Assembly (NCBI GenBank): GCA_964588525.1
Contig: CAZPQC010000002.1
Location: 9,721-73,720 of the forward strand
Direction of reading: 5' to 3'
From: an uncultured Spirochaetaceae bacterium
GTDB taxonomy: Bacteria > Spirochaetota > Spirochaetia > SZUA-6 > DRHE01
Length of the DNA stretch: 64,000 nt
Positions within the stretch are counted from its first letter, which is position 1. Each line of letters begins with the position of its first letter. Shown piece by piece: positions 1 to 64,000 of this stretch. Position numbers and translations under genes: made by a program. The notes under the pieces were generated by a model. The model ran no database searches. It was not told the origin of the DNA and saw only the letters and a program-made list of their open reading frames with translations.

Positions 1-1
1 C

Positions 2-535
2 GCCACCGTGAAGAACTGCGGCCGGGTCGATGTCGTGGTCAATGCCGCCGGGGTTCTGGACATCAAGCCATTCCTCGAAATCTCTGAGGAGGAGTGGGAG
101 CGCACCTTCGCGGTGAACGTGAAGGGGATGTTTTTCGTCTGCCAGGAGGCGTTGAAGCGGATGATCGAGCAGAAGACGGGCTGCTTCGTCAACTTCGCCT
201 CGATCTCCGGCAAGGTCGGGGGCGTGCTGGCCGGAGCGGACTACTCGGCCTCGAAGGCGGCGGTAATCTGCCTGACCAAATCCCTGGCCAAGGTGGGAGC
301 GCCGCATGGTATTCGGGCCAATTCGGTGGCGCCGGGGGCGGTCTACTCGCCGATGCTCGATTCGTACTATCAGGATCACGCCGAGGAGATGAGGGGTTTC
401 GAGCAGAACCATCCGTTGGGACGATTCGGCAGAGCCGAGGAGGTGGCCAACACCGTGCTGTTCCTGGCTTCCGATCAGGCCTCCTATATCACCGGATCCT
501 GCCTCGATATCAACGGCGGTACACTGATGGACTAG
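2..535 (+). CDS. SDR-family oxidoreductase, C-terminal part (5' end lies off the window)
   Basis: The ORF is open to the left edge. It carries the NAAG, YSASK (YxxxK) and NSVAPG motifs typical of short-chain dehydrogenases. Confidence 0.9.
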   Translation, partial: ATVKNCGRVDVVVNAAGVLDIKPFLEISEEEWERTFAVNVKGMFFVCQEALKRMIEQKTGCFVNFASISGKVGGVLAGADYSASKAAVICLTKSLAKVGAPHGIRANSVAPGAVYSPMLDSYYQDHAEEMRGFEQNHPLGRFGRAEEVANTVLFLASDQASYITGSCLDINGGTLMD

Positions 536-615
536 CTCCGGTTGGCTGATCCAGCCGGTATAACGGTAGTGGCCAAGACGGAAGTGCAAATCCACCGGGA
601 AGAACGAGGGATCGG

Positions 616-1803
616 ATGAAGAGCAACATCTATCTGCAAGAGGCCAAGGCCAATCTCGAAGAAATCAGCCGAAATCGCCGATTCTTTCATCAGAATCCGG
701 AGCTGGGATTTCAGGAGTTCCAAACTGCAGAAAGAGTGGCAGGGTATCTGAAGAGCCTGGGACTGGAGGTAAAAACCGGGATCGCCGGAACCGGGGTCGT
801 GGGTGTTCTTCGCTGCGACACGCCGGGCAGGACGGCTGCCCTGCGAGCCGACATGGATGCCCTGCCCATGGAGGAGAAGAATACGGTGCCCTACGCGTCG
901 AAGAATCCGGGGATCATGCACGCCTGCGGACACGACGGTCATACCGCCATGCTGATGGAGACGGCTCGTTTGCTGGTCCATCACAAAGACTCGCTGCGTG
1001 GCAACGTCAAGTTTATCTTTCAACCCTGTGAAGATACGATTCCCAGCGGCGCGGAGCCGATGATCGCCGAGGGGGTCCTAAACGATCCGGATGTTGAGGC
1101 CATCTTCACGGTTCACCTGATGTCCCGCTTCCCCGAAGGGAGTATGTGGCTGAAGCAGGGATACATGACGATATCCTCGGCTGGCTTCGAGCTGACTCTG
1201 CAGGGCAGGGGGGGACACGTTGGAGCTCCCCACGATGTGATCGATCCGATCATGATGGCGGGGATGCTGATTACCGGCAGCCAGTCGATGATGAGCCGGC
1301 GTGTAGCCCCGGGGCAGACGATGATCTTCGGTTTCGGTACGATTCACGGAGGGACTGCGGACAACATCGTCCCGGATGAAGTCACCTTGACCGGAAGTAT
1401 CCGCACGTCTACTCCCGAAGACCGGGAGGCGGCCATTGGAGATTTCGAGAGAATCGTGAAGGGCGTTGTGGAATCAGTGGGGGGAAGCTACACGCTGAAG
1501 GTCGAGATCCAGAATCCGTCGGTCTACAACGATCCGGAGCTCGTTCCTCTGGTGAAAAACGCGGGAGCGGAGATCCTGGGAGAGACGAACGTTCAGGAGT
1601 TTTCCTGGATCTTCCCCGGTGGGGATGATGCCGCTTTTTTCCAGCAGAAAGTGCCCGGTGTTTACTGGTACCTGGGAACCAGGAATGAGGGAAAGGGCTT
1701 CGACAAGCCCCATCACAACCCCTATTTCGACTTCGACGAGAGCATGCTCGCTGTCGGTTCGGCTGTCCAGGCACAGACGGTTGCCGACTTCCTCAACACC
1801 TGA
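616..1803 (+). CDS. M20D-family amidohydrolase (N-acyl-amino acid or hippurate hydrolase-like)
   Basis: 395 aa with an HACGHDGH metal-binding motif. A GGA-rich Shine-Dalgarno (SD) sequence lies upstream. Confidence 0.9.
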   Translation: MKSNIYLQEAKANLEEISRNRRFFHQNPELGFQEFQTAERVAGYLKSLGLEVKTGIAGTGVVGVLRCDTPGRTAALRADMDALPMEEKNTVPYASKNPGIMHACGHDGHTAMLMETARLLVHHKDSLRGNVKFIFQPCEDTIPSGAEPMIAEGVLNDPDVEAIFTVHLMSRFPEGSMWLKQGYMTISSAGFELTLQGRGGHVGAPHDVIDPIMMAGMLITGSQSMMSRRVAPGQTMIFGFGTIHGGTADNIVPDEVTLTGSIRTSTPEDREAAIGDFERIVKGVVESVGGSYTLKVEIQNPSVYNDPELVPLVKNAGAEILGETNVQEFSWIFPGGDDAAFFQQKVPGVYWYLGTRNEGKGFDKPHHNPYFDFDESMLAVGSAVQAQTVADFLNT

Positions 1804-2128
1804 TCGTCCGGCCGGTCGGGGCTTGATGAGTACTGACACCGGTCCCGGGATAGTGGCAGTAGGCGCACTTGCCGCCTCTGGAACCCGGGGATACCCCGTC
1901 GCCTAGGATGCGGGTGATGGTGTTACTATACAAATCATCATCATTCGCACCCTGAAGGATCCACTGGCGCAGATTTTCCAGCTCCCGATCCGTGAGAGGA
2001 TCGATATTCCAGGGCATTGGATCGCCGTCGATTTTCGGCTCCAGCTCCGCCTGTTCCACCTTCCAGATAAGGGCACTGCCGTTCGGATCCCCGGGAACCA
2101 CCACAATCGGCCTGGAGGCTTCGACCAC
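1793..2128 (-). CDS. Cytochrome-c-like domain remnant (PSCyt1-like segment plus CAYCH). It has no signal peptide of its own and is in frame with the upstream gene across one TAG.
   Basis: It contains VVPGDPNGS...MPW...LRQWILQGA followed by a CxxCH motif. It starts at GTG with no SD. My manual translation of 2129-2233 is open and in the same frame as 2234..3031. Confidence 0.35.
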   Translation of the reverse strand: MVEASRPIVVVPGDPNGSALIWKVEQAELEPKIDGDPMPWNIDPLTDRELENLRQWILQGANDDDLYSNTITRILGDGVSPGSRGGKCAYCHYPGTGVSTHQAPTGRTIRC

Positions 2129-2233
2129 CTCAGGCGCTGCGGTTTCTGAACTTGCTTCTCCCGCGATCGCTTCCTCGGCGGTTTTTTCGCCCCCCCGTTT
2201 GTGCAGGCTTGCCGCTGCAGCTGAAGCCTGAGA

Positions 2234-3031
2234 CTATTCCCCGTCAAATATGTCGTCGTCCAGTCCAACATTCAGCCGGTAATTCGAATAGCGGTCCTCG
2301 ATGCTCAATGTTCGGTCGGCCAGGGTTACGAGGAAGCTCACCCGCACTCGCATATCCATGCTGAACACGGAGGGTAGCCGGAAGCCGTCTACCTGCGCAA
2401 AGCGGATGCTCATGGCGAACTCCTCCAAAATGCGGGGAAGCGCGGCCGGAGCCATCTCCACATATACGGGTTGATAGTCCTTTTGGGATATGTAGGCGCT
2501 GCCGGCGAAGAGGTTCTCCCCAGCCTGTTTCGGCGTGAAGCCCATGACCCACACAGCCTGATCCTCGAACAGCTTCGGCCCCTTCAGTTCGAAATCGTAG
2601 AGGGGCGCTGCTTCGGCGCTGAAGGGACTTTGAAACTCCCCGTTGCCTTCCCGACGGCCGCCCCGCTGCTGCCTGGCAAGCTCCCGCTCCATCTCTTTTT
2701 GGTTGAGCTTTCGCCCGTCGATGGTCATGGACAAATACTCATTTTGCAGCTGATCCGGCTCGCGTACGTAGATCCTTCGGACGGACAGGGTTTCGCTCTT
2801 GACAGCCCCGCGGGAGGCATCTTCCCATTCGATCACCTGCGCCTCAGCTGTGTAGACCATATCCCGGATCGCCGACTCCCGGGCCGCCTCGGCCTGCTGT
2901 ACCTCCCAGAGAATGGTTTCGACTGTCGGGTTGCCCGTGTGACCGACCTGGGCAAGGAGAAGAAGCGTTATCGACGAGACGCCGCGAAGAAAGTGTTTCA
3001 TTATCCCGAAGTACAATTTAGCTCTCTCCAA
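2234..3031 (-). CDS. Secreted hypothetical protein, LolA/RseB-like (outer-membrane lipoprotein-sorting-like fold suspected)
   Basis: 265 aa with an N-terminal signal peptide (MKHFLRGVSSITLLLLAQV). An alternative ATG at 3001 is possible. The gene directly abuts the MttB stop codon. Confidence 0.7.
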   Translation of the reverse strand: MERAKLYFGIMKHFLRGVSSITLLLLAQVGHTGNPTVETILWEVQQAEAARESAIRDMVYTAEAQVIEWEDASRGAVKSETLSVRRIYVREPDQLQNEYLSMTIDGRKLNQKEMERELARQQRGGRREGNGEFQSPFSAEAAPLYDFELKGPKLFEDQAVWVMGFTPKQAGENLFAGSAYISQKDYQPVYVEMAPAALPRILEEFAMSIRFAQVDGFRLPSVFSMDMRVRVSFLVTLADRTLSIEDRYSNYRLNVGLDDDIFDGE

Positions 3032-4462
3032 CTATCCTTTGGCGATTCTGTAGATCTCCTCGGTAACCTTTTCCTCCAGGGCAGGCGGCGTGTGTTCCTC
3101 CAGGATCCGCGCCGCCCGCTCATGAGCCCGGTCGGACAGGCTCTTGCTTCCCCTTTTGACCCAACCGTCGTGGTTGTTGTGATCCATCAGCCGAGCAAAC
3201 CAGAACTCCTCGCGAAAGTGCTTGAGGGTGTGATCGTGGGTCAGGTAGTTGCCCGCCGGGCCGACCTCTTCGATGACCTCCAGGGCCAGGTGCTCGGGGC
3301 TGATATCGACTCCGCGGCCGAAGCGTTTGACGAAGCTCACCACCTCGTCACAGATGACCAGGCTCTCCAGGGATCCGGTCATCCCCATCTCCAGGTAGCC
3401 CATGTCGTGGATCAGATTGTTGCCGATCAGGTACTCGTTGAAAATCGTCATCCCGATCTCAACACCCGCCTGCTGATCCAGGATCTTGGCGTCTCCGGCA
3501 CCGGCCTTGGCGAAGGTGGGAATCCCATAGTAGAGGGCCATCTCCTTGTTCATGATCGAGGCCAGCAGAACCTCGGGCGTCATGTAGGGGGGGACAAGAG
3601 TCTGCATGTCCAGGAACACCACCGACGTGTCCACGATCAGGGGCGCCCCCGGTGATTTCAGCTGATGGATCACCAGCCCGCTCAGCATGCGGGCGTTTCC
3701 CTGGACGAAGCTCCCAGCCAGGGTCGCCGGAGCGGTGGAACCGCCGATATCCACGGAATGGTATTCCACGGGAATCTGTTTCTCGGCGCAGAACAGCACC
3801 CTCTGGAGGGAATCTTTGGGATGGATGAACGGGGCGATGGCCATGGCATAGTGGATCAGAAAGGGTCTGCGCTGCAGTTTGTCCGTGCCTTCCGCCGTAA
3901 TCACAGCCATCTCATAGATGTCCTGCAGGCCTTCCAGGCTCCAGGCGGTGAACATGATCGGTTTGCCGGAGTTCTCCATCATGGCGGCGAAGTGGTAGCG
4001 ATCGCTGCGCTCTACCGGGCAGTCGCCGGCCGAGCCCAGGCTCATGATGAAGTCCACGTTTTCCAGCCCGTCGGCCAGCCGGGCGGCGCGTTTAACATCC
4101 TCCAGCACGGCGGGACGCCGTTTGCCGGTCTGGAAGTCGATGACGTTCGGCGTGTCCGAGCCGGTCCCGAAATGGGCCTTCCGCTCTTCCAGGGACATGG
4201 CCGGCGTCCCCGTTCGATCGTAGATTTCGATATTCTGCGGTACGGTTCCGAGTGCCCGGCGCACCACCCGCTCGGGGATGAACACCCGCTGATCCTCCAC
4301 GCTGCAGCCCGCCTCTTCTAGCAGTCCCAGGGCCTGCTCCTCGTGCACGATGACCCCGTTTCGCTGCAGAAGACGGAGGCTGGAGCGGTGGATCTCCTCC
4401 TTCTGGGCCTCTTCCAGGAGTGTCACCCGCGGCTGCGCACGGACAAAAAAATCGTTCTTCAT
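3032..4462 (-). CDS. Trimethylamine methyltransferase (MttB) superfamily protein, non-pyrrolysine type
   Basis: 476 aa and full length, with no in-frame TAG. It has MttB-like N-terminal and core regions. A GGAAGGAG SD lies upstream. Confidence 0.9.
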   Translation of the reverse strand: MKNDFFVRAQPRVTLLEEAQKEEIHRSSLRLLQRNGVIVHEEQALGLLEEAGCSVEDQRVFIPERVVRRALGTVPQNIEIYDRTGTPAMSLEERKAHFGTGSDTPNVIDFQTGKRRPAVLEDVKRAARLADGLENVDFIMSLGSAGDCPVERSDRYHFAAMMENSGKPIMFTAWSLEGLQDIYEMAVITAEGTDKLQRRPFLIHYAMAIAPFIHPKDSLQRVLFCAEKQIPVEYHSVDIGGSTAPATLAGSFVQGNARMLSGLVIHQLKSPGAPLIVDTSVVFLDMQTLVPPYMTPEVLLASIMNKEMALYYGIPTFAKAGAGDAKILDQQAGVEIGMTIFNEYLIGNNLIHDMGYLEMGMTGSLESLVICDEVVSFVKRFGRGVDISPEHLALEVIEEVGPAGNYLTHDHTLKHFREEFWFARLMDHNNHDGWVKRGSKSLSDRAHERAARILEEHTPPALEEKVTEEIYRIAKG

Positions 4463-4520
4463 CTCGATCTCCTTCCGGGGTGAACGGGGTTTTGGATCGC
4501 GCCGGTGTGGATGGGCATTC

Positions 4521-6224
4521 TCAGGGTTTGTGCTTCTGAAACCGCAGCCGACCGTTCTCCAGCTTCTGGCCGAGGAAACAGAACCAGTTGGCGTCGTCCT
4601 GCTGCGGATAATCCCTGCGCTGAAAGATCTTGCCCCGGCTTTCCCTGCGCTCGATCGTGGAGCGGAGGATGATCTTGCCGCATTCGATCAAGTTGCGCAT
4701 CTCCAGACAGTGGGTCAGCTCATGGGAGTTGGCCGCGGTTAAACGCATGGTGTTTTCCAGGTATTCGAGGCACTCCAGCCCGCGCCGGGCCATGGTCTCC
4801 GAACGGAGATGAATATTGTAATCGCTCATGTGGTTGTGGATCGTCGCTTGCGCGTCCTCCCAGGGATCCCCGCCCGAACGATTCAGGATTTCATTGCAGA
4901 AGGCGACCAGTTCTTCCTCTCCCTTGCCGTCGGCCGCCGCCCCGGCTCCGGCAGCCCTTTTGGCCGCCGACTCCGCAGCCAGATACCCCATTGTGAAGGC
5001 TCCGGGGGCCACGCTCCCGGGAATACCGCCCGCCTCGTCTCCGGCCGCGTACAGACCAGGCAGGGTGGTCTCACATGTTTCGTCGACCATCGGCCCGCCC
5101 GCTGCGGCTGCGGAGTGTTCCGGTTCGATGGGCCACAGCTCGATCTTGTGCTTGCGGAAATCCAGAGCGTAGCGTTCCATGATATGGAGGAAGCCCGGCC
5201 CCAGGCCCTCGTTCTCGACGGCCCAGAGCATGTAGCGCTGGTCCTCCTCGCTGCCCCAGGACATGTCGGCGTAGATCGGTCCCCGCCCCGCCTCCAGCTC
5301 GCCCTGGAAGCTCTTGCCCGTGGCAAAGGTCTTGGCCGTGCCGTACACGGTCTTGCTGCCCACGTCGTGGTTGCGCCGGCGGATCACCTCGCCCAGGGCA
5401 TTCACTCCGACTCCGGGGGGCTGATAGGAGCCGGTGGGCAGTCCGCCTCCCCGGATGAGGTTCCTCGAGGACCAGCGGCCGGGAACGGAGAGGAACTCCA
5501 TGTTGATCAGCTCGACCCCGGCCCGGAACATGGCCGCCTTGCCGTCTCCGGTCAGGGCCGGAGGCATGCGGATGGCGAAGGTAAGGCCGGGGAAGGGCTT
5601 GTACAGGCGGTTGACCCTTCCGGTGGTCATGATCACCGCCTTGGCCAGGATCCGATGGATCTTCCCGTCCCGGGTTCCGTAGCCCACGGCTCCGGCGATC
5701 TCTCCGTTTTCCGTGAGCAGTTCCGTGACCATCACCCTGTCGAGAATGCGGGCCCCCGCCTTGCGCACGGCCCTGGTCAGGATGCGCTTGATATCCCGGC
5801 CCTCGAAATGGAGGGTGTTGCGGCAGGCGTGCATCTGGTACTGAAGACGCAGCTTGCCCGGCAGGGTGGAGTCGTCGAAACGGATCCTGGCTCCGAAGCG
5901 CTCCAGGTCCAGAATCCGGTCGTAGCTGGTGGCGGCGATGTAGTGCAGCATCCGCCTGTTCACCAGGCCCTGGGCCACGTTCTCGACATGATCCTCGACC
6001 ATCTGCTCCAGGCTCATCCCTTCCTGTTCCTGGACCTGGGGGAAGTAGCCCCAAATGTGGTCCAGCCCGGTGCCGGCGCATCCGGAGCGCTCCGGGTTGG
6101 ATTTGTCCACCAAAATTACGTTGTCGTTCAGCTCCGCGGCCCGGATTGCGGCCATGCATCCGGCCAGCCCTCCGCCCGCCACGCAGATGTCGCAGCTGTG
6201 CTCTTGAATCTCTACGTTTTTCAT
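4521..6224 (-). CDS. FAD-dependent oxidoreductase, AprA / fumarate-reductase flavoprotein-like
   Basis: 567 aa. An N-terminal VAGGGLAGCMAA dinucleotide fold and a C-terminal GLYAAGDEAGG motif are present. Confidence 0.85.
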   Translation of the reverse strand: MKNVEIQEHSCDICVAGGGLAGCMAAIRAAELNDNVILVDKSNPERSGCAGTGLDHIWGYFPQVQEQEGMSLEQMVEDHVENVAQGLVNRRMLHYIAATSYDRILDLERFGARIRFDDSTLPGKLRLQYQMHACRNTLHFEGRDIKRILTRAVRKAGARILDRVMVTELLTENGEIAGAVGYGTRDGKIHRILAKAVIMTTGRVNRLYKPFPGLTFAIRMPPALTGDGKAAMFRAGVELINMEFLSVPGRWSSRNLIRGGGLPTGSYQPPGVGVNALGEVIRRRNHDVGSKTVYGTAKTFATGKSFQGELEAGRGPIYADMSWGSEEDQRYMLWAVENEGLGPGFLHIMERYALDFRKHKIELWPIEPEHSAAAAGGPMVDETCETTLPGLYAAGDEAGGIPGSVAPGAFTMGYLAAESAAKRAAGAGAAADGKGEEELVAFCNEILNRSGGDPWEDAQATIHNHMSDYNIHLRSETMARRGLECLEYLENTMRLTAANSHELTHCLEMRNLIECGKIILRSTIERRESRGKIFQRRDYPQQDDANWFCFLGQKLENGRLRFQKHKP

Positions 6225-6577
6225 AGCCCGTCCTCCGCCTGGCCGGAGTTGTTGCCACTGCCTGTGCCGTCTTTGCTGGAGTTCCGTTCGATAGAGCGGG
6301 AAAAATCAGCAGCCCGCTTGAGCGCTTCACTGTCCTCCGGACCCGGAGGACCGTACAGAGCCGGGGAGGGCACGATGTGAAGCGGCAGGGGAAGGTTGAG
6401 GGAAACAGCCCCGCGGGGACAGTCGACCACGCAGGCACCGCAGTACCAGCACTCCTGCGGGTAGGCGATTGCGGGAACCTGTTTTTGCTTTTTATCGAAG
6501 ATAAATACATCCTGAGGGCAGATGTTGTAGCATATGCCGCAGTAATTGCACAGGTCCTTGTCGATCACCGGGGGCAT
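6221..6577 (-). CDS. 4Fe-4S dicluster ferredoxin, AprB-like
   Basis: Two cluster motifs are present: CNYCGICYNICP and CWYCGACVVDCP. The gene overlaps the downstream flavoprotein gene by 4 nt. Confidence 0.85.
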   Translation of the reverse strand: MPPVIDKDLCNYCGICYNICPQDVFIFDKKQKQVPAIAYPQECWYCGACVVDCPRGAVSLNLPLPLHIVPSPALYGPPGPEDSEALKRAADFSRSIERNSSKDGTGSGNNSGQAEDGL

Positions 6578-6578
6578 T

Positions 6579-7658
6579 TCAACTCTCCTTGATCTTCGAG
6601 ATGCCGGGAATCAAGGTCTGGGTGCTCAACACGCCGGGAATGTGGCGGATATTCTGCTGGACGTAGCGGCTGATCACCTCCGCGTCCGAAGACACCAGAT
6701 CCCGGGTGAGGACGAGTTTGGCGATGACGTCGATGCTGCCGTGAACCGAATGCACCTCCTTCACCTCGTCCAGGACGAATATCCGGTCGAGGATCTGAGA
6801 CTCCTTCTTGGCGGTGATATTGATCAGCACGAACACGGTGATCTCCCGGAGCATCTCCGGGTAGTCTTTCTCTTTGGTGTTTTTCATGTTTTGACGAAAC
6901 TCCTCCATGCTGCGGGTAATGCTCCTGTCGATCAGGGAGCCGAAGGATCGGGGATGGCTGCGTTCCCACTGGTGTACCGATATATAGGCGTAAAGATCCG
7001 AGGCGGTACGTCCCGGAAAAGAATCCAACAATCCCGCTTTTTCCACTATTGCAGCCAGCGGACGATAGATGGTGTTATACCAGTCCTCAGCCGCCTCTTT
7101 CAAGGGCACCCCGGATCCGGCCTGCCCCGACAGAAACTGCCGGTGTTGCGTGATCTGCCTCAGGAGGTTGCGGTACTGGCCCGGCTCGGTCAGGTCGATG
7201 GATTTCCGCAATCCCGTCTTATCCTGAAACTCGGTCTTGTCCCGGTAGAGGATGTTCTCCGCCGTTCCCCTGGAGGGAAGGAACTCCATGACCCGGGCGT
7301 TGATCTCTTTGAATCCCCGCTCCTTGGCCACACTGATGCGGTGATTCCCGTCCAGAACGAAGTAGCCGTCCTTGATCTTGAACAGATCCACCGGCGGCAG
7401 GGGCTTGCCCCGTTCCATGAGGGCACGGATGGTGTGCAGACGCTCGTGGGGCCTGTCCTTCTTCAGGCGAAAGCGGCTGTCGAAATCGAGGTAGCGGTTC
7501 ACGCTCCCCACGATTTGGGAGAGCTTCACGGTCTGCTGGCCCCGGTCCCTGTACTCGTACGCCCCCTCTCTCTGCTGTTCATCCCGGAAGCGTTTGATCG
7601 CCGCCGACTCGGCTGCTGATGTTGTATGCCTGTTTTTACGGGCGTAGCTGCTACCCAT
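6579..7658 (-). CDS. ParB/Srx-like N-terminal domain fused to a C-terminal Lrp/AsnC-type ligand-binding domain
   Basis: The DGYFVLDGNHRISVAKERG (DGNHR) motif marks the ParB/Srx part. The C-terminal ~80 aa resemble an AsnC/RAM domain. Only 1 nt separates it from the ferredoxin start. Confidence 0.75.
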   Translation of the reverse strand: MGSSYARKNRHTTSAAESAAIKRFRDEQQREGAYEYRDRGQQTVKLSQIVGSVNRYLDFDSRFRLKKDRPHERLHTIRALMERGKPLPPVDLFKIKDGYFVLDGNHRISVAKERGFKEINARVMEFLPSRGTAENILYRDKTEFQDKTGLRKSIDLTEPGQYRNLLRQITQHRQFLSGQAGSGVPLKEAAEDWYNTIYRPLAAIVEKAGLLDSFPGRTASDLYAYISVHQWERSHPRSFGSLIDRSITRSMEEFRQNMKNTKEKDYPEMLREITVFVLINITAKKESQILDRIFVLDEVKEVHSVHGSIDVIAKLVLTRDLVSSDAEVISRYVQQNIRHIPGVLSTQTLIPGISKIKES

Positions 7659-8250
7659 TGTCGTACTCGAAGAGATAGTATCCCGAGCAGTTGATTACCC
7701 GGGTTTGCCCGATCCGGGTGATTCGCTGCGCGGGGTCGTCGAAGCGGCGATGGATGTGGCCGTGGAGGAAGTATTTGGGCTGATAGCGGTCGATCAGGCG
7801 CCTGTAAACCTGAAATCCCCGATGGCAGGGATCCTCAGAATCGTGAATGTGCCGGGGAGGAGCGTGGGCAACGATCATGTCGAGACGGCCGTATCTGCGC
7901 AGCCGTGGCCGCAGGAAGCGGAGCGTCTGCCGCATCTGTGCCTCCGTGTACTGCAGAGGTCTGCCATTGTACCAGTGGGAACCCTCCAGGCCGAGGATCG
8001 TGCGTTCCCCAACGGACACCACCTGGGCGTGGATGTTGAAACAATTCTTCGGAGGGCTCGCTTCGTAGCGAATATCATGGTTGCCCCTGATGTAGTACAG
8101 AGGAGCGCCGAAGGCCTTGCTGAGAGCCGAGAGGTAATCAGGGGGAAGGTCTCCGCAGGAAACGATAAACCGAACCTCCGAAAAGATGCTGCCCTTTAAC
8201 AGATCGCTGGAAAGAGGCTCGATAAAATCGGATACGGCAAGTATCTTCAT
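7651..8250 (-). CDS. Calcineurin-like metallophosphoesterase (YfcE-like)
   Basis: Motifs ILAVSD, GDL, RGNHD and GHIH are present. I chose the ATG at 8250 (MKILAVSD) over the longer ORF start at 8328. The gene overlaps the next gene by 8 nt. Confidence 0.85.
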   Translation of the reverse strand: MKILAVSDFIEPLSSDLLKGSIFSEVRFIVSCGDLPPDYLSALSKAFGAPLYYIRGNHDIRYEASPPKNCFNIHAQVVSVGERTILGLEGSHWYNGRPLQYTEAQMRQTLRFLRPRLRRYGRLDMIVAHAPPRHIHDSEDPCHRGFQVYRRLIDRYQPKYFLHGHIHRRFDDPAQRITRIGQTRVINCSGYYLFEYDNG

Positions 8251-8314
8251 GAAAGCTTCAGAACAATATATCAAATAATGAGAAATTGGGTTAGCAATTT
8301 GGTAAACAATAAAA

Positions 8315-8344
8315 TTGACACCTGACACCGCGCGCGGTTATAAT
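8315..8344 (+). promoter_or_regulatory. Near-consensus sigma70-type promoter for the ABC/MttB operon
   Basis: TTGACA (8315-8320), an 18-nt spacer, then TATAAT (8339-8344). An AGGAGG SD at about 8375 precedes the ATG at 8387. Confidence 0.5.
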
Positions 8345-8386
8345 GCAATTTCATACAGAAATCGTAATAAAATAGGAGGTTATAGG

Positions 8387-10054
8387 ATGAACGAAAGCGA
8401 ACGCGTTCACCCGGGTGTTCACGAGCTGAAGAGTGAATACCAGAAGGGAAAAATCAGCCGTCGGGAGTTCATCAGATACTCCGCTTTGCTCGGCATGTCC
8501 GCCGTGGCCGCCGGCAGGATGGTATATGCCGGCGGACAACAGCAACCTTCGGTGAGCCCGTCGGCAGCCGGAATCCGGAGGGGCGGAATGGTAAAAGCAG
8601 CCTGTGCCGTATTGAAGGTCGGGCACCCGGCCCAGCTGTCCTGGAACGCCCACGATCTGTTCTATATGCAGATCGCTTCCTATCTGACCTACACCGACGT
8701 GAAGAACGTCACGCACCCGTATCTGCTCAAGAATTGGCAAGTGAGCGACGATTTGAGGATCTGGAATCTGAATCTCAAAGAGGGGGTCAGCTTCAACAAC
8801 GGGGATGAGTTTACAGCCGACGATGTGATTTTTACCTACAACGAATGGCTGAACAAGGATGTCGGCTCTGCGATGCTGGGATTGGTGGGAAGTTATCTGG
8901 AGCCCACAGGAATCGAGAAGGTTTCCAAGTACCAGGTCAGGCTCCACCTGACCCGCCCGGAGATCGCCGTTCCGGAGCACCTGTTCCAGTTTCCCGCCCT
9001 CGTCTTGAACCATCGGACCTTCGAAGGGGACTTCCTCAAGGCACCCCACGGAACCGGTCCCTTCACCCTCGAGCTCTACCGGGAGGGCGAGGTTGCCCGG
9101 ATGAGGAGGCGTGAGGATTTCTGGATCAAGGGAGCCGACGGCAAGCCGCTTCCCTACGTGGATGGCATCGAGTTAATCGATATGGGAACCGAGTATCCGG
9201 CGCAGATCGCCGCATTGAAATCCGGAGACATTCACATCATGAACATGAGCGACGGGGCACCCGCCGCAACGATCTTCCAGGCCGTGAAGGGAGATCCCAA
9301 TATAGAGGTGGTAGGATTTCCCACGGCCCGAGTCAAAGTCATACGCATGCGTTCGGACATCGAGCCCTTCAACGACAACCGGGTGCGATCGGCCCTGAAG
9401 AAGTGTCAGAACCGGGAGAAAATCCTGAAGCTGGCCCACTTCGGGGAAGGCGTGTTGGGTCACGATACCCATGTATCCCCGGCTCATCCTGATTTCTGCG
9501 AAATGCCGGTGCCCAAATACGATCCGGAAGGGGCCAGGCGGCTCCTGACGGAGGCCGGATATTCGACCGGCTTGGACATCAAGATCGCGGTCATCGCCGA
9601 CCAGTCCGATGCGGTGCGGACCGCCGAGGTGCTCAAAGAAGACTGCGCCGCTGCCGGTTTCAGGCTCACGATTGACACCATGCCGGCGAGCAAATACTGG
9701 GAGCAGTGGACCGAGGTCGATCTGGGCATCACCCAGTGGGCTCACCGCCCGCTGGGCACCATGGTATTGGGTCTGGCGTACGTCAGCGATTCCGAGGGCA
9801 AGCCGGTGGCCTGGAACGAAACCCGCTGGGTGGATCCGGAGTTCAACGATCTGTACAAGCAGGCCAGCGGGACCTACGACGTGAACGAGCGCCGGAAGAT
9901 CATGTGCAAGCTGGAGACGATTCAGATGGAGCGGGGGTCGATCGGCATCGCCTATTGGCAGAATTTCTGGTCCCTCCACAACAGGAAATTCCGGGATGTT
10001 CCGTCCTCACCGATCGATGTCTGGTACTTCGACGGCAGCTGGCTGGAGGCGTAA
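8387..10054 (+). CDS. ABC transporter substrate-binding protein, family 5 (peptide/opine/nickel type) with a twin-arginine signal
   Basis: The SRREFIRYSALLGMSAVAAG Tat motif is present, along with family-5 SBP length and composition. An AGGAGG SD sits 7 nt upstream of the ATG. Confidence 0.9.
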   Translation: MNESERVHPGVHELKSEYQKGKISRREFIRYSALLGMSAVAAGRMVYAGGQQQPSVSPSAAGIRRGGMVKAACAVLKVGHPAQLSWNAHDLFYMQIASYLTYTDVKNVTHPYLLKNWQVSDDLRIWNLNLKEGVSFNNGDEFTADDVIFTYNEWLNKDVGSAMLGLVGSYLEPTGIEKVSKYQVRLHLTRPEIAVPEHLFQFPALVLNHRTFEGDFLKAPHGTGPFTLELYREGEVARMRRREDFWIKGADGKPLPYVDGIELIDMGTEYPAQIAALKSGDIHIMNMSDGAPAATIFQAVKGDPNIEVVGFPTARVKVIRMRSDIEPFNDNRVRSALKKCQNREKILKLAHFGEGVLGHDTHVSPAHPDFCEMPVPKYDPEGARRLLTEAGYSTGLDIKIAVIADQSDAVRTAEVLKEDCAAAGFRLTIDTMPASKYWEQWTEVDLGITQWAHRPLGTMVLGLAYVSDSEGKPVAWNETRWVDPEFNDLYKQASGTYDVNERRKIMCKLETIQMERGSIGIAYWQNFWSLHNRKFRDVPSSPIDVWYFDGSWLEA

Positions 10055-10178
10055 GCTGCGAGTGCTTCCAGGAAACAGACCCGTAGACAGTCGCACAGAC
10101 AGATGACTCAAGGGAGTGCTTTGGTGGGGAACCAGGGTGCCCTCTACTGTTTTCACGTTTTCAAACCGGTCTTGAACA

Positions 10179-11477
10179 ATGGCTAAGTTCATCATCCGTC
10201 GCTTTCTTCTCCTCCTGATCACCATGCTCTTCGTTTCCGTCGCGGTTTTCCTGCTCACCGAGTCGGCCCCGGGAAACGTAGCCCGGACCATTCTGGGAAC
10301 GTTCGTCACGCCGGAGCAGGAAGCCTCTTTCATGGCCCAGGTGGGTTTGGACAAACCCGCCTATTTGCGTTACATCTACTGGTTCATCGGCAGTGACTGG
10401 CATGCCCGCAGCAAGATCGGGCTGCCCTTGAAAACCGTGGTCGGAAACGAGGGGTACCGGGAGTGGTGGGCGGAAAGTGAGGACGGAGAGCTGATCCGCT
10501 GGAAGCTGCGGGGGGAAGACCTGATTGCCGAAGTACGGAATCCCGACGGTTCGACCCGAGAGTTCACGGACAACCGGCGATGGCGGTTCGATGAAGGGGG
10601 GCTGCAGAGCTTCTGGGGCGTCAACAACAGCAACACCGCGGTCAAGTGGGAAAAAGGCTCGGGAGAAACGAGCTGGACCTTCATCTACGGAACCGGCTGG
10701 TTCGAAAGCACCGGTGCACCGACGGAGTTCATACCCCTGCAGCGGGGATTCATCAGGGGGGATCCGGGCATATCCCTGCGAACCGGTCGTCCGGTATCGG
10801 CCAGCCTGTTTTCGCGCCTGCGCAATTCCCTGGTCCTGGCGTTTCTGGCCTTCGTCGTGGTCATGCCGATCTCCCTGCTGCTGGGAATCATCGCCGGACT
10901 CAAGGAGGGTTCCTTCCAGGATCGGCTGCTCTCGGTCACCGGGATGATGTTTACGGTGATTCCCATGTTCGTGACCGGCATTTTTCTCATTCTCATCTTC
11001 TCCATCTGGTTGAAATGGCTTCCCGGTGCCTCGATCTTCAGCGATCAGGCTCCCTGGACGCGGCCGAAGATGCTGGTTCTGCCTCTGTTGACCCTGACCC
11101 TCGCGGAGCTGGGTTACATCATGCGGATCACCCGGGCCAGCATGGTGGAGACCATGCGTTCCCCCTACATCCGAACGGCCCTGCTGAAAGGACTTCCCTA
11201 TCGGCGTATCGTGCTCAAGCACGCGGTCCGCAATGCCCTCATGGCACCGATCACGGTGATTATGCTTCACATCAGCTGGCTGCTGGGGGGAATCGTGATC
11301 GTGGAAGCGGTATTCGGTTATCCCGGACTGGGCAAGTACATTCTGGAATCGGCGCTGTACAAGGATGTGAACGCCATCGAGGCCAGCGTCATGCTCCTGG
11401 TGGTGGTCGCCGTGGGAACCCAGTTGATCGCGGATATCGTCTATACCTTTCTGAACCCCCGGATCCGCTATGCCTGA
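10179..11477 (+). CDS. ABC transporter permease (DppB/OppB-like) with an enlarged periplasmic loop
   Basis: 432 aa with an N-terminal TM helix and a C-terminal BPD-transporter core. About 100 extra residues lie between TM1 and TM2. Confidence 0.9.
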   Translation: MAKFIIRRFLLLLITMLFVSVAVFLLTESAPGNVARTILGTFVTPEQEASFMAQVGLDKPAYLRYIYWFIGSDWHARSKIGLPLKTVVGNEGYREWWAESEDGELIRWKLRGEDLIAEVRNPDGSTREFTDNRRWRFDEGGLQSFWGVNNSNTAVKWEKGSGETSWTFIYGTGWFESTGAPTEFIPLQRGFIRGDPGISLRTGRPVSASLFSRLRNSLVLAFLAFVVVMPISLLLGIIAGLKEGSFQDRLLSVTGMMFTVIPMFVTGIFLILIFSIWLKWLPGASIFSDQAPWTRPKMLVLPLLTLTLAELGYIMRITRASMVETMRSPYIRTALLKGLPYRRIVLKHAVRNALMAPITVIMLHISWLLGGIVIVEAVFGYPGLGKYILESALYKDVNAIEASVMLLVVVAVGTQLIADIVYTFLNPRIRYA

Positions 11478-12459
11478 GCCGCGACTGCGGGCCGAGCCGA
11501 AGGTTACCGGACGACTGCTGCCGCGGCAGGGGCAACAGCGGCTGAAGCAGCAGGAACAGCGGCTCAGGCAGCATCAAAAGCGCCGGAAACTTCGAGGGCT
11601 GGCGTCGATCCATCCGGTATTCGCATCCCGGACGGCCATGGTCGGCATATTCATCGTCCTTTTCTGGGTGATCGTTGCTCTGTTCGCGCCGCTGCTCACC
11701 CCCTACACCCCAACCGAGCAGGACTGGCAGTTCGTGAACGAAGGGCCCACCAGGAAACATCCTCTGGGCACCGATGACCTGGGCAGGGACCTGTGGGCCA
11801 GGTTGATCTACGGCGCCCGGGTCGTGCTGGTTGCCCTGCCGATCTCGGAGAGCTTTTCTCTCCCCGGAGGCACGGTCATCTGGGGCGTATTGGCCGCCGT
11901 GGTGATCGGCACCTTGCTGGGTTTGCTCGGCGGCTACAGGGGCGGCTGGCTCGATGAGATCATCATGCGGATCCTGGACGCCATGATATCCATCCCCCTG
12001 ATCCTCCTCTACCTCCTGATCCTCTCCTCTATCGGCGCCTCGGCTGTGAACGTGGTCATCGCCATTGCGGTGGTGGGAGTACCCGGTATGGCTCGCCTGG
12101 TTCGCAGCCTGACCCTGGACATCCGGACCCGGGAGTATGTGCGGGCCGCCGAAACCCGTGGGGAGAGCGGCCTCTACATCATGGTGGTGGAGATCCTGCC
12201 GAACGCCGTGGGGCCGGTGATCGTTGATGCCATGCTGCGCGTCGGCTATGCCATCTTCGCCATGGGTACCCTGGGCTTTCTGGGGCTGGGTCTGCCCCCT
12301 CCCTCCCCCGACTGGGGCAGCATGATCGCCAAGGGCAGGGAGTTCATCTTCATCAGCCCCTGGGCGGCGCTCTGGCCCTCCATCGCCATAGGCACGCTGG
12401 TGGTAGGGCTGAACCTGTTCGCCGACGGGCTGCGGGAAGAGACGATGCGTTACCGTTAA
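11470..12459 (+). CDS. ABC transporter permease (DppC/OppC-like)
   Basis: The LFAPLLTPYTP N-terminal motif and a multi-TM core are present. The start overlaps the previous gene by 8 nt. Confidence 0.9.
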   Translation: MPEPRLRAEPKVTGRLLPRQGQQRLKQQEQRLRQHQKRRKLRGLASIHPVFASRTAMVGIFIVLFWVIVALFAPLLTPYTPTEQDWQFVNEGPTRKHPLGTDDLGRDLWARLIYGARVVLVALPISESFSLPGGTVIWGVLAAVVIGTLLGLLGGYRGGWLDEIIMRILDAMISIPLILLYLLILSSIGASAVNVVIAIAVVGVPGMARLVRSLTLDIRTREYVRAAETRGESGLYIMVVEILPNAVGPVIVDAMLRVGYAIFAMGTLGFLGLGLPPPSPDWGSMIAKGREFIFISPWAALWPSIAIGTLVVGLNLFADGLREETMRYR

Positions 12460-12482
12460 AGCTTCGCGGAGATAGAGAGTTT

Positions 12483-14579
12483 ATGAGCACACGGTTGTCA
12501 CCGTCAACTGATTCTCTTGTACTGAACGTCGAGGGGCTACATATCGCCTACGACACACCGGTCGGAGAGATTCGGGCAGTGAGCAACGTCTCGTTTCGGG
12601 TCCGTCAGGGCGAAACCGTCGGTATCGTGGGCGAATCCGGCTGCGGGAAGAGCACGATCGCCTTCGGTGTCGTCAATTTCCTGGGAACCAACGGCCGCAT
12701 TACCGACGGCAGTATCGAGTTCCAGGGACGGGAGCTGGTGGGCTGCCCGCTTCGGGAGCTGCGGGAGATTCGGGGTAACCGGATTTCCATGGTGTACCAG
12801 GATCCCATGCAGGCCCTCAATCCGGTTCTTCGCATCGGCGATCAGCTGATCGAGGTGCTCATCGTTCATCAGCGCATCTCCAAGGATTCCGCCTGGGAGC
12901 AATCCATCGAGATGCTCGAACAAGTGTACATGCCCGATCCCGATATCGTGATGAACCGCTATCCCCACCAGCTCTCCGGCGGCCAGCAGCAACGGGTGGT
13001 GATCGCCATGGCCATGCTCAACCGCCCGGCCCTGCTGATCATGGATGAGCCAACTACGGCTCTAGATGTGACGGTCGAAGCGGTGGTGCTTGATCTGGTG
13101 GATGAGCTGAAGCAGGAGTTCAACACAGGGATCATCTACATCACCCATAACCTCGGAGTCATCGCCCGGGTGAGCGATCATCTGAACGTCATGTACGCCG
13201 GAGAGTTCGTGGAGAGAGGTTCCGTTCGGGAGATCTTCGCGAATCCGGTTCATCCATATACCCGGGGTTTGTTGCACTGTGTTCCCCGGCTGGAGACCAG
13301 CAGCCGGATGTCCCGGCTGTACAACATAAAGGGCCGCGTACCCTCGCTGTCCGAGCGGCCGGAGGACACCTGCATTTTTACACCCCGTTGCCAGTACGCT
13401 CAGGATCGCTGCTACGCCGGACATCCGGAAATCGAAGAGTTTTCGAGCGGGCACGACGTGCGCTGCTGGTATGGACGTGAAACGAAGGTACAGCCCCTGG
13501 TTCAACAGAGCGCCGAAGAGGCGGTTCGTGCCGAAGCGGGAACTGCGGGAAACGAGCCGATCCTGAAGGCGGAACACCTGCGGATCTACTACGAGCAGGA
13601 ATCGAGGTCCGTCCTCAGCCTGATCGGGCTGGGCAAGAGAGAGTTCATCAAGGCGGTGGATGACATCACCCTTCAGATTATGCGGGGGGAAACGTTGGGA
13701 GTTGTGGGAGAATCCGGCTGCGGCAAGAGTACTCTTGCCAAAGGGATCATCGGGCTGGAGAAGATTTCCGGGGGCGGGGCGGAGTTCCTGCAATTCGACC
13801 TCTCCGAGCCGCTGGCCGGGCGCGCGCTGGACCTGGTTAAGGATATCCAGATGGTATTCCAGAATCCGGATGCGACCCTGAATCCCTCGTTCGTGGTCGG
13901 CAGGCAGATCGCAAGGCCTTTGAAGCGATTCAGGAGTGTTGCCGGAAACCGGGTCAGATCCGAGGTCGACCGGCTGCTCCAGGCCGTGCGGTTGAATCCC
14001 AACTATTACAACCGTTTTCCCCGGCAATTGAGCGGCGGGGAGAAGCAGCGGGTGGGAATTGCCCGAGCCCTGGCAAGTAGACCGGAGCTGATGATCTGTG
14101 ACGAGCCGGTCTCCGCTCTGGATGTTTCGGTCCAGGCGGCGGTGCTCAATCTGCTCAAGGACATCCAGGCGGAAACCGGGAATACCATCATGTTCATCGC
14201 CCATGACCTGAGTGTCGTGCGCTTTTTTGCGGGTTTCATCATCGTCATGTACCTCGGTCAAATCGCCGAATACGGGCCAACGGAATCGATCTTTAACCTG
14301 CCCTATCATCCCTACACCGAAGCCCTCCTTTCGGCAGTTCCGATCCCCGATCCCGACGCTCAAGAGAGGCGCATCCGCCTCAGCGGGGAGGTGCCCAGCA
14401 GCCTCAATCCGCCCACCGGCTGCCGTTTCCACACCCGCTGCCCGCGTAGAGGCGCCCTGCCCGACGGGGGGAAGGTCTGCGAGACCCAGCCGCCGCCGAT
14501 GCGGGAGCTTCACGCGGGCCACTTGATCTTCTGCCATTTGTCAGCTCAAGATCTTGCCGGACTCCAGTCGGAACTCTGA
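12483..14579 (+). CDS. ABC transporter ATP-binding protein with two fused ATPase domains (DppD-DppF type)
   Basis: There are two Walker A motifs (GESGCGKS twice), two LSGGQ/LSGGE signatures, and oligopeptide-type C-terminal Cys-rich tails. Confidence 0.9.
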
Positions 14580-14598
14580 TATCAGGAGAACATCCCGG

Positions 14599-16068
14599 AT
14601 GAGCACTTCGGATCTTTTCGGTCGACCAAGACTTCAGTTCCTGTCTTCAGAACAGTCTGAACGTATTCATCTTGCATCTTTGAGGTTGCTCGAAACAGCC
14701 GGCGTGAGGATCCACCTCCCGGAAGCCGTGGACCTGCTGGTGAAGGCGGGAGCCGAAGCGCGAAATGCTTCAACCGTATGCATCCCGCGGGGGCTGGTTG
14801 AAGAAGCCTTGAAAGCGGCTCCCCGAAGCATATCCATCGGGAATCGTCGCGGTGATTCGGCCATGGTCTTGAAAGCGGGCAACAGTTACTACGGCACGGG
14901 TCCCACGATCCAGTACGTCTACGATATCGACACGGGGCAGCGGAGGCCGACCGACTACGAGGATATCGAAAAGGCCGCCCGCATCTGCGACTATCTTTCC
15001 AACATTGATTTTGTCATGCCCATGGGAATGACCGCCGGGGTGGATCCCGCTTCCCGGGGCATCGATCCCAAAGTAACCGACCGCTACGATTTCGCGGCCA
15101 TGCTGCGAAACACCACCAAACCGTTGATGTGTTCCTGCTGGTCCCTCCAAGGCCTGGCCGACATCTGCGATATGGCGGCCGCGGTTCGGGGAGGCGAACA
15201 GGGCTTACGAGACAATCCGCTGTTTATCCTGTTCCGCCAGCCGATCTCGCCGTTGACCCACGATGTCGAGCCCCTGCGGGCGGTCCTGTACTGTGCGGAC
15301 ATGGGCATTCCTGTCTGCTACGCCAGCTATCCCTTGATGGGAGCTACCGGTCCGGCAACCCTGGCGGGCGCAGTGGCTCTGTCCAATGCCGAGTTCTTGA
15401 GCGGGTTGGTCATCAGTCAGCTGCGAAGACCGGGATCTCCGGTGATATTTAATGCCGGCGGCGGCCCCATGGACATGAGAGCCGGCAGCACTCCCTACAA
15501 CGCTCCTGAGAGCTTCCTCGGGGAGATGGCAGGAAGAGCCATGGGCGAGTTTTACGGATTGCCGAACTACAGCTATGGAGGGCTGACCGATTCCAAGCTG
15601 CTCGACGAACAGGCGGGGGCCGAAGCAGCTCTCTCCTTGTTTCAATCCACCCTTGCCGGCAGCACGCTCATCCACGACGTGGGCTACATGGACACGGGAA
15701 TGACGGGCAGCTGGGAGCTGATCGTTCTGGGGGACGAGATCATCGGCCATCTCAAACGAATCATGGCGGGAATCGATTTGAGGGACGAGCAGCTCGCCCT
15801 GGAAGTGATCGAAACGGTGGGTCCAGGCGGGCACTTCCTGATGGAGGATCACACCCTCCGGCACTTCAGGGACGTCTGGTATCCGAAGGTGATCAACCGG
15901 GAGGAATATTCGGTATGGGCCGGAAGGGGGGCCAAACCCCTGCGGGAGGTGCTGCGGGAAAAGGTCCGCTGGATCCTCGAGAACCATCAGCCGGAGCAGC
16001 TGCCCGCGGAGGTAGAGGCGCAGGTCGAATCCATCCTACAGAGAGCTGTAAGGGAAACAGCACCCTGA
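14599..16068 (+). CDS. Second MttB-superfamily methyltransferase, non-pyrrolysine type
   Basis: About 489 aa from the ATG at 14599, which has an AGGAGA SD upstream. It is paralogous in layout to 3032..4462 and has no in-frame TAG. Confidence 0.9.
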   Translation: MSTSDLFGRPRLQFLSSEQSERIHLASLRLLETAGVRIHLPEAVDLLVKAGAEARNASTVCIPRGLVEEALKAAPRSISIGNRRGDSAMVLKAGNSYYGTGPTIQYVYDIDTGQRRPTDYEDIEKAARICDYLSNIDFVMPMGMTAGVDPASRGIDPKVTDRYDFAAMLRNTTKPLMCSCWSLQGLADICDMAAAVRGGEQGLRDNPLFILFRQPISPLTHDVEPLRAVLYCADMGIPVCYASYPLMGATGPATLAGAVALSNAEFLSGLVISQLRRPGSPVIFNAGGGPMDMRAGSTPYNAPESFLGEMAGRAMGEFYGLPNYSYGGLTDSKLLDEQAGAEAALSLFQSTLAGSTLIHDVGYMDTGMTGSWELIVLGDEIIGHLKRIMAGIDLRDEQLALEVIETVGPGGHFLMEDHTLRHFRDVWYPKVINREEYSVWAGRGAKPLREVLREKVRWILENHQPEQLPAEVEAQVESILQRAVRETAP

Positions 16069-16085
16069 GTACACCGAGATAGTAA

Positions 16086-16115
16086 TTGACACATGTGTAT
16101 GTGTATGTGTATATT
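16086..16115 (+). promoter_or_regulatory. Sigma70-type promoter whose spacer is an (ATGTGT)x3 hexanucleotide repeat
   Basis: TTGACA (16086-16091), an 18-nt spacer made of the repeat at 16093-16110, then TATATT (16110-16115). Confidence 0.45.
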
Positions 16116-16129
16116 TACCGTGGAAGAGG

Positions 16130-16456
16130 TTGCATCAGATAATGTACAGAGCCCAGATACTGCTTGACCCGCAGCAGCATCAAGCCCTACGCGAACTTGC
16201 CAAACGTCAGGGACGGAGTATCTCCTCCGTAGTGCGTGAAATGATCAACGATCGGCTGGTCAGGCTGAAAGAGGAACAGGACAGTCAACTTCGTCACCAT
16301 CTTGCAGTGATCGACCGAATACGGGATCACAAGAGGGCGGTGTTGGACAAACGGGATAGTCGGCGCCTTGCCGTGGATATCGCGAGAATTATCGAAGAAA
16401 ACAGAGCCGAACGGAATGGAAGCATCGTCGGAGCAGGTCGCCAGTCTGGTGATTGA
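16130..16456 (+). CDS. vapB: Ribbon-helix-helix (CopG/VapB-like) antitoxin
   Basis: The sequence YRAQILLDPQQHQALRELAKRQGRSISSVVREMI is a typical RHH N-terminus. The start is TTG 16130 or ATG 16142. It overlaps the downstream PIN gene. Confidence 0.7.
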   Translation: MHQIMYRAQILLDPQQHQALRELAKRQGRSISSVVREMINDRLVRLKEEQDSQLRHHLAVIDRIRDHKRAVLDKRDSRRLAVDIARIIEENRAERNGSIVGAGRQSGD

Positions 16457-16889
16457 TGCCAGCATCGCGGTTTGGGCCGTTGTCCCTGCTGCGGCCCCCT
16501 TCGATACGCTGAAGTTGATCGGTGGGTGGCGCCGGAGGGGAGTTCGGCTGCTCTCGCCGAGCCTCTTTCTCGCTGAGAGCACATCAGCCATCCGAAAACT
16601 CGTTCACGGCGGAATACTATCGGTAGAGGAAGGATCAACGGCTCTGTCCGATCTGTTGGATCTGGATGTCGATATCATCCAGGAGACCGGTGAGCATTGC
16701 AGGGCAGCGTTCCGTTGGGCAGAACGGCTCGAACAATCCAAGGCCTACGACGGATTCTACCTGGCTGTTGCGGAGTATGCCGATTCCGAGCTTTGGACAG
16801 CGGATGAGAGACTGGTTCACTCCGCTCGTGATAAGAACATCGGCTGGGTTCATTGGGCCGGTGAGGCTGGAACTGCAATTACAGAGTGA
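16416..16889 (+). CDS. vapC: PIN-domain toxin (VapC-like)
   Basis: The acidic PIN residues appear to be present (VIDAS, LAEST, YDGFYLAV, WTADERL). The ATG at 16416 overlaps the antitoxin gene. Confidence 0.8.
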   Translation: MEASSEQVASLVIDASIAVWAVVPAAAPFDTLKLIGGWRRRGVRLLSPSLFLAESTSAIRKLVHGGILSVEEGSTALSDLLDLDVDIIQETGEHCRAAFRWAERLEQSKAYDGFYLAVAEYADSELWTADERLVHSARDKNIGWVHWAGEAGTAITE

Positions 16890-17665
16890 AATCTGACAAG
16901 AAAAATACGAAAATACAAGCAAACCCCCAGGGGGAGATGTCCTTTATCGATCATCTCAGGGAGTTGCGCAGACGGATCATCGTCTCGATGATCGCGATCC
17001 TCTGCGCGGCCATCGTCTCCTACATCTTCTTCGACTATATAGTGGCCTTTTTGTTCCAACCCTTCCGGGAGATCGAAGCCCTGTCGGTCCGAGACGAGAT
17101 CCTGTTCATCAACACGATTTTCGAGGGATTCCTGGTACGCCTGAAAGTGGCGATTCTGGCCGGGATCGTGTTCTCCCTTCCTGTTCACGTGTTCAACATC
17201 ATCAGGTTCGTACTTCCGGGCCTTACGGCGAAAGAAAAAAAGATCATTCTCATCTCTCTGATCGTCAGCTTCTGCCTGATCGTGTTCAGTTTCTACTACG
17301 GCTATTTCAACGTCATCCCTATTTCGATAGGATTCCTCAGCAGCTCCGGGTTCATCCCCGAGGACGTGGGATTGCTGCTCAACTACGGGAAAAACATCTT
17401 CGTGATCTTCCAGTTTCTCATGATCACGGTCGTTGTATTCCAGCTGCCGATCATCCTGGAGATCCTGATGATCATGAACGTCTTGAGCCGCAAGGCGCTG
17501 CTGAAGGCGAGCCGCTTCATCGTGGTCGGCATCTTTGTACTGGCGGCGATCGTCACGCCGCCGGATTTCGTGTCCCAGATCAGCATAGCCCTGCCCCTGG
17601 TCGGGCTGTTCTTCCTCACCATTCTGATCGCCAGGATCTTCCACTTCGGGAAGGGACAGCCGTAG
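16886..17665 (+). CDS. tatC: Twin-arginine translocase subunit TatC
   Basis: The MSFIDHLRELRRR motif and six predicted TM segments are present. The GTG at 16886 overlaps the vapC stop codon (GTGA). An alternative ATG lies at 16937. Confidence 0.9.
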   Translation: MKSDKKNTKIQANPQGEMSFIDHLRELRRRIIVSMIAILCAAIVSYIFFDYIVAFLFQPFREIEALSVRDEILFINTIFEGFLVRLKVAILAGIVFSLPVHVFNIIRFVLPGLTAKEKKIILISLIVSFCLIVFSFYYGYFNVIPISIGFLSSSGFIPEDVGLLLNYGKNIFVIFQFLMITVVVFQLPIILEILMIMNVLSRKALLKASRFIVVGIFVLAAIVTPPDFVSQISIALPLVGLFFLTILIARIFHFGKGQP

Positions 17666-17686
17666 GGCGGGAGGGGAGAAGAGTCG

Positions 17687-17929
17687 GTGTTTGGTCTTGG
17701 TTTTGTCGAAATCCTGGTTATTTTCCTGGTAGCCATCATCTTCATAAATCCGAAGGATCTTCCCAAGGTCTTCCGCCGTTTGGGCCGCCTAGTGCGGCAG
17801 CTGCGGGACATCCGGGACAGCTCCGTGCAGTACATGAGGAGAATAGAAAGAGAGATCGAAGAGGAGGATCATAAGAATCAGACTCCCGAGGAAGAAACGC
17901 AGAGCGGGGCGGAAGAAGAGCAACCCTAG
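17687..17929 (+). CDS. tatB: TatA/TatB-family protein, TatB-like
   Basis: The N-terminal FGLGFVEILVIFLVAIIFINPKDLPK segment is followed by an amphipathic, acidic tail. Confidence 0.8.
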   Translation: MFGLGFVEILVIFLVAIIFINPKDLPKVFRRLGRLVRQLRDIRDSSVQYMRRIEREIEEEDHKNQTPEEETQSGAEEEQP

Positions 17930-17978
17930 TTCCCTGCAGCCGCTTATAGTGTATATTTGTATGTAGAGAGAGGTAACT

Positions 17979-18170
17979 ATGATCGGAACAACGGAGATCG
18001 TCATCATCGTCGGTGTGGTCCTGGTTCTTTTCGGCGCCACGGCGATTCCCAAATTCGCCCGCTCACTGGGCAGGGCGAAGAAAGAGTTCGAGCAGGGAAT
18101 CAAAGAGGGACAGGTCGACGAGGAAGACAAGAAGAAAAGAGAACCGGCGGATAAGAAAGAGGAAAGCTAG
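17979..18170 (+). CDS. tatA: Twin-arginine translocase subunit TatA/E
   Basis: The MIGTTEIVIIVGVVLVLFGATAIPKFARSLG segment is present, with a GAGAGAGG SD upstream. Confidence 0.85.
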   Translation: MIGTTEIVIIVGVVLVLFGATAIPKFARSLGRAKKEFEQGIKEGQVDEEDKKKREPADKKEES

Positions 18171-18258
18171 ATCCTGAGGGCGTTCATGCCCTCCATACCA
18201 CCGGAGCGCGTGGGTGCCCTACCGTATGCATAGGTTTTTGGTTTCAAGGCCACCTTGA

Positions 18259-18493
18259 TCATCCCGGTGAGTGACTGCCGGGGCTGTCTGCAAACGCGGT
18301 CAAAGATATTTCTATATGGGCAGTGCAAAGACGTGCTTCCGGAAATATCATCCGGTTCGATAATAGGTAATCGGCGTTGAAGAGCCGGTAGAACCACACC
18401 GTATCGGGAGCTTCGGTGGCTGCGCCGGCGGAAACACATCCGGACAAAGTGATCAACAAACAGATGGCAAGGGGAAGAGTTGGTCTTGATCAT
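18259..18493 (-). pseudogene. Possible small lipoprotein gene disrupted by a 1-nt frameshift in a homopolymer
   Basis: The ATG at 18493 encodes MIKTNSS. After a C4 run (plus-strand G4 at 18471-18474) the adjacent frame reads LAICLLITLSGC (a lipobox) and stays open to 18259. Confidence 0.3.
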
Positions 18494-18520
18494 TTTTGAA
18501 TCAAAGGCTGGGAAGCTATA

Positions 18521-18718
18521 GTGGGAAAGGGGGAAATTTCGCCCTGTAAATGGTACTACTGTTGTCCAATAAAAAAATTTACCGAGCAAGGTAAATTGGA
18601 GAGATACTGGATAGAAAACTACTGCTTGGTCAGCAACAAGAATTGTATTCGTTATCAAATGGAGGAAAAAGGCGAATATCATCCGGACAATATGTTACCA
18701 AACGGTGAGCTCTGTTGA
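18521..18718 (+). CDS. Small cysteine-rich protein (CKWYYCCPIKKF...YHPDNMLPNG)
   Basis: 65 aa with 7 Cys. It resembles a small conserved family I recall from anaerobes (CP.K.F...C.RY..EE.G..HPDNMLP.G). It lies in a patch that looks low in GC. Confidence 0.55.
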   Translation: MGKGEISPCKWYYCCPIKKFTEQGKLERYWIENYCLVSNKNCIRYQMEEKGEYHPDNMLPNGELC

Positions 18719-18770
18719 TTAAAAGATGCCGCTGGAATACTGAAGAAATATCGGTGTTCAGGCCTGCCGG

Positions 18771-19184
18771 CTAGGCGTACTTCCGGTTGATCAGCCAGAG
18801 AGAGAGCAGCACGATCAGATCCGCGGCCAGCCTGTTGATCCAGACCACCAGATCCGGTTCGGCGAAGTTGCTGGCAAAGAAGCTCAAGATGATCTGGATG
18901 ATCCACAGGATGGAGATCACCAGCGTTGCCCCGTACAGCAACCGGCTCTGAACGGCGAAAAAAACCCCGGCAAAAACGATCACCCCGGCCACGATTTCGA
19001 CGATGGCCACGACCAGGTTCAGGGGATCGTAGGCCCGGCCGAATAGTTTGTTCATCCCCCGGCCCAATCGGGCTAGATCCGTGTCGTAGTGGATGACGGC
19101 GATCAGTCCCAGGGTGATGAGAAAAGCCGCCACTACGATCTGCAGGATCGTTACCAGGTCCATGGATGCTCTGCTTCTTGCCAT
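18771..19184 (-). CDS. Hypothetical integral membrane protein (4 predicted TM segments)
   Basis: 137 aa with hydrophobic segments. An AGGAGGA SD lies upstream of the ATG at 19184. Confidence 0.7.
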   Translation of the reverse strand: MARSRASMDLVTILQIVVAAFLITLGLIAVIHYDTDLARLGRGMNKLFGRAYDPLNLVVAIVEIVAGVIVFAGVFFAVQSRLLYGATLVISILWIIQIILSFFASNFAEPDLVVWINRLAADLIVLLSLWLINRKYA

Positions 19185-19285
19185 CGGTTGTTTCCTCCTG
19201 AGGGGTTTTGAAGATTTGGCACCGCGGTCTGCCGCCGTTTTCCACAGGGGTTGGACCCTGCACCGGACCGCAATGGCGGCGGACC

Positions 19286-20209
19286 CTATGCCCTTCCCAG
19301 CACCATGGCCAGCAGGGCCATGCGCAGGTACATCCCGTTGTGGGCCTGGCGGAAGTAGGCTGCGTTGGGTAGATCATCCACGTCGGTGGTGATCTCGTCA
19401 ACCCTGGGCAGGGGGTGCATGATCACGATGCCCTTCTTGCCCTTCTGAACCAGGTCCCGGTTCAGCACGTAGCTGCCCTTCAGGCGCTCGTATTCGGCCG
19501 GGTCGTCGAAACGCTCCCGCTGGATGCGGGTCATGTAGAGGATGTCCGACTGCAGGGCTTCCCTGATGTCCCCGGTTTCCTTGACCGGGATCCCCATCTT
19601 CTTCACGTCCGCGGTGAGGTCACCCGGCATGGCCAGATCTTTCGGAGAGCAGTATATGTATGAAGGATTGAAGGGGGCCAGGGCGTAGGAAAGGGAGTGC
19701 ACGGTCCGGCCGTATTTGAGATCTCCGACCATGCCGACCGTGAGATTCTCCAGGGTGCCCTTCTCCTTCTGGATGGTGTACAGATCCAGCAGGGCCTGGG
19801 TGGGGTGCTGACCGGATCCATCGCCGCCGTTCAAGACCGGGATCTCCACTGCATCGGCTATGATCTTGGCCCCGCCGGTCTGGGGCTGGCGCACCACGAT
19901 GCAGTCCACGTACCCCTCTACAGTGCGGGCCATGTCGGCCAGGCTCTCTCCCTTGGCGGCGGAGGAACTCTTGGCGTCGGCCACGGTGATCGATCGTGCC
20001 CCCAAACGACGCACTGCGGTCTCGAAGGAGAGGCGGGTGCGGGTGGAGGGCTCCAGGAAAATCACCGCCACCACTTTGTCGGCGAGCAGGTCGGATACGT
20101 GCTCCTTCCGTACCAGCTGCTCCATCTTGGCGGTTACCTTCATGATCTCCAGGAGATCGCTCTTCGAAAGATCCTCGGTGCTGAGAATGTCGCGTCCTTC
20201 AAAGCTCAT
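19286..20209 (-). CDS. pyrB: Aspartate carbamoyltransferase catalytic subunit
   Basis: Motifs STRTR, HPTQ, GDLKYGRTVHS, TRIQRERF and HPLPR are present. The start overlaps the upstream 2Fe-2S subunit stop codon (ATGA). Confidence 0.9.
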   Translation of the reverse strand: MSFEGRDILSTEDLSKSDLLEIMKVTAKMEQLVRKEHVSDLLADKVVAVIFLEPSTRTRLSFETAVRRLGARSITVADAKSSSAAKGESLADMARTVEGYVDCIVVRQPQTGGAKIIADAVEIPVLNGGDGSGQHPTQALLDLYTIQKEKGTLENLTVGMVGDLKYGRTVHSLSYALAPFNPSYIYCSPKDLAMPGDLTADVKKMGIPVKETGDIREALQSDILYMTRIQRERFDDPAEYERLKGSYVLNRDLVQKGKKGIVIMHPLPRVDEITTDVDDLPNAAYFRQAHNGMYLRMALLAMVLGRA

Positions 20210-20694
20210 TTAGTTTTCCTTCCTTGATCCTTGATTGCCACACTAGCCGTTCTTATAGCACGAACGATGTTCGTGTAGCCAGTGCAGCGGCAGAGATTAC
20301 CGCGGATGGCCTGCTTGATTTCCTCATTGGTGGGATCGGGTTTGACGTCCAGCAGGGCCTTGGCGCTCAGTATCATGCCGGGGGTGCAGTAGCCGCATTG
20401 CACGGCCCCCTCGTCGATGAAGGCCTGCTGCAGGGGATCGAGGGATCCGTTTTTCTCGAGCCCTTCGATGGTCGTGATCCGCTTTCCGTCGGCCGTGAAG
20501 GCCAGGGTCTGGCAGGATAGAATCGCCCGTCCTTCGAGCAGAACCGTGCAGGCGCCGCACTCCCCGATGCCGCAGCCGTACTTGGTGCCCATCAACCCCA
20601 ATCGATCCCGCAGCACGTTGAGCAGGATCTCGTTGGGCTTCACCTCCAGGGGGTAGTCCTTGCCGTTCACCTTGAGCGTAATCGCGATCTTCAT
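20206..20694 (-). CDS. (2Fe-2S)-binding small subunit of an XDH/CODH-family molybdoenzyme
   Basis: Motifs CGIGECGACTV, QCGYCTPG and CRCTGY are present. The ATG at 20694 overlaps the FAD-subunit stop codon. Confidence 0.9.
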   Translation of the reverse strand: MKIAITLKVNGKDYPLEVKPNEILLNVLRDRLGLMGTKYGCGIGECGACTVLLEGRAILSCQTLAFTADGKRITTIEGLEKNGSLDPLQQAFIDEGAVQCGYCTPGMILSAKALLDVKPDPTNEEIKQAIRGNLCRCTGYTNIVRAIRTASVAIKDQGRKTK

Positions 20695-21587
20695 TTTTTG
20701 CCTCTCGATCTTTTCCATGCTTCCTGCAGTGCTTCCCGAACAAGCAGGGAGGCAATCTGTCTGCGGTATGCGGCGGTCGAGCGGACATCGTCGATCGGCG
20801 CGATATCCTCGGCCACCAGCTCGGAGGCCTGGCGAAGCAGCCGTTCACTGCACTTCTGACCCTCCAGAGCGCTCTCGATGGTCGGCGCCCTGACCGGGGT
20901 CGGGGCCACTGAGCCCAGGGCGATCCGGGCCAGCCGGATACGATCGCCCTCCCGCTCGATGTAGGCGGCACAGTTGATCTTGGCGATGTCCAGGCTGACC
21001 CTGGCCAATCTGCGAAAAGCAGCCCCCGAGTGTTCCGGGGGCAGGGGCAGGGTCATGCTCGCCACCATCTGTCCCTGTTTCAGCACGGTTTTTTTGGGGC
21101 CGCTGAAAAAACCGCCCAGAGGCAACCGATTGCGCTGCGCGGGCGAGGCGTCGTTGGCCCCGCAGATCTCCACTTCCGCGTCCAGGACGAGCAGAATCGG
21201 CGGGGTATCGGCTCCCGGCGAGGCGTTGCAGATGTTTCCCGCCAGGGTGGCCATATTCCGGATTTGGGTTCCCCCGATCACATCGATCGCCTCGCAGAGG
21301 GCGGGAAATCGGGAGACAACCTGGCGGTGGTGTTCGATATCGCCCAGGCGCGCTCCCGCCCCGATGGAGAGGGAGTTGCCCTGGACCGTAACATAATCCA
21401 AATCGGCAATTCCCAGGATGTACACCAAACGGCGGGGTTCCACCGCGTTGGTCTTGATGTTGTTGATCAGATCCGTGCCCCCGGCCAGGACCTGGGCTCC
21501 CTCTTCGTTTAGGGCCTCCAGGGCCTCATCGAGGCTGCGGGGAGTGCTGCATTCGAAATCCAAACTGATGACTCGGGTACTCGACAT
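20691..21587 (-). CDS. FAD-binding medium subunit of an XDH/CODH-family molybdoenzyme
   Basis: It contains LAGGTDLINNIK and NMATLAGNICNASPGADT, with a CO-dehydrogenase flavoprotein-like C-terminal region. Confidence 0.9.
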   Translation of the reverse strand: MSSTRVISLDFECSTPRSLDEALEALNEEGAQVLAGGTDLINNIKTNAVEPRRLVYILGIADLDYVTVQGNSLSIGAGARLGDIEHHRQVVSRFPALCEAIDVIGGTQIRNMATLAGNICNASPGADTPPILLVLDAEVEICGANDASPAQRNRLPLGGFFSGPKKTVLKQGQMVASMTLPLPPEHSGAAFRRLARVSLDIAKINCAAYIEREGDRIRLARIALGSVAPTPVRAPTIESALEGQKCSERLLRQASELVAEDIAPIDDVRSTAAYRRQIASLLVREALQEAWKRSRGKK

Positions 21588-21599
21588 TTTACTTCTCCC

Positions 21600-24017
21600 T
21601 TATCCCCGCTGCGTCACAGCCGGCCGAGGTTCTTCGCCCGATTCGGCGCTACCCGGTTCGCTTTGAGAGCTCTCCCCCTGCCGCCCGCCGAGAGCCCGGA
21701 GGATATCTTCAGGGGTAATCGGCAGCTTGGTGAACCAGATGCCCGTAGCGTTGTGTATGGCCGCGGCCACGGCTGCCGGAACGGGATTCAGAGCCGCCTC
21801 CCCGATGCCCTTGGCTCCCATCGGGCCGGTGGGCTCGTAGGTATGGGCGAAGAATATTTCGAAGGCTTCGGGATCGGGAAGATCCACGGCTCCGAGCATC
21901 TTGTAGTCGGTCAGCAGTCCCCGGTTGGTCAGCAGCCCCGTTTTCGGATCGTAGTCGGTATCCTCCAAAAGAGCCATGCCGGCCCCCCGATAGAATCCGC
22001 CCTGAAGCTGGCCTTTGGCCAGGGCCGGATTGATCACGGTTCCGGCATCGCTTCCGGCAACCACCCGCAGGATCCGCACCATGCCGGTGTCCATGTTCAC
22101 CTCCACCTCGACGAAGAATGTCGTGTAGGCGGGGGGGCAGTTGACCTTACGCACGCTCCGCGCCGAGATGGCCGTGCCCCAGTCATTGTTCATGGCCGTT
22201 TCGGCCACCTCGCGGATGGTGATGTTCTTCTCCGGCATTCCCTCAACGTATATGAGCCCCTCGTTTTTTGTTTCGTCGAGACGGGTTTTCAGGGAGTCCA
22301 CCGGTGCGTTGAGGATCCGGGAGGCGTACTCCAGGAGTATTCGTTTCGTATCCCGGGCTACATCCAGCACGGCCCCGGCACCGCAGTACACGCCCCGCGT
22401 CGCGTGGGTACAGACGTCGTAGCCGGTAGAACGGGTATCCGCCGGGGAGATGCCCACCTTGTCGAAGGGTACGCCGAACTCCTCGGCGACCAGCTTGGCC
22501 GCCGCGTCCAGGGTTCCGCCGCCGTGATCCATCAGGGCGGTAAGCACGTCGATGGAGCCGTCCTCGTTCACCTTGACCTGAACCGTGGTGAAGTCCTTTA
22601 CCTCCCCGGGTACCGGGGCTCCCGTACCGGAGGTGTGGAACCCCCGGGCCATTCCGATGCCCCGCCGCAGGCGTCCTTCCCTCATCGCGGGATCGAGGCG
22701 GTGATCCCAGCCGATCTTCTCCGCCCCGGTGTACAAAAGCTCTCTCACGCCGTCGGAGTGGATCAGGGATCGGACCGTTGGCCCCTGGCCCCAGAAGATC
22801 TCCCCCAGGCCTACGTAGTTCTTTAGACGCAGCTCGATCGGGTCCAGATCGAGCCGCTCCGCCAGCATGCTCATGGTGGTCTCCACGCCGAAGGTCACCT
22901 GGGGCGCTCCGTAGCCCTGCATGGCGCAGGTCGGAGCCTTGTTGGTGTACACCGCCACCCCCTGGTAGCGCAGGTTTGGGAGGCGATACAGGGAGTGCCA
23001 CCAGCCGGCCAGCACGCCCAGGAAGGCCAATGCCTGGACATGGTGGCTGCCGATATCCACCCAGGCCTTCATCTCTCCGGCGGTGAGAGTGCCGTCCTTC
23101 TTGGCCCCGATCTTGAGGGTGTAGCGGGTCGGGTAGCGGCAGTGGTCGTACAGATCCTCCTCCCGGCTCTGCAGGATCTTGACCGGTTTTCCCGCCTTCA
23201 GGGCTAGAGCTACTGTGATGAGGATAACCGGATTGGTATGGATACCGCTGCCGAAGTGCCCGCCTCCGGTAAGGCGGATCACATTGACTTTGTTCAGGGA
23301 AATATCGAACAACTTTCCGAGGAGGATACGGGTATTGTGCAGGGCCTGGGTGGAGGGCCAGACCGTGATACCGCCGTCGGGTTCGGGACGGCAGGTGCAG
23401 CCGCGGGGTTCCATCTGGCAGTGGTAGACCCGAGGGGTGATGAACTCGTTCTCCACGATCACATCCGCCTCGGCGAAACCTTTTTCCACATCCCCCTCGG
23501 TCACCTCCCGGGTGCAGGCGATGTTGTTCTGGATCGTGATCTCCCTGTCCTGGAGGTAGACCTTGTCGTGGATCAGGTTGTCCTCCGCGGCCATTGCCTG
23601 TTCTATGCCGAAGTAGGCGGGCAGAATCTCCCACTGTACCCGGACCGCTTCGGCGGCTTTCTCGGCCAGCTCCTCGGTAACTGCTGCCACCGCGGCGAAG
23701 GGGTCGCCCACCTGGCGTACGTGATCGCTCAAGATCCGCCAGTCCTTGTAGGTCGACCGGGGCACCGAGACTTGGCGCACGTTGAACGGTTGCTTCGGGG
23801 TGTCATCGGGCCCCAGAACGGCGGCGCCCAACTTTTCGGCATCAGAGAAATCGATACTCTTGATGCGGGCGTGGGGATGGGGGCTTCTCAGGATCTTGCC
23901 GTACAGCATGCCCGGCAGCACCACGTCTGAAGGGTAGATCTCCCGGCCTGTGACCCGGGCGCGGCCCTCCTTGCGGGGAAAGTCCTTTCCCAGAAATCTG
24001 TATTTTTGATCACTCAT
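21600..24017 (-). CDS. Molybdopterin-binding large subunit of an XDH/aldehyde-oxidase-family enzyme
   Basis: About 805 aa from the ATG at 24017, with a GGAGGA SD upstream. The N-terminus (GKDFPRKEGRARVTG) is typical of the family. The longer ORF start at 24320 was rejected. Confidence 0.9.
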   Translation of the reverse strand: MSDQKYRFLGKDFPRKEGRARVTGREIYPSDVVLPGMLYGKILRSPHPHARIKSIDFSDAEKLGAAVLGPDDTPKQPFNVRQVSVPRSTYKDWRILSDHVRQVGDPFAAVAAVTEELAEKAAEAVRVQWEILPAYFGIEQAMAAEDNLIHDKVYLQDREITIQNNIACTREVTEGDVEKGFAEADVIVENEFITPRVYHCQMEPRGCTCRPEPDGGITVWPSTQALHNTRILLGKLFDISLNKVNVIRLTGGGHFGSGIHTNPVILITVALALKAGKPVKILQSREEDLYDHCRYPTRYTLKIGAKKDGTLTAGEMKAWVDIGSHHVQALAFLGVLAGWWHSLYRLPNLRYQGVAVYTNKAPTCAMQGYGAPQVTFGVETTMSMLAERLDLDPIELRLKNYVGLGEIFWGQGPTVRSLIHSDGVRELLYTGAEKIGWDHRLDPAMREGRLRRGIGMARGFHTSGTGAPVPGEVKDFTTVQVKVNEDGSIDVLTALMDHGGGTLDAAAKLVAEEFGVPFDKVGISPADTRSTGYDVCTHATRGVYCGAGAVLDVARDTKRILLEYASRILNAPVDSLKTRLDETKNEGLIYVEGMPEKNITIREVAETAMNNDWGTAISARSVRKVNCPPAYTTFFVEVEVNMDTGMVRILRVVAGSDAGTVINPALAKGQLQGGFYRGAGMALLEDTDYDPKTGLLTNRGLLTDYKMLGAVDLPDPEAFEIFFAHTYEPTGPMGAKGIGEAALNPVPAAVAAAIHNATGIWFTKLPITPEDILRALGGRQGESSQSEPGSAESGEEPRPAVTQRG

Positions 24018-24127
24018 GGGTGTGGATCCTCCAGGGGATGGGTTACGCCTTTCATTCTGCCCGGGGAAGACGAAGCTGTCAATATCATAATCAAGAATCA
24101 AATTCCATATAATGAGAACATCATGTT

Positions 24128-24156
24128 TGACATAAACTCCGCGGAACGGTAGTATG
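24128..24156 (+). promoter_or_regulatory. Sigma70-type promoter in the AT-rich divergent region between the two XDH-family operons
   Basis: TTGACA (24128-24133), a 17-nt spacer, then TAGTAT (24151-24156). It lies upstream of an AGGAGGA SD and the GTG at 24220. Confidence 0.45.
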
Positions 24157-24219
24157 AAACACTTTTCAGGTTCAAACACCACAGCTAGATTACGAAGAAT
24201 ATTTGTCAGGAGGACAGAC

Positions 24220-25077
24220 GTGGGTAAGTTTACCTTTTTCCGACCCACCGCGTTGGCGGAGCTTCTCGACTTCAAAGCCAGAGAGGGCGGCAAGGCGAGG
24301 ATTCTGGATGGAGGGTCCAATGTCCTGGTCTACATCAACGAAGGATCGATTGCCGGGGGGGCCCTGGTGGATGTGAAATCTCTGGAGGCGATCAAGGGGA
24401 TCGAGATCCGGGATGGACTGCTGGAGATCGGAGCCGGGGAGCTGATCGCCGATATCATGAACTCAGACCTGATCAGGAAGAAGATGCCCTTCCTGCGGGA
24501 GGTCCTGCAGAAGTTCGCCAATCCCCTGGTGCGAAACATGGCCACCCTGGCCGGGAATATCGCCGATTCCTCCCCCATCGGCGACACGATTCCACCGCTG
24601 CTGGTTCTGGAGGCTGAAGTGGTCGCAGCCAGCGCCAGGGAACAGCGGGTGATCCCCCTGGAGGAGTTTTTCACCGCTCCGGGGAAAAACGTGCTCAAAG
24701 ACGATGAAGTCATTCTCAAGGTGCGCTTCCCCCTTCCGGAGAAGGGCAGGGGCGGGCACATCAAGCTGGGACTGCGGCGGGGCACCTCCTGCTCAGTGGC
24801 CTCGGTAGCCGTCTGGTTGGTGGCGGACAAGAACAAAGTCCGGGATATCCGCATCGCTCTGGGCGGTGTTGCTCCCACCCCCATTCGAGCCCGCAAGACT
24901 GAAAGCCCCTTCAAGGGACAGAGCCTGGATTGGGACAAGATAACGGAGCTTTCCGAGACCGTGATGGAGGAGGTGCGTCCGATCACCGACGTTCGGGGCA
25001 GCGCCGAATATCGGAAGCAGGTCTCTGCCGGCCTGTTGGCCAAGGCGGTTCGCCAGGCCCTGGGAATGGAGGAGTGA
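24220..25077 (+). CDS. FAD-binding medium subunit of a second XDH-family enzyme
   Basis: I chose the GTG at 24220 because an AGGAGGA SD lies upstream. The NMATLAGNIADSSPIGDT motif is present. Confidence 0.85.
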   Translation: MGKFTFFRPTALAELLDFKAREGGKARILDGGSNVLVYINEGSIAGGALVDVKSLEAIKGIEIRDGLLEIGAGELIADIMNSDLIRKKMPFLREVLQKFANPLVRNMATLAGNIADSSPIGDTIPPLLVLEAEVVAASAREQRVIPLEEFFTAPGKNVLKDDEVILKVRFPLPEKGRGGHIKLGLRRGTSCSVASVAVWLVADKNKVRDIRIALGGVAPTPIRARKTESPFKGQSLDWDKITELSETVMEEVRPITDVRGSAEYRKQVSAGLLAKAVRQALGMEE

Positions 25078-25078
25078 G

Positions 25079-25567
25079 ATGAGCGAGCGCAACGACAACG
25101 GGTTGTACGATATCTGCATTACGGTCAACGACCGGGAGATCCGCGGTAAGATCAAGGCGGAAACCTCCCTGCTCGATTTTTTACGGGAGAACAACTTCAC
25201 CGAGGTCAAGCGAGGATGCGACAAGGGCGACTGCGGAGCCTGTACCGTGATCAAGGACGGCCGGGCCATCCTCTCCTGCATCACCCTGGCCCTTCAAGCC
25301 GACGGCAGCAGGGTCTATACGGTGAAATCCCTGGGCAGCTGGGACAAGATGCACCCCCTGCAGCAGGCCTTCGTGGACTACGAGGCGCTGCAGTGCGGCT
25401 TCTGTACCCCGGGCATGCTGATGAGCGCCAAGGCGCTCCTGGATTCGAACCCCAAGCCCACCCGTGAGGAGATCAGGGAGGCCATCTCGGGGAATCTCTG
25501 CCGCTGCACGGGTTATCAGAAGATCGTGGACGCCATAGAGGCGGTTGCCAAAGGAGAGTACCGATGA
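25079..25567 (+). CDS. (2Fe-2S)-binding small subunit of the second XDH-family enzyme
   Basis: Motifs CDKGDCGACTV, QCGFCTPG and CRCTGY are present. Confidence 0.9.
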   Translation: MSERNDNGLYDICITVNDREIRGKIKAETSLLDFLRENNFTEVKRGCDKGDCGACTVIKDGRAILSCITLALQADGSRVYTVKSLGSWDKMHPLQQAFVDYEALQCGFCTPGMLMSAKALLDSNPKPTREEIREAISGNLCRCTGYQKIVDAIEAVAKGEYR

Positions 25568-27861
25568 AAAACAAGTACAGCGTAATCGGAACCCGCATTG
25601 CCGGCCTGGATGAGAAGGACAAGGTCCTGGGAAACGTTGTTTTTGCCGAGGACTTCACCCTGCCCGGATTGATATACGGGAAGGTTTTTCGCTCCACCAA
25701 GGCTTCCGCCCGCATCAAAGCCCTCGACGTTTCCAAGGCACGTAGCCTGCCCGGTGTAGTCTGCGTGCTGACCGCCGAGGACGTACCCAACAACGAGTCT
25801 GTAAAGAACGTGGTCGGGCAGACCACGGAGGTGGGGCTTCTGGAGGCCAAACACCAGGTGCTGGCCCGGCAGCGGGTCCGCTACTGGGGTGAGGCCATCG
25901 CCCTGGTGGCCGCGGAGAGCCTGGACGTCGCCCGGGATGCTCTAAAGCTGATCGAGGTGGAGTACGAGGAGCTTCCAGCCGTGTTCGATCCCCTGGAGGC
26001 CATGAAGCCGGATGCCCCCAAGATCCACGGCAACAACAACGTGATCGCCTCCTGGAAGCTGCGCAAAGGCGATGTGGAGGAGGGATTTGCCCGGGCGGAG
26101 GTGATCGTGGAGAACACCTACCGCACCCCCCGGCAGGAGCACGCCCACATCGAGCCGGAATCCGGGGTGGCCTGGGTGGACGATATGGGGGTGATCAATG
26201 TGCGCTACGCCGCTCAGGTCATCGAACACTACCGGGACATCGCCACGGTCCTGGGTGTGCCGGAGAGCCGGGTGCGGGTCATCGGTACGCTGATCGGAGG
26301 CGGCTTCGGCGGCAAGGAAGACGTGACCGTCGAGGTGTTTCTGGCCCTGATGGCCTGGAAGACCGGCCGACCGGTGAAGCTCACCTTTACGCGGGAGGAG
26401 ATGGGTTATGCCCGACACAAGCGCCATCCCTATGTCTTGAAGTACAAGACCGGTGCCACCAAAGACGGCAAACTCGTGGCCCTGGAAGCCCGGATCGTCT
26501 CCGATGCCGGGGCCTACGTGTACCTGAGCCCCTGGGTCCTGATCTATTCCACGGTGCACTCCACCGGACCGTACTTGATCCCCAATGTCAAGGTGGATGC
26601 CGACTCGGTCCTGACGAACAACATCATGACCAGCGCCTTCCGCGGCTTTGGGGGGATGCAGGTGGTGGCTGCCTACGAAGCCCAGATGGACGATCTGGCC
26701 GCAGAACTCGGCATGGACCCCATCGAACTGCGGGCCAGGAACTTCCTCAAGAAGGGGGATGTCACCGCCAGCTATCAGGAGATCACCTCCGAGGTCTGGC
26801 TGGAGAAGTGCGCCCGGGCTGCTGTGGATGCCCTGGGACCGAAAAGCAAGGGCGGTAAGACCAGGAAGGTCGGGCGGGGCCTGGCCTGCGCCTGGCAGTC
26901 CTACGGACGCATGACCTACCTCCACGACACCTCCAACTGCTGGGTGAACCTGGAGATGGACGGCAGCGCCGTGGTGCGAACCGGCATCCCGGATCTGGGG
27001 GGAGGGCAGCGCGAATCGGTGCGGGCCATCGCCGCGGAGGTGCTGGGCCTCAATGTCGACGAGATCCACGTGATCTCTACGGACTCTCAGGTTACCCCCC
27101 TGTCCGGAACCGTGACCGCCACCCGGGCCCTGTATATGTCGGGCAACGCCGCCAAGCTGGCCTCGGAAAACGTGAAGCGGATCATCACGGACAAGGCGGC
27201 GGAGATCCTGGGCGTAGCCGCGGACAAGCTGGATCTCAAAAACCACAGGGTGGTCGTGGCCGACGATCCCAAGACGAGCATTCCCCTGGTGGATGCGATC
27301 AAACAGTGCCACTTCGAGGGCAAGATCCCCCAGAGCCTGGCCACCTTCCGGGCTCCCTTCACCGAGCCGATCAGCTCGGACGTGATCAAGGATCCGGTGT
27401 TCCCGGACTTCACCTTCGGCGCCCAGGCCGCGGAGGTGGAGGTGGACGTCGAAACCGGGGAGGTGAAGGTACTGAAGTGGGCCACGGCCTACGACATCGG
27501 CCAGGCGATCAACGTCAACCGGGTGGAGGGCCAGATGGAGGGCGGAGTCGCTCAGGGGCTGGGCTTCGGCCTGATGGAGGACTACCTCGAGGTCGACGGC
27601 GTGCCCTGGACCTGGAACTTCCACGACTACATCATCCCGACCTCCAAGGACGTGCCGGACATCAAGTCGATCGTGCTGGAGTCCGGAACGGGCAAGGGAC
27701 CCTTCGGCGCCAAGGGGATCGGGGAGCCGGCCATTTCTGCGGCCGGACCGGCGGCGGCCAATGCGGTCAAGGATGCGATCGGCGTGCGCATCACCCATCT
27801 GCCGATCACGGCGGAACGGATCTTTTTCGCCCTTCGCGACAAGAGTGACCGACAGGTTTGA
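25564..27861 (+). CDS. Molybdopterin-binding large subunit of the second XDH-family enzyme
   Basis: 765 aa. It overlaps the small subunit gene by 4 nt and has family-typical N-terminal and C-terminal (GAKGIGEP) regions. Confidence 0.9.
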   Translation: MKNKYSVIGTRIAGLDEKDKVLGNVVFAEDFTLPGLIYGKVFRSTKASARIKALDVSKARSLPGVVCVLTAEDVPNNESVKNVVGQTTEVGLLEAKHQVLARQRVRYWGEAIALVAAESLDVARDALKLIEVEYEELPAVFDPLEAMKPDAPKIHGNNNVIASWKLRKGDVEEGFARAEVIVENTYRTPRQEHAHIEPESGVAWVDDMGVINVRYAAQVIEHYRDIATVLGVPESRVRVIGTLIGGGFGGKEDVTVEVFLALMAWKTGRPVKLTFTREEMGYARHKRHPYVLKYKTGATKDGKLVALEARIVSDAGAYVYLSPWVLIYSTVHSTGPYLIPNVKVDADSVLTNNIMTSAFRGFGGMQVVAAYEAQMDDLAAELGMDPIELRARNFLKKGDVTASYQEITSEVWLEKCARAAVDALGPKSKGGKTRKVGRGLACAWQSYGRMTYLHDTSNCWVNLEMDGSAVVRTGIPDLGGGQRESVRAIAAEVLGLNVDEIHVISTDSQVTPLSGTVTATRALYMSGNAAKLASENVKRIITDKAAEILGVAADKLDLKNHRVVVADDPKTSIPLVDAIKQCHFEGKIPQSLATFRAPFTEPISSDVIKDPVFPDFTFGAQAAEVEVDVETGEVKVLKWATAYDIGQAINVNRVEGQMEGGVAQGLGFGLMEDYLEVDGVPWTWNFHDYIIPTSKDVPDIKSIVLESGTGKGPFGAKGIGEPAISAAGPAAANAVKDAIGVRITHLPITAERIFFALRDKSDRQV

Positions 27862-28190
27862 CCCCCCCGGAGGTTGAAGCGACAAAACTGATCACCTCCT
27901 GCCGAGGCCGTCATCGCGGCAGTGATCAGCAGGACAAAAAGTATCAACACGATCTTTTTCATTCGATGTCCCTCCTATGATTGGTTGTTAACTATATATA
28001 CGCGTAGTTTGCTCTGAGGTTTCAGAGATGCTCATGCAGACGAATTCGGTCTGTAACCCGTTCGAGCAATTTGCTGGCTATAAAGGCCCGCATCGTACTA
28101 TAGTTACAGCCGAGTTGATCTCGAAAGATGTAAACAATCCCAGTTCGCAAAGCGATATTGCTCAGACAAATTCAAACAGGAGGTGATCGT

Positions 28191-29387
28191 ATGCACAAGA
28201 TAACGATGTTGGGGACGGGGTTGATCGGCATGTTCTACACCCAGACGCTGCACGCAAACCGAAGCCGGGACAGGGTCCACGTCCTGTACTCCCGCTCGGA
28301 GCAGAAGGCAAAAGAAGCAGCCGCTGCATGGGACGTGGATAAATGGACAACGGACATGGATGAGGCGATCAACGATCCGCAGACCGACGTAGCAGTGATC
28401 GGGCTTCCCAATGCGCTGCACAAGGAGGCGGTGCTCAAAACCGTCAAGGCGGGCAAGGCCGTGCTGTGTACGAAGCCCCTGGCTACAAACGCCGCTGATG
28501 CCCTTGAAATGCTGCGGGCCGTCGAGAGCGCCGGAGTGTTTCACGGTTATCTCGAAGACCTGACCTACACGCCCAAGATGTTGAAAACTATCGACTCGGT
28601 GAGCAAGGGAGCCATCGGAAAAGTGCTGTGGACTCGATCTCGAGAGACCCATCCGGGGCCGCACAGTGCCTGGTTCTGGGACAAGGAATCCTCCGGTGGT
28701 GGAGCTATCGTGGACATGGGCTGCCACTGCATCGAAATCAGCCGGGCTTTGGTGGGAAAGGACGTTCGACCCCTCGAGGTGGTTTGCTGGGCCGATACCC
28801 AGGTGCATCCAATCGACGTGGAGGACAGCGCCATCGGCTTGATCCGCTACGAAAGCGGGGCCGTCGGCCAGTTCGAGACGAGCTGGTGTTTCCGCGGCGG
28901 CATGGATCTGCGGGACGAGGTTTCCGGCACCGAAGGAACGGTCTGGCTCAACCACTGGCTGCGCACCGGATTCGAGATGTTCACCAATGTAGGTCAGCAG
29001 GGCTACGTGGCGGAGAAAGCCGAGGGGGACAAGGGCTGGTTGTTTCCCGTCGGTGATGAAGTGGCGGAGCTAGGTTATGTCCATATGTTCACCGACATGC
29101 TCGATGCCCTGGATCAGAGCAGGCAACCGATGGAGACCTTCTACGACGGATATGTGGTGAACGCGATCATGGACGCCTGCTACCGGTCGGTTTCTTCGAA
29201 GCGGTGGGAGCCGGTAGAGCTGGAACTCTGGCGCGGTGGGGAAGGTGTCGAAGAGAAGGGTGGTTTAACCGACTACGATGATCGGCACTACCTGATCAAG
29301 GAAGAGACAATGCCGGACGGCAAAACCAAGCTGATCCTCAAGGAGAAAGAGAGCGGCAGAATCGTGGAGCGGATCGTCACCGGCTGA
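28191..29387 (+). CDS. Gfo/Idh/MocA-family oxidoreductase
   Basis: An [11 protein letters not shown] Rossmann start is present. I chose the ATG at 28191 because a GGAGG SD lies upstream. Confidence 0.85.
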
Positions 29388-29388
29388 A

Positions 29389-29901
29389 TCATCTCAGGCG
29401 CTTTCGATAGCGGATCGCCGTAAGGGGGATGCCGAGGATCAACTCTTTGGTTGCTCCGTCGGCTTTGAATCCCATGGCTTCGTAGAAGCCTCTTGCCGGA
29501 AGGTTCGCTTCGAGCACCCAGAGTGTAGCGGCCGTGAAATTCATCGAGGCGAACATGTTCTGCCCTTGTTCACAGAGGAATCTTCCGACACCCCTCCGCC
29601 AGACCTCCGGCAGGATGTAGATGCCCCAGATCTCTCCGGTTGTGCTGCGCTTGACATCTGAATCCCGGCAGGCGCCGAGTGTGAGAAAGCCCGCAATCCG
29701 GCCGTCAAACTCGGCTACGTAGGTTTTTGCAGCGCTGTCGTTTACAAATTCGCGGAAGCGCTTGGTCCTACCCTCGACTGTGAATTGTTCGAGGTACGAA
29801 TCAGGAACGATCCCCCGATACGCCGCGTGCCACGCGGCTACGTGTATCACGGCCAGTGCCGGAGCATCGGCCGGGATCGCCCGTCTCAAGGTAGCGTCCA
29901 T
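29389..29901 (-). CDS. GNAT-family N-acetyltransferase
   Basis: 170 aa with an RRGVGRFL acetyl-CoA binding motif. Confidence 0.85.
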   Translation of the reverse strand: MDATLRRAIPADAPALAVIHVAAWHAAYRGIVPDSYLEQFTVEGRTKRFREFVNDSAAKTYVAEFDGRIAGFLTLGACRDSDVKRSTTGEIWGIYILPEVWRRGVGRFLCEQGQNMFASMNFTAATLWVLEANLPARGFYEAMGFKADGATKELILGIPLTAIRYRKRLR

Positions 29902-30440
29902 CCTTGTGCCGTTCGCTCTTCAACCAGGATCATCTCTTCACAGTACTCGCAGTACGGCCGCAACTTTTCATAGTTGCGGGTGAACTTGAGTTTGGGGTGA
30001 ATCTCCTTGACCAGACTGTCGGTTGACAGTTCATTGTACAGCCTACATACGTGTCTGGTGTCCAATTGGAGGATAATGCATGCCTCCAAAGTCGTACAGA
30101 AATTCGTGGAACGGAAGACCAGCTTCGTATTGTCTCGATGAACAATCGGACAATCGGCTTCGGTTGTTTGCAGACGGTCCATGAGCACCCTGTACGCTTT
30201 GAGCATATAATCATCACCGGGATATTGCTTATCCGGGCGATTGGAGCGGTACCAATGGAGGCGTTTTTCGCATCGCTGCAGATCGTAGGATCGAAGCTGA
30301 TTTTCCGAAGCGTTTCTCAATCGATTGATTTCAGCCCTCACGTGTTTATTGTTCTGTATCGAACGTTCACTCCTATAGGCGAGTTTTTGCAGCTCGAGAA
30401 TCTTTCCGGTGTCTTCAACCCCTGCGCGTTTGATGATCAT
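29886..30440 (-). CDS. Chimeric-looking hypothetical protein: a GNAT-like first ~27 aa followed by a Cys-containing domain resembling the ATC-hydrolase family
   Basis: It starts MIIKRAGVEDTGKILELQKLAYRSE and later reads FCTTLEACIILQLDTRHVCRLYN...RPYCEYCEE. The segment is visibly lower in GC than its flanks. Confidence 0.55.
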   Translation of the reverse strand: MIIKRAGVEDTGKILELQKLAYRSERSIQNNKHVRAEINRLRNASENQLRSYDLQRCEKRLHWYRSNRPDKQYPGDDYMLKAYRVLMDRLQTTEADCPIVHRDNTKLVFRSTNFCTTLEACIILQLDTRHVCRLYNELSTDSLVKEIHPKLKFTRNYEKLRPYCEYCEEMILVEERTAQGWTLP

Positions 30441-30450
30441 ACCTAATAGG

Positions 30451-31242
30451 CTAGCGGGGCGGTTTCGAAGCCCAGTAGTCGAGAATGTGCTGCGGGTAGG
30501 TGGCACCGATCCGGCTGGAGATGCTGGCAGCCGCCTCCACGAACAGCGGCGCATATTCGTCGAGCTGATCCGCGTCCAGATCGATCGAGGTGCCCACCAG
30601 GGCGATGGCGCCGATGACCCGGTTGTCTTTGCCGAAAAGCGGCACGGCCAAAGCCGTGATGCCCCGGTGGAACTCCTGATTGTTGTAGGATACCCCGGTA
30701 GCGTAGATCGAGGCGAGGTTTTGGCGCAGCTTTTTCACGTCCGTGATCGTTTCCGGGGTATAGGTCTCCAGCTCCGGGTTGCGCAAGATAGTCTCCCGCT
30801 CTTTTTCCGGCAGGAAGGCCAGCACCGCTTTCCCCGAGGCTGCGCTGTGCAGCGGCATGATCTCTCCCCTGCCCACCGACACCCGGGTGTTGATGTGCCC
30901 GCAGATCTCCATGGCGATGCAGTGCCGTCCGTTGTAGAGGGCGAAGAAGGTCGTCTCTTCGGTTTGAACGTGCAGCTCTTCGAGATAGGGCAGGCAGATG
31001 GCAGCCAGATCCATGCCCTCGACCACTGACTCGGCCAGGCGCAGGTGGGCAAAGCCGAGGAAGTAGCGGGAATCCCGCTTGTTCTGATACACGTAGTCGT
31101 GCTTCTTGAGCGCGGCGAGGATGCGGTAGCAGGTGGACGGCGGGATGTTCAGAGCCTGGCTGATCTCCTTGTTGGTCAGTCCGCTCTTGTAGTGCTTGCG
31201 CAGCAGCTCGAAGATGCTGTGGATCTTGTCTATCGACGGCAT
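30451..31242 (-). CDS. IclR-family transcriptional regulator
   Basis: An N-terminal HTH (LTNKEISQALNIPPSTCYRILAAL) and an IclR effector domain are present. Confidence 0.9.
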   Translation of the reverse strand: MPSIDKIHSIFELLRKHYKSGLTNKEISQALNIPPSTCYRILAALKKHDYVYQNKRDSRYFLGFAHLRLAESVVEGMDLAAICLPYLEELHVQTEETTFFALYNGRHCIAMEICGHINTRVSVGRGEIMPLHSAASGKAVLAFLPEKERETILRNPELETYTPETITDVKKLRQNLASIYATGVSYNNQEFHRGITALAVPLFGKDNRVIGAIALVGTSIDLDADQLDEYAPLFVEAAASISSRIGATYPQHILDYWASKPPR

Positions 31243-31397
31243 AGCCTCAGCGCCCTGTTCGAGTGTACGGGGCGGCTGCCCGGGTTGTCAACTCAAAGTT
31301 CCAACTATTGATAACGCGTTTGTACTATTGTAGAGCGGACCAAATTCGAGAAATTTAATATGATCGAAGGATCAGTCCAGGTTGAAGGAGTACATCC

Positions 31398-32351
31398 ATG
31401 AGTCGCACGGTCGTCGCCTATGGGGAGCTTCTCTGGGACCTGCTTCCCTCCGGGGCGGTTCTGGGAGGAGCACCCTTCAACTTCGTGTACCGGGTCAACT
31501 CCCTGGGTCATCGCGGCGTCATGGTCAGCCGTCTGGGACGCGACGATCTGGGAAACCGTACCCTCGAAATCGTGCTGGAACTGGGACTGGAGACGGGCTA
31601 TCTCCAGAGGGACCCCATGCACCCCACCGGCACCGTGGAGGTGCGCTTCGACGAGAAGAAGAATCCCGAGTACCGGATCATTCCCGATGTAGCCTATGAC
31701 TTCATCGAGCCAACGGAGAATCTGCATGAATTGGCGGCCGAGGCCGAGTGCCTCTGCTTCGGCACGCTGATCCAGCGCCGGGAAGGTTCCCGCAGTACCC
31801 TCTACCGGCTGCTCGATAATTTTTCCGGCAAGTTTGCACTTCTGGATATCAATCTTCGGCCCGACTGCTATACCCGCCGGAGCATCCGAGAATCGATCCG
31901 GCGGGCGGACATCCTCAAGCTCAACGACGGGGAAGCGGACCTTCTGGCAAAGATCTACGGGGTGCGGCGGGATGGGAACACGCTCGATCCGGGCAGATTC
32001 GCCGACTCCTTGTTTGCCCGATCGGATTTGCACTATATCGTCCTGACCCTGGGCGAGCGGGGAGCCTTTGCCGCCTCGCGGGACGGGCAGAAGGTGTATC
32101 ATCCGGCCTTTTCCGTACAGCTGCGGGACCCGGTCGGAGCGGGAGATGCCTTTACAGCCGCCTTTCTCGACGCCCTGCTGAACGAACAGGCTCTGGCCGA
32201 GGCCTGCCGCTTCGCCAATGCCGCGGGTGCCCTGGTCGCCTCCCAGGAAGGGGCCACTCAACCCCTGGATCGTGCCCGGATTGAAGCGTTTCTTCGCAGC
32301 GCCGAGCCGGGTCCGATCGAGGAGGATTGCCGGGGATACCTGCTGCCCTGA
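31398..32351 (+). CDS. PfkB-family carbohydrate kinase
   Basis: The DPVGAGDAFTAAF signature is present. A GAAGGAG SD lies upstream. Confidence 0.9.
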   Translation: MSRTVVAYGELLWDLLPSGAVLGGAPFNFVYRVNSLGHRGVMVSRLGRDDLGNRTLEIVLELGLETGYLQRDPMHPTGTVEVRFDEKKNPEYRIIPDVAYDFIEPTENLHELAAEAECLCFGTLIQRREGSRSTLYRLLDNFSGKFALLDINLRPDCYTRRSIRESIRRADILKLNDGEADLLAKIYGVRRDGNTLDPGRFADSLFARSDLHYIVLTLGERGAFAASRDGQKVYHPAFSVQLRDPVGAGDAFTAAFLDALLNEQALAEACRFANAAGALVASQEGATQPLDRARIEAFLRSAEPGPIEEDCRGYLLP

Positions 32352-32371
32352 TCCCGGCTTGGTCCCGCTTC

Positions 32372-33676
32372 TCAGCGCAGAATACGAATGGGTTTGCGTA
32401 CCAGCTCGATGAAGCGGTTGAGGAATCGAACCGCGTAGAACCCGTCGCAGACCCGATGGTCGAACACCAGGGAGAGGGGGAGGATCGCCGCCACGGTCAG
32501 CCGCCCCTCCCCGGCGACCGGGGCCTGGTGTATTCTTCCGAGACCGAGAATGGCCACCTGGGGCGGTAGGATCATGGGCCGCCCGTAGGTGCCGCCGATC
32601 GAGCCGTAATTGCTGACCGTAAAGGTACCACCGCGGAGGTATTCGATCCGCAGCTCCCGCTTCACCGCTTCGCTGCGGCGCAGGTCGATCAGTTCCTGGA
32701 TCTCCGACAGGGTCAGCCTGTCCGCCCCTTCGACAACCGGTACGACCAGGCCCTGCTCCGAATCGAGGGCGAAGCCGATGTTGGCGGCATCCTGAGGCTG
32801 GACAGTTCGCCGTTGCTCGTCGTACCAGGCGTTCAGCAGCGGATACTGCTTCACGCTCACCGCCGCCGCCTTTATGAAGAAGGGCAGATAGCTCAATTTC
32901 GGGTGCGGGGAGCTGTCGGCATCCCGATTCAGAGCAACTCGGGCCCCCACGAGCTCATCGACCACGGCGAAGTCGTGAATCACGGCCGCAGGAATCCTCC
33001 AGCTGGCCTCCAGGTTGCGAGCAACGGTCCTGCGTAACGTCGAAAGCTGCCGGGGGCCTGTTTCTTCCGGGTCCGTCTCTCCCGCAGAGGGCTGGGTTCT
33101 CTGCAGAGCCGTCCCGCTGCTGTCCGACCTGGTGTTGCCGTTGCCGCGGGATTCTATCTCACTGACGATGTCCTCTTTGAGGATCCGCCCCGAAGGCCCG
33201 CTTCCCTGCAGAGAGGTGAGATCGATTCCTTCCATGGCGGCCAGACGCCGGGCGACCGGGGTCGCCCTGAGCTTCCGGTCCGCTTTGCCGGCGGAGGTGG
33301 TCTGGGCCTGCCCTTCGGCTCGTCCGGCAGATGATTCCTCCCGGACGCCTTCCAGGCTCGCCTCCAGGAGCGTGGCTGAAGAGCTCTCCACGGTTCCTAC
33401 CACGGAGGCACTTTCGGTTGGGGTACCCTTTTCTCCGCCGGAGATCTCGATCCGAGCGAGGATTTCTCCCACCTGAATCGTCTGCTCCGGCTTGGCTCCG
33501 AGTTTGCGGATGACCCCGCTTCGGGGCGAGGGGATCTCCGCCACCACCTTGTCGGTCTCCACCACGGCCAGCACATCCCCCTCCTCAACGGAATCCCCGA
33601 CGGCTCGTTTCCATTCCAGGATCGTTGCTTCATGAACGCCCTCGCCGATGTCGGGTAATTTGAAATCGTACAGCAT
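32372..33676 (-). CDS. 2-oxoacid dehydrogenase E2 (dihydrolipoamide acyltransferase)
   Basis: It has a lipoyl domain (VETDKVVAEI), a subunit-binding domain and a catalytic DHRVCDG motif. Confidence 0.9.
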   Translation of the reverse strand: MLYDFKLPDIGEGVHEATILEWKRAVGDSVEEGDVLAVVETDKVVAEIPSPRSGVIRKLGAKPEQTIQVGEILARIEISGGEKGTPTESASVVGTVESSSATLLEASLEGVREESSAGRAEGQAQTTSAGKADRKLRATPVARRLAAMEGIDLTSLQGSGPSGRILKEDIVSEIESRGNGNTRSDSSGTALQRTQPSAGETDPEETGPRQLSTLRRTVARNLEASWRIPAAVIHDFAVVDELVGARVALNRDADSSPHPKLSYLPFFIKAAAVSVKQYPLLNAWYDEQRRTVQPQDAANIGFALDSEQGLVVPVVEGADRLTLSEIQELIDLRRSEAVKRELRIEYLRGGTFTVSNYGSIGGTYGRPMILPPQVAILGLGRIHQAPVAGEGRLTVAAILPLSLVFDHRVCDGFYAVRFLNRFIELVRKPIRILR

Positions 33677-33699
33677 AGTGAGATTCCTCCTGCAGCAGC

Positions 33700-34683
33700 C
33701 TAGGGCCGGTAGACAGCCAGATCTACAGCCGCGTCCACGATCTGTTTCGCGGTTATCAGGTAGTGATGCTCGGCCCGTGGCAGGGGAAAGATCGTGTCCG
33801 CACCGGAGAGCCGGGAGGGAGGGGCTTCCAGGTAGAGGAAAGCCTCTTCCAGAACCGAGGTGATGATCTCCGCCGCCGCGCCGAAGGATTGGGGGCCTTC
33901 ATGAACCACGAGTATCCGGCCGGTGCGGCGCACGGATTCGGTCACCGTCTCCAGATCGTACGGATAGATCGTGCGCAGGTCGATCAGCTCCGCCGAAACA
34001 CCCCGTTGCCGGAGCTCTGCCGCCGCCTCCCCGGCCTCCTTCATCTGCGCCCCGTAGGAGACCAGAGTTAAATCACTGCCCGGCCGGACCACTTTGGCGC
34101 GGCCGATTTCCACCGTGTAGGCCTCCTCGGGGATCTCCTGCTTGAGGGAGCGGTAGATTCGTTTGGGCTCCATGAAGATCACCGGATCCGGATCCCGGAC
34201 AGCCGCGATCAGCAGCCCCTTGGCGTCGTGAGGGGTGGAGGGAATGACGACCTTCAAACCGGGGATGTGGGCGAACAAAGCTTCCGGACTCTCGGAGTGA
34301 TGCTCGGGAGCGCCGATGCCTCCACCGTAGGGCATGCGCACGACCAGGGGTACCTCCATGGCGCCGCGGGTGCGGTTTCTCAGGCGGGCGGCGTGATTGA
34401 CCAGTTGATCGAAAGCCGGATAGGAAAAACCGGAGAACTGGATCTCGACCACCGGTTTCAGTCCGGCCACGGCCATGCCTACGGCCGCCCCCACGATTCC
34501 CCCCTCGCTCAGAGGCGTGTCGAAACAGCGCTCGGTCCCGTAGCGTTCCTGCAGACCCGCGGTTGCCCGGAACACCCCGCCCTCCCGGCCGACATCTTCG
34601 CCGAAGACGATCACCGCCGGATCCAGGGCCATCTCCGTCAAGAGCGCGTGGTTGACCGCTCCGACGATGGTCTGGACGCTCAT
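33700..34683 (-). CDS. 2-oxoacid dehydrogenase E1 beta subunit
   Basis: 327 aa with transketolase-like pyrimidine-binding and C-terminal domains. It overlaps E1 alpha by 4 nt. Confidence 0.9.
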   Translation of the reverse strand: MSVQTIVGAVNHALLTEMALDPAVIVFGEDVGREGGVFRATAGLQERYGTERCFDTPLSEGGIVGAAVGMAVAGLKPVVEIQFSGFSYPAFDQLVNHAARLRNRTRGAMEVPLVVRMPYGGGIGAPEHHSESPEALFAHIPGLKVVIPSTPHDAKGLLIAAVRDPDPVIFMEPKRIYRSLKQEIPEEAYTVEIGRAKVVRPGSDLTLVSYGAQMKEAGEAAAELRQRGVSAELIDLRTIYPYDLETVTESVRRTGRILVVHEGPQSFGAAAEIITSVLEEAFLYLEAPPSRLSGADTIFPLPRAEHHYLITAKQIVDAAVDLAVYRP

Positions 34684-35750
34684 GAGCGCTTCCTCCGCTG
34701 CAGCTGGCGTTCCAGCACCGGAGGCAGGGAGGCAAAGGTGTGGCGGAAGGTGTCCTCCAGGGAAGGATCCGCTTCGCTCTCGGCCCGCTCGAAGGCCTTC
34801 TTCGACTCTTCCAGGGCCGCCGCGGCCAGCTCCTCCCGATCCTTTTCGGTGAGCAAACCCCTGCCCAGCAGGTACTTCTCCAACCGAATCAGGGGATCCT
34901 TGCCACGCCAGCCGGCCAGCTGGGCCTCATCCCGGTAGAGCTTTGGGTCATCCGCCGTGGTGTGGGCGCCGAGCCTGTAGGTAAACCCTTCGATAAGCAC
35001 CGGCCGGCTCTTCTCTCTGGCGATCAGGGCGCCGACGCTCGCAGCAGCGTAGACGGCCGGCAGATCGTTTCCATCGACCCGAATGCTCTCGAAACCGTAG
35101 GCGCAGGCCTTCTCCGCCAGGGTGCGGCTGGCGGTCTGCTTTTCCGTGGGCAGGGATATGGCCCACTGGTTGTTTTGGACGTAGAACACCACCCCTACGC
35201 TCCAAACGCCGGCCAGGTTGAAGGCTTCATGCACCGCCCCCTGGGAGGTGGCTCCCTCACCCATGAAGGACAGGACGATTCGCCCGCTTGCTTTTAATTT
35301 CTCTGCGTAGGCGATGCCCACGGCGTGCAGAGGCTGGCTGCCGACGGGGATGGCGATCGGCAGCGTGTGGTAGATTTCCGGCGGAAGATTGCTGCCCTGT
35401 TCGTTCCCGTACCAGTACATGTATACCTGGTGAAGGGGAATCCCCTTGGCGATCAGGGCGCCCAGCTCGCGGAAGGCCGGAACCAGCCAATCGTCCTCCC
35501 TAAGGGCGAGAACCGCTCCCACGGCGTTGGCCTCCTGTCCCTTGTTCGGGGGATAGGTGGCCATTCTTCCCTGACGGTTCAGGCTCACCGCCCAATCATC
35601 TGCCTGGCGGGCCAGCAGCATCAGCCGGTAGGCGGACAGCATTTCCTGATCGGAGAGCAGGGGCGCTTGAGGAGGGATATCGTTTAAATTTCCGTCCGGG
35701 TCCAGGAGGCTAAAATACTCCTTGTCAGCAAGGGAGAGTGTTTCAAACAT
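34680..35750 (-). CDS. 2-oxoacid dehydrogenase E1 alpha subunit (TPP-binding)
   Basis: I chose the ATG at 35750 (MFETLSL). The GEGATSQG...N TPP motif is present. The longer ORF start at 35927 was rejected. Confidence 0.9.
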   Translation of the reverse strand: MFETLSLADKEYFSLLDPDGNLNDIPPQAPLLSDQEMLSAYRLMLLARQADDWAVSLNRQGRMATYPPNKGQEANAVGAVLALREDDWLVPAFRELGALIAKGIPLHQVYMYWYGNEQGSNLPPEIYHTLPIAIPVGSQPLHAVGIAYAEKLKASGRIVLSFMGEGATSQGAVHEAFNLAGVWSVGVVFYVQNNQWAISLPTEKQTASRTLAEKACAYGFESIRVDGNDLPAVYAAASVGALIAREKSRPVLIEGFTYRLGAHTTADDPKLYRDEAQLAGWRGKDPLIRLEKYLLGRGLLTEKDREELAAAALEESKKAFERAESEADPSLEDTFRHTFASLPPVLERQLQRRKRS

Positions 35751-35844
35751 AATGATCGCCGTGCAATGTTCTATATAATACCATTTTGGTAAGGTTAAAA
35801 CAAATGGAAAATTCGTTGCCGGGCGCGGATGGAAGCAAACGGCA

Positions 35845-36336
35845 TTAATATCGATCCAAGTATCGCCGGACGTAACTCTCCTGTTCCCGGGTCTCCAGGG
35901 CGGGGCGGACCTTACGAACCGTGGCAATTGCCCTGGCCGCGGGCAGCTGCAGGTGTCTGCCCACGGCCGAGCAGAGCACCAATCCGGTGCGGCCGATTCC
36001 GGCGAAGCAGTGCACGCAGACCGGTCTGTTCCGATTCATGGAGTCGATGATCGCGTTGATCAGATTGTCAAATGAATCGATGCTGTCGGGGATCCCGAAG
36101 TCGGTTATCGGGTAGTAGTACCAATACAAGCCGACTGCGCGGCAGTGAGGGCCGAGATCCGCGGCCCTGTCCGTGAGGGATACGAGGCAGCGGATCCCCC
36201 GGCCGTATAAATCGGCCAGGTCAGTAGCTATCGTACCGCCCGTGCCGAACAGGGCGGTCCTTCCGAAGTACGCTTCATCCGGGATGGCGGAGCCGGCCAG
36301 TTTGTCGCGGATAACCCAGGAGAAATTGTCAATCAT
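35845..36336 (-). CDS. Dual-specificity / Cys-based protein phosphatase
   Basis: The VHCFAGIGRTG (HCx5R) active-site loop is present. Confidence 0.8.
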   Translation of the reverse strand: MIDNFSWVIRDKLAGSAIPDEAYFGRTALFGTGGTIATDLADLYGRGIRCLVSLTDRAADLGPHCRAVGLYWYYYPITDFGIPDSIDSFDNLINAIIDSMNRNRPVCVHCFAGIGRTGLVLCSAVGRHLQLPAARAIATVRKVRPALETREQESYVRRYLDRY

Positions 36337-36383
36337 GAATCACCAACACCGGCAAGCCCTGAGAGACCACCCCCAGCTCAGCT

Positions 36384-37337
36384 TCACGGCACGATGTGGG
36401 TACCGGTTTTGCCCTCGACCGCCTCCAAAGCCTTGTCCAGAGAGGTGATGATCGTTTCCTTTCCGCTCCACTTAACGAAGCGGATCGCCGCCTCGATCTT
36501 CGGTCCCATGGATCCAGCCAGAAAGTGTCCCTCCGCCGAATAGCTTTCGGCCTCCTTTACGGTGATTCGATCCAGAACCTTCTGGTCCGGTTTGTTGAAG
36601 TTCAGGAACACCTTCTCCACATCGGTGAGGATGAGGAATTTGTCCGCCTGTACCGCCTGAGCCAGCTTGAAGCCGGCCCGGTCTTTATCGATCACCGCCT
36701 CCACACCGCTGTAGCTGCCGTCGCCGTTCTTCTTCACCGGAATTCCTCCACCTCCGGAGGCGATGACGATCACGCCGCTGTTCAGCAGATCGTTGATCGA
36801 TTCGGACTCCACGATATCCACCGGCTCCGGCGACGGGACCACCCGACGCCAGCTCTTCTCGATGCCCGGCTTCACCTCTTTGACGATGTAGCTCTTCTCC
36901 TCGGCCAGGTGGAGGGCCTCCTCCTTGGTGTAGAACGGCCCGACGGGCTTGCTGGGATCCTGAAAGTCCGGGTCCTGGTCGCTGACCTCCACCTGGGTGA
37001 CCACGGTGCAGATCGCCGCGTTCACGCCCTCCCGCATCAGATGGAAAGCGAGTCTGTTCTGCATCATCCAACCGATCTGGCCCTGGGTCATGGCCCCGCA
37101 TACGGCCAGGGTCTGCGCCGGCACCAGGGCGTCGCATTCCTCCTGCTGGATCAGCAGGGCTCCGGCCTGGGGACCGTTCCCGTGGGTCACGACCAGGCGA
37201 TAGCCGGCCTTGGCGATCTTGGCGATTTGTTTCGTCGTTACGTCGACGTTGTGAAACTGCTCTTCCGTGGTGCCCCGTTCATCCGCCTGCTTGATGGCGT
37301 TTCCGCCCAGGGCCACAACCAACACCTCTCTGCTCAT
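36384..37337 (-). CDS. arcC: Carbamate kinase
   Basis: 317 aa with VVALGGNAI and amino-acid-kinase fold motifs. Confidence 0.9.
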   Translation of the reverse strand: MSREVLVVALGGNAIKQADERGTTEEQFHNVDVTTKQIAKIAKAGYRLVVTHGNGPQAGALLIQQEECDALVPAQTLAVCGAMTQGQIGWMMQNRLAFHLMREGVNAAICTVVTQVEVSDQDPDFQDPSKPVGPFYTKEEALHLAEEKSYIVKEVKPGIEKSWRRVVPSPEPVDIVESESINDLLNSGVIVIASGGGGIPVKKNGDGSYSGVEAVIDKDRAGFKLAQAVQADKFLILTDVEKVFLNFNKPDQKVLDRITVKEAESYSAEGHFLAGSMGPKIEAAIRFVKWSGKETIITSLDKALEAVEGKTGTHIVP

Positions 37338-37502
37338 CCGTTGTTCTCCAAATTCGACGAATGTACGCTAAGATTCTCGTTTCTAGATTCTCTCTCGAGA
37401 AGGGAACGCCCCTTTGTAGCGAACATCGCAATCATAAGGTGAGTATCCCGCTCTTGCAAGGGATAGTCGAATTGCTGATTTCATATATTGAGATTCCCGC
37501 GA

Positions 37503-38090
37503 CTAACGAGGCTTCCCGCCCAGCTCTCCGTAGCGGAAGCAGCCGACCAGGTGATCGTTCACCACGCCCACCGCCTGAAGATGGGCGTAGATGATCGTGG
37601 AACCGACAAAGCGGAATCCCCTCGTTTTCAGATCCTTGCTAATCCGGTCGGACAGTTCGGTCTTGGCGGGGATCTCCGAGAGGGTTCGCCGGCGGTTGAC
37701 CACCGGAGAGCCCCCGACAAAGCCCCAGAGGTAGGCGTCGAAGCTCCCGAACTCCTCCCGAATCTCGAGAAAGCGTTTGGCGTTGTTGATCGAAGATTCG
37801 ATCTTCAAGCGGTTGCGGACGATCCCGGCATCCTTCAACAGCCGTTCGATATCCCGGGCACCGAAGCGGGCCACGATCTGCGGATCGAAGCCGCGATAGG
37901 CTTTCCGATAGTTTTCCCGCTTCTTCAGTATCGTCGACCAGCTCAAGCCCGCCTGGGCGGATTCCAAAACCAGGAACTCGAAGTGCTTCCGGTCGTCATG
38001 GACCGGCACGCCCCATTCCTCGTCGTGATAGCGGCGGTACAGGTCCGCACCCTCACACCAGGGGCAGCGGTTTCTTGAATCCTCATCCAT
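37503..38090 (-). CDS. tag: DNA-3-methyladenine glycosylase I
   Basis: The CPWC...YHDEEWGVP motif is present. The ATG at 38090 overlaps the nudC stop region by 8 nt. Confidence 0.9.
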   Translation of the reverse strand: MDEDSRNRCPWCEGADLYRRYHDEEWGVPVHDDRKHFEFLVLESAQAGLSWSTILKKRENYRKAYRGFDPQIVARFGARDIERLLKDAGIVRNRLKIESSINNAKRFLEIREEFGSFDAYLWGFVGGSPVVNRRRTLSEIPAKTELSDRISKDLKTRGFRFVGSTIIYAHLQAVGVVNDHLVGCFRYGELGGKPR

Positions 38091-38937
38091 GGGATGTCCC
38101 CGCCGGCGACGCCTCCGGATCGCGGGACTTCCGGTCGACAAACCAGTCGATCAGCCGTCGAGAGATGCTCGCCTTGTCGGGAATGCGGGGCAGATCGGCG
38201 GCGGTAAACCAGCGGGCATCCATGATTTCCGACGGGTCGATGCGAATCTCCCCCCCGGCGTGTTCGGCGGTGAAGGCGACCATCAGCGAGTTGGGGAAAG
38301 GCCAGCTCTGGCTGCCGAAGTAGCGCAAGTTCTTCACGGTGATGCCCACCTCCTCCGCGATTTCCCGCCTGACGCACTGCTCCAGGGATTCTCCCGCTTC
38401 CACGAAGCCGGCGATGACGCTGTACATGGCGTAGGGAAAGCGGTGGGCCCGGGCCAGAAGGATCTTCTCGCCCCGGGTGATCGCCACGATCACGGCCGGG
38501 CTTATGCGGGGATAGGCGGTCAGGCCGCAGCGGGGGCAGATCTTGGCCCGCTCTTCCTGTCTATCTGCGGTCGCCGAGCCGCAGCGGCCGCAGTACTGGT
38601 GATTCCGGTCCCAATCCACGATCTGAAAAGCCCTGCCTGCGATCCAGAAAAGCTCTTCGGGCAGGCTGCCCCAGAGTCCCCGCAGCTGTTCGAAGCGCAT
38701 CCCCTCCGGAGGTTGGACTTCGGCGGCCAGCTCCGCGGAGTAGCAGCCGTGCTTGCCGAGCGTTCCCAGATACTGCGTCCGCAGCGGCTGTACGCCCAGG
38801 CTCTGGAGCTCATCGCAGAAAGGCGGGCTGGCCCGTTGTTCCTCCACCCGGACCAGCAATCTGTTGTCCTGAAACACGAACCAGTACCCGTGCGTTTCCT
38901 GCGATTCCGGAGGCCGAATGGCCGGTACGAAGTTCAT
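38083..38937 (-). CDS. nudC: NAD+ diphosphatase (NudC-type Nudix hydrolase)
   Basis: A zinc ribbon (CGRCGS...CPRCG) and a Nudix box (GFVEAGESLEQCVRREIAEEVGI) are present. Confidence 0.85.
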   Translation of the reverse strand: MNFVPAIRPPESQETHGYWFVFQDNRLLVRVEEQRASPPFCDELQSLGVQPLRTQYLGTLGKHGCYSAELAAEVQPPEGMRFEQLRGLWGSLPEELFWIAGRAFQIVDWDRNHQYCGRCGSATADRQEERAKICPRCGLTAYPRISPAVIVAITRGEKILLARAHRFPYAMYSVIAGFVEAGESLEQCVRREIAEEVGITVKNLRYFGSQSWPFPNSLMVAFTAEHAGGEIRIDPSEIMDARWFTAADLPRIPDKASISRRLIDWFVDRKSRDPEASPAGTSHG

Positions 38938-38960
38938 CGAATCATACCCTCATTATACCC

Positions 38961-40325
38961 TCAGGCACGTTTCCTTTCCCCATCTTGGATGGATCGGCTG
39001 AACTCGATCAGCGCCGGTTCGAGTCTAGCCCAACCCGGTTCATCCCTGTCTATTATATTGTGGCCGCCGGGAATTTCCAGGTAGCGTATTATGCCGTCCG
39101 GCAGCCCGGCAGCCCGTCTTTTACCGCCCGGCACTGCGGCCATCCGGTGCGCGGTTGCCAGGCGCTCTACCAGTTTTTGCGTTTTCTGCGGGCGCACCAG
39201 CTCGTCCTCCGCCCCTTGCACCACCATGGTGGGAATCCCGACCGAACGGGCGCTTCGATATCCCCCTTTGCCGGTTTTCATGATCTGGTCGATCACCGAT
39301 ATCGGCACCTGCAGATCCCGAAGCCAGGTCTGAACTTCCGGATCGTGCAGATCGACATCCGGAAAGAAATCGTCCAAGGACTGCTTTAGATTTGGATCAT
39401 TGAGATCCGCCTTCAGCAGCGGCCGGAAGTAGCGGGGAAGGAAAGGCCGCAGAACCGCGCCGATCGAACGCTGCAGAGGCGTACCCAGGCGCCAGAAGGG
39501 GGACAGGAGCACCAGCCCGTCCGGCGGGAAGCGGGCTGCCGCCGCCAGCGACAGGGCCCCGCCCAAAGAGTAGCCGATCAGCAGAACCGGTGAGTATTTC
39601 TGTTTGAGCACCTGGAGTGCCTGTCCAACCGCCTCCAGCCAATCGCCGTATCCCCGCTCCAGGATTTCGGCAAACCTGGAACCGAAGCCGGGCAGAAGAA
39701 TCCCCTGCACGGTCCAGCCCTGTCCGTGCAGGGTTTCGGCCAGGGGGCGCATCTCAGCCGGGGTTCCGGGAAACCCGTGCACCAGAAGAGCGGCAGCGCC
39801 CCCTCCGCCGAGGAAGAAGGGTTGATGAACCGGATCGCTGAAGGCCTGCAGCGGTTGGGAGACCAGTTCCGGAGGGACGCTCTGGGCATGGATCAGGTCG
39901 AAGAAGAAAAGGAAGGCTCCCTGAACCACGATGCCCCAGCCGTGTCCCAGCCAGGCGGGATTGCCGCGCCCCAAGGTTGCGGCCAGGCTGATACCCCCCG
40001 CGATGTAGAGGAGATCCAGGCCGGTGTTGATCCACAGGGTTCTACGCAGCTTACGGCTCTCGGACGGCCGTACCCCGGCCTCCATCAGCTTCGTATCGTC
40101 CGGATCGGGTACCGACCGCCGGCGTCTTCGGCTCCTCCAGATGCCGAAATCGGCGATCAGACCGTCGATCGCTCCCCAGGCCAGGGCCTGGATGCCGAAG
40201 CCGTCCCAGAAACCGGCGGTAAACAAGACCAGAGCCAGGCCCGCCAGGGTGCTGCCGGCCGCCCAGATCAGCAGGCGCTGAGACAGGCTGGTTTGAAATT
40301 TCCAGATGTCGATAGTGTTCTTCAT
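38961..40325 (-). CDS. Alpha/beta hydrolase with an N-terminal multi-TM domain
   Basis: The N-terminal ~170 aa are hydrophobic. The C-terminal domain has a GYSLGG nucleophile elbow. Confidence 0.8.
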   Translation of the reverse strand: MKNTIDIWKFQTSLSQRLLIWAAGSTLAGLALVLFTAGFWDGFGIQALAWGAIDGLIADFGIWRSRRRRRSVPDPDDTKLMEAGVRPSESRKLRRTLWINTGLDLLYIAGGISLAATLGRGNPAWLGHGWGIVVQGAFLFFFDLIHAQSVPPELVSQPLQAFSDPVHQPFFLGGGGAAALLVHGFPGTPAEMRPLAETLHGQGWTVQGILLPGFGSRFAEILERGYGDWLEAVGQALQVLKQKYSPVLLIGYSLGGALSLAAAARFPPDGLVLLSPFWRLGTPLQRSIGAVLRPFLPRYFRPLLKADLNDPNLKQSLDDFFPDVDLHDPEVQTWLRDLQVPISVIDQIMKTGKGGYRSARSVGIPTMVVQGAEDELVRPQKTQKLVERLATAHRMAAVPGGKRRAAGLPDGIIRYLEIPGGHNIIDRDEPGWARLEPALIEFSRSIQDGERKRA

Positions 40326-40355
40326 TGTTGATTCCCGGCTATAATGTAACTAATT

Positions 40356-41414
40356 TTGTCAGAGAAAAAAGCTTCAGTGGAGGGATTTTCCATCGTGGAA
40401 CCCAGAGCCTCCAGGTCCTGGTTCGATATAGTCGTAGTTCTGTTGGTTCTTGCAGGGGTAGGATTCCCACTCGGCGTGAGCCTGGCCGGCTCGATCCGGA
40501 GCAAGACCGTCCTGATGGGACGAGCGGCAGGAGCTGACCGAGCAGTGGAGCAGCTGCTCGACCCGCTTCCGGCTGCATCGTTCCGATTTCCTCTTTCCCC
40601 CTGGCGGGTGGGCATCCAGGCGGGTCATTGGAAGATCGAGGAGCTGCCCGCGGAGCTCAGGCGGTTGCAGTCTTCCACCGGGGCGCGCTACGGCAGTTAT
40701 CGGGAGGTCGATGCCAACCTGGACATCGCCCGCCGCGTCGTGGAGTACCTCCTGGCCGCGGGCATTCAGGCCGAACTTTTACCCGCCACGGTCCCGCCGG
40801 GATACCAGGCCGATGCCTTCGTTTCGATCCACGCCGACGGGGCCTACAGATCCGGAGTGAGGGGCTGGAAGATGTCCACACCCTGGCGCTCATCCGCAGC
40901 TTCGAGGATGCTCCTCGATGCCATGGCGCGTACCTATCCCCAGTTCACCGGTTTGCCTGAGGACCGCTACGGCACGACCTACAACATGCGCGGCTATTAC
41001 GCCTTCAGCCCCCATCGCTTTCGCCATGCCATAGCCGGGACGACCCCGGCGATCATCATCGAGACGGGGTTCGTAACAGTTGCCGAAGACCGGGAGGTCC
41101 TTTTCGGCGCTCCCGACACCGTAGCTCAGGGCATTGCCGCCGGGGTCGTCCGCTACTTGGGCCGGTACGATCCTTTGGATCCTACGGCGGTGGCGGTTCG
41201 CAGCTATCCTGTGATGCGGGTGACCGGCGAACAGGCCGAGCTCACCTTTCATCCCGAAGAAAACGCCAAGGTGGCCGGCAGGTTGGAGGGAGGTACGCTG
41301 GTTCGTCCCGTAAACCAGGAGAACGGCTGGGTGGAGGTGATCGTTTGGGGCAACTACCGGCGTTTCGGCTGGATGCGGGAGGCGGATCTGGAAGTTCTGG
41401 ACGGCTCCTCCTGA
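40356..41414 (+). CDS. N-acetylmuramoyl-L-alanine amidase (Amidase_3) with an N-terminal TM segment and a C-terminal SH3-like domain
   Basis: The AFVSIHADG motif is present. The ORF starts at TTG 40356. A GTG at 40395 with a GGAGGG SD is a plausible true start. Confidence 0.8.
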   Translation: MSEKKASVEGFSIVEPRASRSWFDIVVVLLVLAGVGFPLGVSLAGSIRSKTVLMGRAAGADRAVEQLLDPLPAASFRFPLSPWRVGIQAGHWKIEELPAELRRLQSSTGARYGSYREVDANLDIARRVVEYLLAAGIQAELLPATVPPGYQADAFVSIHADGAYRSGVRGWKMSTPWRSSAASRMLLDAMARTYPQFTGLPEDRYGTTYNMRGYYAFSPHRFRHAIAGTTPAIIIETGFVTVAEDREVLFGAPDTVAQGIAAGVVRYLGRYDPLDPTAVAVRSYPVMRVTGEQAELTFHPEENAKVAGRLEGGTLVRPVNQENGWVEVIVWGNYRRFGWMREADLEVLDGSS

Positions 41415-41476
41415 GGTTTGGCGGGACGGTTGGATACTGTCACCAGGCTCGCATGTCTCCGATCCCCGAGGCTCGT

Positions 41477-43936
41477 CTAGGGAGAGAGAAGCAACTTCGA
41501 CACGGTCATCGCCTCGACATCCGCCCGCTTGACGGGGAAATCGAACAGCTCGCCGGCAGCCCAGCCGTCCACCAGATCGTCGTAGTGTTCGTGTCCCGGC
41601 TGACAGGATTGGCCGAGAGGCATGCTGACCTTCATGGCGTTCACGTCGTCGAGGGGGATTACCATACGGAGTCCCGGCAGCATCGTGACCTTGTACTCAT
41701 CCTTTGCCGCGATGTAGGCGTTGTTGTTCACGGTATTGAAGTCACCGGCTGCGGGGATAGGTCCTACATTGAGCAGCCAGGCTTTGAACCAGCTGGTCCC
41801 CCCGGCGTGCTTCCAGTAGTAGTAGTGCAGCTTGCCCCACTTCCATTTGCGGGGATTTCTGCCGAGCTCTTCCTCCAGCCAGCCGTAGGCCCTGGACAGA
41901 GCCATTTCCAGGATCTGCTGGGGCGTCTCTCTGCCCGGCGTGTCCTTGCGATCCCAGAGAGGGGAGTCAGGCCGATCCAGTATCACATCCTGAATCAGGT
42001 ACTTCTTGAGGGTGATGTGGAAGTAGGGGAACAGGTTCTCCCCCAGCTCATCCTCCAGCAGGGCCCGCACCCACTGGTTGAGGAAGACCTCATACACAGC
42101 CGCTCCCGGGCTGTCGGCCCGTACCTCGCGGTCCCAGTTCTTCAACATCTCCAAGGCCGCTGCCGCTTTTTCATCCTCGAAGCTGTAGGCGAACAGCTTG
42201 GGCAGGATGCTGTCCGCCTGCAGGGAATGCACATCCATCTGCATACGGCGGAAGTCTTCCACGGTTGGGGTATCCAGATCCTCCAGCAGCATGGCAATCC
42301 GGTTCCTACGGTAGTCGGCGGACCACATAAAGGAAAAGACGTATGGATCGTCTTTCGGAATCGTGCGGTTGTTGGTGTTTATAATCTGCCCCTCCGGCGG
42401 ATTGTAGGCATCGGGCATCTGCTCCACGCTGAGGAATCCCTGCCAGTCGTTGAGTCCCGATGAGCCGTCCGCGGGTAGGCGGCCGGAGTAGCCGCTGCGC
42501 TTTGGAACCGATCCGGTGGTCTGCCAGCCGATATTGCCGTCCGCATCTCCCATGATTACACTGAACCCGATGGTCTTCATGTCGGCCAAGATGTCCATCA
42601 TCTCCGCCACGCTGCCGGCCTCCATGAAGCGAAGCACCGATGACAGAGTTCCGTCGATGACCTCCTTACCCCGCACCGTGCCGTAGGAGCGCAGGGCCAC
42701 CGCACCTTCGGTGCCCGGCTGCAGCTCGGTGATGATCGGCCCGAAGATCGTATGGTACACGGTCTTGCTCACGGACCGTCCTTCGGGCAGCCCGATGACC
42801 AGCTCTTCTTCCTCCATTTCCAGCGTCTGATCCCCCACGATATAGCGGGTGGGATCCTGGGGATCCAGGCGCAGGACGAACAGGTCCACGAAGTCGATCG
42901 GGAAGATGGCGAAACCCCAGGCCATGGTGTCGGTGTGGCCGGTCATGATCCCCGGAGCCCCGGCGGCGGATACACCTGCTGCATTGATCCCGGGGGCGTT
43001 CAAATGACAGAGATACCAGGTATTCGGGAGAGAGATGCCCAGGTGCTGGTCATTGGCGAACAGCGGCTTGCCTCCCGGCCCGCTTTTGCTGATCCACATA
43101 TTGGTTCCTCCGGCGCCTGCTTGTTCCGGAAGAGCCTGGAAGAAGGAGAAGACCTCGGGCAGCACCGTCCCGATCTCCACGGAGCGGAGCTTCTCGAAGT
43201 AGGCGTCATCCGGCAGGGTGGCATTCGGAAAGGCCGGGTAGATGTCCGCCCACTCCTCCATCGTGATGCCCTGTCGCCCCAGCAGGGCCATGAGCTCCGG
43301 ACGGTAGTTCTCGCGGAACATCCACGAGTTCAGGACGATGAGACTTATCGTATCCTCGGCCGTGTACTCCTCGGGGGTATGATCGGACGACTGGAACTCC
43401 AGGGGCAGATCCTCCCCCAACAGCCGGATGTAGGCGTTGACGCCGTCTGCGTAGGCCTGGGCCATGGCTCGGTCCTCTGCGCTGAGCGCCTCATAAGCCT
43501 TGCGGCGCAGTGCGGGGAAGCCGAGCATGCGGCAGAAGGTGTCCAGATTGACCCGGCCTTCTCCGGCGAACTCGGAGAGTCGCCCGGAAACGACCCGCCT
43601 GAAGGTTTCCATCTGCCAGAGCCGGTCCTGGGCGTGGACAAAACCCTGGGCGACCAGCAGGTCGTGTTTGTTCTGAGCGTAGATGTGGGGTATACCGTGC
43701 TCGTCCCGCAGCACCGTGACCGGCTGCTGCACGGGCATGTTCGAGATCTCCCCTTCGTATTCAGGCCATCCTTTGGCCAGGATCAGGGATTTGCAGCTGC
43801 CCGGCAGAACAAGGGTCCCGATGACGATGAGGAACCCGACCAATAGACGAGAAATGCCTGCAGTATTTACCTGCCTCATCTGCGTCATCCTTAGTAGACA
43901 GAATTCTGTGCCTATCTTCATTGTAATTGAGAACAA
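41477..43936 (-). CDS. Penicillin/AHL-acylase family (S45 Ntn-hydrolase) protein, secreted
   Basis: 819 aa with a signal/TM segment. The family layout includes GGTNMW at the expected autoprocessing site, followed by ANDQHLG. Confidence 0.9.
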   Translation of the reverse strand: MFSITMKIGTEFCLLRMTQMRQVNTAGISRLLVGFLIVIGTLVLPGSCKSLILAKGWPEYEGEISNMPVQQPVTVLRDEHGIPHIYAQNKHDLLVAQGFVHAQDRLWQMETFRRVVSGRLSEFAGEGRVNLDTFCRMLGFPALRRKAYEALSAEDRAMAQAYADGVNAYIRLLGEDLPLEFQSSDHTPEEYTAEDTISLIVLNSWMFRENYRPELMALLGRQGITMEEWADIYPAFPNATLPDDAYFEKLRSVEIGTVLPEVFSFFQALPEQAGAGGTNMWISKSGPGGKPLFANDQHLGISLPNTWYLCHLNAPGINAAGVSAAGAPGIMTGHTDTMAWGFAIFPIDFVDLFVLRLDPQDPTRYIVGDQTLEMEEEELVIGLPEGRSVSKTVYHTIFGPIITELQPGTEGAVALRSYGTVRGKEVIDGTLSSVLRFMEAGSVAEMMDILADMKTIGFSVIMGDADGNIGWQTTGSVPKRSGYSGRLPADGSSGLNDWQGFLSVEQMPDAYNPPEGQIINTNNRTIPKDDPYVFSFMWSADYRRNRIAMLLEDLDTPTVEDFRRMQMDVHSLQADSILPKLFAYSFEDEKAAAALEMLKNWDREVRADSPGAAVYEVFLNQWVRALLEDELGENLFPYFHITLKKYLIQDVILDRPDSPLWDRKDTPGRETPQQILEMALSRAYGWLEEELGRNPRKWKWGKLHYYYWKHAGGTSWFKAWLLNVGPIPAAGDFNTVNNNAYIAAKDEYKVTMLPGLRMVIPLDDVNAMKVSMPLGQSCQPGHEHYDDLVDGWAAGELFDFPVKRADVEAMTVSKLLLSP

Positions 43937-44016
43937 CAGGAGATCGCAAATTTTTCTGAGCAGGAGGAGGCCTTTGACTCCCCGCCGCGGCCTGCCGGGA
44001 CACCCCTGTCGACTAG

Positions 44017-44808
44017 CTATTCGTTCAGCGTGGAACGCATGTGGGTCGCCTCCGCACCGTGCACCACCGCCACGACCTCCGCCGCGATCGAGATCGCGAT
44101 CTCCGCCGGGGTGTCGCCGCCGATCTTCAGCCCTACCGGGGCGTACAGATAGTCGGGCGCCTGCAGACCGGCCGACTTGAGTTTATCCAGGGTGGTGCGG
44201 ATCTTGGGACGTGAGCCGATCAAGCCGACATAGCGATACTCGTCTTTAGCCTGCAGCACCTGCTTCAAGACCTGGTAATCGTGCAGATGACCGTGGGTGG
44301 CGATGAAGCAGAACTCGCAGGCTCGCAGGATTTCCGCGGCGCTTCCGATGTCCTCGTAATCCCCGGTAATGATCGTTCGCTCTTCGGTTTCACTCAGCAG
44401 GTCCCGAACCTCCGGCCGGGAGTCGAACAAGGTCACTCGAAAACCGAGGGATTCCAGAATCGGGGTCAGAGCCCTGCCGATGTGTCCGCCTCCGAACAGC
44501 ATGAAGCCCCGCCGACCCTGCATGTACTCGTACAGCAGGGTAACCTGGCCGCCGCATTTCATTTTGAGCTTTTCGAGATTGTAGGCTTCCAGGCGGTTTC
44601 CCCGGGTTCTCAGCACCTCCTTGCCGTCCGCCACCGCCCGATGTTCGATCGCTCCGCCTCCTACGGTTCCGAACAGCTCGCCCCGGTCGGTCAGGATCAT
44701 CTTGAATCCTTCTTTGCCGGGGGTTCCGCTACCCGCTTTTACCACGGTTACCAGGACTATATTTGTTCCCTGTTCGATCAGGCTGCTGCAAGTTTTTAGA
44801 ATATCCAT
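44017..44808 (-). CDS. XdhC/CoxI-family molybdoenzyme maturation protein
   Basis: An XdhC N-terminal domain and a Rossmann-like FGGGHIGRAL motif are present. I chose the ATG at 44808. Confidence 0.85.
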   Translation of the reverse strand: MDILKTCSSLIEQGTNIVLVTVVKAGSGTPGKEGFKMILTDRGELFGTVGGGAIEHRAVADGKEVLRTRGNRLEAYNLEKLKMKCGGQVTLLYEYMQGRRGFMLFGGGHIGRALTPILESLGFRVTLFDSRPEVRDLLSETEERTIITGDYEDIGSAAEILRACEFCFIATHGHLHDYQVLKQVLQAKDEYRYVGLIGSRPKIRTTLDKLKSAGLQAPDYLYAPVGLKIGGDTPAEIAISIAAEVVAVVHGAEATHMRSTLNE

Positions 44809-44940
44809 AGGGCTACTGTAAATCCTGGCCTGTAAATGCTCAAGGGCTCGAGGGTGCTCAAGAGCGGCGTTCCCGGTTGCGGCAAGATTGGTCCCGGGGC
44901 GCGGATTTATGTACATTTACAGGTGAAAGAGGAGTAGCGG

Positions 44941-45987
44941 ATGAGCCAGGTGCTTCAATGGATTTTCAGCAATAATAACGATCAGCAGGAGGGGTTCGAA
45001 TCCGGAAACGGGGGCTCCCGGATAGGTGCACAGCCCAGCGATCAGGAGCTGCTGGATGCCTACTCCAGGGCCGTGACCAAGGTGGTGGAGACCGTCGGTC
45101 CCTCCGTGGTTGCCATAAGCATCCGCAAAAACACGGGCGGCGGCCGAGCCGGAGCCGAGCCCGGTGGAGCGGGTGCCGGATCCGGGGTGATCATCACTCC
45201 GGACGGATTCGTTCTGACCAACAACCACGTCGTGGAGGAAAGCGACGGTTTGGAGGTGTCCCTGACCGACGGGCGCACCTTTGCCGCTCAGGTGATCGGC
45301 GCCGATCCGCCGACCGACCTGGCGGTGATCCGCCTTTCCGACGGAAGCCTGCCCGCTTCCGAGCTCGGAGACTCGGACAAGTTGAAAGTCGGGCAGCTGG
45401 TGATCGCCATCGGCAATCCACTGGGGTTTCAGAGCACCGTGTCCGCCGGAGTTGTTTCGGCTCTGGGCCGGAGTCTGCGGAGCCGGAGCGGGAGATTAAT
45501 CGACGGGGTGATCCAGACCGATGTTGCCCTGAATCCGGGCAATTCCGGGGGTCCTCTGGTGGACAGCCGTGGACGGGTGGTCGGGATCAATACGGCAATG
45601 ATCTACATGGCCCAGGGGATCAGCTTCGCCATCCCCATCAATACGGCCCGCTGGGTGGTGACCGAGCTGGTGATGCACGGGAAGGTGCGCAGGGCCTACC
45701 TGGGGATCGGCGCCCAGTCCCGCCCCGTGAACAGACGGATCCAACACACTTTGGATCTGAGCAATCCCGCCGTGGTCGAGGTCATCAACATCGAGAAGAA
45801 CGGTCCTGCCGAGCGGGCCGGCCTGGAACCCGGTGACTACGTCTTCGCCCTGAACGAGAACCAGGTGGGCACGGTGGATGATCTTCACCGTTTGTTGAGT
45901 AAGTGGCCTCCGGGAACGCCGCTGGACATCAAGCTGCTGCGCCGGGGCCGGGTAGAGGTATTCCGTATTATTCCGCGGGAGGGTTAA
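44941..45987 (+). CDS. HtrA/DegP-like trypsin-fold serine protease with one PDZ domain
   Basis: The triad contexts TNNHVV, DLAVIRL and GNSGGPL are present, with a C-terminal PDZ. No obvious signal peptide. Confidence 0.85.
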   Translation: MSQVLQWIFSNNNDQQEGFESGNGGSRIGAQPSDQELLDAYSRAVTKVVETVGPSVVAISIRKNTGGGRAGAEPGGAGAGSGVIITPDGFVLTNNHVVEESDGLEVSLTDGRTFAAQVIGADPPTDLAVIRLSDGSLPASELGDSDKLKVGQLVIAIGNPLGFQSTVSAGVVSALGRSLRSRSGRLIDGVIQTDVALNPGNSGGPLVDSRGRVVGINTAMIYMAQGISFAIPINTARWVVTELVMHGKVRRAYLGIGAQSRPVNRRIQHTLDLSNPAVVEVINIEKNGPAERAGLEPGDYVFALNENQVGTVDDLHRLLSKWPPGTPLDIKLLRRGRVEVFRIIPREG

Positions 45988-46045
45988 CCGCGGGGGCGGT
46001 AGCCACGGACAGGCTGTATAATGCCGGTCCGCGTTTTCAGCCGGT

Positions 46046-46279
46046 TCAGTCCCAGAGCGGGACGGACTCGACGCTTTTCACCTCCGGAATCGAGTCTTTG
46101 AGCCGGCGCTCGATTCCCTGCTTGAGGGTCAGTTGGGCCATGGGACAGCCGCCGCAGGCGCCTTTCAGCTTCACCTTGACGACGCCGTCAGCGGTCACCT
46201 CGACCAGCTCGACATCACCGCCGTCGGCCTGTAGGGCAGGGCGTATATCCTGCAAAGCCACTTCGACTTTTTCGCGCAT
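46046..46279 (-). CDS. NifU C-terminal-domain (Nfu-type) Fe-S scaffold protein
   Basis: 77 aa with [12 protein letters not shown] and a CGGCPMA motif. Confidence 0.85.
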
Positions 46280-46327
46280 CGTGTACCTCCATGATTGCGG
46301 GGCGTTTTCCGTTTCATCCGCGGAGTA

Positions 46328-46978
46328 CTATCCGCCGGATGAATGCACCACCGCCAGTCTTTTTGCAGCCTCGGTTCGTAGAGCACCTTCAGCACGCTTA
46401 TGCGCCTCAGGACGGGCCAAAAGCCGTGCATCGTGCACCACATCGAACTCAGGCCCCCTCTCCGATGGATCCCGATCGATAATGCGACGGATCTTTTCGA
46501 TATCTTCGCGCATCAAACCGGAACGAATCAGAATCTCTTTAGCGGTTCGAAAGCCGTCAGAGGCTGTCCCGCCGTCGATATTCTGTAATATACTAGCCGG
46601 AATGACAATATGCCAATCCGCTTTTTCTTCCTTCAATATCTCTTCGCTCCAGGTGAGAACCGCTTCGGCCTGTCGGATTTGCTCTTCGTCTTGATCCCAC
46701 TGCTCCCGCATCGCCTCCAGCAGCCTGCGGCGCAGCCCGACGGCCCGGTTCTTCAGGTAGCGATCGTAGGCTTCCTCCCCCACGCACTCCTGGGCGAACT
46801 TGCACCACTCCAGGCAGCTCATATACCCATCGCGAAAAACCGCCCGCCCGCAGTTGGAGCACACGCCGCGGATCTCGTCGGTCCAGATCTCCACCTCCTC
46901 TCCGCAGGAGGGGCAGTCGAACATCTCCGGTTGGGGTTGTCTGAGGATTTTTGCTCCAGGGCAGAACTGATGATCCAT
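46328..46978 (-). CDS. Zinc-ribbon protein with a degenerate HD-like C-terminal domain
   Basis: The N-terminus reads CPSCG...CSNCG plus CLEWCKFAQEC. The C-terminal helical domain has LQNIDG where HD-domain proteins have LHDIG. Confidence 0.7.
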   Translation of the reverse strand: MDHQFCPGAKILRQPQPEMFDCPSCGEEVEIWTDEIRGVCSNCGRAVFRDGYMSCLEWCKFAQECVGEEAYDRYLKNRAVGLRRRLLEAMREQWDQDEEQIRQAEAVLTWSEEILKEEKADWHIVIPASILQNIDGGTASDGFRTAKEILIRSGLMREDIEKIRRIIDRDPSERGPEFDVVHDARLLARPEAHKRAEGALRTEAAKRLAVVHSSGG

Positions 46979-47041
46979 GATTAGAATATAAGCAATTCAA
47001 TCAGAAATTGCATTGACCTGAGTCAACTCTTCCCCGCGGGT

Positions 47042-47071
47042 TTGACGCGGGTTGATACACGACAATATAAT
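47042..47071 (+). promoter_or_regulatory. Sigma70-type promoter placing the transcription start at or near the ATG at 47078 (possible leaderless mRNA)
   Basis: TTGACG (47042-47047), an 18-nt spacer, then TATAAT (47066-47071). The in-frame ATG lies 7 nt downstream and has no SD. Confidence 0.4.
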
Positions 47072-47077
47072 CATGAA

Positions 47078-47665
47078 ATGTCGGTCGTTGGGATCCTGCA
47101 GAAAAACAGGGGGACCAGAGCGATAATCCACTCCATAGAGCGTAGAAGAGCCGAAAGGATATTGGAACAAATAGAGCCCTTTCTTAAAGATGCGACCTCA
47201 ATCGTGGATATTGGTGCCGGACCTTGCGTAATATCCGAAGTGTTAATGGCAAGGTCATACGATATTATCCCAATCGACATTCAAGATAATAGCTTCTCCG
47301 ATATGGTGAGCGCGATACTTTACGACGGGAGAAGGATTCCGTTTAAAGACGATCTGTTCGACGTTTCCTTGCTCTTGCAGGTCCTTCACCATACTGCGAA
47401 TCCCGGCACGTTGCTCGAAGAGGCCAGGCGCATCAGTGGACGTATAATCGTCTTGGAGGATGTGTTCACGAATTTGATTGAAAGATACACAACCTACATG
47501 GCGGATAGTCTTCTGAATTTCGAGTTTAGAGGCCATCCCCATTCCAACAAGCAAGATTGCGAGTGGCAGAAACTATTCGCGCAGCTCGGTCTCAGGTTGA
47601 TATATACTCAGAGGTTCCGAATGTACGGTGTGTTCAATACTGTACTTTATGTTCTAGGCGGGTAA
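47078..47665 (+). CDS. Class I SAM-dependent methyltransferase
   Basis: Motif I (VDIGAGPCV) and an acidic post-I residue (IPIDIQD) are present. The gene looks low in GC. Confidence 0.8.
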   Translation: MSVVGILQKNRGTRAIIHSIERRRAERILEQIEPFLKDATSIVDIGAGPCVISEVLMARSYDIIPIDIQDNSFSDMVSAILYDGRRIPFKDDLFDVSLLLQVLHHTANPGTLLEEARRISGRIIVLEDVFTNLIERYTTYMADSLLNFEFRGHPHSNKQDCEWQKLFAQLGLRLIYTQRFRMYGVFNTVLYVLGG

Positions 47666-47716
47666 ATGCCCACTCCTGAAGTCTCAAGAGAAATATAGGA
47701 GGCGAGGAGGGATATT

Positions 47717-48922
47717 TTGGCAAGGGCGGTTTTTCTGTCAATTCCCGCATATGGCCATATCAATCCGACATTGCCCATCGTCTCCGGCTTGGTAGCCGGG
47801 GGTGAACAGGTGATCTACTACACAGCGCCTGCATTTGCTGAAAAGATCGGCGTCACCGGGGCTGAAATACGGATCGTATCTACGGTCTTCGACAGGCTCA
47901 TAGAGGAAGCGGCCATGACCAGAGGCCGGAACGCTTTTTCGGTTGCCGCAGCAGTGATGGAAGCATCTGTGTCAATTCTGGGCAGGATCCTCGATAGCAT
48001 ACGAAGAGAGAAGCCTGATTACATAGTTCATGATTCGTTGACGATATATGGCCAGGCTGTCTCAAGACTGCTCGATATTCCCGCAGTCTGTACGGTCCCC
48101 ACTGTCTGCTGGGGCGGGGGCGGCGTAACGGATGTTCCGATCTGGTTCGCCCTCAATATGGTTCGACAAGGTCTCGGCACAGTCCACGAAATCGCCAGGT
48201 ATTACGCTTTTTCCCGTCGCTTGAGAACTCGATACGGTATCGATTTTGGCTGGCCCTTGCGGGTCTTCTCCAGCTACGAGGAGTTGAGCATCATCACTAC
48301 ATCGCGGATATTCCAGCCCAACGCCGACAAGCTTGATCGGCGGAAGTTCCTCATAGCGGGGCCCATGCTCGCCAGGGCAGAGGAGGGGTCGTTTAAAAAG
48401 CAAGGCGACGGGAAACTCGTCTATGTGTCCTTGGGAACTGTATACAACAATGATCCGCGCTTCTACACTGAATGCTTCAAGGCTCTGGGTGATATGGAGT
48501 ATCGGGTACTGGTAGCTACGGGTACGGCCATCAGCAACCGGATCCTCGGAAATGCCCCTCCGAATTTCCAGCTGGTCTCCACGGTGCCTCAGCTGCGGGT
48601 GTTGCGCGATGCCGCGGTGTTCGTCAGCCACGGAGGGATGAACAGCGTCAATGAGGCCTTATATCAGGGTGTGCCCATGGTTCTGGTGCCGAAAGCCCTC
48701 GACCAGTTTATGAACTGCAGGAGAATCGCAGAGTTAGGCGCCGGTATCTACGTAAAACGGCCGAACGCGGAGAATCTGCGAAAGGCGGTCGAGCGCATCT
48801 TGATTGAGCCGGATTATCAAAGGGCGGCGCAGAGGCTCTCCGTGCAGGTCCGCGCGGAGGCGAGCGTGGAGAAAGCCCTTGACGCAATTGATGGATTTAA
48901 ACGTTCCCGAGGCATCGGTTGA
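47717..48922 (+). CDS. GT1-family UDP-glycosyltransferase (MGT / macrolide-glycosyltransferase-like)
   Basis: It has an N-terminal PAYGHINPTLPIV motif and a C-terminal HGGMNSVNEALYQGVPMVLVPKALDQ donor-binding signature. The start is TTG, with a GAGGAGGG SD upstream. Confidence 0.85.
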   Translation: MARAVFLSIPAYGHINPTLPIVSGLVAGGEQVIYYTAPAFAEKIGVTGAEIRIVSTVFDRLIEEAAMTRGRNAFSVAAAVMEASVSILGRILDSIRREKPDYIVHDSLTIYGQAVSRLLDIPAVCTVPTVCWGGGGVTDVPIWFALNMVRQGLGTVHEIARYYAFSRRLRTRYGIDFGWPLRVFSSYEELSIITTSRIFQPNADKLDRRKFLIAGPMLARAEEGSFKKQGDGKLVYVSLGTVYNNDPRFYTECFKALGDMEYRVLVATGTAISNRILGNAPPNFQLVSTVPQLRVLRDAAVFVSHGGMNSVNEALYQGVPMVLVPKALDQFMNCRRIAELGAGIYVKRPNAENLRKAVERILIEPDYQRAAQRLSVQVRAEASVEKALDAIDGFKRSRGIG

Positions 48923-48943
48923 GTCTCAGAAGCGGGAGGAGCC

Positions 48944-49645
48944 ATGGATCGTACGATTTCGGCAGCGGCGGCGCGGAAGCTGATGCAGCGGGCACTACTA
49001 TCGGTTGATCCTAAGAAGAGCATAGCGATCAAGCGGGACGTTCATGAATACCGGGTGGGAACGGATGCCGGTCGCTTCGCCGATGCCTTCCGTGCGGTCA
49101 TGACCGATCCTGAAGGGGATTTCGGGCTCATCAGAATCAAACGACCGGCCGAGCGGATGGGGAAGGATTACCAAATCGGTGAGCGTTTCCAGGGCTGCTA
49201 CAGTCTGGAGAAAGCACTCCTTGCCGCGGTGTCCTGTCCGTGGGTTAAACGGCTGGCAGCGTTTGTCCTTGCCCGTAAGACGATGCGGAGGCTCATAGGC
49301 TGGCTCGAGGATGAGCTGATGAGCGACTATGCCATCATCGACGAGTTGATACTTTCACCCGATGCCGCGCTCGGTGAAGTTCACGCCTTACGCTATCTCT
49401 ATCTCAGAGGAACGCCGATCGCCGGATCAAGCACTTTTTACATCGAACCAAGTGGATCGTGTTGCTGTTTGGTTAGGCAGATATTCGAGTTCCAAGAAAT
49501 TAATTGTATCGCCCTAACGGTCTTTCAGCGTGCCGGATTGAAAATGCACGATCAGGTCGTTCACATGCAGATTCTCAAAGCTGCGATTCGGGCGGGTGCT
49601 CCGCCCCCGGCCGGGACGATCCCTGCTGTCTATACGCAGTTCTAA
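48944..49645 (+). CDS. Hypothetical protein with no recognised family
   Basis: 233 aa, following the glycosyltransferase after a 21-nt gap. Its 3' end overlaps the convergent malQ ORF by 71 nt. Confidence 0.6.
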   Translation: MDRTISAAAARKLMQRALLSVDPKKSIAIKRDVHEYRVGTDAGRFADAFRAVMTDPEGDFGLIRIKRPAERMGKDYQIGERFQGCYSLEKALLAAVSCPWVKRLAAFVLARKTMRRLIGWLEDELMSDYAIIDELILSPDAALGEVHALRYLYLRGTPIAGSSTFYIEPSGSCCCLVRQIFEFQEINCIALTVFQRAGLKMHDQVVHMQILKAAIRAGAPPPAGTIPAVYTQF

Positions 49646-51209
49646 TCTGAGGACAGCGGCCGTACAGTCGGCTGAGCTCGCGGAGCCTGCCGATGATCTC
49701 TTCCGTGATCATATCCTTGGTGAATCGCCACTGCCAATTGCCTCCGCTGCGGCTGGGGACGTTCATCCGGGCGACGCTCCCCAGTTTCATCGCATCCTGC
49801 AGGGGAATCACCGCCGTATCGGCCGCTGAGGAGAATGCCAGGCGGATCAAGTCCCAGACTATATCATGCCCATCCCGGCCTATATAGCGGCGAACCTGGT
49901 CCTGTGCCGCCTCGCTTTCCCGCTGGTACCATCCCAGGGTCGTATCGTTATCGTGGGTCCCGGTGTACACGACGCAGTTGGGCAGGTAGTTGTGGGGCAA
50001 ATACTCGTTGTCGGCATCCTCGTCGAAGGCGAATTGGAGAACCTTCATCCCGGGAAAACCGAAGCGATCACGGATCTTTTCCACCGGGGGGGTAATAACC
50101 CCGAGATCCTCGGCGATCAGGGGCAGGTCGTCGAAATCCTGTTTGAAAGCCTGTTTGAGGGCGGTGAAGAAATCCTCAGCCGGTCCCTTGACCCAGCGTC
50201 CTTTCACGGCAGTCGGCTCTCCCGCCGGCACTTCCCAGTACGCCTCGAATCCGCGGAAGTGATCGAGCCTTAAGCTGTCCACCAGGCGCAGGCTGGCCCG
50301 GATTCGTTCGATCCACCAACTGTACGCCGTCTCCTTGTGCAGCTTCCAGTTGTAGAGGGGATTTCCCCACAGCTGGCCGGTGTCGCTGAAGTAGTCCGGG
50401 GGAACCCCGGACACGAAGGTGGGCGATCCTTTTTTATCGAAGTAGAACAGCTCCTGGTTGGACCAGGCATCGGCACTGTCGTAGGCCACGTAGATGGGAA
50501 GGTCTCCGATGATGCGGATTCCCCGATCGGCGGCGTAGCGCTTCACAGTATCCCATTGACGGAAAAACAAAAACTGCTGGAATTTCTGCTGTTCGATCTC
50601 ATCGGCTACGGTTCGTCGCCAGCGCTCCAGCGCCTCCGGCTTGCGCCGGATCAGCTCAGCGGGCCAGCTGCTCCAGGCACCGGTCAGACCCTCGGCCTCG
50701 AAGTTTCGCTTCAGGGCCATGAAGAGGGAGAAATCCTCCAGCCAGGGGCGCTCCCGCTCGCAGAAAGAGTCAAAGGCCTGTTGGGTGGCGGAATCGCCCT
50801 GCCGTTTCCAGTGGGAGTGGGCGCTCTTGAGGATATCCCTCTTGAAGGCGAACACGCTTCCGTAGTCGATCTGCTGTCCCGGGAACTCCGGGGCACTCCT
50901 GAGGTGCTCCCGCGTCAAGAACCCCTCCCGTTCCAGCTCCTCCAGGTCGATCAGCAGGGGGTTGCCCGCAAAGGAGGAGAAGCTCTGATACGGTGAGTCC
51001 CCGTACCCGGTGGGGCCCAGGGGCAGCACCTGCCAGATGCACTGTTCACTGGCTTCAAGAAAGTCCACGAAGGCCAGGGCTTCCCTGCCCAATGACCCGA
51101 TTCCGTAGGGGCCCGGCAATGAGGTTGGGTGAAGCAGGATCCCGCTGCGGCGAGGATTGTTTTTTCGGTGGGTCGCCCAGTCTCGGATCGACTTGTCGCC
51201 TTCAGCCAT
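49575..51209 (-). CDS. malQ: 4-alpha-glucanotransferase (amylomaltase)
   Basis: Motifs GILLHPTSLPGPYGIG and GDLPIYVAYDSADAW are present. I chose the ATG at 51209 because an AGGAGG SD lies upstream. About 26 aa extend beyond the usual LYGR end. Confidence 0.9.
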   Translation of the reverse strand: MAEGDKSIRDWATHRKNNPRRSGILLHPTSLPGPYGIGSLGREALAFVDFLEASEQCIWQVLPLGPTGYGDSPYQSFSSFAGNPLLIDLEELEREGFLTREHLRSAPEFPGQQIDYGSVFAFKRDILKSAHSHWKRQGDSATQQAFDSFCERERPWLEDFSLFMALKRNFEAEGLTGAWSSWPAELIRRKPEALERWRRTVADEIEQQKFQQFLFFRQWDTVKRYAADRGIRIIGDLPIYVAYDSADAWSNQELFYFDKKGSPTFVSGVPPDYFSDTGQLWGNPLYNWKLHKETAYSWWIERIRASLRLVDSLRLDHFRGFEAYWEVPAGEPTAVKGRWVKGPAEDFFTALKQAFKQDFDDLPLIAEDLGVITPPVEKIRDRFGFPGMKVLQFAFDEDADNEYLPHNYLPNCVVYTGTHDNDTTLGWYQRESEAAQDQVRRYIGRDGHDIVWDLIRLAFSSAADTAVIPLQDAMKLGSVARMNVPSRSGGNWQWRFTKDMITEEIIGRLRELSRLYGRCPQIRTAYRQQGSSRPGAEHPPESQL

Positions 51210-52434
51210 TGGTTCCTCCTGACAGTGTATCCCGGAGTGCCTGTTGCAGGGCATCCAGAAAGCGCTCCATACCCTCCGGATTGCCGCCCACACCCTGCCA
51301 GCTCCTGCCCTTGCCCCCTCCCTTGCCGTCGATGAGGGGGAATAGCCCGGGGAGGATTTGCTTCCAGGGCAGATCCAAATCTTCGCTGCAGCCGATCCGC
51401 CATTGGACATCACCATTTCGACGGTGCAGTATGCAGGCCACGGTCTTGGGGTGATCGAGCAGGTTTTGGTAGACGACCTGCACGGAGGAGCTCTCATCCG
51501 AGGAAAAGCTCTCCAGTATGACCCGAACATCGTTGCAGGTCTCCGCCCGTTCCAGCAGCTCCTGAACCCGCTGTTCCGCCAAGGAGCTCTCCAGCTGGGA
51601 GATGCGCTGTTCCCGCTCGCGCAGCCTGTTCCTCAGATCCTGAACCGAGGCCAGGATATCCTCGGTTCCGCAGGTCAGCTCCCGGTTCAAAGCGGCGATC
51701 AAGCGGTCCTTGTCCCGGCTATCCCGGTAGGCCCGCTCCCCGATCAGCCAGTGCAGGCGCAGGCGGCCTCTGATTTTTTCCAGCCCGTCGTATTTGATCA
51801 GACCCACTTCGCCGGTGGTGGCCACGTGGATTCCGGCGCAGGCCGCCGCATCGACCCCTTCGATCTCGACGATACGAAGACGCTCCACATCCGGGGGAGG
51901 TTTTCGCAAATGGTAGCGCTCCGCCTCCCGCGGGTGGATCCAGTGGATCCGAACCGGCAGATTCCGGGTCACTCTCTGATTGGCCAGTGCCTCCGCCGCC
52001 TCGATCTCCCTCTCCTGAATGTCATCGGTGTCGATTTCCACCGCGGTGTAGCGTTCGCCCAGATAGGCTGATATGGTGGGATAACCTGCGGCTTCGATCA
52101 GGCTGGCGGAGACGATATGCTGTCCGGTATGCTGCTGCATGAACTCGAAGCGCCTTGCCCGGTCGATAGTGCCCTCCACCACCGTTCCCTTCACCGTTTT
52201 TCCCTCCGGAAGAGGCTCCGCAAGGTAGTGGCGTATCTCTTCCCCCTTTTTCTGCACGTCCAGGACCGATAGACCATTCAATGCCCCCCGATCGGCCGGT
52301 TGGCCTCCTCCCTCGGGGTAGAAGGCGGTCCTGTCCAGGACGACGGCCCAACGGCTTCCTTCCTGCCTCTGCTGCAGCACTCGGGCTTCGAAGCGGGATA
52401 AATGGGGATCGGTGTAGTACAGTTGCTCGGTCAT
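51202..52434 (-). CDS. alaX: Alanyl-tRNA editing protein (AlaX-L type: AlaRS second-additional domain plus DHHA1)
   Basis: The HTGQH and CAGIH zinc motifs are present, with a C-terminal GGGKG DHHA1-like region. Confidence 0.85.
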   Translation of the reverse strand: MTEQLYYTDPHLSRFEARVLQQRQEGSRWAVVLDRTAFYPEGGGQPADRGALNGLSVLDVQKKGEEIRHYLAEPLPEGKTVKGTVVEGTIDRARRFEFMQQHTGQHIVSASLIEAAGYPTISAYLGERYTAVEIDTDDIQEREIEAAEALANQRVTRNLPVRIHWIHPREAERYHLRKPPPDVERLRIVEIEGVDAAACAGIHVATTGEVGLIKYDGLEKIRGRLRLHWLIGERAYRDSRDKDRLIAALNRELTCGTEDILASVQDLRNRLREREQRISQLESSLAEQRVQELLERAETCNDVRVILESFSSDESSSVQVVYQNLLDHPKTVACILHRRNGDVQWRIGCSEDLDLPWKQILPGLFPLIDGKGGGKGRSWQGVGGNPEGMERFLDALQQALRDTLSGGTNG

Positions 52435-52437
52435 ATT

Positions 52438-53352
52438 TTAGATCTCCGGGAGGCCGTTCAGCGCGGCTTCCGCCCTCCAGCTTACTAAATATTCAGCCTT
52501 TTGCCAGGCCTCGGGACGTTTAAGGGGCTTGGCTCGCAGAAGCGGCGAGTCCAAAACCTGCCACCGGCCCTCGATGCCGGCTGTTTCCATGGCCAGATCG
52601 AAGTGGGCCATGGCGATACCCATGTCGATGCGCTGAAGATCGGTCTGTGTGATCGCCTGATAGCCGGGAAAGCGCTGCAGGCAGAAGTGCATCATCTCCC
52701 CCTCTTTGAGGCAGCGCCAGGGCTGTCTGTTGGAGGCGGAAGGTGCAAGCCGGACCATTTCCAGGGCCGTGGCGAATTGCCCGGCCCGATTCTCGGATAG
52801 AGGCGCCGCGGTTTCGGCGTCGTAGAACAGCTCGGCCCAGGATTTTCTCCGCTTCGAGCCGGCGCCCCAGCGGATCACCCGATCGACAAAGCTTCTCTGC
52901 TTTGTCGGAATACCTATCGGGCTGACCGCGGGCAGGATCTCCTCCTCCCGCAGGTCCATGGCCTTGGCAAAGCGGCTGCGGGTAAAGCTTCCTCCCAGCC
53001 AGCAGCTGCCCAGGCCCAGATCGGTCACCTTGAGCAGGAGCAGTTCGAACAGATAGCCGAAGTCCTCCAGGCTGAATCCACCCGACCCGGTTGCGCCGGC
53101 CAGATAGGTCCGGGCGCCGCTGATGGTCCCGTAGGCTCCCACCCGCTCACCCTGTGCACCACTACCGACGTGGTTGTCGATCAACCGGAAGCGGCAGACG
53201 CCGCCGAAAGGTCCTTTTTGCGCGGCCTGGCAGCAGCGCTCCAGTTCCTGCCGGGCCTCCCCGGCCACCACCTCAGCGTTGAACCGCCGAACCGAGGTCC
53301 GAGCCCGGATCAGATCTGGGGGGGATTGGTTGTAGGAAATAGGGATAGACAC
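52438..53352 (-). CDS. Nitroreductase-family protein
   Basis: It contains RTSVRRF and the family core. I prefer the GTG at 53352 because the ATG at 53478 would overlap the divergent rarA start region. Confidence 0.75.
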   Translation of the reverse strand: MSIPISYNQSPPDLIRARTSVRRFNAEVVAGEARQELERCCQAAQKGPFGGVCRFRLIDNHVGSGAQGERVGAYGTISGARTYLAGATGSGGFSLEDFGYLFELLLLKVTDLGLGSCWLGGSFTRSRFAKAMDLREEEILPAVSPIGIPTKQRSFVDRVIRWGAGSKRRKSWAELFYDAETAAPLSENRAGQFATALEMVRLAPSASNRQPWRCLKEGEMMHFCLQRFPGYQAITQTDLQRIDMGIAMAHFDLAMETAGIEGRWQVLDSPLLRAKPLKRPEAWQKAEYLVSWRAEAALNGLPEI

Positions 53353-53428
53353 GCTTCGTTCTCCCGGGTGGTGATTATTAAGAATATAAAAGAGGGGGAT
53401 GCCCTCTGAATAGCATTTTCTTTGTCCG

Positions 53429-55723
53429 TTGTTGTACAATAGGTCCAACAGAGAGAGGTCCGAATCTTTGAGATCCAAGCGCCCGCAGAAGGAAGAGCTG
53501 TTCGATCAAGCAACGAGGCAGAGTGAGGGGGAGCAGCCCCTGGCAGCCCGTATGCGGCCCAGCACCCTGGATGAGTTCGTCGGGCAGGAGCACATACTCG
53601 GACACGGGAGACTGCTGCGACGGGCGATTCAGGCGGATCAGCTATCCTCCCTGATCTTTTACGGCCCGCCGGGAACCGGAAAGACCACCCTGGCCCGGGT
53701 GATTGCAAACTCCACTAAAAGTCAATTTTTCAGCATCAACGCCGTGCTTGCCGGGGTCAAAGAGATCCGCCAAAGCACCGGGGAGGCGGAGGAACGGCGC
53801 AAGCTCTACGGGCGGCGCACCATCCTCTTCGTGGACGAGGTGCATCGCTGGAACAAGGCGCAGCAGGACGCCCTGCTGCCCTGGGTGGAAAACGGCACCA
53901 TCGTTTTCATCGGGGCCACGACCCTCAATCCCTTCTTCGAGGTCAACCCGGCCCTGGTAAGCCGATCCCGCATCTTTCAGCTCAAGCCGCTGCGGCCGGA
54001 AGACCTGCACGCCATCGCCGAACGGACGCTCGCGGATGAAGAGCGGGGCTACGGCGCCTACAAGGTGAAATTCGATCGTGAGGCCCTCGATCACCTGGTG
54101 GATGTTTCCGGAGGAGATGCCCGTACCCTGCTCAATGCGATCGAGCTGGCAGTGGAAACCACGCCCGAGCATTTCCCCCCTCCGGAGGGACAATCGATTC
54201 ACATCACCCTGGATATCGCCGAGGAGAGCATCCAGCGGAGGGTAGTTCTCTACGACAAGGAGGGGGATTACCACTTCGATACGATCAGCGCCTTCATCAA
54301 GAGCCTGCGGGGTTCTGACGTCGATGCCGCCCTGTACTGGCTGGCCCGAATGGTATACGCCGGGGAGGATCCCCGCTTCATATTCCGCCGTATGCTGATC
54401 TTCGCCTCGGAGGATGTGGGTCTGGCCGATCCGAATGCCCTGGTCGTTACCCAGGCGGCGGCCGCAGCCTTCGAGAGGGTGGGGCTTCCAGAGGGGCGTT
54501 TCCATCTGGCCCAGGCCGTGCTCTACCTGTCCACGGCTCCCAAGTCCAATACCAGCATGGCCTTCTTCGACGCTCTGGATGTGGTGGAGACCGAGCAGGC
54601 CGGGGAGGTTCCCAATCACCTCAAGGATGCCAGCCGTGACAAGGAGGGATTCGGCCACGGGGAGGGTTACCTCTACCCTCACGCCTACCGGGAGCACTGG
54701 GTGGCGCAGCAGTACCTGCCAGACGCCCTGCAGGGCAAGGTCTTCTACCAGCCCTCGGATCAGGGTTATGAGAAGTCCATTCGCGAACAGGTTCGCCGCC
54801 GGCGGGAAGCCCAACTGGAGGCCATGATGGAGGTGGATCGCCGCGGCACGGAGATCTTGACTTTCAGCAAGGGAAGCAGGGTTCGAGACCTGTGGCTGGA
54901 GCGGGCGGTCAGCCGGACCAGCGAACAGCTTGCGATGATCCGGGAGTTACTTTTTGCCCCCCTCTTACTCTCACGCCACCATCTGCTGTTGGATCTCAAG
55001 GCCGGGGAAGGGCTTCTTACCTGGGAAGCCCTGCGGCGGGTCCCGGAGGGAGGGGTTTGGTCTCTGAGCGACGATCCGAACGCCGCCTCGCTCTTGGAGA
55101 GCAGAGCCCAAGCCCTCTCGGAGCTGGAGCGGCCGCAGGTACTGGTCGGGGCCCTGAAAGCGCTCCCCGAGCTGCTGGAACGTAGCGACGGGGGAAAGGT
55201 ACGTTTCGATGCCGCGGTGGGGCGTAATGCCCTGTTCCGGGAGCCGGATAAGGCGGGCAGCCTGAACGCAATATCTGCGGCACTCCGACCCGGGGGGCAA
55301 ATCTCCCTGGCCGAGGTTGTGCCATCCAAGGGAATGAGGCTCTCCGAGCTGCTGGATCTGCAATCCGAGAGTGAGGCGTTTCGAAAGAAGCTCAACAAGG
55401 CGGAAGAGACGATTTATACGGATGCGAACAATCCCCTTGTTAATTGGTCGGTCGACGATTTCTGCGGGATCGTGGAAAATGCCGGCTTCAACGTTCTGAA
55501 GAGGGACATCCAACGATTTGCCGATCGCCGAACAATCCGATCCGAAGATATCGAGCGTTGGTTCGCCCCGCGAAGCGGAAGTTACGGGGATCGAGCTTCC
55601 GCGTTGCTGAGCTCGACCGAGCTCGAGCACCTCCGGAAGATCTGTTCAGATCAGCTCAGCGGCCGGGAGGTCGCCTGGTATTCTACCGTACTGTTTGTAA
55701 GCGCTGAGAAAAAGAAGGGTTGA
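53429..55723 (+). CDS. rarA: RarA/MgsA AAA+ ATPase fused to a ~300-aa C-terminal class-I methyltransferase-like domain
   Basis: Walker A (GPPGTGKTT) and Walker B (LFVDEVHRWNK) motifs and the MgsA C-terminal domain are present. They are followed by LLDLKAGEG...FDAAVGRNAL...LRPGGQISL. An alternative TTG start lies at 53468. Confidence 0.85.
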   Translation: MLYNRSNRERSESLRSKRPQKEELFDQATRQSEGEQPLAARMRPSTLDEFVGQEHILGHGRLLRRAIQADQLSSLIFYGPPGTGKTTLARVIANSTKSQFFSINAVLAGVKEIRQSTGEAEERRKLYGRRTILFVDEVHRWNKAQQDALLPWVENGTIVFIGATTLNPFFEVNPALVSRSRIFQLKPLRPEDLHAIAERTLADEERGYGAYKVKFDREALDHLVDVSGGDARTLLNAIELAVETTPEHFPPPEGQSIHITLDIAEESIQRRVVLYDKEGDYHFDTISAFIKSLRGSDVDAALYWLARMVYAGEDPRFIFRRMLIFASEDVGLADPNALVVTQAAAAAFERVGLPEGRFHLAQAVLYLSTAPKSNTSMAFFDALDVVETEQAGEVPNHLKDASRDKEGFGHGEGYLYPHAYREHWVAQQYLPDALQGKVFYQPSDQGYEKSIREQVRRRREAQLEAMMEVDRRGTEILTFSKGSRVRDLWLERAVSRTSEQLAMIRELLFAPLLLSRHHLLLDLKAGEGLLTWEALRRVPEGGVWSLSDDPNAASLLESRAQALSELERPQVLVGALKALPELLERSDGGKVRFDAAVGRNALFREPDKAGSLNAISAALRPGGQISLAEVVPSKGMRLSELLDLQSESEAFRKKLNKAEETIYTDANNPLVNWSVDDFCGIVENAGFNVLKRDIQRFADRRTIRSEDIERWFAPRSGSYGDRASALLSSTELEHLRKICSDQLSGREVAWYSTVLFVSAEKKKG

Positions 55724-55749
55724 TTCGCCTGAGCCCTGTAAGTTTGGTT

Positions 55750-57069
55750 CTACTGGCCATTCATACCGCCGGCCAGATTTCCCGAAGGAATGGTGCCGAA
55801 GAAGCTCGTAAGCAGGGCGCTCAATCCCCGTTTTAGGGAACTGTAGGAGAAGTACTTCTTTCCCAGCTCGAAGTTACGCTCGACCATGACCCGGCGGCGA
55901 TCAGGGTCGATCAGCACCTCTTCCACCTGCCGCACCGCCTTCTCGGTGAGGAAGCCATCGATGGCTACAACATCGAATCCCTTGGGCTCGATATCCACGA
56001 TATACACCGAGTAACGGTTCACCAACAGAGGTTTCTTGAACAGGATGGCCTCCAAGAAGGCGTTGCCGAACCCTTCGTAGAGGCTCGGATAGGTGATCAG
56101 GTCAGTGTGGGGGTAGACGTCCCACAGTGTGTAGACCTTACGGCCGTCCGGTGTTTGGGTGCGCTCTTCGTAGAGCCGGTTGTAGATGAAATGGATCGGA
56201 ACCTTTTGGCGCTGGGCGGTGTCCTTGATCCAGTTGAAGTATTCCTGTCCCTCGTCTCCCGGTGAATGGGAGATCAGGAGATTCAGGTTGGGGACCCGCA
56301 GGCGTTCCACCAGGTAGAGAGCCTGCTCGATGCCTTTACGGGACACGATGCGGGTTGGCTGCAGCACCAGAACATCCTGATCGCTGAAGCCCATGTCCGC
56401 ACGAAGGTTCTTGTTGTACTCGTCGATCCCCGTCTTTGCTCGGTCGAAGTCGATTACATTGTAGATCAGATGGGAGGAGATTCCGGTTTTAGCAGCCAGA
56501 TCCTTCTGAGCCACTGTGTTGATCACCACGTGCTTCATGGAGGGCAGGTCGGGGGGAAAGGCCATGTCCAGGATTTCGGGAATCGCGTTGAGCAGGAACC
56601 GGGGCCGTTCCCAGTAGAAGTCGTGATGATGGCCGATCGCCGGAACACCCGTCTCGGCGATAACCTCGGTCAGAGCTACCCCCAGGGGGATGTGCATCGG
56701 TATAGCCAGCACATTCTCGGCTACCAGAAGGTCGATGTTGAACCGCTCGAGAAAGGCGTAGATCTTCTCCTTCAGGTATTCTTTTTCTTTGTAGATCCGA
56801 TCGGTTACGGTGCGGGCGCGGGTCTGCACCCCGAACAGCTCTCGGGACAGGGCGATGTTGTCGGGGTGTTGGAAAAAAGCCTCCGGCACCAGCATGCTCG
56901 CTTGGGGGTCCTTGTCCAGCTCCCCGGCGAACCAGAAACAGCTGTGGTGAAAACCCTCGAAGATCTCCGCCCACTTGCTCGACTCCAAGGACACCCCGTC
57001 CATACCTTTGAAACGGGTGGAGACGAAGCCGATGTTGAGGGATTTGGCTCGTTTGTGCTTGTTCTTCAT
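55750..57069 (-). CDS. GT4-like glycosyltransferase
   Basis: About 439 aa from the ATG at 57069. It has an N-terminal IGFVSTRFKGMDGVSLES segment and a C-terminal EGFGNAFLEA motif. Confidence 0.85.
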   Translation of the reverse strand: MKNKHKRAKSLNIGFVSTRFKGMDGVSLESSKWAEIFEGFHHSCFWFAGELDKDPQASMLVPEAFFQHPDNIALSRELFGVQTRARTVTDRIYKEKEYLKEKIYAFLERFNIDLLVAENVLAIPMHIPLGVALTEVIAETGVPAIGHHHDFYWERPRFLLNAIPEILDMAFPPDLPSMKHVVINTVAQKDLAAKTGISSHLIYNVIDFDRAKTGIDEYNKNLRADMGFSDQDVLVLQPTRIVSRKGIEQALYLVERLRVPNLNLLISHSPGDEGQEYFNWIKDTAQRQKVPIHFIYNRLYEERTQTPDGRKVYTLWDVYPHTDLITYPSLYEGFGNAFLEAILFKKPLLVNRYSVYIVDIEPKGFDVVAIDGFLTEKAVRQVEEVLIDPDRRRVMVERNFELGKKYFSYSSLKRGLSALLTSFFGTIPSGNLAGGMNGQ

Positions 57070-57145
57070 CGCGCCCGTTATACCTGCTGAAAGTACATCA
57101 AGCCGCAGAGGATCGTCAAGGTGGTCACCCTCGCCTACGCTCGGC

Positions 57146-57174
57146 TTGAAAATCGCGGTGGGCGGTCGTATCAT
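57146..57174 (+). promoter_or_regulatory. Sigma70-type promoter immediately upstream of the beta-propeller gene (very short or no leader)
   Basis: TTGAAA (57146-57151), a 17-nt spacer, then TATCAT (57169-57174). The GTG at 57177 and ATG at 57183 follow directly. Confidence 0.35.
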
Positions 57175-57176
57175 GG

Positions 57177-58877
57177 GTGCGCATGAGATCTGTCGCCTTC
57201 ATTCTCGTTTTTTTAACACTTCTGGGACTCGCGTCAGCCAGCGCGGAGGAGCAGCCCTACGAGCTCGCCTGGCGCTACGTCACGGGCGGACGGGTGGTGG
57301 CGAAGCCGGCGGTCGACCACCGTGGAACGATCTATATCCTGTCCGATGACAGAACCCTCTACGCTCTCTCGGCTCTGGGTCGCGAGCGTTGGCGTTATCC
57401 GGTGGGGCGAAAACTGTCGGCCGGGCCGGTGGTGACCTATGACGGCACGGTCCTGCTCGGTACCCAAAGCGGGATCCTCATGGCCACGGGAGCCAACGGG
57501 CGTTTGCATTGGATGTTTTCACCCAGAACGGGCGGTTGTCTGAACCCCGCTGTGGGATCAGACGGTTCGATCGTACTGGCCACGACAAGCGGGATGATCT
57601 ACTGTCTCAGCTACACCGGGAAGGAACGCTGGCGATATCAGGTGCGCGCGGAGCTGGCCTCCAGCCCTTCGATCGGCGAGGACGGGACGGTCTATGTCGG
57701 GACCACGGACCGTCGTCTCCTGGCTCTGAACCGGGACGGCAGCAACAAATGGGAGATCGAGCTTCCCGCTTCCGTGGGCACACCGGCGATCGGTCACGAG
57801 GGTACCCTGTACGTAAGCGCCGCGGGGATCCATCGAATTTCACCGCAAGGGGTATTGCTGTGGAGCTATGCGATCCCTGCCGATACCTCCGATCCGGTGC
57901 TCCGTTCTGATGGGGCGATCATCGCTGGTGCGGGCAACGGAAGGCTCTACGCGATCGACCCGGAGGGACGGCTGATCTGGAGCAGCTCCCTCCGCGTTCC
58001 CATCCTCTTCCCGGCCGTGCTCGGGGATGACGGTACCGCCTACGTCTCCACCGCTTCCACGCAAATCGCCGCCGTCTCCGGCAACGGGTTGATTCTCTGG
58101 CGTTTCCGGGCGAAGCAGTCTGTCGGCATTCCCACCATCGGAAAGGACGGGATTGTGCTCGTTGGTGCGGAGGACTGGATCCTCTACGCGTTGTCCGCCG
58201 GTTCGACGGGTCTGTCTGAAAGCCCCTGGCCACAGGCGTATCATGACGGGCAGCACACCGGCCGGGCCAACGCCCTGACGGACCTGGACAGCCCCGCGGC
58301 GGTACTGCTTCGGGAACTGGCCTATTCCGACTCGCCGGAGCTGAAGCGGATGGCACTTGGGGACATCGAAGCGCACCTCGAGGGGAGGCGCTATCTGGAC
58401 GTTCATCTGGTGGTGCTGGAAGAGGTTCTCGGGTATCTGGCCGGGGAGGGCGTGATCTACCGCAGCTCGACGAGCGCTGCAGCAGGTCTGAGCGATCCGC
58501 AGATCAGAATCGAAGCCTGCTCGCTCCTCGGGGAGCTGGGCTCCGAGGGAGCAAGAGCGGTGTTGTTACAGGTGATGGCCGCCGATGAAGATAGTGAGAT
58601 CAGAGTAGCGGCTGTCGACTCGCTGGCAACCATAGGTTTTGATCCGGATGGCGAGCTGGCCCGTGCTATACTGTATAAAGTGGGGGAGACCGGACAGGAA
58701 CGTTTTCATCTGGCCTGTGCCCGGGCCCTCTATCGGATCATCATGAGCTCGGAGACTGCCGTTCATCCGGACAACTATCGCGCTTTGGCTGCATTGGCGC
58801 AGAGGGATGCATCGGTGAGCGTGCGGGAACGCGCCTCCGGATATCTGCGCGATCTTTCCCAACGGTGGAGACGGTGA
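57177..58877 (+). CDS. Secreted PQQ-like/BamB-like beta-propeller repeat protein with a C-terminal HEAT-like repeat region
   Basis: It has a signal peptide (VAFILVFLTLLGLASASA) and repeated DGT.Y.G.....L.A. blades. The C-terminal region is helical repeats. Confidence 0.8.
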   Translation: MRMRSVAFILVFLTLLGLASASAEEQPYELAWRYVTGGRVVAKPAVDHRGTIYILSDDRTLYALSALGRERWRYPVGRKLSAGPVVTYDGTVLLGTQSGILMATGANGRLHWMFSPRTGGCLNPAVGSDGSIVLATTSGMIYCLSYTGKERWRYQVRAELASSPSIGEDGTVYVGTTDRRLLALNRDGSNKWEIELPASVGTPAIGHEGTLYVSAAGIHRISPQGVLLWSYAIPADTSDPVLRSDGAIIAGAGNGRLYAIDPEGRLIWSSSLRVPILFPAVLGDDGTAYVSTASTQIAAVSGNGLILWRFRAKQSVGIPTIGKDGIVLVGAEDWILYALSAGSTGLSESPWPQAYHDGQHTGRANALTDLDSPAAVLLRELAYSDSPELKRMALGDIEAHLEGRRYLDVHLVVLEEVLGYLAGEGVIYRSSTSAAAGLSDPQIRIEACSLLGELGSEGARAVLLQVMAADEDSEIRVAAVDSLATIGFDPDGELARAILYKVGETGQERFHLACARALYRIIMSSETAVHPDNYRALAALAQRDASVSVRERASGYLRDLSQRWRR

Positions 58878-58900
58878 GAGGAGTAGGCGGTGAGAGGAGT
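58873..58900 (+). repeat. Tandem duplication of an SD-containing 12-mer (GGTGAGAGGAGT twice, 4 nt apart)
   Basis: The copies are at 58873-58884 and 58889-58900. They span the upstream gene's stop codon and precede the ATG at 58907. Confidence 0.7.
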
Positions 58901-58906
58901 TGCGGT

Positions 58907-60397
58907 ATGAAAAAAGCGATGTTGTCGATCCTGGTATTTCTGTTGGTAATGGGATTATACGCCCAAGATGTGGCCGAGGAGGAGCTTCGGAGCGTAGATC
59001 GGGAGATCGTATTCATCAACTACGAAGGGCCCTACGATCGCATCGACACTGCGGATGAGATCAAAGGCCTGGGCTGGTATCTGGCCAGTGTCATAGGCCA
59101 GAACAAAGAGCGGGCTTCTTTCCTGTTCAAATACTCGGTAATCCGAGCGATAGATCCGGCGGAGCAGGGGAAGTTCGATGCGGATATCTTCTCCATCGAT
59201 CGGGATGCCAAAGTCGATCACATCGATAATGTCCGCCGGATCCTGGCCGGGTATCTGGAAGGAGTCTTCGACTACTCCGCGGAGGATGCCCGCACCCTGG
59301 CCCGCTTTGCCACGATCTACAACGCCGTGTACAGAGCACAGCTGGAGTACTTGTCCGATAAGTACAAATCCCTGGTCCTCTCCTACCTGAACAGGCAGAA
59401 CGCGGGGCTGTCGACCAAGTACTTCGAATGGCCGGGAGCAACCAGGATGCTCATTCCTCTGACAACGGGGGCTGGAAAGGGTGTGCTGGGTTCTCTGAGC
59501 ACCACCGAGCTGACCGAGGAGAAGGTCATCGAGGAGATGCGTCAGCAGGAAGACATGGGTCTTGAAGACCGCAAGGATATGGTGGAGCTCAAGGAGCGGG
59601 AAGTAGAGGAGAAGATGGACCAGCTCGGCGAGCAGAAAGCCGAAGTCGAGAAAGCCGAGGAAGAGCTAACCGAGAGCAGAGAGCAGCTGGAGGAGGCCCG
59701 CACCCAGACGGAGCGGGAGCGCCTGGAGGCGGAAGTCGCCGAGCGGGAAGGGGAGGTACGGGAACGAGAAGCGGCGGTTGCGGAAACCGAAGCAGCAATC
59801 GAGGCCAAGGAGGGGGAGATCGCCGAGGAACGGGAGCAGATCATCGCCGATGAACGCGCTCAGGACAGACGCCCCCAGAGACCGGGCACCTTCGTCTTCT
59901 CCGATCAGCTGTACTACCTCAAGGTCCGGCCACGCGCCACCGACGGTTCGGTCACCGGCACGCTGCACATCCTGGATCCGGTGGCCTCGGACGTACAGAT
60001 TTCTTCTCCGGTCAGCCACATCCGGGGGCGGACCTTCTACTTCTTCAAGAGCTCGATCCTCGTGGTCGGCCATGAAAGCAGCGCCGCCTCCCCGGCTCGG
60101 CTGATGCTCCTCGAGCCGCTCACCCTGAAGGAAACCACACGCAGCTGGGAGGAGATCTATCCCGAGAGCTACGTGCTGCTCCAGGCCAGCTCGATCTATG
60201 CGGTGTTCCAGTCGGGGGGTGAGTACCGCCTGGGTCGTTTTGACGAGGCACTTCAGCTGATCAGCCAGTCCGAGGAAGTCGTGGACAGGGACAGCGCCTT
60301 CTTCCTGTTCGGAGACAAGATATACATCAATTCCGGCACCCGGGACATCCTGGTTCTGAACCGGGAGGATCTAAAGCGGCAGGGTCTGATCCGCTGA
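58907..60397 (+). CDS. P83/100-family spirochaetal envelope protein with a Glu-rich coiled-coil centre
   Basis: It has a signal peptide. FINYEGPYDRIDTADEIKGLGWYLA, RRILAGYL..FDYS and TIYNAVYRAQLEY match my recollection of the Borrelia P83/100 N-terminal region. Confidence 0.8.
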   Translation: MKKAMLSILVFLLVMGLYAQDVAEEELRSVDREIVFINYEGPYDRIDTADEIKGLGWYLASVIGQNKERASFLFKYSVIRAIDPAEQGKFDADIFSIDRDAKVDHIDNVRRILAGYLEGVFDYSAEDARTLARFATIYNAVYRAQLEYLSDKYKSLVLSYLNRQNAGLSTKYFEWPGATRMLIPLTTGAGKGVLGSLSTTELTEEKVIEEMRQQEDMGLEDRKDMVELKEREVEEKMDQLGEQKAEVEKAEEELTESREQLEEARTQTERERLEAEVAEREGEVREREAAVAETEAAIEAKEGEIAEEREQIIADERAQDRRPQRPGTFVFSDQLYYLKVRPRATDGSVTGTLHILDPVASDVQISSPVSHIRGRTFYFFKSSILVVGHESSAASPARLMLLEPLTLKETTRSWEEIYPESYVLLQASSIYAVFQSGGEYRLGRFDEALQLISQSEEVVDRDSAFFLFGDKIYINSGTRDILVLNREDLKRQGLIR

Positions 60398-60405
60398 TTT
60401 AGTCT

Positions 60406-61089
60406 TTGGTGAGCTCTGCAGATAGGTCTCCCTTCTCGTCCGCGTGCGCTTTACAGATAAATCTCTATGTGTTTTATGATGGGCCGACGTATGGGAGCAT
60501 GCAGAATCTGCCTTCGGATGCCATAACGACCGCGGCCGGGATTGATTTCTTCCAGGACGACGGAACCCCCGTTACTTTAACCGTGGGACAAGTTAGCGCT
60601 CTCAGTGTTCATTATGCCGTACAACAGTTTCCGTTCAGTTTCTCCGTGCCTGTTTCGTATGTATTCTCGATTGGCTATAAAATGAACATATCCGCCGGGA
60701 TCGGTCCATCGATACAGGCAATCCAGTACATTCAAACGTACGATGATCTTCCCGTCATGATAGGCAGTTTCGTGGCTCAAAGGAGAAAGGAGATCCAGAT
60801 GTGGTTTGTGGGTTTGGGAGTGTTGGCCAATCTGGAGCTGGAGTACTTTTTCCTTCCTCGACTGGTTCTGAACGTCGGACTAAGCTGGCTGCAGAGCTTC
60901 ACCTTGCCGCAGCGTGAAAGAGAAGCCAAATCGGTCGACAGCGGTGAGTACTACTACTCTCGGGAGGATGTCTCCTACGAGGCGTTCGGGCTCGATCCCT
61001 TTCGGCTCACCAACGGGGATGAACTGGACCATACTCTGTACAATTCCAGCTACGGCAAATTTTATGTAGGAATTTCTCTGTATTTATAG
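60406..61089 (+). CDS. Hypothetical beta-strand-rich protein (possible outer-membrane beta-barrel) with no recognisable signal peptide
   Basis: Hydrophobic residues alternate in the sequence and the C-terminus is aromatic (FYVGISLYL). It has a TTG start and looks lower in GC. Confidence 0.4.
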   Translation: MVSSADRSPFSSACALQINLYVFYDGPTYGSMQNLPSDAITTAAGIDFFQDDGTPVTLTVGQVSALSVHYAVQQFPFSFSVPVSYVFSIGYKMNISAGIGPSIQAIQYIQTYDDLPVMIGSFVAQRRKEIQMWFVGLGVLANLELEYFFLPRLVLNVGLSWLQSFTLPQREREAKSVDSGEYYYSREDVSYEAFGLDPFRLTNGDELDHTLYNSSYGKFYVGISLYL

Positions 61090-61326
61090 GATTGAATCCC
61101 CATCACGTTCACGCCGAGATGAATTTTTTAATCCCCTCAATATAGGTTGGCAGTTGACATCTATCATCCGGCCAATGATTCTTTCGAGAAACCGTTCCGC
61201 CACTGCTTCGTTTTTGAAATCCGCGAGGTAATCCGATAGATCGAGTTGCGCCAATTCTCGGAGCTTTTCGAGATCTTGCAGAATGAGGCTGACCTTACGC
61301 TCTACGAGCTCACGGTTAACTGCCAT
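61084..61326 (-). CDS. hepT: Truncated HepT-like (DUF86) toxin lacking the C-terminal Rx4HxY region
   Basis: The first ~58 aa match the DUF86 N-terminal pattern (NRELVERK...LSDYLADFKNEAVAERFLERIIGRMIDV). The ORF ends after only 80 aa. Confidence 0.55.
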   Translation of the reverse strand: MAVNRELVERKVSLILQDLEKLRELAQLDLSDYLADFKNEAVAERFLERIIGRMIDVNCQPILRGLKNSSRRERDGDSIL

Positions 61327-61723
61327 CTTTCAACCGAGCCAATCGTCGTGAATTGAGTTGGGCTTCCATTTGCAGATAGGGTTTGAAATCCTGATAGCGG
61401 TGAAAAGCACGGATGCGGAAGTTGTGATAATCCGTTTCAGCGCCGGCTAACAACCGGCATTCCTTGTTCACCTCGTTCAGCAGCAGAGGATCGGCGCGAT
61501 TAAGGTTCACGAGATCCAACTCGTGATGGGGGAACACCTTTTGAAGTTCCGCGGCTACATCCAATGGTTTCTGCTCTCCTTCGTATAGTACGCCTAAATC
61601 CAGATCGCTTTCCTGATGAACGATTCCCCTGATCTGCGAACCAAACGCCAGGATGAGCCGGATCCCATATTTTTTCCGGATACATTCGAGTTGTTGTTGC
61701 TGAGTCGTCTCCATTTCGAGCAC
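61316..61723 (-). CDS. mntA: MntA-type nucleotidyltransferase antitoxin
   Basis: The GSQIRG...SDLDLGV (GSx10DxD) motif is present. The start is GTG 61723 or ATG 61714. It overlaps the hepT start by 11 nt. A TTGACG-17-TAGCAT promoter lies at 61729-61757 (minus strand). Confidence 0.8.
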   Translation of the reverse strand: MLEMETTQQQQLECIRKKYGIRLILAFGSQIRGIVHQESDLDLGVLYEGEQKPLDVAAELQKVFPHHELDLVNLNRADPLLLNEVNKECRLLAGAETDYHNFRIRAFHRYQDFKPYLQMEAQLNSRRLARLKDGS

Positions 61724-61786
61724 ATCTCATGCTACTGTGTCTGGATTGCGGCGTCAACGGCTCGAGCCGCTGCTGAGCGCTGACAG

Positions 61787-63763
61787 CTAATCCAGCTGCT
61801 TCTCCAGCTCGCTCTCCTCGGCCCGGGCGATCTGACGGCCGCTCTCCACGTCCACCCGCAGCAGCAGGATCATCCCCACGATGAAGAACACTATCAGACT
61901 CAGTACGGCGGGCCGGCTGGATCCGAAGATGGCGCCGGCAGCGGCGAACAGCAGTGGTCCGGTGAAGGTGGCTGCTTTCTCCATGATCCCGAACAGGCCG
62001 AAGAACTCGCCGCTCTTCGGCGCGGGAACCAGCGTGGAAAACAGGCTGCGGGTCAGGGCTTGACTTCCACCCTGGACACAGGCCACCAGCCAGGCCAGGC
62101 ACCAGAACTCGATCACGGAATCGAGAAAGAATCCCCAGACAGCAATCACCGAATAGACGAACAGAGCCAGGAGCAGGCTGCGCTTGGTGTTCATCTTGTC
62201 TGCCAGCCGGGAGAACAGAACCTTCCCGAACAGCAGGGCCAACAGGAGGCAGATTACCTCCAGGGCGAAAATCATGCCGATGACCAGACCGAGGTTGCTC
62301 TGCCGCAGAGGAGGCAGCACTTTCACCTCGGCGATGCTCAACACGTTGCCTGAGCTGCGGCTGTTCCTCTCGCCTTGATTAACCAGGCTAAGCACGTGTT
62401 CGCCCGCGGCGGGAACCATAATTGTAATGGTGTTCTCATACCGTAGCCTGGCGTTGTAGGCGTCGATCCTGACGGGCTGACCGTCCTCATCCTCCAAAGG
62501 GCGACCGTCGATTTCCACGGTCCAGATGCCGTGATCCGGTCCCACGCCGTAGGTGATTGTGAGCTTCTGACCGTTGAAGGGAAAATCCAGCCGGGCTCCC
62601 TGCTCATCAGTCATTCGGTAGGTCCTGTCTTCCTCGCTGCGTATCCTTTCAGCCGCCACGATCTTCTTTGTCCAACTGCCCCGATAGGAGAATGCCTTGT
62701 CGGTAACGGGATACGCTCCTTCCCCGGCTGAGCGGTCCGAGGAAGCGTAAGCGGGAAGGGGTGCGCCGCTGATGCTCTCCGGAAGCAGGCGCTTGCCCCC
62801 GATTCCGAGCATCGGAAGCAGAACGATGTTGAACACGATGAAAGCCATCACGATGTGCCGGTGCCGAGTGTCCTTGCTGGGCAGGCGGCCGAAGATCAGG
62901 CTGAAGGGGATTCCCACGAACTGAACCAGCAGAAGGGCCAGGATCAGCTCCAGTGTGCCGAATCCCAGTTCCGCTCCATAGATGGCGGCTACGCCGATGA
63001 TGGTCCCGATGCCGTCGAGGTAAATCAGAGCGGCCAGCAGCATTTTGAACAACTCCTTGTACTGCCGGATGTCGCGGAACGTCTCCCCGATCCGTTTGAA
63101 GCTCACTGAAAGTACGTCTTGCCCCTTTTCAAGCCGGGCGGTCAACGTATGCGGTTCGGGAATGTTTTTCAACAGGGGAATGGAGAACAGGGCCCACCAG
63201 AGGGCGACGGTGAGGAAGGACAACCTGGGTCCCCACGTCCCCGGAAGCAGCTGGATCATCACCACGTTCAAGGCAAGCAGAAGGCCGCCGCCCAGGTAGC
63301 CCATGGCGTATCCCCGGGAAGATACCTTATCCTGATCTTCGACCCGGGCCACGTGGGGCAGGAGGGCGTCGTAGAATACATTGGCGCCGGCGAATCCGAC
63401 GCGGCCGAAGATGAACAGAAGGGACGCGAGCAGCCAGTTTCCGCTTTTCACCAGGACGAGCAACCCGGTGGCCACAATGCCTATGCCGGCAAAGATCGAC
63501 AGAAACTTCTTCTTTCCCCGCATCACATCGGAGACCGTACCCAGCACGGGAGCGATTACCGCTACGATGATCAGAGAGATACTCACACCCATGCTCCAAT
63601 AGGCTGTGGCCACCGCCGGGCTGGGCAGGGTGGAGGCGGCCACCTGACTGTAGTACACCGGCAGAACCGCGGCGGCCACGGTGGTGACAAAGGCGGAGTT
63701 GGCCCAGTCGTACATGGTCCAGGCCCGAATACGCTTTCGATACTCCCTGTCGCTAACGGTCAT
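61787..63763 (-). CDS. MFS transporter (UMF1/Atg22-like) with a ~150-aa soluble beta-rich domain inserted in a loop
   Basis: 658 aa with many TM segments. A hydrophilic insert (about residues 325-480) has a jelly-roll-like pattern. An AGGAGGA SD lies upstream. Confidence 0.9.
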
Positions 63764-63845
63764 ACAAATCCTCCTGTTTCACTTTTATAGCCGCCTCTGC
63801 TTTGCTCTGCAACCGGGCGGCCGACGTGACGGTGACGGTTTCGCG

Positions 63846-64000
63846 CTATCCAAAATCTAGTATCTCCCTCAGCACCCGACCTTCTGCAGCGGGCAGCTGC
63901 AATCCCAGGAGGGCTGCCAGGGTGGGACCCAGATCCACTATGGGGACGCTGTCCACTTCTACGCCCCTGCGAATTCCTGAACCCGCGGCAAAGAAGAGGG
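63846..64000 (-). CDS. C-terminal end of an alkaline-phosphatase-superfamily (nucleotide pyrophosphatase/phosphodiesterase-like) protein; the 5' part lies off the window
   Basis: My manual minus-strand translation gives LFFAAGSGIRRGVEVDSVPIVDLGPTLAALLGLQLPAAEGRVLREILDFG, then a stop at 63846-63848. This ORF is not in the supplied ORF track because it is under 60 aa within the window. Confidence 0.5.
   Translation of the reverse strand, partial: LFFAAGSGIRRGVEVDSVPIVDLGPTLAALLGLQLPAAEGRVLREILDFG

Follow-up and report, generated by a model that had tools for sequence, protein, structure and literature searches.

Gene content of the locus

The stretch of DNA analysed here, hereafter the window, spans 64 kb and carries a minus-strand and a plus-strand operon, each with a gene of the MttB superfamily. 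The minus-strand operon opens with a metallophosphoesterase gene (7651..8250, Metallophos E 3e-11). An alternative start lies at 8328, and the 199-aa gene call on two near-identical metagenome contigs (L033 and L102) places the start at ATG 8250. Among the loci compared, this gene is restricted to a subclade of Spirochaetaceae. It overlaps by 8 nt the gene of a 359-aa protein (6579..7658, minus strand) that fuses a ParB-like N-domain to a C-terminal Lrp/AsnC RAM domain (AsnC_trans_reg E 1e-6). The N-terminal motif PLPPV..DGNHR is invariant among the compared members of this family, the ParB_N match is weak (one of nine members, E 0.027, plus a precomputed match for the homologue in locus L028), and no HTH was detected in the protein. 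The protein is probably a ligand-sensing regulator or a nucleotide-binding protein, with RAM as the ligand-binding domain.

One nucleotide further lies the gene of a 2x[4Fe-4S] ferredoxin (Fd; 6221..6577, minus strand, Fer4 family matches), which is translationally coupled, by a 4-nt overlap, to that of a 567-aa AprA/PAPS-reductase-like FAD flavoprotein (FP; 4521..6224, minus strand, FAD_binding_2 and Succ_DH_flav_C). The operon continues with MttB1, a non-Pyl MttB-superfamily methyltransferase (3032..4462, minus strand, PF06253 (MTTB) E 2e-88), and with a secreted protein of about 260 aa (2234..3016, alternative start 3031, minus strand; weak matches to DUF5686, E 1e-9, and LolA_like, E 0.034). 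The N-terminus of the latter, MKHFLRGVSSITLLLLAQV, resembles a signal peptide, and its conservation is limited to close relatives. Depending on the start (3031 or 3016), its gene abuts MttB1 or lies 15 nt away. The last gene of the operon, called on L033 and L102, encodes a 111-aa hypothetical protein (1793..2128, minus strand). This region, scanned as an overlapping ORF (1793-2128 / 1903-2271), gave no Pfam match.

The plus strand carries a consensus sigma-70-type promoter at 8315..8344 (TTGACA-18-TATAAT, 12/12; shuffled sequence yields on average 0.5 sites of this type). An AGGAGG ribosome-binding site precedes ATG 8387, the start of a SBP_bac_5 substrate-binding protein (8387..10054, PF00496 E 2.5e-65) with the Tat motif SRREFIRY downstream of this ATG. 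The promoter, which had been described as near-consensus, and the Tat signal are thus both borne out. Two ABC permeases follow (10179-11477 and 11470-12459; BPD_transp_1, BPD_transp_1_N, OppC_N), then a 698-aa fused double ABC ATPase (12483..14579; two ABC_tran and two oligo_HPY stretches) and MttB2, a non-Pyl MttB paralogue (14554..16068, PF06253 E 7e-91) with 41% identity to MttB1. In locus L031, a homologue of the binding protein (45% identity) and permeases adjoin an MttB1 orthologue. Neither MttB has an in-frame TAG, as had been noticed, since both ORFs are uninterrupted.

At the left end of the window, the plus strand encodes an M20 amidohydrolase of the N-acyl-amino-acid / carboxypeptidase type (616..1803; Pfam Peptidase_M20 and M20_dimer; NCBIfam TIGR01891, amidohydrolases, 352 bits, over cutoff), homologues of which turn up repeatedly in flavoprotein loci. 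It is preceded by the 3' part of a short-chain dehydrogenase (SDR) gene that is truncated at the window start (1..535, ORF 8-535). The full gene is that of L033 at 9162-9920 (252 aa, adh_short), which maps to window positions -223..535. The gene map and overlaps given by the sequence-only reading were correct: ORFs and domains match, and genes called independently on near-identical contigs have identical coordinates.

Corrinoid genes beyond the left edge of the window

That reading emphasised the lack of any corrinoid, second methyltransferase (MT2), or RamA gene in the 64 kb, which is literally true. A Pfam scan of every sizeable ORF of the window found no B12-binding, Pterin_bind, URO-D, or RamA domain, and the B12 domain of MetH, used as a tblastn probe, gave a best match of only E 0.9. 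The absence is due to where the window begins. We read the left flank from near-identical metagenome contigs, not from the window's own record. These contigs (L033-L036 and L102) have 99.76-99.94% DNA identity to the window from base 1 on and encode proteins identical to its M20 and MttB1. Four of them extend leftward into an operon for a corrinoid protein, a non-Pyl MtmB homologue, a third MttB, and a Mo/W enzyme, in this order in every contig reaching far enough, followed by a DUF3830 protein and a racemase. The SDR and M20 genes form a pair, SDR first, that diverges from this operon. The corrinoid protein has 217 aa, matches PF02607 and PF02310, and has the DxHxxG motif as DLHDLG.

The claim that the MttB genes have no corrinoid partner therefore finds no support: on contigs 99.8-99.9% identical to the window, a corrinoid gene of cognate type lies 3.7 kb from MttB1, accompanied by genes for an MtmB homologue and another MttB. 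Corrinoid, activase, and methyltransferase genes located elsewhere and co-regulated with the MttB genes had been named as evidence that would speak against that claim; as regards gene presence, a corrinoid gene was found. Since it ends about 0.7 kb outside the left edge, the island is probably a conventional, corrinoid-dependent one. With the left-flank operon added to the window, the island has three genes of MttB type and one of MtmB type alongside a single corrinoid protein, as well as two ABC importers, the M20 amidohydrolase, and the SDR.

MT2 and a RamA-type activase were not found in the approximately 73 kb examined (window plus left flank). Such separation is a documented arrangement, as the MttB genes of Eubacterium limosum are unlinked to MtqC and to MtqA/RamQ (PMC8604678). 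Spirochaetaceae bin59, the nearest relative that is complete, shares the flavoprotein operon and carries its corrinoid-MtmB-MttB operon elsewhere, at 2.86 Mb, among aminotransferase, IOR, and ACD genes. Its MttB2 is reduced to a 133-aa remnant.

The flavoprotein/ferredoxin pair and its genomic neighbours

The top PDB match of FP, of modest similarity, is 8a8o_A (164.5 bits, E 3e-47), and those of Fd include 8a8o_C (E 3e-7) and AprB (E 2e-5), with polyferredoxins scoring higher. FP falls under every NCBIfam cutoff, and far under those of aprA; its top match, PRK08275 ('fumarate reductase/SDH flavoprotein'), reaches 251 bits against a cutoff of 587. FP retains the equivalents of the catalytic AprA R265 and of the proposed H398, plus a capping domain of the substrate type. 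Two candidate identities failed the active-site test: APS/PAPS reductase, because N74 of AprA is replaced by W and the W234/Y235 pair by PP, and fumarate reductase/NadB, because the substrate-carboxylate-binding Arg (FrdA R390, NadB R386) has no equivalent. FP is a member of an uncharacterised family.

We surveyed 42 distinct loci of the FP family, from Spirochaetes, Desulfobacterota, and Anaerolineae, and Fd adjoins FP in 41 of them. Neighbours were counted in the 24 loci where the sequence extends for at least 3 kb to either side: MttB occurs within 10 kb in 23, MtmB in 17, a corrinoid protein in 15, and an aminotransferase in 17. The MtmB proteins of these islands are of two divergent types, 38% identical to each other. 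In 14 loci out of the 42, all Spirochaete-type, an MttB1 orthologue (64-89% identity) lies 6-573 bp from the pair, and its orthogroup (at least 57% identity) is the MttB type adjoining the flavoprotein in Spirochaetes. The link of FP/Fd with MttB, which the sequence-only reading had proposed, is thus real and conserved, and our literature search found no paper describing it. MttB1 orthologues also occur without the flavoprotein, which we count against our main reading (below). MttB2 has an 82% identical orthologue in locus L006, divergent from the flavoprotein operon.

In many loci an aminotransferase is directly upstream of Fd-FP. The Desulfobacterota operons have the order aminotransferase-Fd-flavoprotein-corrinoid-MtmB, with the corrinoid gene 73-500 bp after FP. 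Linkage of this kind across loci indicates that the redox pair accompanies corrinoid machinery rather than taking its place; bin59 has a corrinoid protein too. An FP sister clade (45% identity) has as neighbours an IOR-type 2-oxoacid:Fd oxidoreductase, an ADP-forming acyl-CoA synthetase, M20, and IclR; the ORFs scanned there include neither an aminotransferase nor a methyltransferase. For the role of FP proposed below we cite the aminotransferase upstream of Fd-FP, the IOR/ACD context in the sister clade and bin59, and the kept catalytic Arg/His. In Deltaproteobacteria bin617, FP has no methyltransferase or corrinoid gene within 10 kb, which counts against our main reading; none was seen beside FP in locus L015 either, where the contig has just 152 bp upstream. 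Related loci also encode SsuA-like NMT1 and cystine-like SBP_bac_3 binding proteins, both under cutoffs. These, and the AprA ancestry of FP, are compatible with an organosulfur role and were counted on the same side.

Proposed function and comparison with known systems

We consider it fairly probable that the locus is the right half of a larger island of an uncultured marine-sediment spirochaete, serving corrinoid-dependent demethylation of the conventional kind, with FP/Fd as a product-oxidising, ferredoxin-linked dehydrogenase. The MttB and MtmB enzymes would methylate the neighbouring corrinoid protein using imported substrates of the quaternary amine or betaine type. The nearest solved structure to MttB1 is MtgB (2qne/9yce, E 4e-60). 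MttB1 keeps one of the four glycine-betaine-binding residues of MtgB in our residue comparison, H348 alone, and MttB2 does not retain the set. A second methyltransferase and an activase would be encoded elsewhere, as in E. limosum. FP and the 2x[4Fe-4S] Fd may be the two subunits of an alpha/beta redox enzyme specific to demethylation islands. Our best guess is that it oxidises the demethylated amino-acid-type product, presumably a secondary or tertiary amine that could not be transaminated, to a 2-oxo acid, passing the electrons to ferredoxin. Lacking the carboxylate-binding Arg of NadB and FrdA, FP would have to bind an amino-acid substrate differently. The 2-oxo acid might be taken further by aminotransferase or 2-oxoacid:ferredoxin oxidoreductase routes, and the ParB-like/RAM protein may sense a ligand. 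Of the earlier proposal, the idea of a module that imports and demethylates a methylated compound is supported and the conserved FP/Fd-MttB link stands; the absence and replacement of corrinoid machinery are not supported.

Other roles for FP/Fd fare less well. It is unlikely to be a soluble ferredoxin-dependent reductase of unsaturated acids (fumarate/urocanate-reductase type), acting as a sink for the electrons released when methyl groups or amino acids are oxidised. Its FAD_binding_2 / Succ_DH_flav_C superfamily, the name of PRK08275, and the fermentative or sulfate-reducing hosts would fit; the missing FrdA R390 equivalent, the score far under the cutoff, and the lack of a recurring lyase or dehydratase able to make an enoate in FP loci argue against it.

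We find it quite unlikely that FP/Fd performs AprAB-type sulfur chemistry through a FAD-N5 sulfite adduct in an island degrading organosulfur osmolytes, where a sulfonated or sulfonium derivative of an amino acid might be desulfonated, either reductively or oxidatively. The nearest solved structures of FP are indeed PAPS and APS reductases, R265 and H398 have equivalents, the SsuA-like and cystine-like proteins would suit it, the Mo enzyme also resembles PhsA/PsrA, and the metallophosphoesterase and ParB/Srx-like protein of the Spirochaete operon could handle nucleotides. However, the replacement of N74 and of the FAD-binding Trp-Tyr of AprA/PAPSR (PMC10322725) and the low aprA scores speak against it, and no sat, sulfite reductase, or sulfite exporter was found in the annotated loci.

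It is very doubtful that the pair is an electron-input module reducing the corrinoid protein from its inactive Co(II) state to Co(I), as a RamA substitute specific to the island's corrinoid protein. The potential of AprB-type clusters can be very low, none of the Pfam-annotated related loci has RamA, and in Desulfobacterota the corrinoid gene comes directly after FP-Fd. Yet the capping domain and catalytic Arg/His are retained, an ATPase partner is absent, FP occurs apart from methyltransferase and corrinoid genes in bin617 and apparently in L015 (with its short upstream flank), the scanned genes of the sister clade include no methyltransferase, and RamA is commonly unlinked anyway (PMC8604678). 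Finally, corrinoid-free MttB proteins for which FP/Fd substitutes for corrinoid, MT2, and RamA machinery, as the contents of the 64 kb and the conserved adjacency to MttB1 had suggested, are highly improbable and already contradicted by the corrinoid genes of the same-strain contigs, of 15 of the 24 well-flanked loci (immediately after FP in Desulfobacterota), and of bin59.

Under the reading that we favour, an uncharacterised AprA-like flavoprotein/ferredoxin pair travels with corrinoid demethylation islands in several bacterial phyla. Like MtgB/MtgC, and MtpB, MtcB, and MtyB with MtqC/MtqA/RamQ in E. limosum, the island combines non-Pyl MttB-family genes with adjacent transporters. It includes an MtgC/MtbC-like corrinoid protein (NCBIfam MtgC, 197 bits for the L026 homologue), and MT2 and activase are unlinked in E. 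limosum as here (PMC8604678). Unlike in MtgB, the glycine-betaine-binding Y97, R312, and F356 are not kept here, and the known systems lack its three MttB and one MtmB gene per corrinoid gene and its conserved flavoprotein/ferredoxin pair. The corrinoid gene followed by a non-Pyl MtmB homologue recalls MtqB/MtqC of Methanococcoides, where such a homologue serves tetramethylammonium and choline (PMC13044021), whereas here the host is bacterial and the islands have two MtmB types. As in AprAB and the PAPS reductase of M. thermolithotrophicus (1jnr, 8a8o), an alpha subunit that has the fumarate-reductase fold and binds FAD goes with a small two-[4Fe-4S] beta subunit, from translationally coupled genes and with the R265 and H398 equivalents kept, but the context of FP is not sulfate activation: its partners are aminotransferase, MttB, MtmB, and corrinoid protein. 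With NadB and fumarate reductase flavoproteins FP has the superfamily and the C-terminal domain in common, and the proposed oxidation of an amino-acid C-N bond to an imino or oxo acid would be NadB-like; unlike them, it lacks the R386/R390 equivalent, scores far under the family cutoffs, and has a dedicated ferredoxin.

A corrinoid-dependent methyltransferase island

The gene map drawn in the sequence-only reading was accurate, and the Pfam and NCBIfam assignments agree with it. The minus-strand operon encodes a metallophosphoesterase (7651-8250/8328, Pfam/NCBIfam) and, by Pfam, a protein of 359 aa that has an Lrp/AsnC RAM domain at its C-terminus (6579-7658), a 2x[4Fe-4S] ferredoxin (Fd, 6221-6577), and a 567-aa AprA-like flavoprotein (FP, FAD_binding_2/Succ_DH_flav_C, 4521-6224), followed by the methyltransferase paralogue MttB1 (3032-4462, MTTB E 2e-88) and a protein with a signal peptide that is matched weakly by DUF5686 and LolA-like models (2234-3016). 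The junctions read in this operon, an overlap of 8 nt, a gap of 1 nt, and a second overlap of 4 nt, agree with the ORF coordinates. On the plus strand, the reported promoter is a perfect TTGACA-18-TATAAT (8315-8344), followed by an AGGAGG site and an ATG at 8387. It precedes genes assigned by Pfam to an SBP_bac_5 protein, whose Tat signal has the motif SRREFIRY, two permeases, and a fused double ATPase, and then MttB2 (14554-16068, plus strand, MTTB E 7e-91).

The reading had also stated that the 64 kb hold no corrinoid, methylcorrinoid:THF/CoM methyltransferase (MT2), or RamA gene. This is literally so: Pfam searches of every sizeable ORF gave no B12-binding, Pterin_bind, URO-D, or RamA match in the window, and a DNA-level probe with the MetH B12 domain gave no hit better than E 0.9. 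We then used proteins identical to the M20 amidohydrolase and MttB1 of the window to pick near-identical metagenome contigs. Several match the window from its base 1 on at 99.76-99.94% identity (for example, window 1-11049 corresponds to 9386-20434 of contig L033), and their leftward continuation is the same in every contig long enough. The left flank described here was thus read from contigs 99.8-99.9% identical to the window, not from its own contig. Directly left, the SDR gene whose 3' part occupies window 1-535 is completed at its 5' end. It is followed, all on the minus strand, by genes for a 217-aa corrinoid protein (about -1318 to -665 in window coordinates; PF02607 and PF02310, DLHDLG motif), a 458-aa MtmB homologue lacking pyrrolysine (non-Pyl; L033:6689-8065), a third MttB of 472 aa, a 707-aa Mo/W oxidoreductase (L033:3096-5219, some 4-6 kb before the first base of the window), a DUF3830/Cucumopine_C protein, and an Asp/Glu-type racemase, the last of the corrinoid operon. 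An NMT1-like protein and an ABC permease come after it.

The corrinoid gene stops some 665 bp short of the window and lies 3.7 kb from the MttB1 stop codon. The claim of an MttB pair without a corrinoid partner does not survive this observation: it is an artefact of where the window begins, and the locus is a corrinoid-dependent methyltransferase island with importers. Domain scans found no MT2 or RamA/RACE activase in the window and its 9.4-kb left extension. This is ordinary, since separate clusters encode the MttB-family proteins, MtqC, and MtqA/RamQ in E. limosum (PMC8604678); the shared MT2 and RamA functions would be encoded elsewhere. The methodological lesson is that a partner gene that seems "absent" may simply have fallen beyond the edge of a window with fixed limits.

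A homologue of the Borrelia P83/100 protein (58865-60397, E 5e-89) supports the spirochaete origin of the stretch and, together with the nearest relatives, assigns it to an uncultured Spirochaetaceae bacterium. Regions 19286-27861 and 44017-44916 contain two gene sets for Mo-hydroxylases of the xanthine-dehydrogenase/CODH type (large, FAD, and 2Fe-2S subunits), accompanied by genes for an ornithine/aspartate carbamoyltransferase and for an XdhC-like protein. Synteny with the complete genome bin59 (L001) holds for the first set and the carbamoyltransferase. Directly after MttB2, where the GC content dips, a PIN-domain protein (16368-16889) is preceded by a small overlapping ORF (region 16130-16889), and the two are probably a VapBC-type toxin-antitoxin pair. 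In the 359-aa protein of the operon the RAM domain is clear (E 1e-6; PDB 2cvi, E 5e-6) and was alone matched in a PDB profile search. Unlike in Lrp/AsnC regulators, no N-terminal HTH was detected beside it; the N-terminal region is ParB-like instead, with a PLPPV...DGNHR motif invariant among homologues. ParB_N (PF02195) was weakly matched in one of nine homologues (E 0.027), and a precomputed hit exists on the homologue of L028; it had no match at E < 0.5 in the window's protein. An AF2 model from the single sequence had a pLDDT of 32.6, too low for use.

Distribution of the flavoprotein/ferredoxin pair

The closest complete genome is that of Spirochaetaceae bin59 (CP070696.1), whose FP is 85% identical to that of the window and whose operon is the same (Metallophos, ParB-RAM, Fd, FP, MttB1). 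At 2.86 Mb this genome encodes a corrinoid protein homologue, 86% identical to a Spirochaete one, in an operon with an aminotransferase, an MtmB homologue, an MttB, an IOR-type 2-oxoacid:ferredoxin oxidoreductase, and an SBP_bac_5 transporter. The latter was considered as an orthologue of the window's SBP5 transporter and rejected, being only a 30-45% identical paralogue.

FP loci were collected from the genomes of 185,579 species (20 loci), metagenomes (65 loci), and context look-ups. Their neighbours were classed by tblastn, and dereplication at 98% nucleotide identity left 42 distinct loci whose FP has at least 55% identity to that of the window. Fd adjoins FP in 41 of them. Of the 42, 24 have flanks of at least 3 kb on each side; among these, an MttB is found within 10 kb in 23, an MtmB homologue in 17, a class I/II aminotransferase in 17, and a corrinoid protein in 15. 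Fourteen of the 42 distinct loci, all of Spirochaete type, have an MttB1 orthologue (64-89% identity) at 6-573 bp from the pair. The operon of Desulfobacterota, the Olavius Delta1 symbiont and Desulfosarcina among them, comprises aminotransferase, Fd, FP, corrinoid protein, and MtmB, and the corrinoid gene follows FP at 73-500 bp. These counts show that the pair is a near-obligate companion of corrinoid-dependent methyltransferase clusters and not a substitute: the proposal that an AprAB-like pair takes the place of corrinoid machinery fails, as the pair sits with corrinoid genes in 15 of 24 loci, whereas its association with methyltransferase genes is conserved across Spirochaetota, Desulfobacterota, and Chloroflexota. 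The converse does not hold, since MttB1 orthologues of 57-60% identity occur without FP. The module is rare (about 20 loci in the 185,579 species genomes), and we found no description of an AprA-like/MttB link in the literature. The association is real, broad in taxonomic terms, and apparently undescribed.

Some loci depart from the common arrangement. The only one of the 42 without an adjacent ferredoxin (L003:10001-11866) encodes a Desulfobacterota-type FP of 621 aa with an N-terminal extension and no separate upstream Fd gene. One of the MttB1 orthologues without FP has a truncated corrinoid remnant directly upstream (L031:9721-9927, and likewise L032; residues 129-197 of about 210), and its adjoining transporter is 45-52% identical to the SBP5 system of the window. 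The transporter/MttB2 arm is variable among close relatives: in bin59 the MttB2 counterpart is a 133-aa MTTB fragment beside TatABC genes (L001:6105-6506), and L006 has a full MttB2 orthologue (82% identity) that diverges directly from the operon, with no ABC transporter.

Methyltransferases and Mo/W enzyme of the islands

MttB1 and MttB2 are 41% identical, and both have a full-length MTTB TIM-barrel domain (profile positions 24-488 and 28-494 of 500). The statement that neither has an in-frame TAG is borne out: their ORFs (476 and 504 aa) are uninterrupted and therefore lack pyrrolysine. The third MttB and the MtmB homologue of L033 are likewise free of in-frame UAG. From their family, MttB1 and MttB2 are predicted to transfer a methyl group from a quaternary amine to Co(I). 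The closest solved structure to both is MtgB, whose glycine-betaine-binding residues are Y97, R312, H348, and F356 (PMC13080624). At these positions MttB1 has S/F/H/G and MttB2 P/Y/H/G, and the score against the MtgB model TIGR02369 (380 bits) is under the cutoff of 525. The residue mapping rules out MtgB-type glycine betaine enzymes, and since H348 alone is kept, both proteins are expected to act on a substrate different from that of MtgB. To our knowledge, non-Pyl methyltransferases act on quaternary amines only, and we know of no substrate for most non-Pyl MttB and MtmB paralogues.

The non-Pyl MtmB homologues are of two types, 38% identical to each other (L033:6689-8065 versus L026:18896-20278 and L029:10653-12035), each encoded beside its own corrinoid protein. 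Proteins of one type share 75-92% identity between Desulfobacterota and Spirochaetes, suggesting horizontal transfer. MtqB is the only non-Pyl MtmB of known function (PMC13044021).

The Mo/W oxidoreductase was considered as a formate dehydrogenase closing a methyl-to-CO2 route. This was rejected: in the PDB it matches acetylene hydratase best (2e7z, E 7.5e-74), C-Y stands in place of the (U/C)-H of formate dehydrogenases, and the CxxCD motif resembling that of acetylene hydratase (Asp beside a [4Fe-4S] cysteine) is kept along with the metal-ligand Cys. Homologues recur in L005, L010, L011, and L018, the first with an apparent operon of Mo-enzyme, Fd, FP, and MttB1.

Possible roles and affinities of the flavoprotein

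In the islands, the corrinoid protein encoded nearby would receive methyl groups that the MttB and MtmB enzymes take from imported quaternary amines. In many loci an aminotransferase gene is directly upstream of the FP/Fd pair. A sister FP clade (about 45% identity; freshwater-sediment contigs L079, L080, and L083), also with Fd, neighbours an M20 amidohydrolase, an IclR regulator, an IOR-type 2-oxoacid:ferredoxin oxidoreductase, and an ADP-forming acyl-CoA synthetase, with no aminotransferase among the ORFs scanned and no methyltransferases among the genes examined. Amino-acid-fermentation genes of the same kind surround the corrinoid operon of bin59. Together, these contexts suggest that FP produces, or acts next to, a 2-oxo acid. 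Secondary and tertiary amines cannot be transaminated, and for this reason we tentatively propose that the pair could be a ferredoxin-linked dehydrogenase oxidising the C-N bond of a demethylated amino-acid-type product. It is possible, if doubtful, that this is an unrecognised dehydrogenase for N-methylated amino acids, a missing anaerobic step yielding 2-oxo acids and methylamines and conserved with the islands in Spirochaetota, Desulfobacterota, and Chloroflexota. If true, the pair would dispose of the tertiary-amine products of betaine demethylation by non-Pyl MttB/MtmB. Little is understood of what becomes of tertiary amines after cobalamin-dependent betaine demethylation in anoxic sediments and guts. 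The module is a concrete candidate for the next catabolic step, and at the genome level it is also a marker of one particular class of substrates.

Other roles fare less well than this C-N dehydrogenase. An electron sink of the enoate-reductase kind is unlikely. FP does score against fumarate reductase/SDH/NadB-type models, at best 251 versus a cutoff of 587, and it reads GAFTMG in place of the GANRLG of these families, so that the dicarboxylate-binding Arg (FrdA R390 / NadB R386) is absent. Organosulfur chemistry of the AprAB type is quite unlikely. The nearest structure is indeed the alpha subunit of the M. thermolithotrophicus PAPS reductase (8a8o, E 3e-47), followed by AprA; the R265 equivalent of AprA is kept, and that of H398 is judged to be kept from the FrdA HYxMGG motif, the 1jnr stretch being unaligned by HMMER. 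However, FP falls far under every NCBIfam cutoff, including those of the APS reductase models TIGR02061 (106.6 versus 641.75) and PRK06854 (215 versus 557). The position of N74 (Archaeoglobus AprA numbering, Af) is W, inside an invariant DHIW motif, and PP replaces W234/Y235, the Trp-Tyr pair in the FAD site of AprA and PAPS reductase (PMC10322725). Reactivation of the corrinoid protein, next to whose gene the pair is encoded in Desulfobacterota, is very unlikely. The corrinoid-free MttB wired to an AprAB-like pair is practically untenable, being refuted on its own terms by the corrinoid gene found just beyond the window edge.

Judging from the residue comparison and the cutoffs, FP is not an APS/PAPS reductase, nor is it a fumarate reductase or aspartate oxidase; it represents an uncharacterised branch. 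Its partner Fd is a generic two-cluster protein that matches 8a8o_C (E 3e-7), with weak similarity to this chain and to AprB. The organisation of the pair is nevertheless that of the known systems: like AprAB and MtPAPSR, FP has an adjacent 2x[4Fe-4S] subunit of beta type, the two genes overlapping by 4 nt.

Follow-up and report, generated by a model that had tools for sequence, protein, structure and literature searches.

Several catabolic routes pair a carbamoyltransferase with carbamate kinase, including the arginine deiminase (ArcB/ArcC) and agmatine deiminase (putrescine carbamoyltransferase) pathways, and the cleavage of oxalurate in allantoin fermentation is reportedly of the same type. 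Escherichia coli and gut anaerobes are also said to carry a cluster for a reductive uric acid/2,8-dioxopurine pathway that is anaerobic and yields ATP. Clostridium oroticum ferments orotate and possesses a carboxymethylhydantoinase (EC 3.5.2.4), for which no characterized gene was found in a literature search. In an aerobic route of Pseudomonas, imidazoleacetate monooxygenase leads to formiminoaspartate and from there to aspartate. N-Carbamoyl-L-aspartate is the first committed intermediate of pyrimidine synthesis, and the equilibrium of aspartate carbamoyltransferase (ATCase) strongly favors synthesis; a literature search for catabolic use of ATCase, including the exact phrase "catabolic aspartate carbamoyltransferase," returned no match. 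In the marine spirochaete studied here, the enzyme genes of a molybdenum hydroxylase operon end with the ATCase gene pyrB, a pairing that may point to an undescribed route of N-heterocycle breakdown, probably one that yields ATP.

Within the 64,000-nucleotide stretch of DNA analyzed (the window), Pfam and NCBIfam searches bore out the original prediction of two head-to-head operons with permuted gene order, both encoding three-subunit enzymes of the xanthine oxidase family. The minus-strand operon (hydroxylase 1) encodes the large molybdopterin subunit L_m (21600..24017; PF01315, PF02738, and PF20256), the FAD subunit FAD_m (20691..21587; PF00941 and PF03450), the 2Fe-2S subunit FeS_m (20206..20718; PF01799 and PF00111), and pyrB (19286..20209). 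The plus-strand operon (hydroxylase 2) runs FAD_p (24220..25077; PF00941 and PF03450), FeS_p (25079..25567; PF01799 and PF00111), and the large subunit L_p (25564..27861; Pfam). The ATGA overlaps predicted at the FAD_m/FeS_m (20694-20691) and FeS_m/pyrB (20209-20206) junctions could be read in the sequence, the former using ATG 20694, the likely start of FeS_m, rather than the alternative at 20718. A third ATGA, at 25564-25567 (FeS_p/L_p), is implied by the coordinates and the ATG start. The ATG of FAD_m (21587) is preceded by a Shine-Dalgarno-like AAGGGAG, and FAD_p starts with GTG 24220 behind AGGAGG. The AT-rich divergent control region, predicted at ∼200 nt, occupies 24018..24219 (202 nt) with a GC content of 43.6% (36% in its core) versus 62% in the operons, and it contains two back-to-back promoter-like sites (minus, TTGACA-17-CAGAAT; plus, TTGACA-17-TAGTAT), each agreeing at 10 of 12 positions. 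A sequence scan between FeS_m and pyrB detected nothing resembling a promoter or terminator. Approximately 100 nt after pyrB, behind a strong AGGAGG ribosome site, lies a gene on the same strand (18771..19184) whose translation is a 137-amino-acid hydrophobic protein; it had no Pfam or NCBIfam match, and within the genus and in a neighboring one it is likewise found after pyrB (70 to 93% identity). The closed chromosome of a member of the genus (G007) shows the identical layout, and thus the arrangement is not an assembly artifact.

The carbamate kinase, XdhC, and M20 amidohydrolase genes noted elsewhere in the window are all present. The XdhC-type molybdenum cofactor insertion chaperone (44017..44916, minus strand; PF13478 and PF02625) is distant from the cluster, and its link to it is uncertain. 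The M20 protein (616 to 1803) is a CpsA/DoeB-like amidohydrolase inside an unrelated MttB island.

Neither L_m nor L_p reached an NCBIfam equivalog cutoff, that for XDH included. L_m retains the catalytic Glu (GIGE), but motif comparison revealed pocket loops unlike those of XDH (GGGHFGSG for GGGFGGKE and AMQGYG for AFRGFG), and equivalents of XDH Glu802/Arg880 are lacking; its best solved relative is the alpha subunit of 4-hydroxybenzoyl-CoA reductase (PDB 1rm6). Orthologs of L_m share 75 to 94% identity in Spirochaetales and 52 to 61% across other bacteria and archaea. L_p keeps the XDH-type triad (GGGFGGKE, AFRGFG, and GIGE) together with the Glu/Arg pair that binds oxo-heterocycles in XDH, and its solved relatives are 1rm6 and nicotinate dehydrogenase (3hrd). 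The six hydroxylase genes constitute a module occurring from Desulfobacterota to archaea, in other genomes usually together with an ABC importer of the LIV type and a regulator of either the IclR or the XRE-cupin type. The two divergent operons are taken to be the spirochaete version of a widespread, uncharacterized two-hydroxylase module. XdhA and PucD are the nearest NCBIfam models, which together with the triad of L_p and the XdhC gene in the window could suggest hydroxylation of purines, nicotinate, or another aromatic heterocycle, with products that never reach carbamoyl-aspartate and a purely regulatory link to pyrB (for example, purine breakdown balanced against pyrimidine synthesis). 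This is very unlikely: both large subunits fall far below all XDH and PucD cutoffs (L_p scores 552 bits against pucD; cutoff, 784), L_m lacks the Glu/Arg pair, and in none of 80 loci does the module come with genes for urate or allantoin degradation, whereas ureide-handling genes (hydantoinase-like, ATCase, and carbamate kinase) do.

The predicted aspartate specificity of PyrB also held. The protein scores 361 bits against the ATCase equivalog TIGR00670, above the cutoff of 237, compared with 34 to 40 bits against YgeW models with cutoffs of 453 to 500, and carries the motifs STRTR, HPTQ, GDLKYGRTVHS, TRIQRERF, and HPLPR; its best solved relatives are the ATCases of M. jannaschii and P. abyssi. 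As predicted, no pyrI follows pyrB, and a domain search found no PyrI domain anywhere in the genome. A search of the MAG for a second pyrB or pyrI found neither, leaving pyrB as the sole ATCase match above the cutoff; a single copy was one half of what the original prediction had named as speaking against it. The closed genome G007 likewise has one ATCase. PyrB is therefore not a dedicated catabolic copy, and pyrimidine synthesis must either depend on it as well or be able to do without it. By default, a lone ATCase has to be regarded as biosynthetic, and pyrB could be a housekeeping gene that came to lie behind the hydroxylases by gene order drift or by insertion of the module near pyr/arg genes, with no metabolic handover. 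The fully canonical sequence and the single copy favor this explanation, as does the occurrence elsewhere of pyrF-E, a fused pyrD-K, and a candidate dihydroorotase gene, since a de novo pathway needs pyrB. Translational coupling, on the other hand, would subject a gene that the cell cannot do without to a catabolic promoter of the IclR type, and we regard the explanation as possible but rather doubtful in light of the recurrence of the pairing.

In Spirochaetales, pyrB-hydroxylase coupling is present in relatives from two families, where the order IclR-L-FAD-FeS-pyrB is kept at pyrB identities down to 73%; these related genomes are not independent samples. The IclR-family regulator, identified by Pfam, NCBIfam, and synteny, lies at 30451..31242 (minus strand) in the window, and in most related genomes its ortholog (59 to 93% identity) immediately precedes L_m. 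Several genomes carry pyrB between both hydroxylase sets, all on one strand. Two genomes of the same genus (G002 and G004) are missing pyrB, and L_m and the neighboring subunit genes were not found in them either, which argues against a housekeeping gene; another genome (G014) has the module and no ATCase at all. At one locus (L133), an amidohydrolase gene is translationally coupled to, and upstream of, a pyrB 77% identical to that studied here. The orthologous amidohydrolase of relatives adjoins pyrF-E and the pyrD-K fusion and may therefore simply be the housekeeping dihydroorotase. In a further genome (locus L063), a set comprising a PLP decarboxylase, a class III aminotransferase, a Na+ symporter, and a tungsten aldehyde oxidoreductase is divergent from IclR-L_m-FAD_m-FeS_m-pyrB. 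The predicted functions fit a feeder sequence from amino acid to amine, aldehyde, and heterocyclic acid.

Outside the spirochaetes, a canonical ATCase occurs in 7 of 47 module loci, where chance would give 0.165 (Poisson, 6e−10, or 3e−5 if only four events are counted). These ATCases belong to four separate lineages and occupy differing positions within the cluster, suggesting that the enzyme was recruited to the module independently and repeatedly in unrelated phyla; recurrence so far above chance is difficult to reconcile with drift. The ATCase is again the only one in five other genomes with the module, four from Desulfobacterota and one from an archaeon. The Desulfobacterota pyrB loci also include pyrE and OTCase, a point in favor of a housekeeping role, since the module could there have landed beside an ordinary pyr/arg operon. 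At L100 and L115, pyrB, a pyrC-like amidohydrolase gene, and pyrE cluster with the module; at L117, a Bacillus-type pyrB is followed by an amidohydrolase gene. The amidohydrolases of the module clusters score as hydantoinases rather than dihydroorotases, passing TIGR02033 and being related to PDB 1nfg and 1gkr. In seven loci L_p is followed by AroM, for which the single relative of solved structure, a hydantoin racemase, is a weak match (E value, 0.057). The window contains neither a ring-opening amidohydrolase nor AroM, and a search of the MAG found none orthologous to those of the clusters.

The genome has a single carbamate kinase (36384..37337, minus strand), which passes TIGR00746 (409 bits; cutoff, 358). 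Six genomes of the family carry the gene on the contig of the cluster, 10 to 17 kb away. Searches for carbamoyl-phosphate synthetase (CPSase) found none in G000, in G007, or in 16 of the 18 genomes of the family, although all remaining families of the order possess it save one (f8), which also bears the module. In the two Spirochaetales families, nearly all relatives searched had no CPSase match, yet carbamate kinase is kept, mostly 10 to 17 kb from the cluster. If pyrB were purely biosynthetic, carbamoyl phosphate could come from carbamate kinase or a catabolic ornithine carbamoyltransferase, as it does in those Thermococcales that lack CPSase. There is precedent in T. kodakarensis, which obtains carbamoyl phosphate for pyrimidines by OTC reversal, carbamate kinase being dispensable (PMC13260591). 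However, carbamate kinase adjoins pyrB even in genomes that possess CPSase (L084, L097, and L100). It also lies near the cluster at two other loci (L059 and L071) and was identified in 10 of 15 further module-bearing genomes (not seen in the other 5), compared with 2 of 14 control genomes.

We give a probability of roughly 45% to a catabolic pathway in which the module hydroxylates a heterocyclic acid to a cyclic ureide that is opened to N-carbamoyl-aspartate, with ATCase, phosphate, and carbamate kinase then yielding ATP. The substrate would be a small N-heterocyclic carboxylic acid hydroxylated twice, most plausibly imidazole-4-acetate, with which the oxidation of histidine or histamine ends, and the product would be 5-carboxymethylhydantoin. 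A hydantoinase/dihydroorotase-like amidohydrolase would open this ring to N-carbamoyl-L-aspartate; for this genome, we infer the ring-opening step, as we do the substrate and the direction of ATCase. The ATCase, presumably cotranscribed with and translationally coupled to hydroxylase 1, would convert N-carbamoyl-L-aspartate and phosphate to aspartate and carbamoyl phosphate, from which carbamate kinase would form ATP, CO2, and NH3. As the spirochaete family lacks detectable CPSase, a reversible ATCase/carbamate kinase pair would also link the route to pyrimidine and arginine synthesis. The original prediction of heterocycle oxidation to carbamoyl-aspartate and reverse ATCase action implies recurrent coupling of pyrB with carbamate kinase and a hydantoinase-like enzyme, as was often seen; its coupling was conserved and recurrent, but its pyrB is not a dedicated catabolic copy.

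The hydroxylases might instead produce orotate or dihydroorotate from a pyrimidine-carboxylate-like compound, with PyrD, PyrC, and PyrB reversed and carbamate kinase completing an ATP-yielding form of the C. oroticum fermentation, while PyrE salvages part of the orotate. The pyrB-amidohydrolase clusters with and without pyrE, the spirochaete amidohydrolase ortholog beside pyrF-E and pyrD-K, and the Glu/Arg pair and nicotinate dehydrogenase resemblance of L_p are all compatible with such a scheme. It is nonetheless improbable, as the conserved module includes no dihydroorotate dehydrogenase-type reductase, the hydantoinase-like scores of the amidohydrolases disfavor it, and the AroM and racemase genes would have no role. 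Nor is any abundant natural compound known that would need just two hydroxylations to become orotate.

Compared with solved enzymes of the xanthine oxidase family, the hydroxylases show the same Mo, FAD, and 2x[2Fe-2S] subunit architecture and conserved catalytic Glu as Thauera 4-hydroxybenzoyl-CoA reductase (1rm6), Eubacterium barkeri nicotinate dehydrogenase (3hrd), and quinoline 2-oxidoreductase (1t3q), but similarity is moderate (E values, 1e−85 to 1e−103) and the L_m pocket differs from all three. The Pseudomonas pathway shares the proposed substrate imidazoleacetate and the end product aspartate; it is O2 dependent, with a single hydroxylation, no ureide, and no ATP conserved. C. oroticum offers an anaerobic route via N-carbamoyl-aspartate to aspartate, in which carbamoyl-aspartate interconverts with both dihydroorotate and 5-carboxymethylhydantoin, but it starts from orotate, uses a hydrolytic ureidosuccinase, and involves neither a molybdenum hydroxylase nor ATCase with carbamate kinase. 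The reductive uric acid cluster likewise combines a xanthine oxidase family enzyme, cyclic amidohydrolases, a carbamoyltransferase, and carbamate kinase. However, the locus studied here has a true ATCase, no YgeW-type knotted transferase in the window, and two complete three-subunit hydroxylases of other subfamilies. The analogy originally drawn with the E. coli xdh/ygeW/ygeY/yqeA region is thus weak, the more so as no XDH cutoff is reached and M20 and XdhC lie far off among unrelated genes. With the catabolic carbamoyltransferase routes, the proposed pathway would share both the phosphorolysis of a ureido compound to carbamoyl phosphate for ATP formation by carbamate kinase and a transferase running against its equilibrium. 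Those routes use dedicated catabolic paralogs or, in E. coli, the unrelated AllFGH, whereas here, if the proposal is correct, a canonical, single-copy ATCase would be in catabolic use on N-carbamoyl-aspartate.

ORF listing and family scans agreed with the predicted gene map of both operons. On the minus strand, the large molybdopterin subunit gene of hydroxylase 1 (L_m, 24017-21600) is followed by the genes for its FAD subunit (FAD_m, 21587-20691) and 2x[2Fe-2S] subunit (FeS_m, ending at 20206) and then by pyrB (20209-19286), which encodes aspartate carbamoyltransferase (ATCase). The ATGA overlaps at the FAD/FeS and FeS/pyrB junctions were confirmed, and inspection of the sequence identified no promoter- or terminator-like site between pyrB and the hydroxylase genes. 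On the plus strand, hydroxylase 2 is encoded by the FAD subunit gene FAD_p, starting with GTG at 24220 and preceded by AGGAGG, the 2Fe-2S subunit gene FeS_p (25079-25567), and the second large subunit gene L_p (25564-27861), with a four-base overlap at the FeS/L junction as well. The AT-rich divergent spacer of the original prediction is 202 nt long (43.6% GC, compared with 62% in the genes) and contains two back-to-back promoter-like sites, each matching at 10 of 12 positions.

Approximately 100 nt after pyrB, a gene with a strong ribosome site encodes a 137-aa hydrophobic protein (19184-18771, minus strand). This protein matched no Pfam or NCBIfam family, is retained after pyrB both within this genus and in a neighboring one (70 to 93% identity), and might serve the operon as a small transporter or an anchor. 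Between this gene and tatA lie 600 nt of 48% GC (18171-18770) in which no convincing ORF was identified, the longest frames being without a Pfam match. The tatC gene, a tatB-like gene, and tatA (16886-18170, plus strand) converge on the pyrB operon; no obvious twin-arginine signal was identified in the N-terminal residues of L_m or L_p.

Both hydroxylases have the architecture of the xanthine oxidase family, with a hammerhead and two MoCo-binding domains in the large subunit and separate FAD (PF00941/PF03450) and 2x[2Fe-2S] (PF00111/PF01799) subunits. The catalytic glutamate near the C terminus (GxGE) is found within GAKGIGE in both L_m and L_p and is invariant among L_m orthologues. L_p also keeps the purine-binding Glu (GGGFGGKE) and Arg (AFRGFG), which with the catalytic Glu make up the XDH triad. 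L_m carries GGGHFGSG and AMQGYG at these positions, so that only the catalytic Glu of the triad is kept, in a distinct and highly conserved pocket. Neither enzyme qualified as a bona fide xanthine dehydrogenase by comparison with XdhA/PucD/XdhB (best scores of 465 against 780 for L_m and 552 against 784 for L_p). Scores for L_m and L_p also fell short for aerobic CO dehydrogenase (CoxL; 230 and 275 bits; cutoff, 991) and the 4-hydroxybenzoyl-CoA reductase alpha subunit (430 and 484 bits; cutoff, 995), as did those for the beta subunit of the latter (137 and 117 bits; cutoff, 405). The reductase is simply the closest solved structure to the large subunits. In the literature searched, no enzyme of this six-gene module has been characterized.

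The pyrB product scored above the cutoffs of the equivalog TIGR00670 (361.3 bits; cutoff, 236.95) and of NF002032 (314; cutoff, 263). Alignment to the Methanocaldococcus jannaschii and Pyrococcus abyssi ATCases, with OTCase-type and other paralogues for comparison, identified all carbamoyl-phosphate-site motifs (STRTR, HPTQ, and HPLPR) together with the aspartate-site Arg in GDLKYGRTVH and Arg and Gln in TRIQRERF. Its closest solved relatives were these two ATCases, with the E. coli catalytic chain next. The view that the enzyme is not YgeW-type was upheld by scores of 34 to 40 bits against TIGR03316/NF005538 (cutoffs, 453 to 500). The PyrI regulatory chain is typical of the E. coli/archaeal type of ATCase and does not define the family; no pyrI accompanies pyrB, as predicted, and PF01948 was unmatched anywhere in the MAG (90.7% complete). 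At this completeness, the MAG yielded no second pyrB: a single ATCase exceeded the cutoff, and the remaining carbamoyltransferase matches were OTCase-like or more distant. An identical locus is carried by G007, a Spirochaetaceae MAG of the same genus with a closed 4.84-Mb chromosome, in which pyrB is likewise the sole ATCase and PyrI is likewise absent.

The suggested analogy with the E. coli ygeW region did not hold as a description of this locus, since the M20 gene lies elsewhere (it encodes a CpsA/DoeB-like amidohydrolase inside an MttB island), the XdhC gene is 16 kb from the hydroxylase cluster, and no YgeW-type gene was identified in the 64-kb window.

The arrangement IclR-L_m-FAD-FeS-pyrB is kept in two Spirochaetales families, with pyrB identity down to 73%, and the IclR gene of the window (30451-31242) is a displaced orthologue of this regulator. 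Several genomes have the single-strand order L_m-FAD-FeS-pyrB-FAD-FeS-L_p, which places pyrB between the two enzymes. Neither the module nor any ATCase was found in two genomes of the same genus (G002 and G004), and a 96%-complete family member (G014) carries the module without pyrB and has no ATCase anywhere. Homologous-protein searches with pyrB returned only close relatives (at least 74% identical), too narrow a set for a broad tree. In one of three context look-ups (L130), no hydroxylase was present beside a 77%-identical pyrB, on a contig starting 6.4 kb upstream of the gene. The spirochaete relatives are non-independent samples, mostly MAGs like the other genomes compared, and their pattern represents one or two evolutionary events. 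In some spirochaete loci, genes for a Pyr_redox_2 flavoprotein, a poly-ferredoxin, and a bis-MGD molybdopterin oxidoreductase lie between hydroxylase 1 and pyrB; the set was seen in L131 (5637-9458), in L068, and in the window's MAG on contig C97 and on C2 upstream of the window, and may constitute an electron-disposal unit.

The large subunit of carbamoyl-phosphate synthetase (CPSase) was not found in the window's MAG, the closed G007, 16 of 18 genomes of the family, or a second module-bearing family; the remaining families of the order all have it. Nearly all family genomes carry carbamate kinase. The gene in the window (36384-37337) scored 408.6 bits against TIGR00746 (cutoff, 358.25), and in six genomes, including the window's, carbamate kinase shares a contig with the cluster at a distance of 10 to 17 kb. 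Carbamate kinase was identified in 10 of 15 module-bearing genomes compared with 2 of 14 controls and is thus enriched but not a universal companion of the module.

Scanning species-representative genomes with the L_m alignment returned 80 loci. Proteins 52 to 61% identical to L_m occur across Desulfobacterota, Acidobacteria, Thermoleophilia, Chloroflexota, Bacillota, and Atribacteria and also in Aminicenantes, Planctomycetota, Hadarchaeota, haloarchaea, and a Fervidicoccaceae archaeon, and L_m-FAD-FeS-FAD-FeS-L_p is the usual order of the six genes. Recurrent neighbors include a LIV-type ABC importer, an XRE-cupin or IclR regulator, cofactor maturation genes (XdhC, MobA-like, and YqeC), AroM, an ∼450-aa cyclic amidohydrolase, pyrB, carbamate kinase, and sometimes pyrE. 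Of the 47 loci outside the spirochaetes, 7 include a canonical ATCase, against a chance expectation of 0.165 for a gene present once per 4-Mb genome. The linked gene was the sole ATCase in all five such genomes checked, and CPSase was present in three of the four tested.

The module-linked ATCases are polyphyletic, comprising a spirochaete clade that also holds the gene of a Desulfobacterota-type cluster (L084), a Desulfobacterota/Thermoleophilia clade, a Bacillus-type enzyme in Syntrophorhabdus, and an archaeal lineage. As the positions of these genes within the clusters also differ, the linkage was assembled several times, a repetition that speaks for selection and against the inheritance of a single accident. 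Against a catabolic role, the strongest counter-reading holds that a sole ATCase primarily serves biosynthesis and that the module landed beside existing pyr/arg genes; the resemblance of some clusters to pyr/arg operons favors it. In L084, from a MAG labeled Deltaproteobacteria, pyrB (16575-17501) follows a hydroxylase module of its own type and carbamate kinase; it is 73% identical to that of the window and nested within the spirochaete ATCase clade, which indicates horizontal transfer or a binning error. In another locus (L100), an ornithine-carbamoyltransferase-type gene (11410-12342; HPCQ and HCLP motifs) separates the FAD gene of hydroxylase 1 from its FeS gene; after these come a hydantoinase-like gene, pyrB, carbamate kinase, and pyrE.

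The cluster amidohydrolases are far nearer to hydantoinases and dihydropyrimidinases than to dihydroorotases; one passes TIGR02033, and their best solved structures are D- and L-hydantoinases. One clade comes after AroM, whose single match among solved structures was a weak one to hydantoin racemase (E value, 0.057), and in two loci of this clade an aspartate-racemase-family gene follows. The other clade adjoins pyrB. On a spirochaete-type contig (L133), a gene of this clade precedes a 77%-identical pyrB and is translationally coupled to it, and in the spirochaete family the orthologue of the pyrB-linked clade is found beside pyrF-pyrE and pyrD-pyrK fusions, then modA. The fusions encode a 477-aa PyrF-PyrE and an ∼590-aa PyrD-PyrK (L136, G007:C1:2792000-2806000, 4224-10599; L134, G000:C22 of the window's MAG, 6744-9949). 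In G007, the hydantoinase-like gene and then modA, encoding a molybdate-binding protein, are divergent from the fused pyr genes; in the window's MAG, the contig ends 241 bp past pyrF-E, exactly at the expected amidohydrolase site. No E. coli-type dihydroorotase was found in these genomes, and pyrC_multi had no match over the cutoff in the spirochaete family. The amidohydrolase beside the fused pyr genes may be the housekeeping dihydroorotase, the ring-opening enzyme of the pathway, or both. The hydroxylases were also considered as a biosynthetic stand-in for dihydroorotate dehydrogenase and rejected, with good PyrD candidates in the window's MAG and in G031 to G034.

To give N-carbamoyl-aspartate after being hydroxylated twice and opened once by hydrolysis, a ring needs five carbons and an N-C-N unit. 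Imidazole-4-acetate fits this description, and histidine or histamine oxidation would be expected to end in it as a dead-end product. A route from a pyrimidine carboxylate via orotate is a poorer fit, since it needs a reductase and the module has none. For imidazole-4-acetate, the two molybdenum hydroxylases would yield 5-carboxymethylhydantoin, which a hydantoinase-like enzyme would open to N-carbamoyl-aspartate; the new stereocenter in 5-carboxymethylhydantoin would explain the racemase gene. The sole canonical ATCase, working in reverse, would then release aspartate and carbamoyl phosphate, from which carbamate kinase would gain one ATP. Upstream supply is suggested by L063 (548-6908, genome G025), where genes for a PLP decarboxylase, a class-III aminotransferase, a Na+/solute symporter, and a tungsten aldehyde:ferredoxin oxidoreductase are divergent from IclR-L_m-FAD_m-FeS_m-pyrB and make up an amino acid-amine-aldehyde-acid sequence. 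A decarboxylase of the same family is directly upstream of IclR-L_m in L083, and the window's MAG has orthologues of the aminotransferase, symporter, and oxidoreductase (62 to 79% identical) on small contigs C357 and C97.

From gene content and genomic association, we infer, tentatively and with a probability of roughly 0.3, an undescribed O2-independent route for imidazole-4-acetate in many anaerobic bacterial and archaeal phyla, leading via 5-carboxymethylhydantoin, N-carbamoyl-aspartate, and reversal of the sole ATCase to ATP; in the CPSase-less spirochaete family, the reversal would also be a main source of carbamoyl phosphate. In such a lineage, the reversible ATCase/carbamate kinase pair would tie the pathway to pyrimidine and arginine synthesis, and the absence of CPSase from the operon-bearing genomes searched offers a testable link between a catabolic module and rewired nucleotide and arginine metabolism. 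Anaerobes of sediments and the subsurface commonly carry the module, among them Desulfobacterota, Acidobacteria, Chloroflexota, Thermoleophilia, Hadarchaeota, and haloarchaea, and a substrate assignment would fill a gap in the understanding of how imidazole or pyrimidine rings, those derived from histidine included, are mineralized in the absence of O2.

ATCase is known from textbooks as a biosynthetic enzyme under allosteric control. The literature searched contained no link of ATCase to catabolism and no genes for anaerobic imidazole-acetate or carboxymethylhydantoin metabolism; a foraminifer paper naming carbamoyl-aspartate and carbamate kinase was not about ATCase reversal. What this window adds is a canonical ATCase that is single copy and translationally coupled, its conservation across the family, and the lack of CPSase that goes with it. 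If the proposed route is true, an unmodified single-copy ATCase harvesting ATP in a catabolic operon would be a new physiological role, and N-carbamoyl-aspartate would be a fourth substrate class among the few carbamoyl-phosphate-yielding fermentations. Supply of carbamoyl phosphate by a transferase running in reverse has a precedent in Thermococcus kodakarensis (PMC13260591). In the known fermentations involving ornithine and putrescine carbamoyltransferases, the transferase together with carbamate kinase yields ATP, and ATCase would do likewise.
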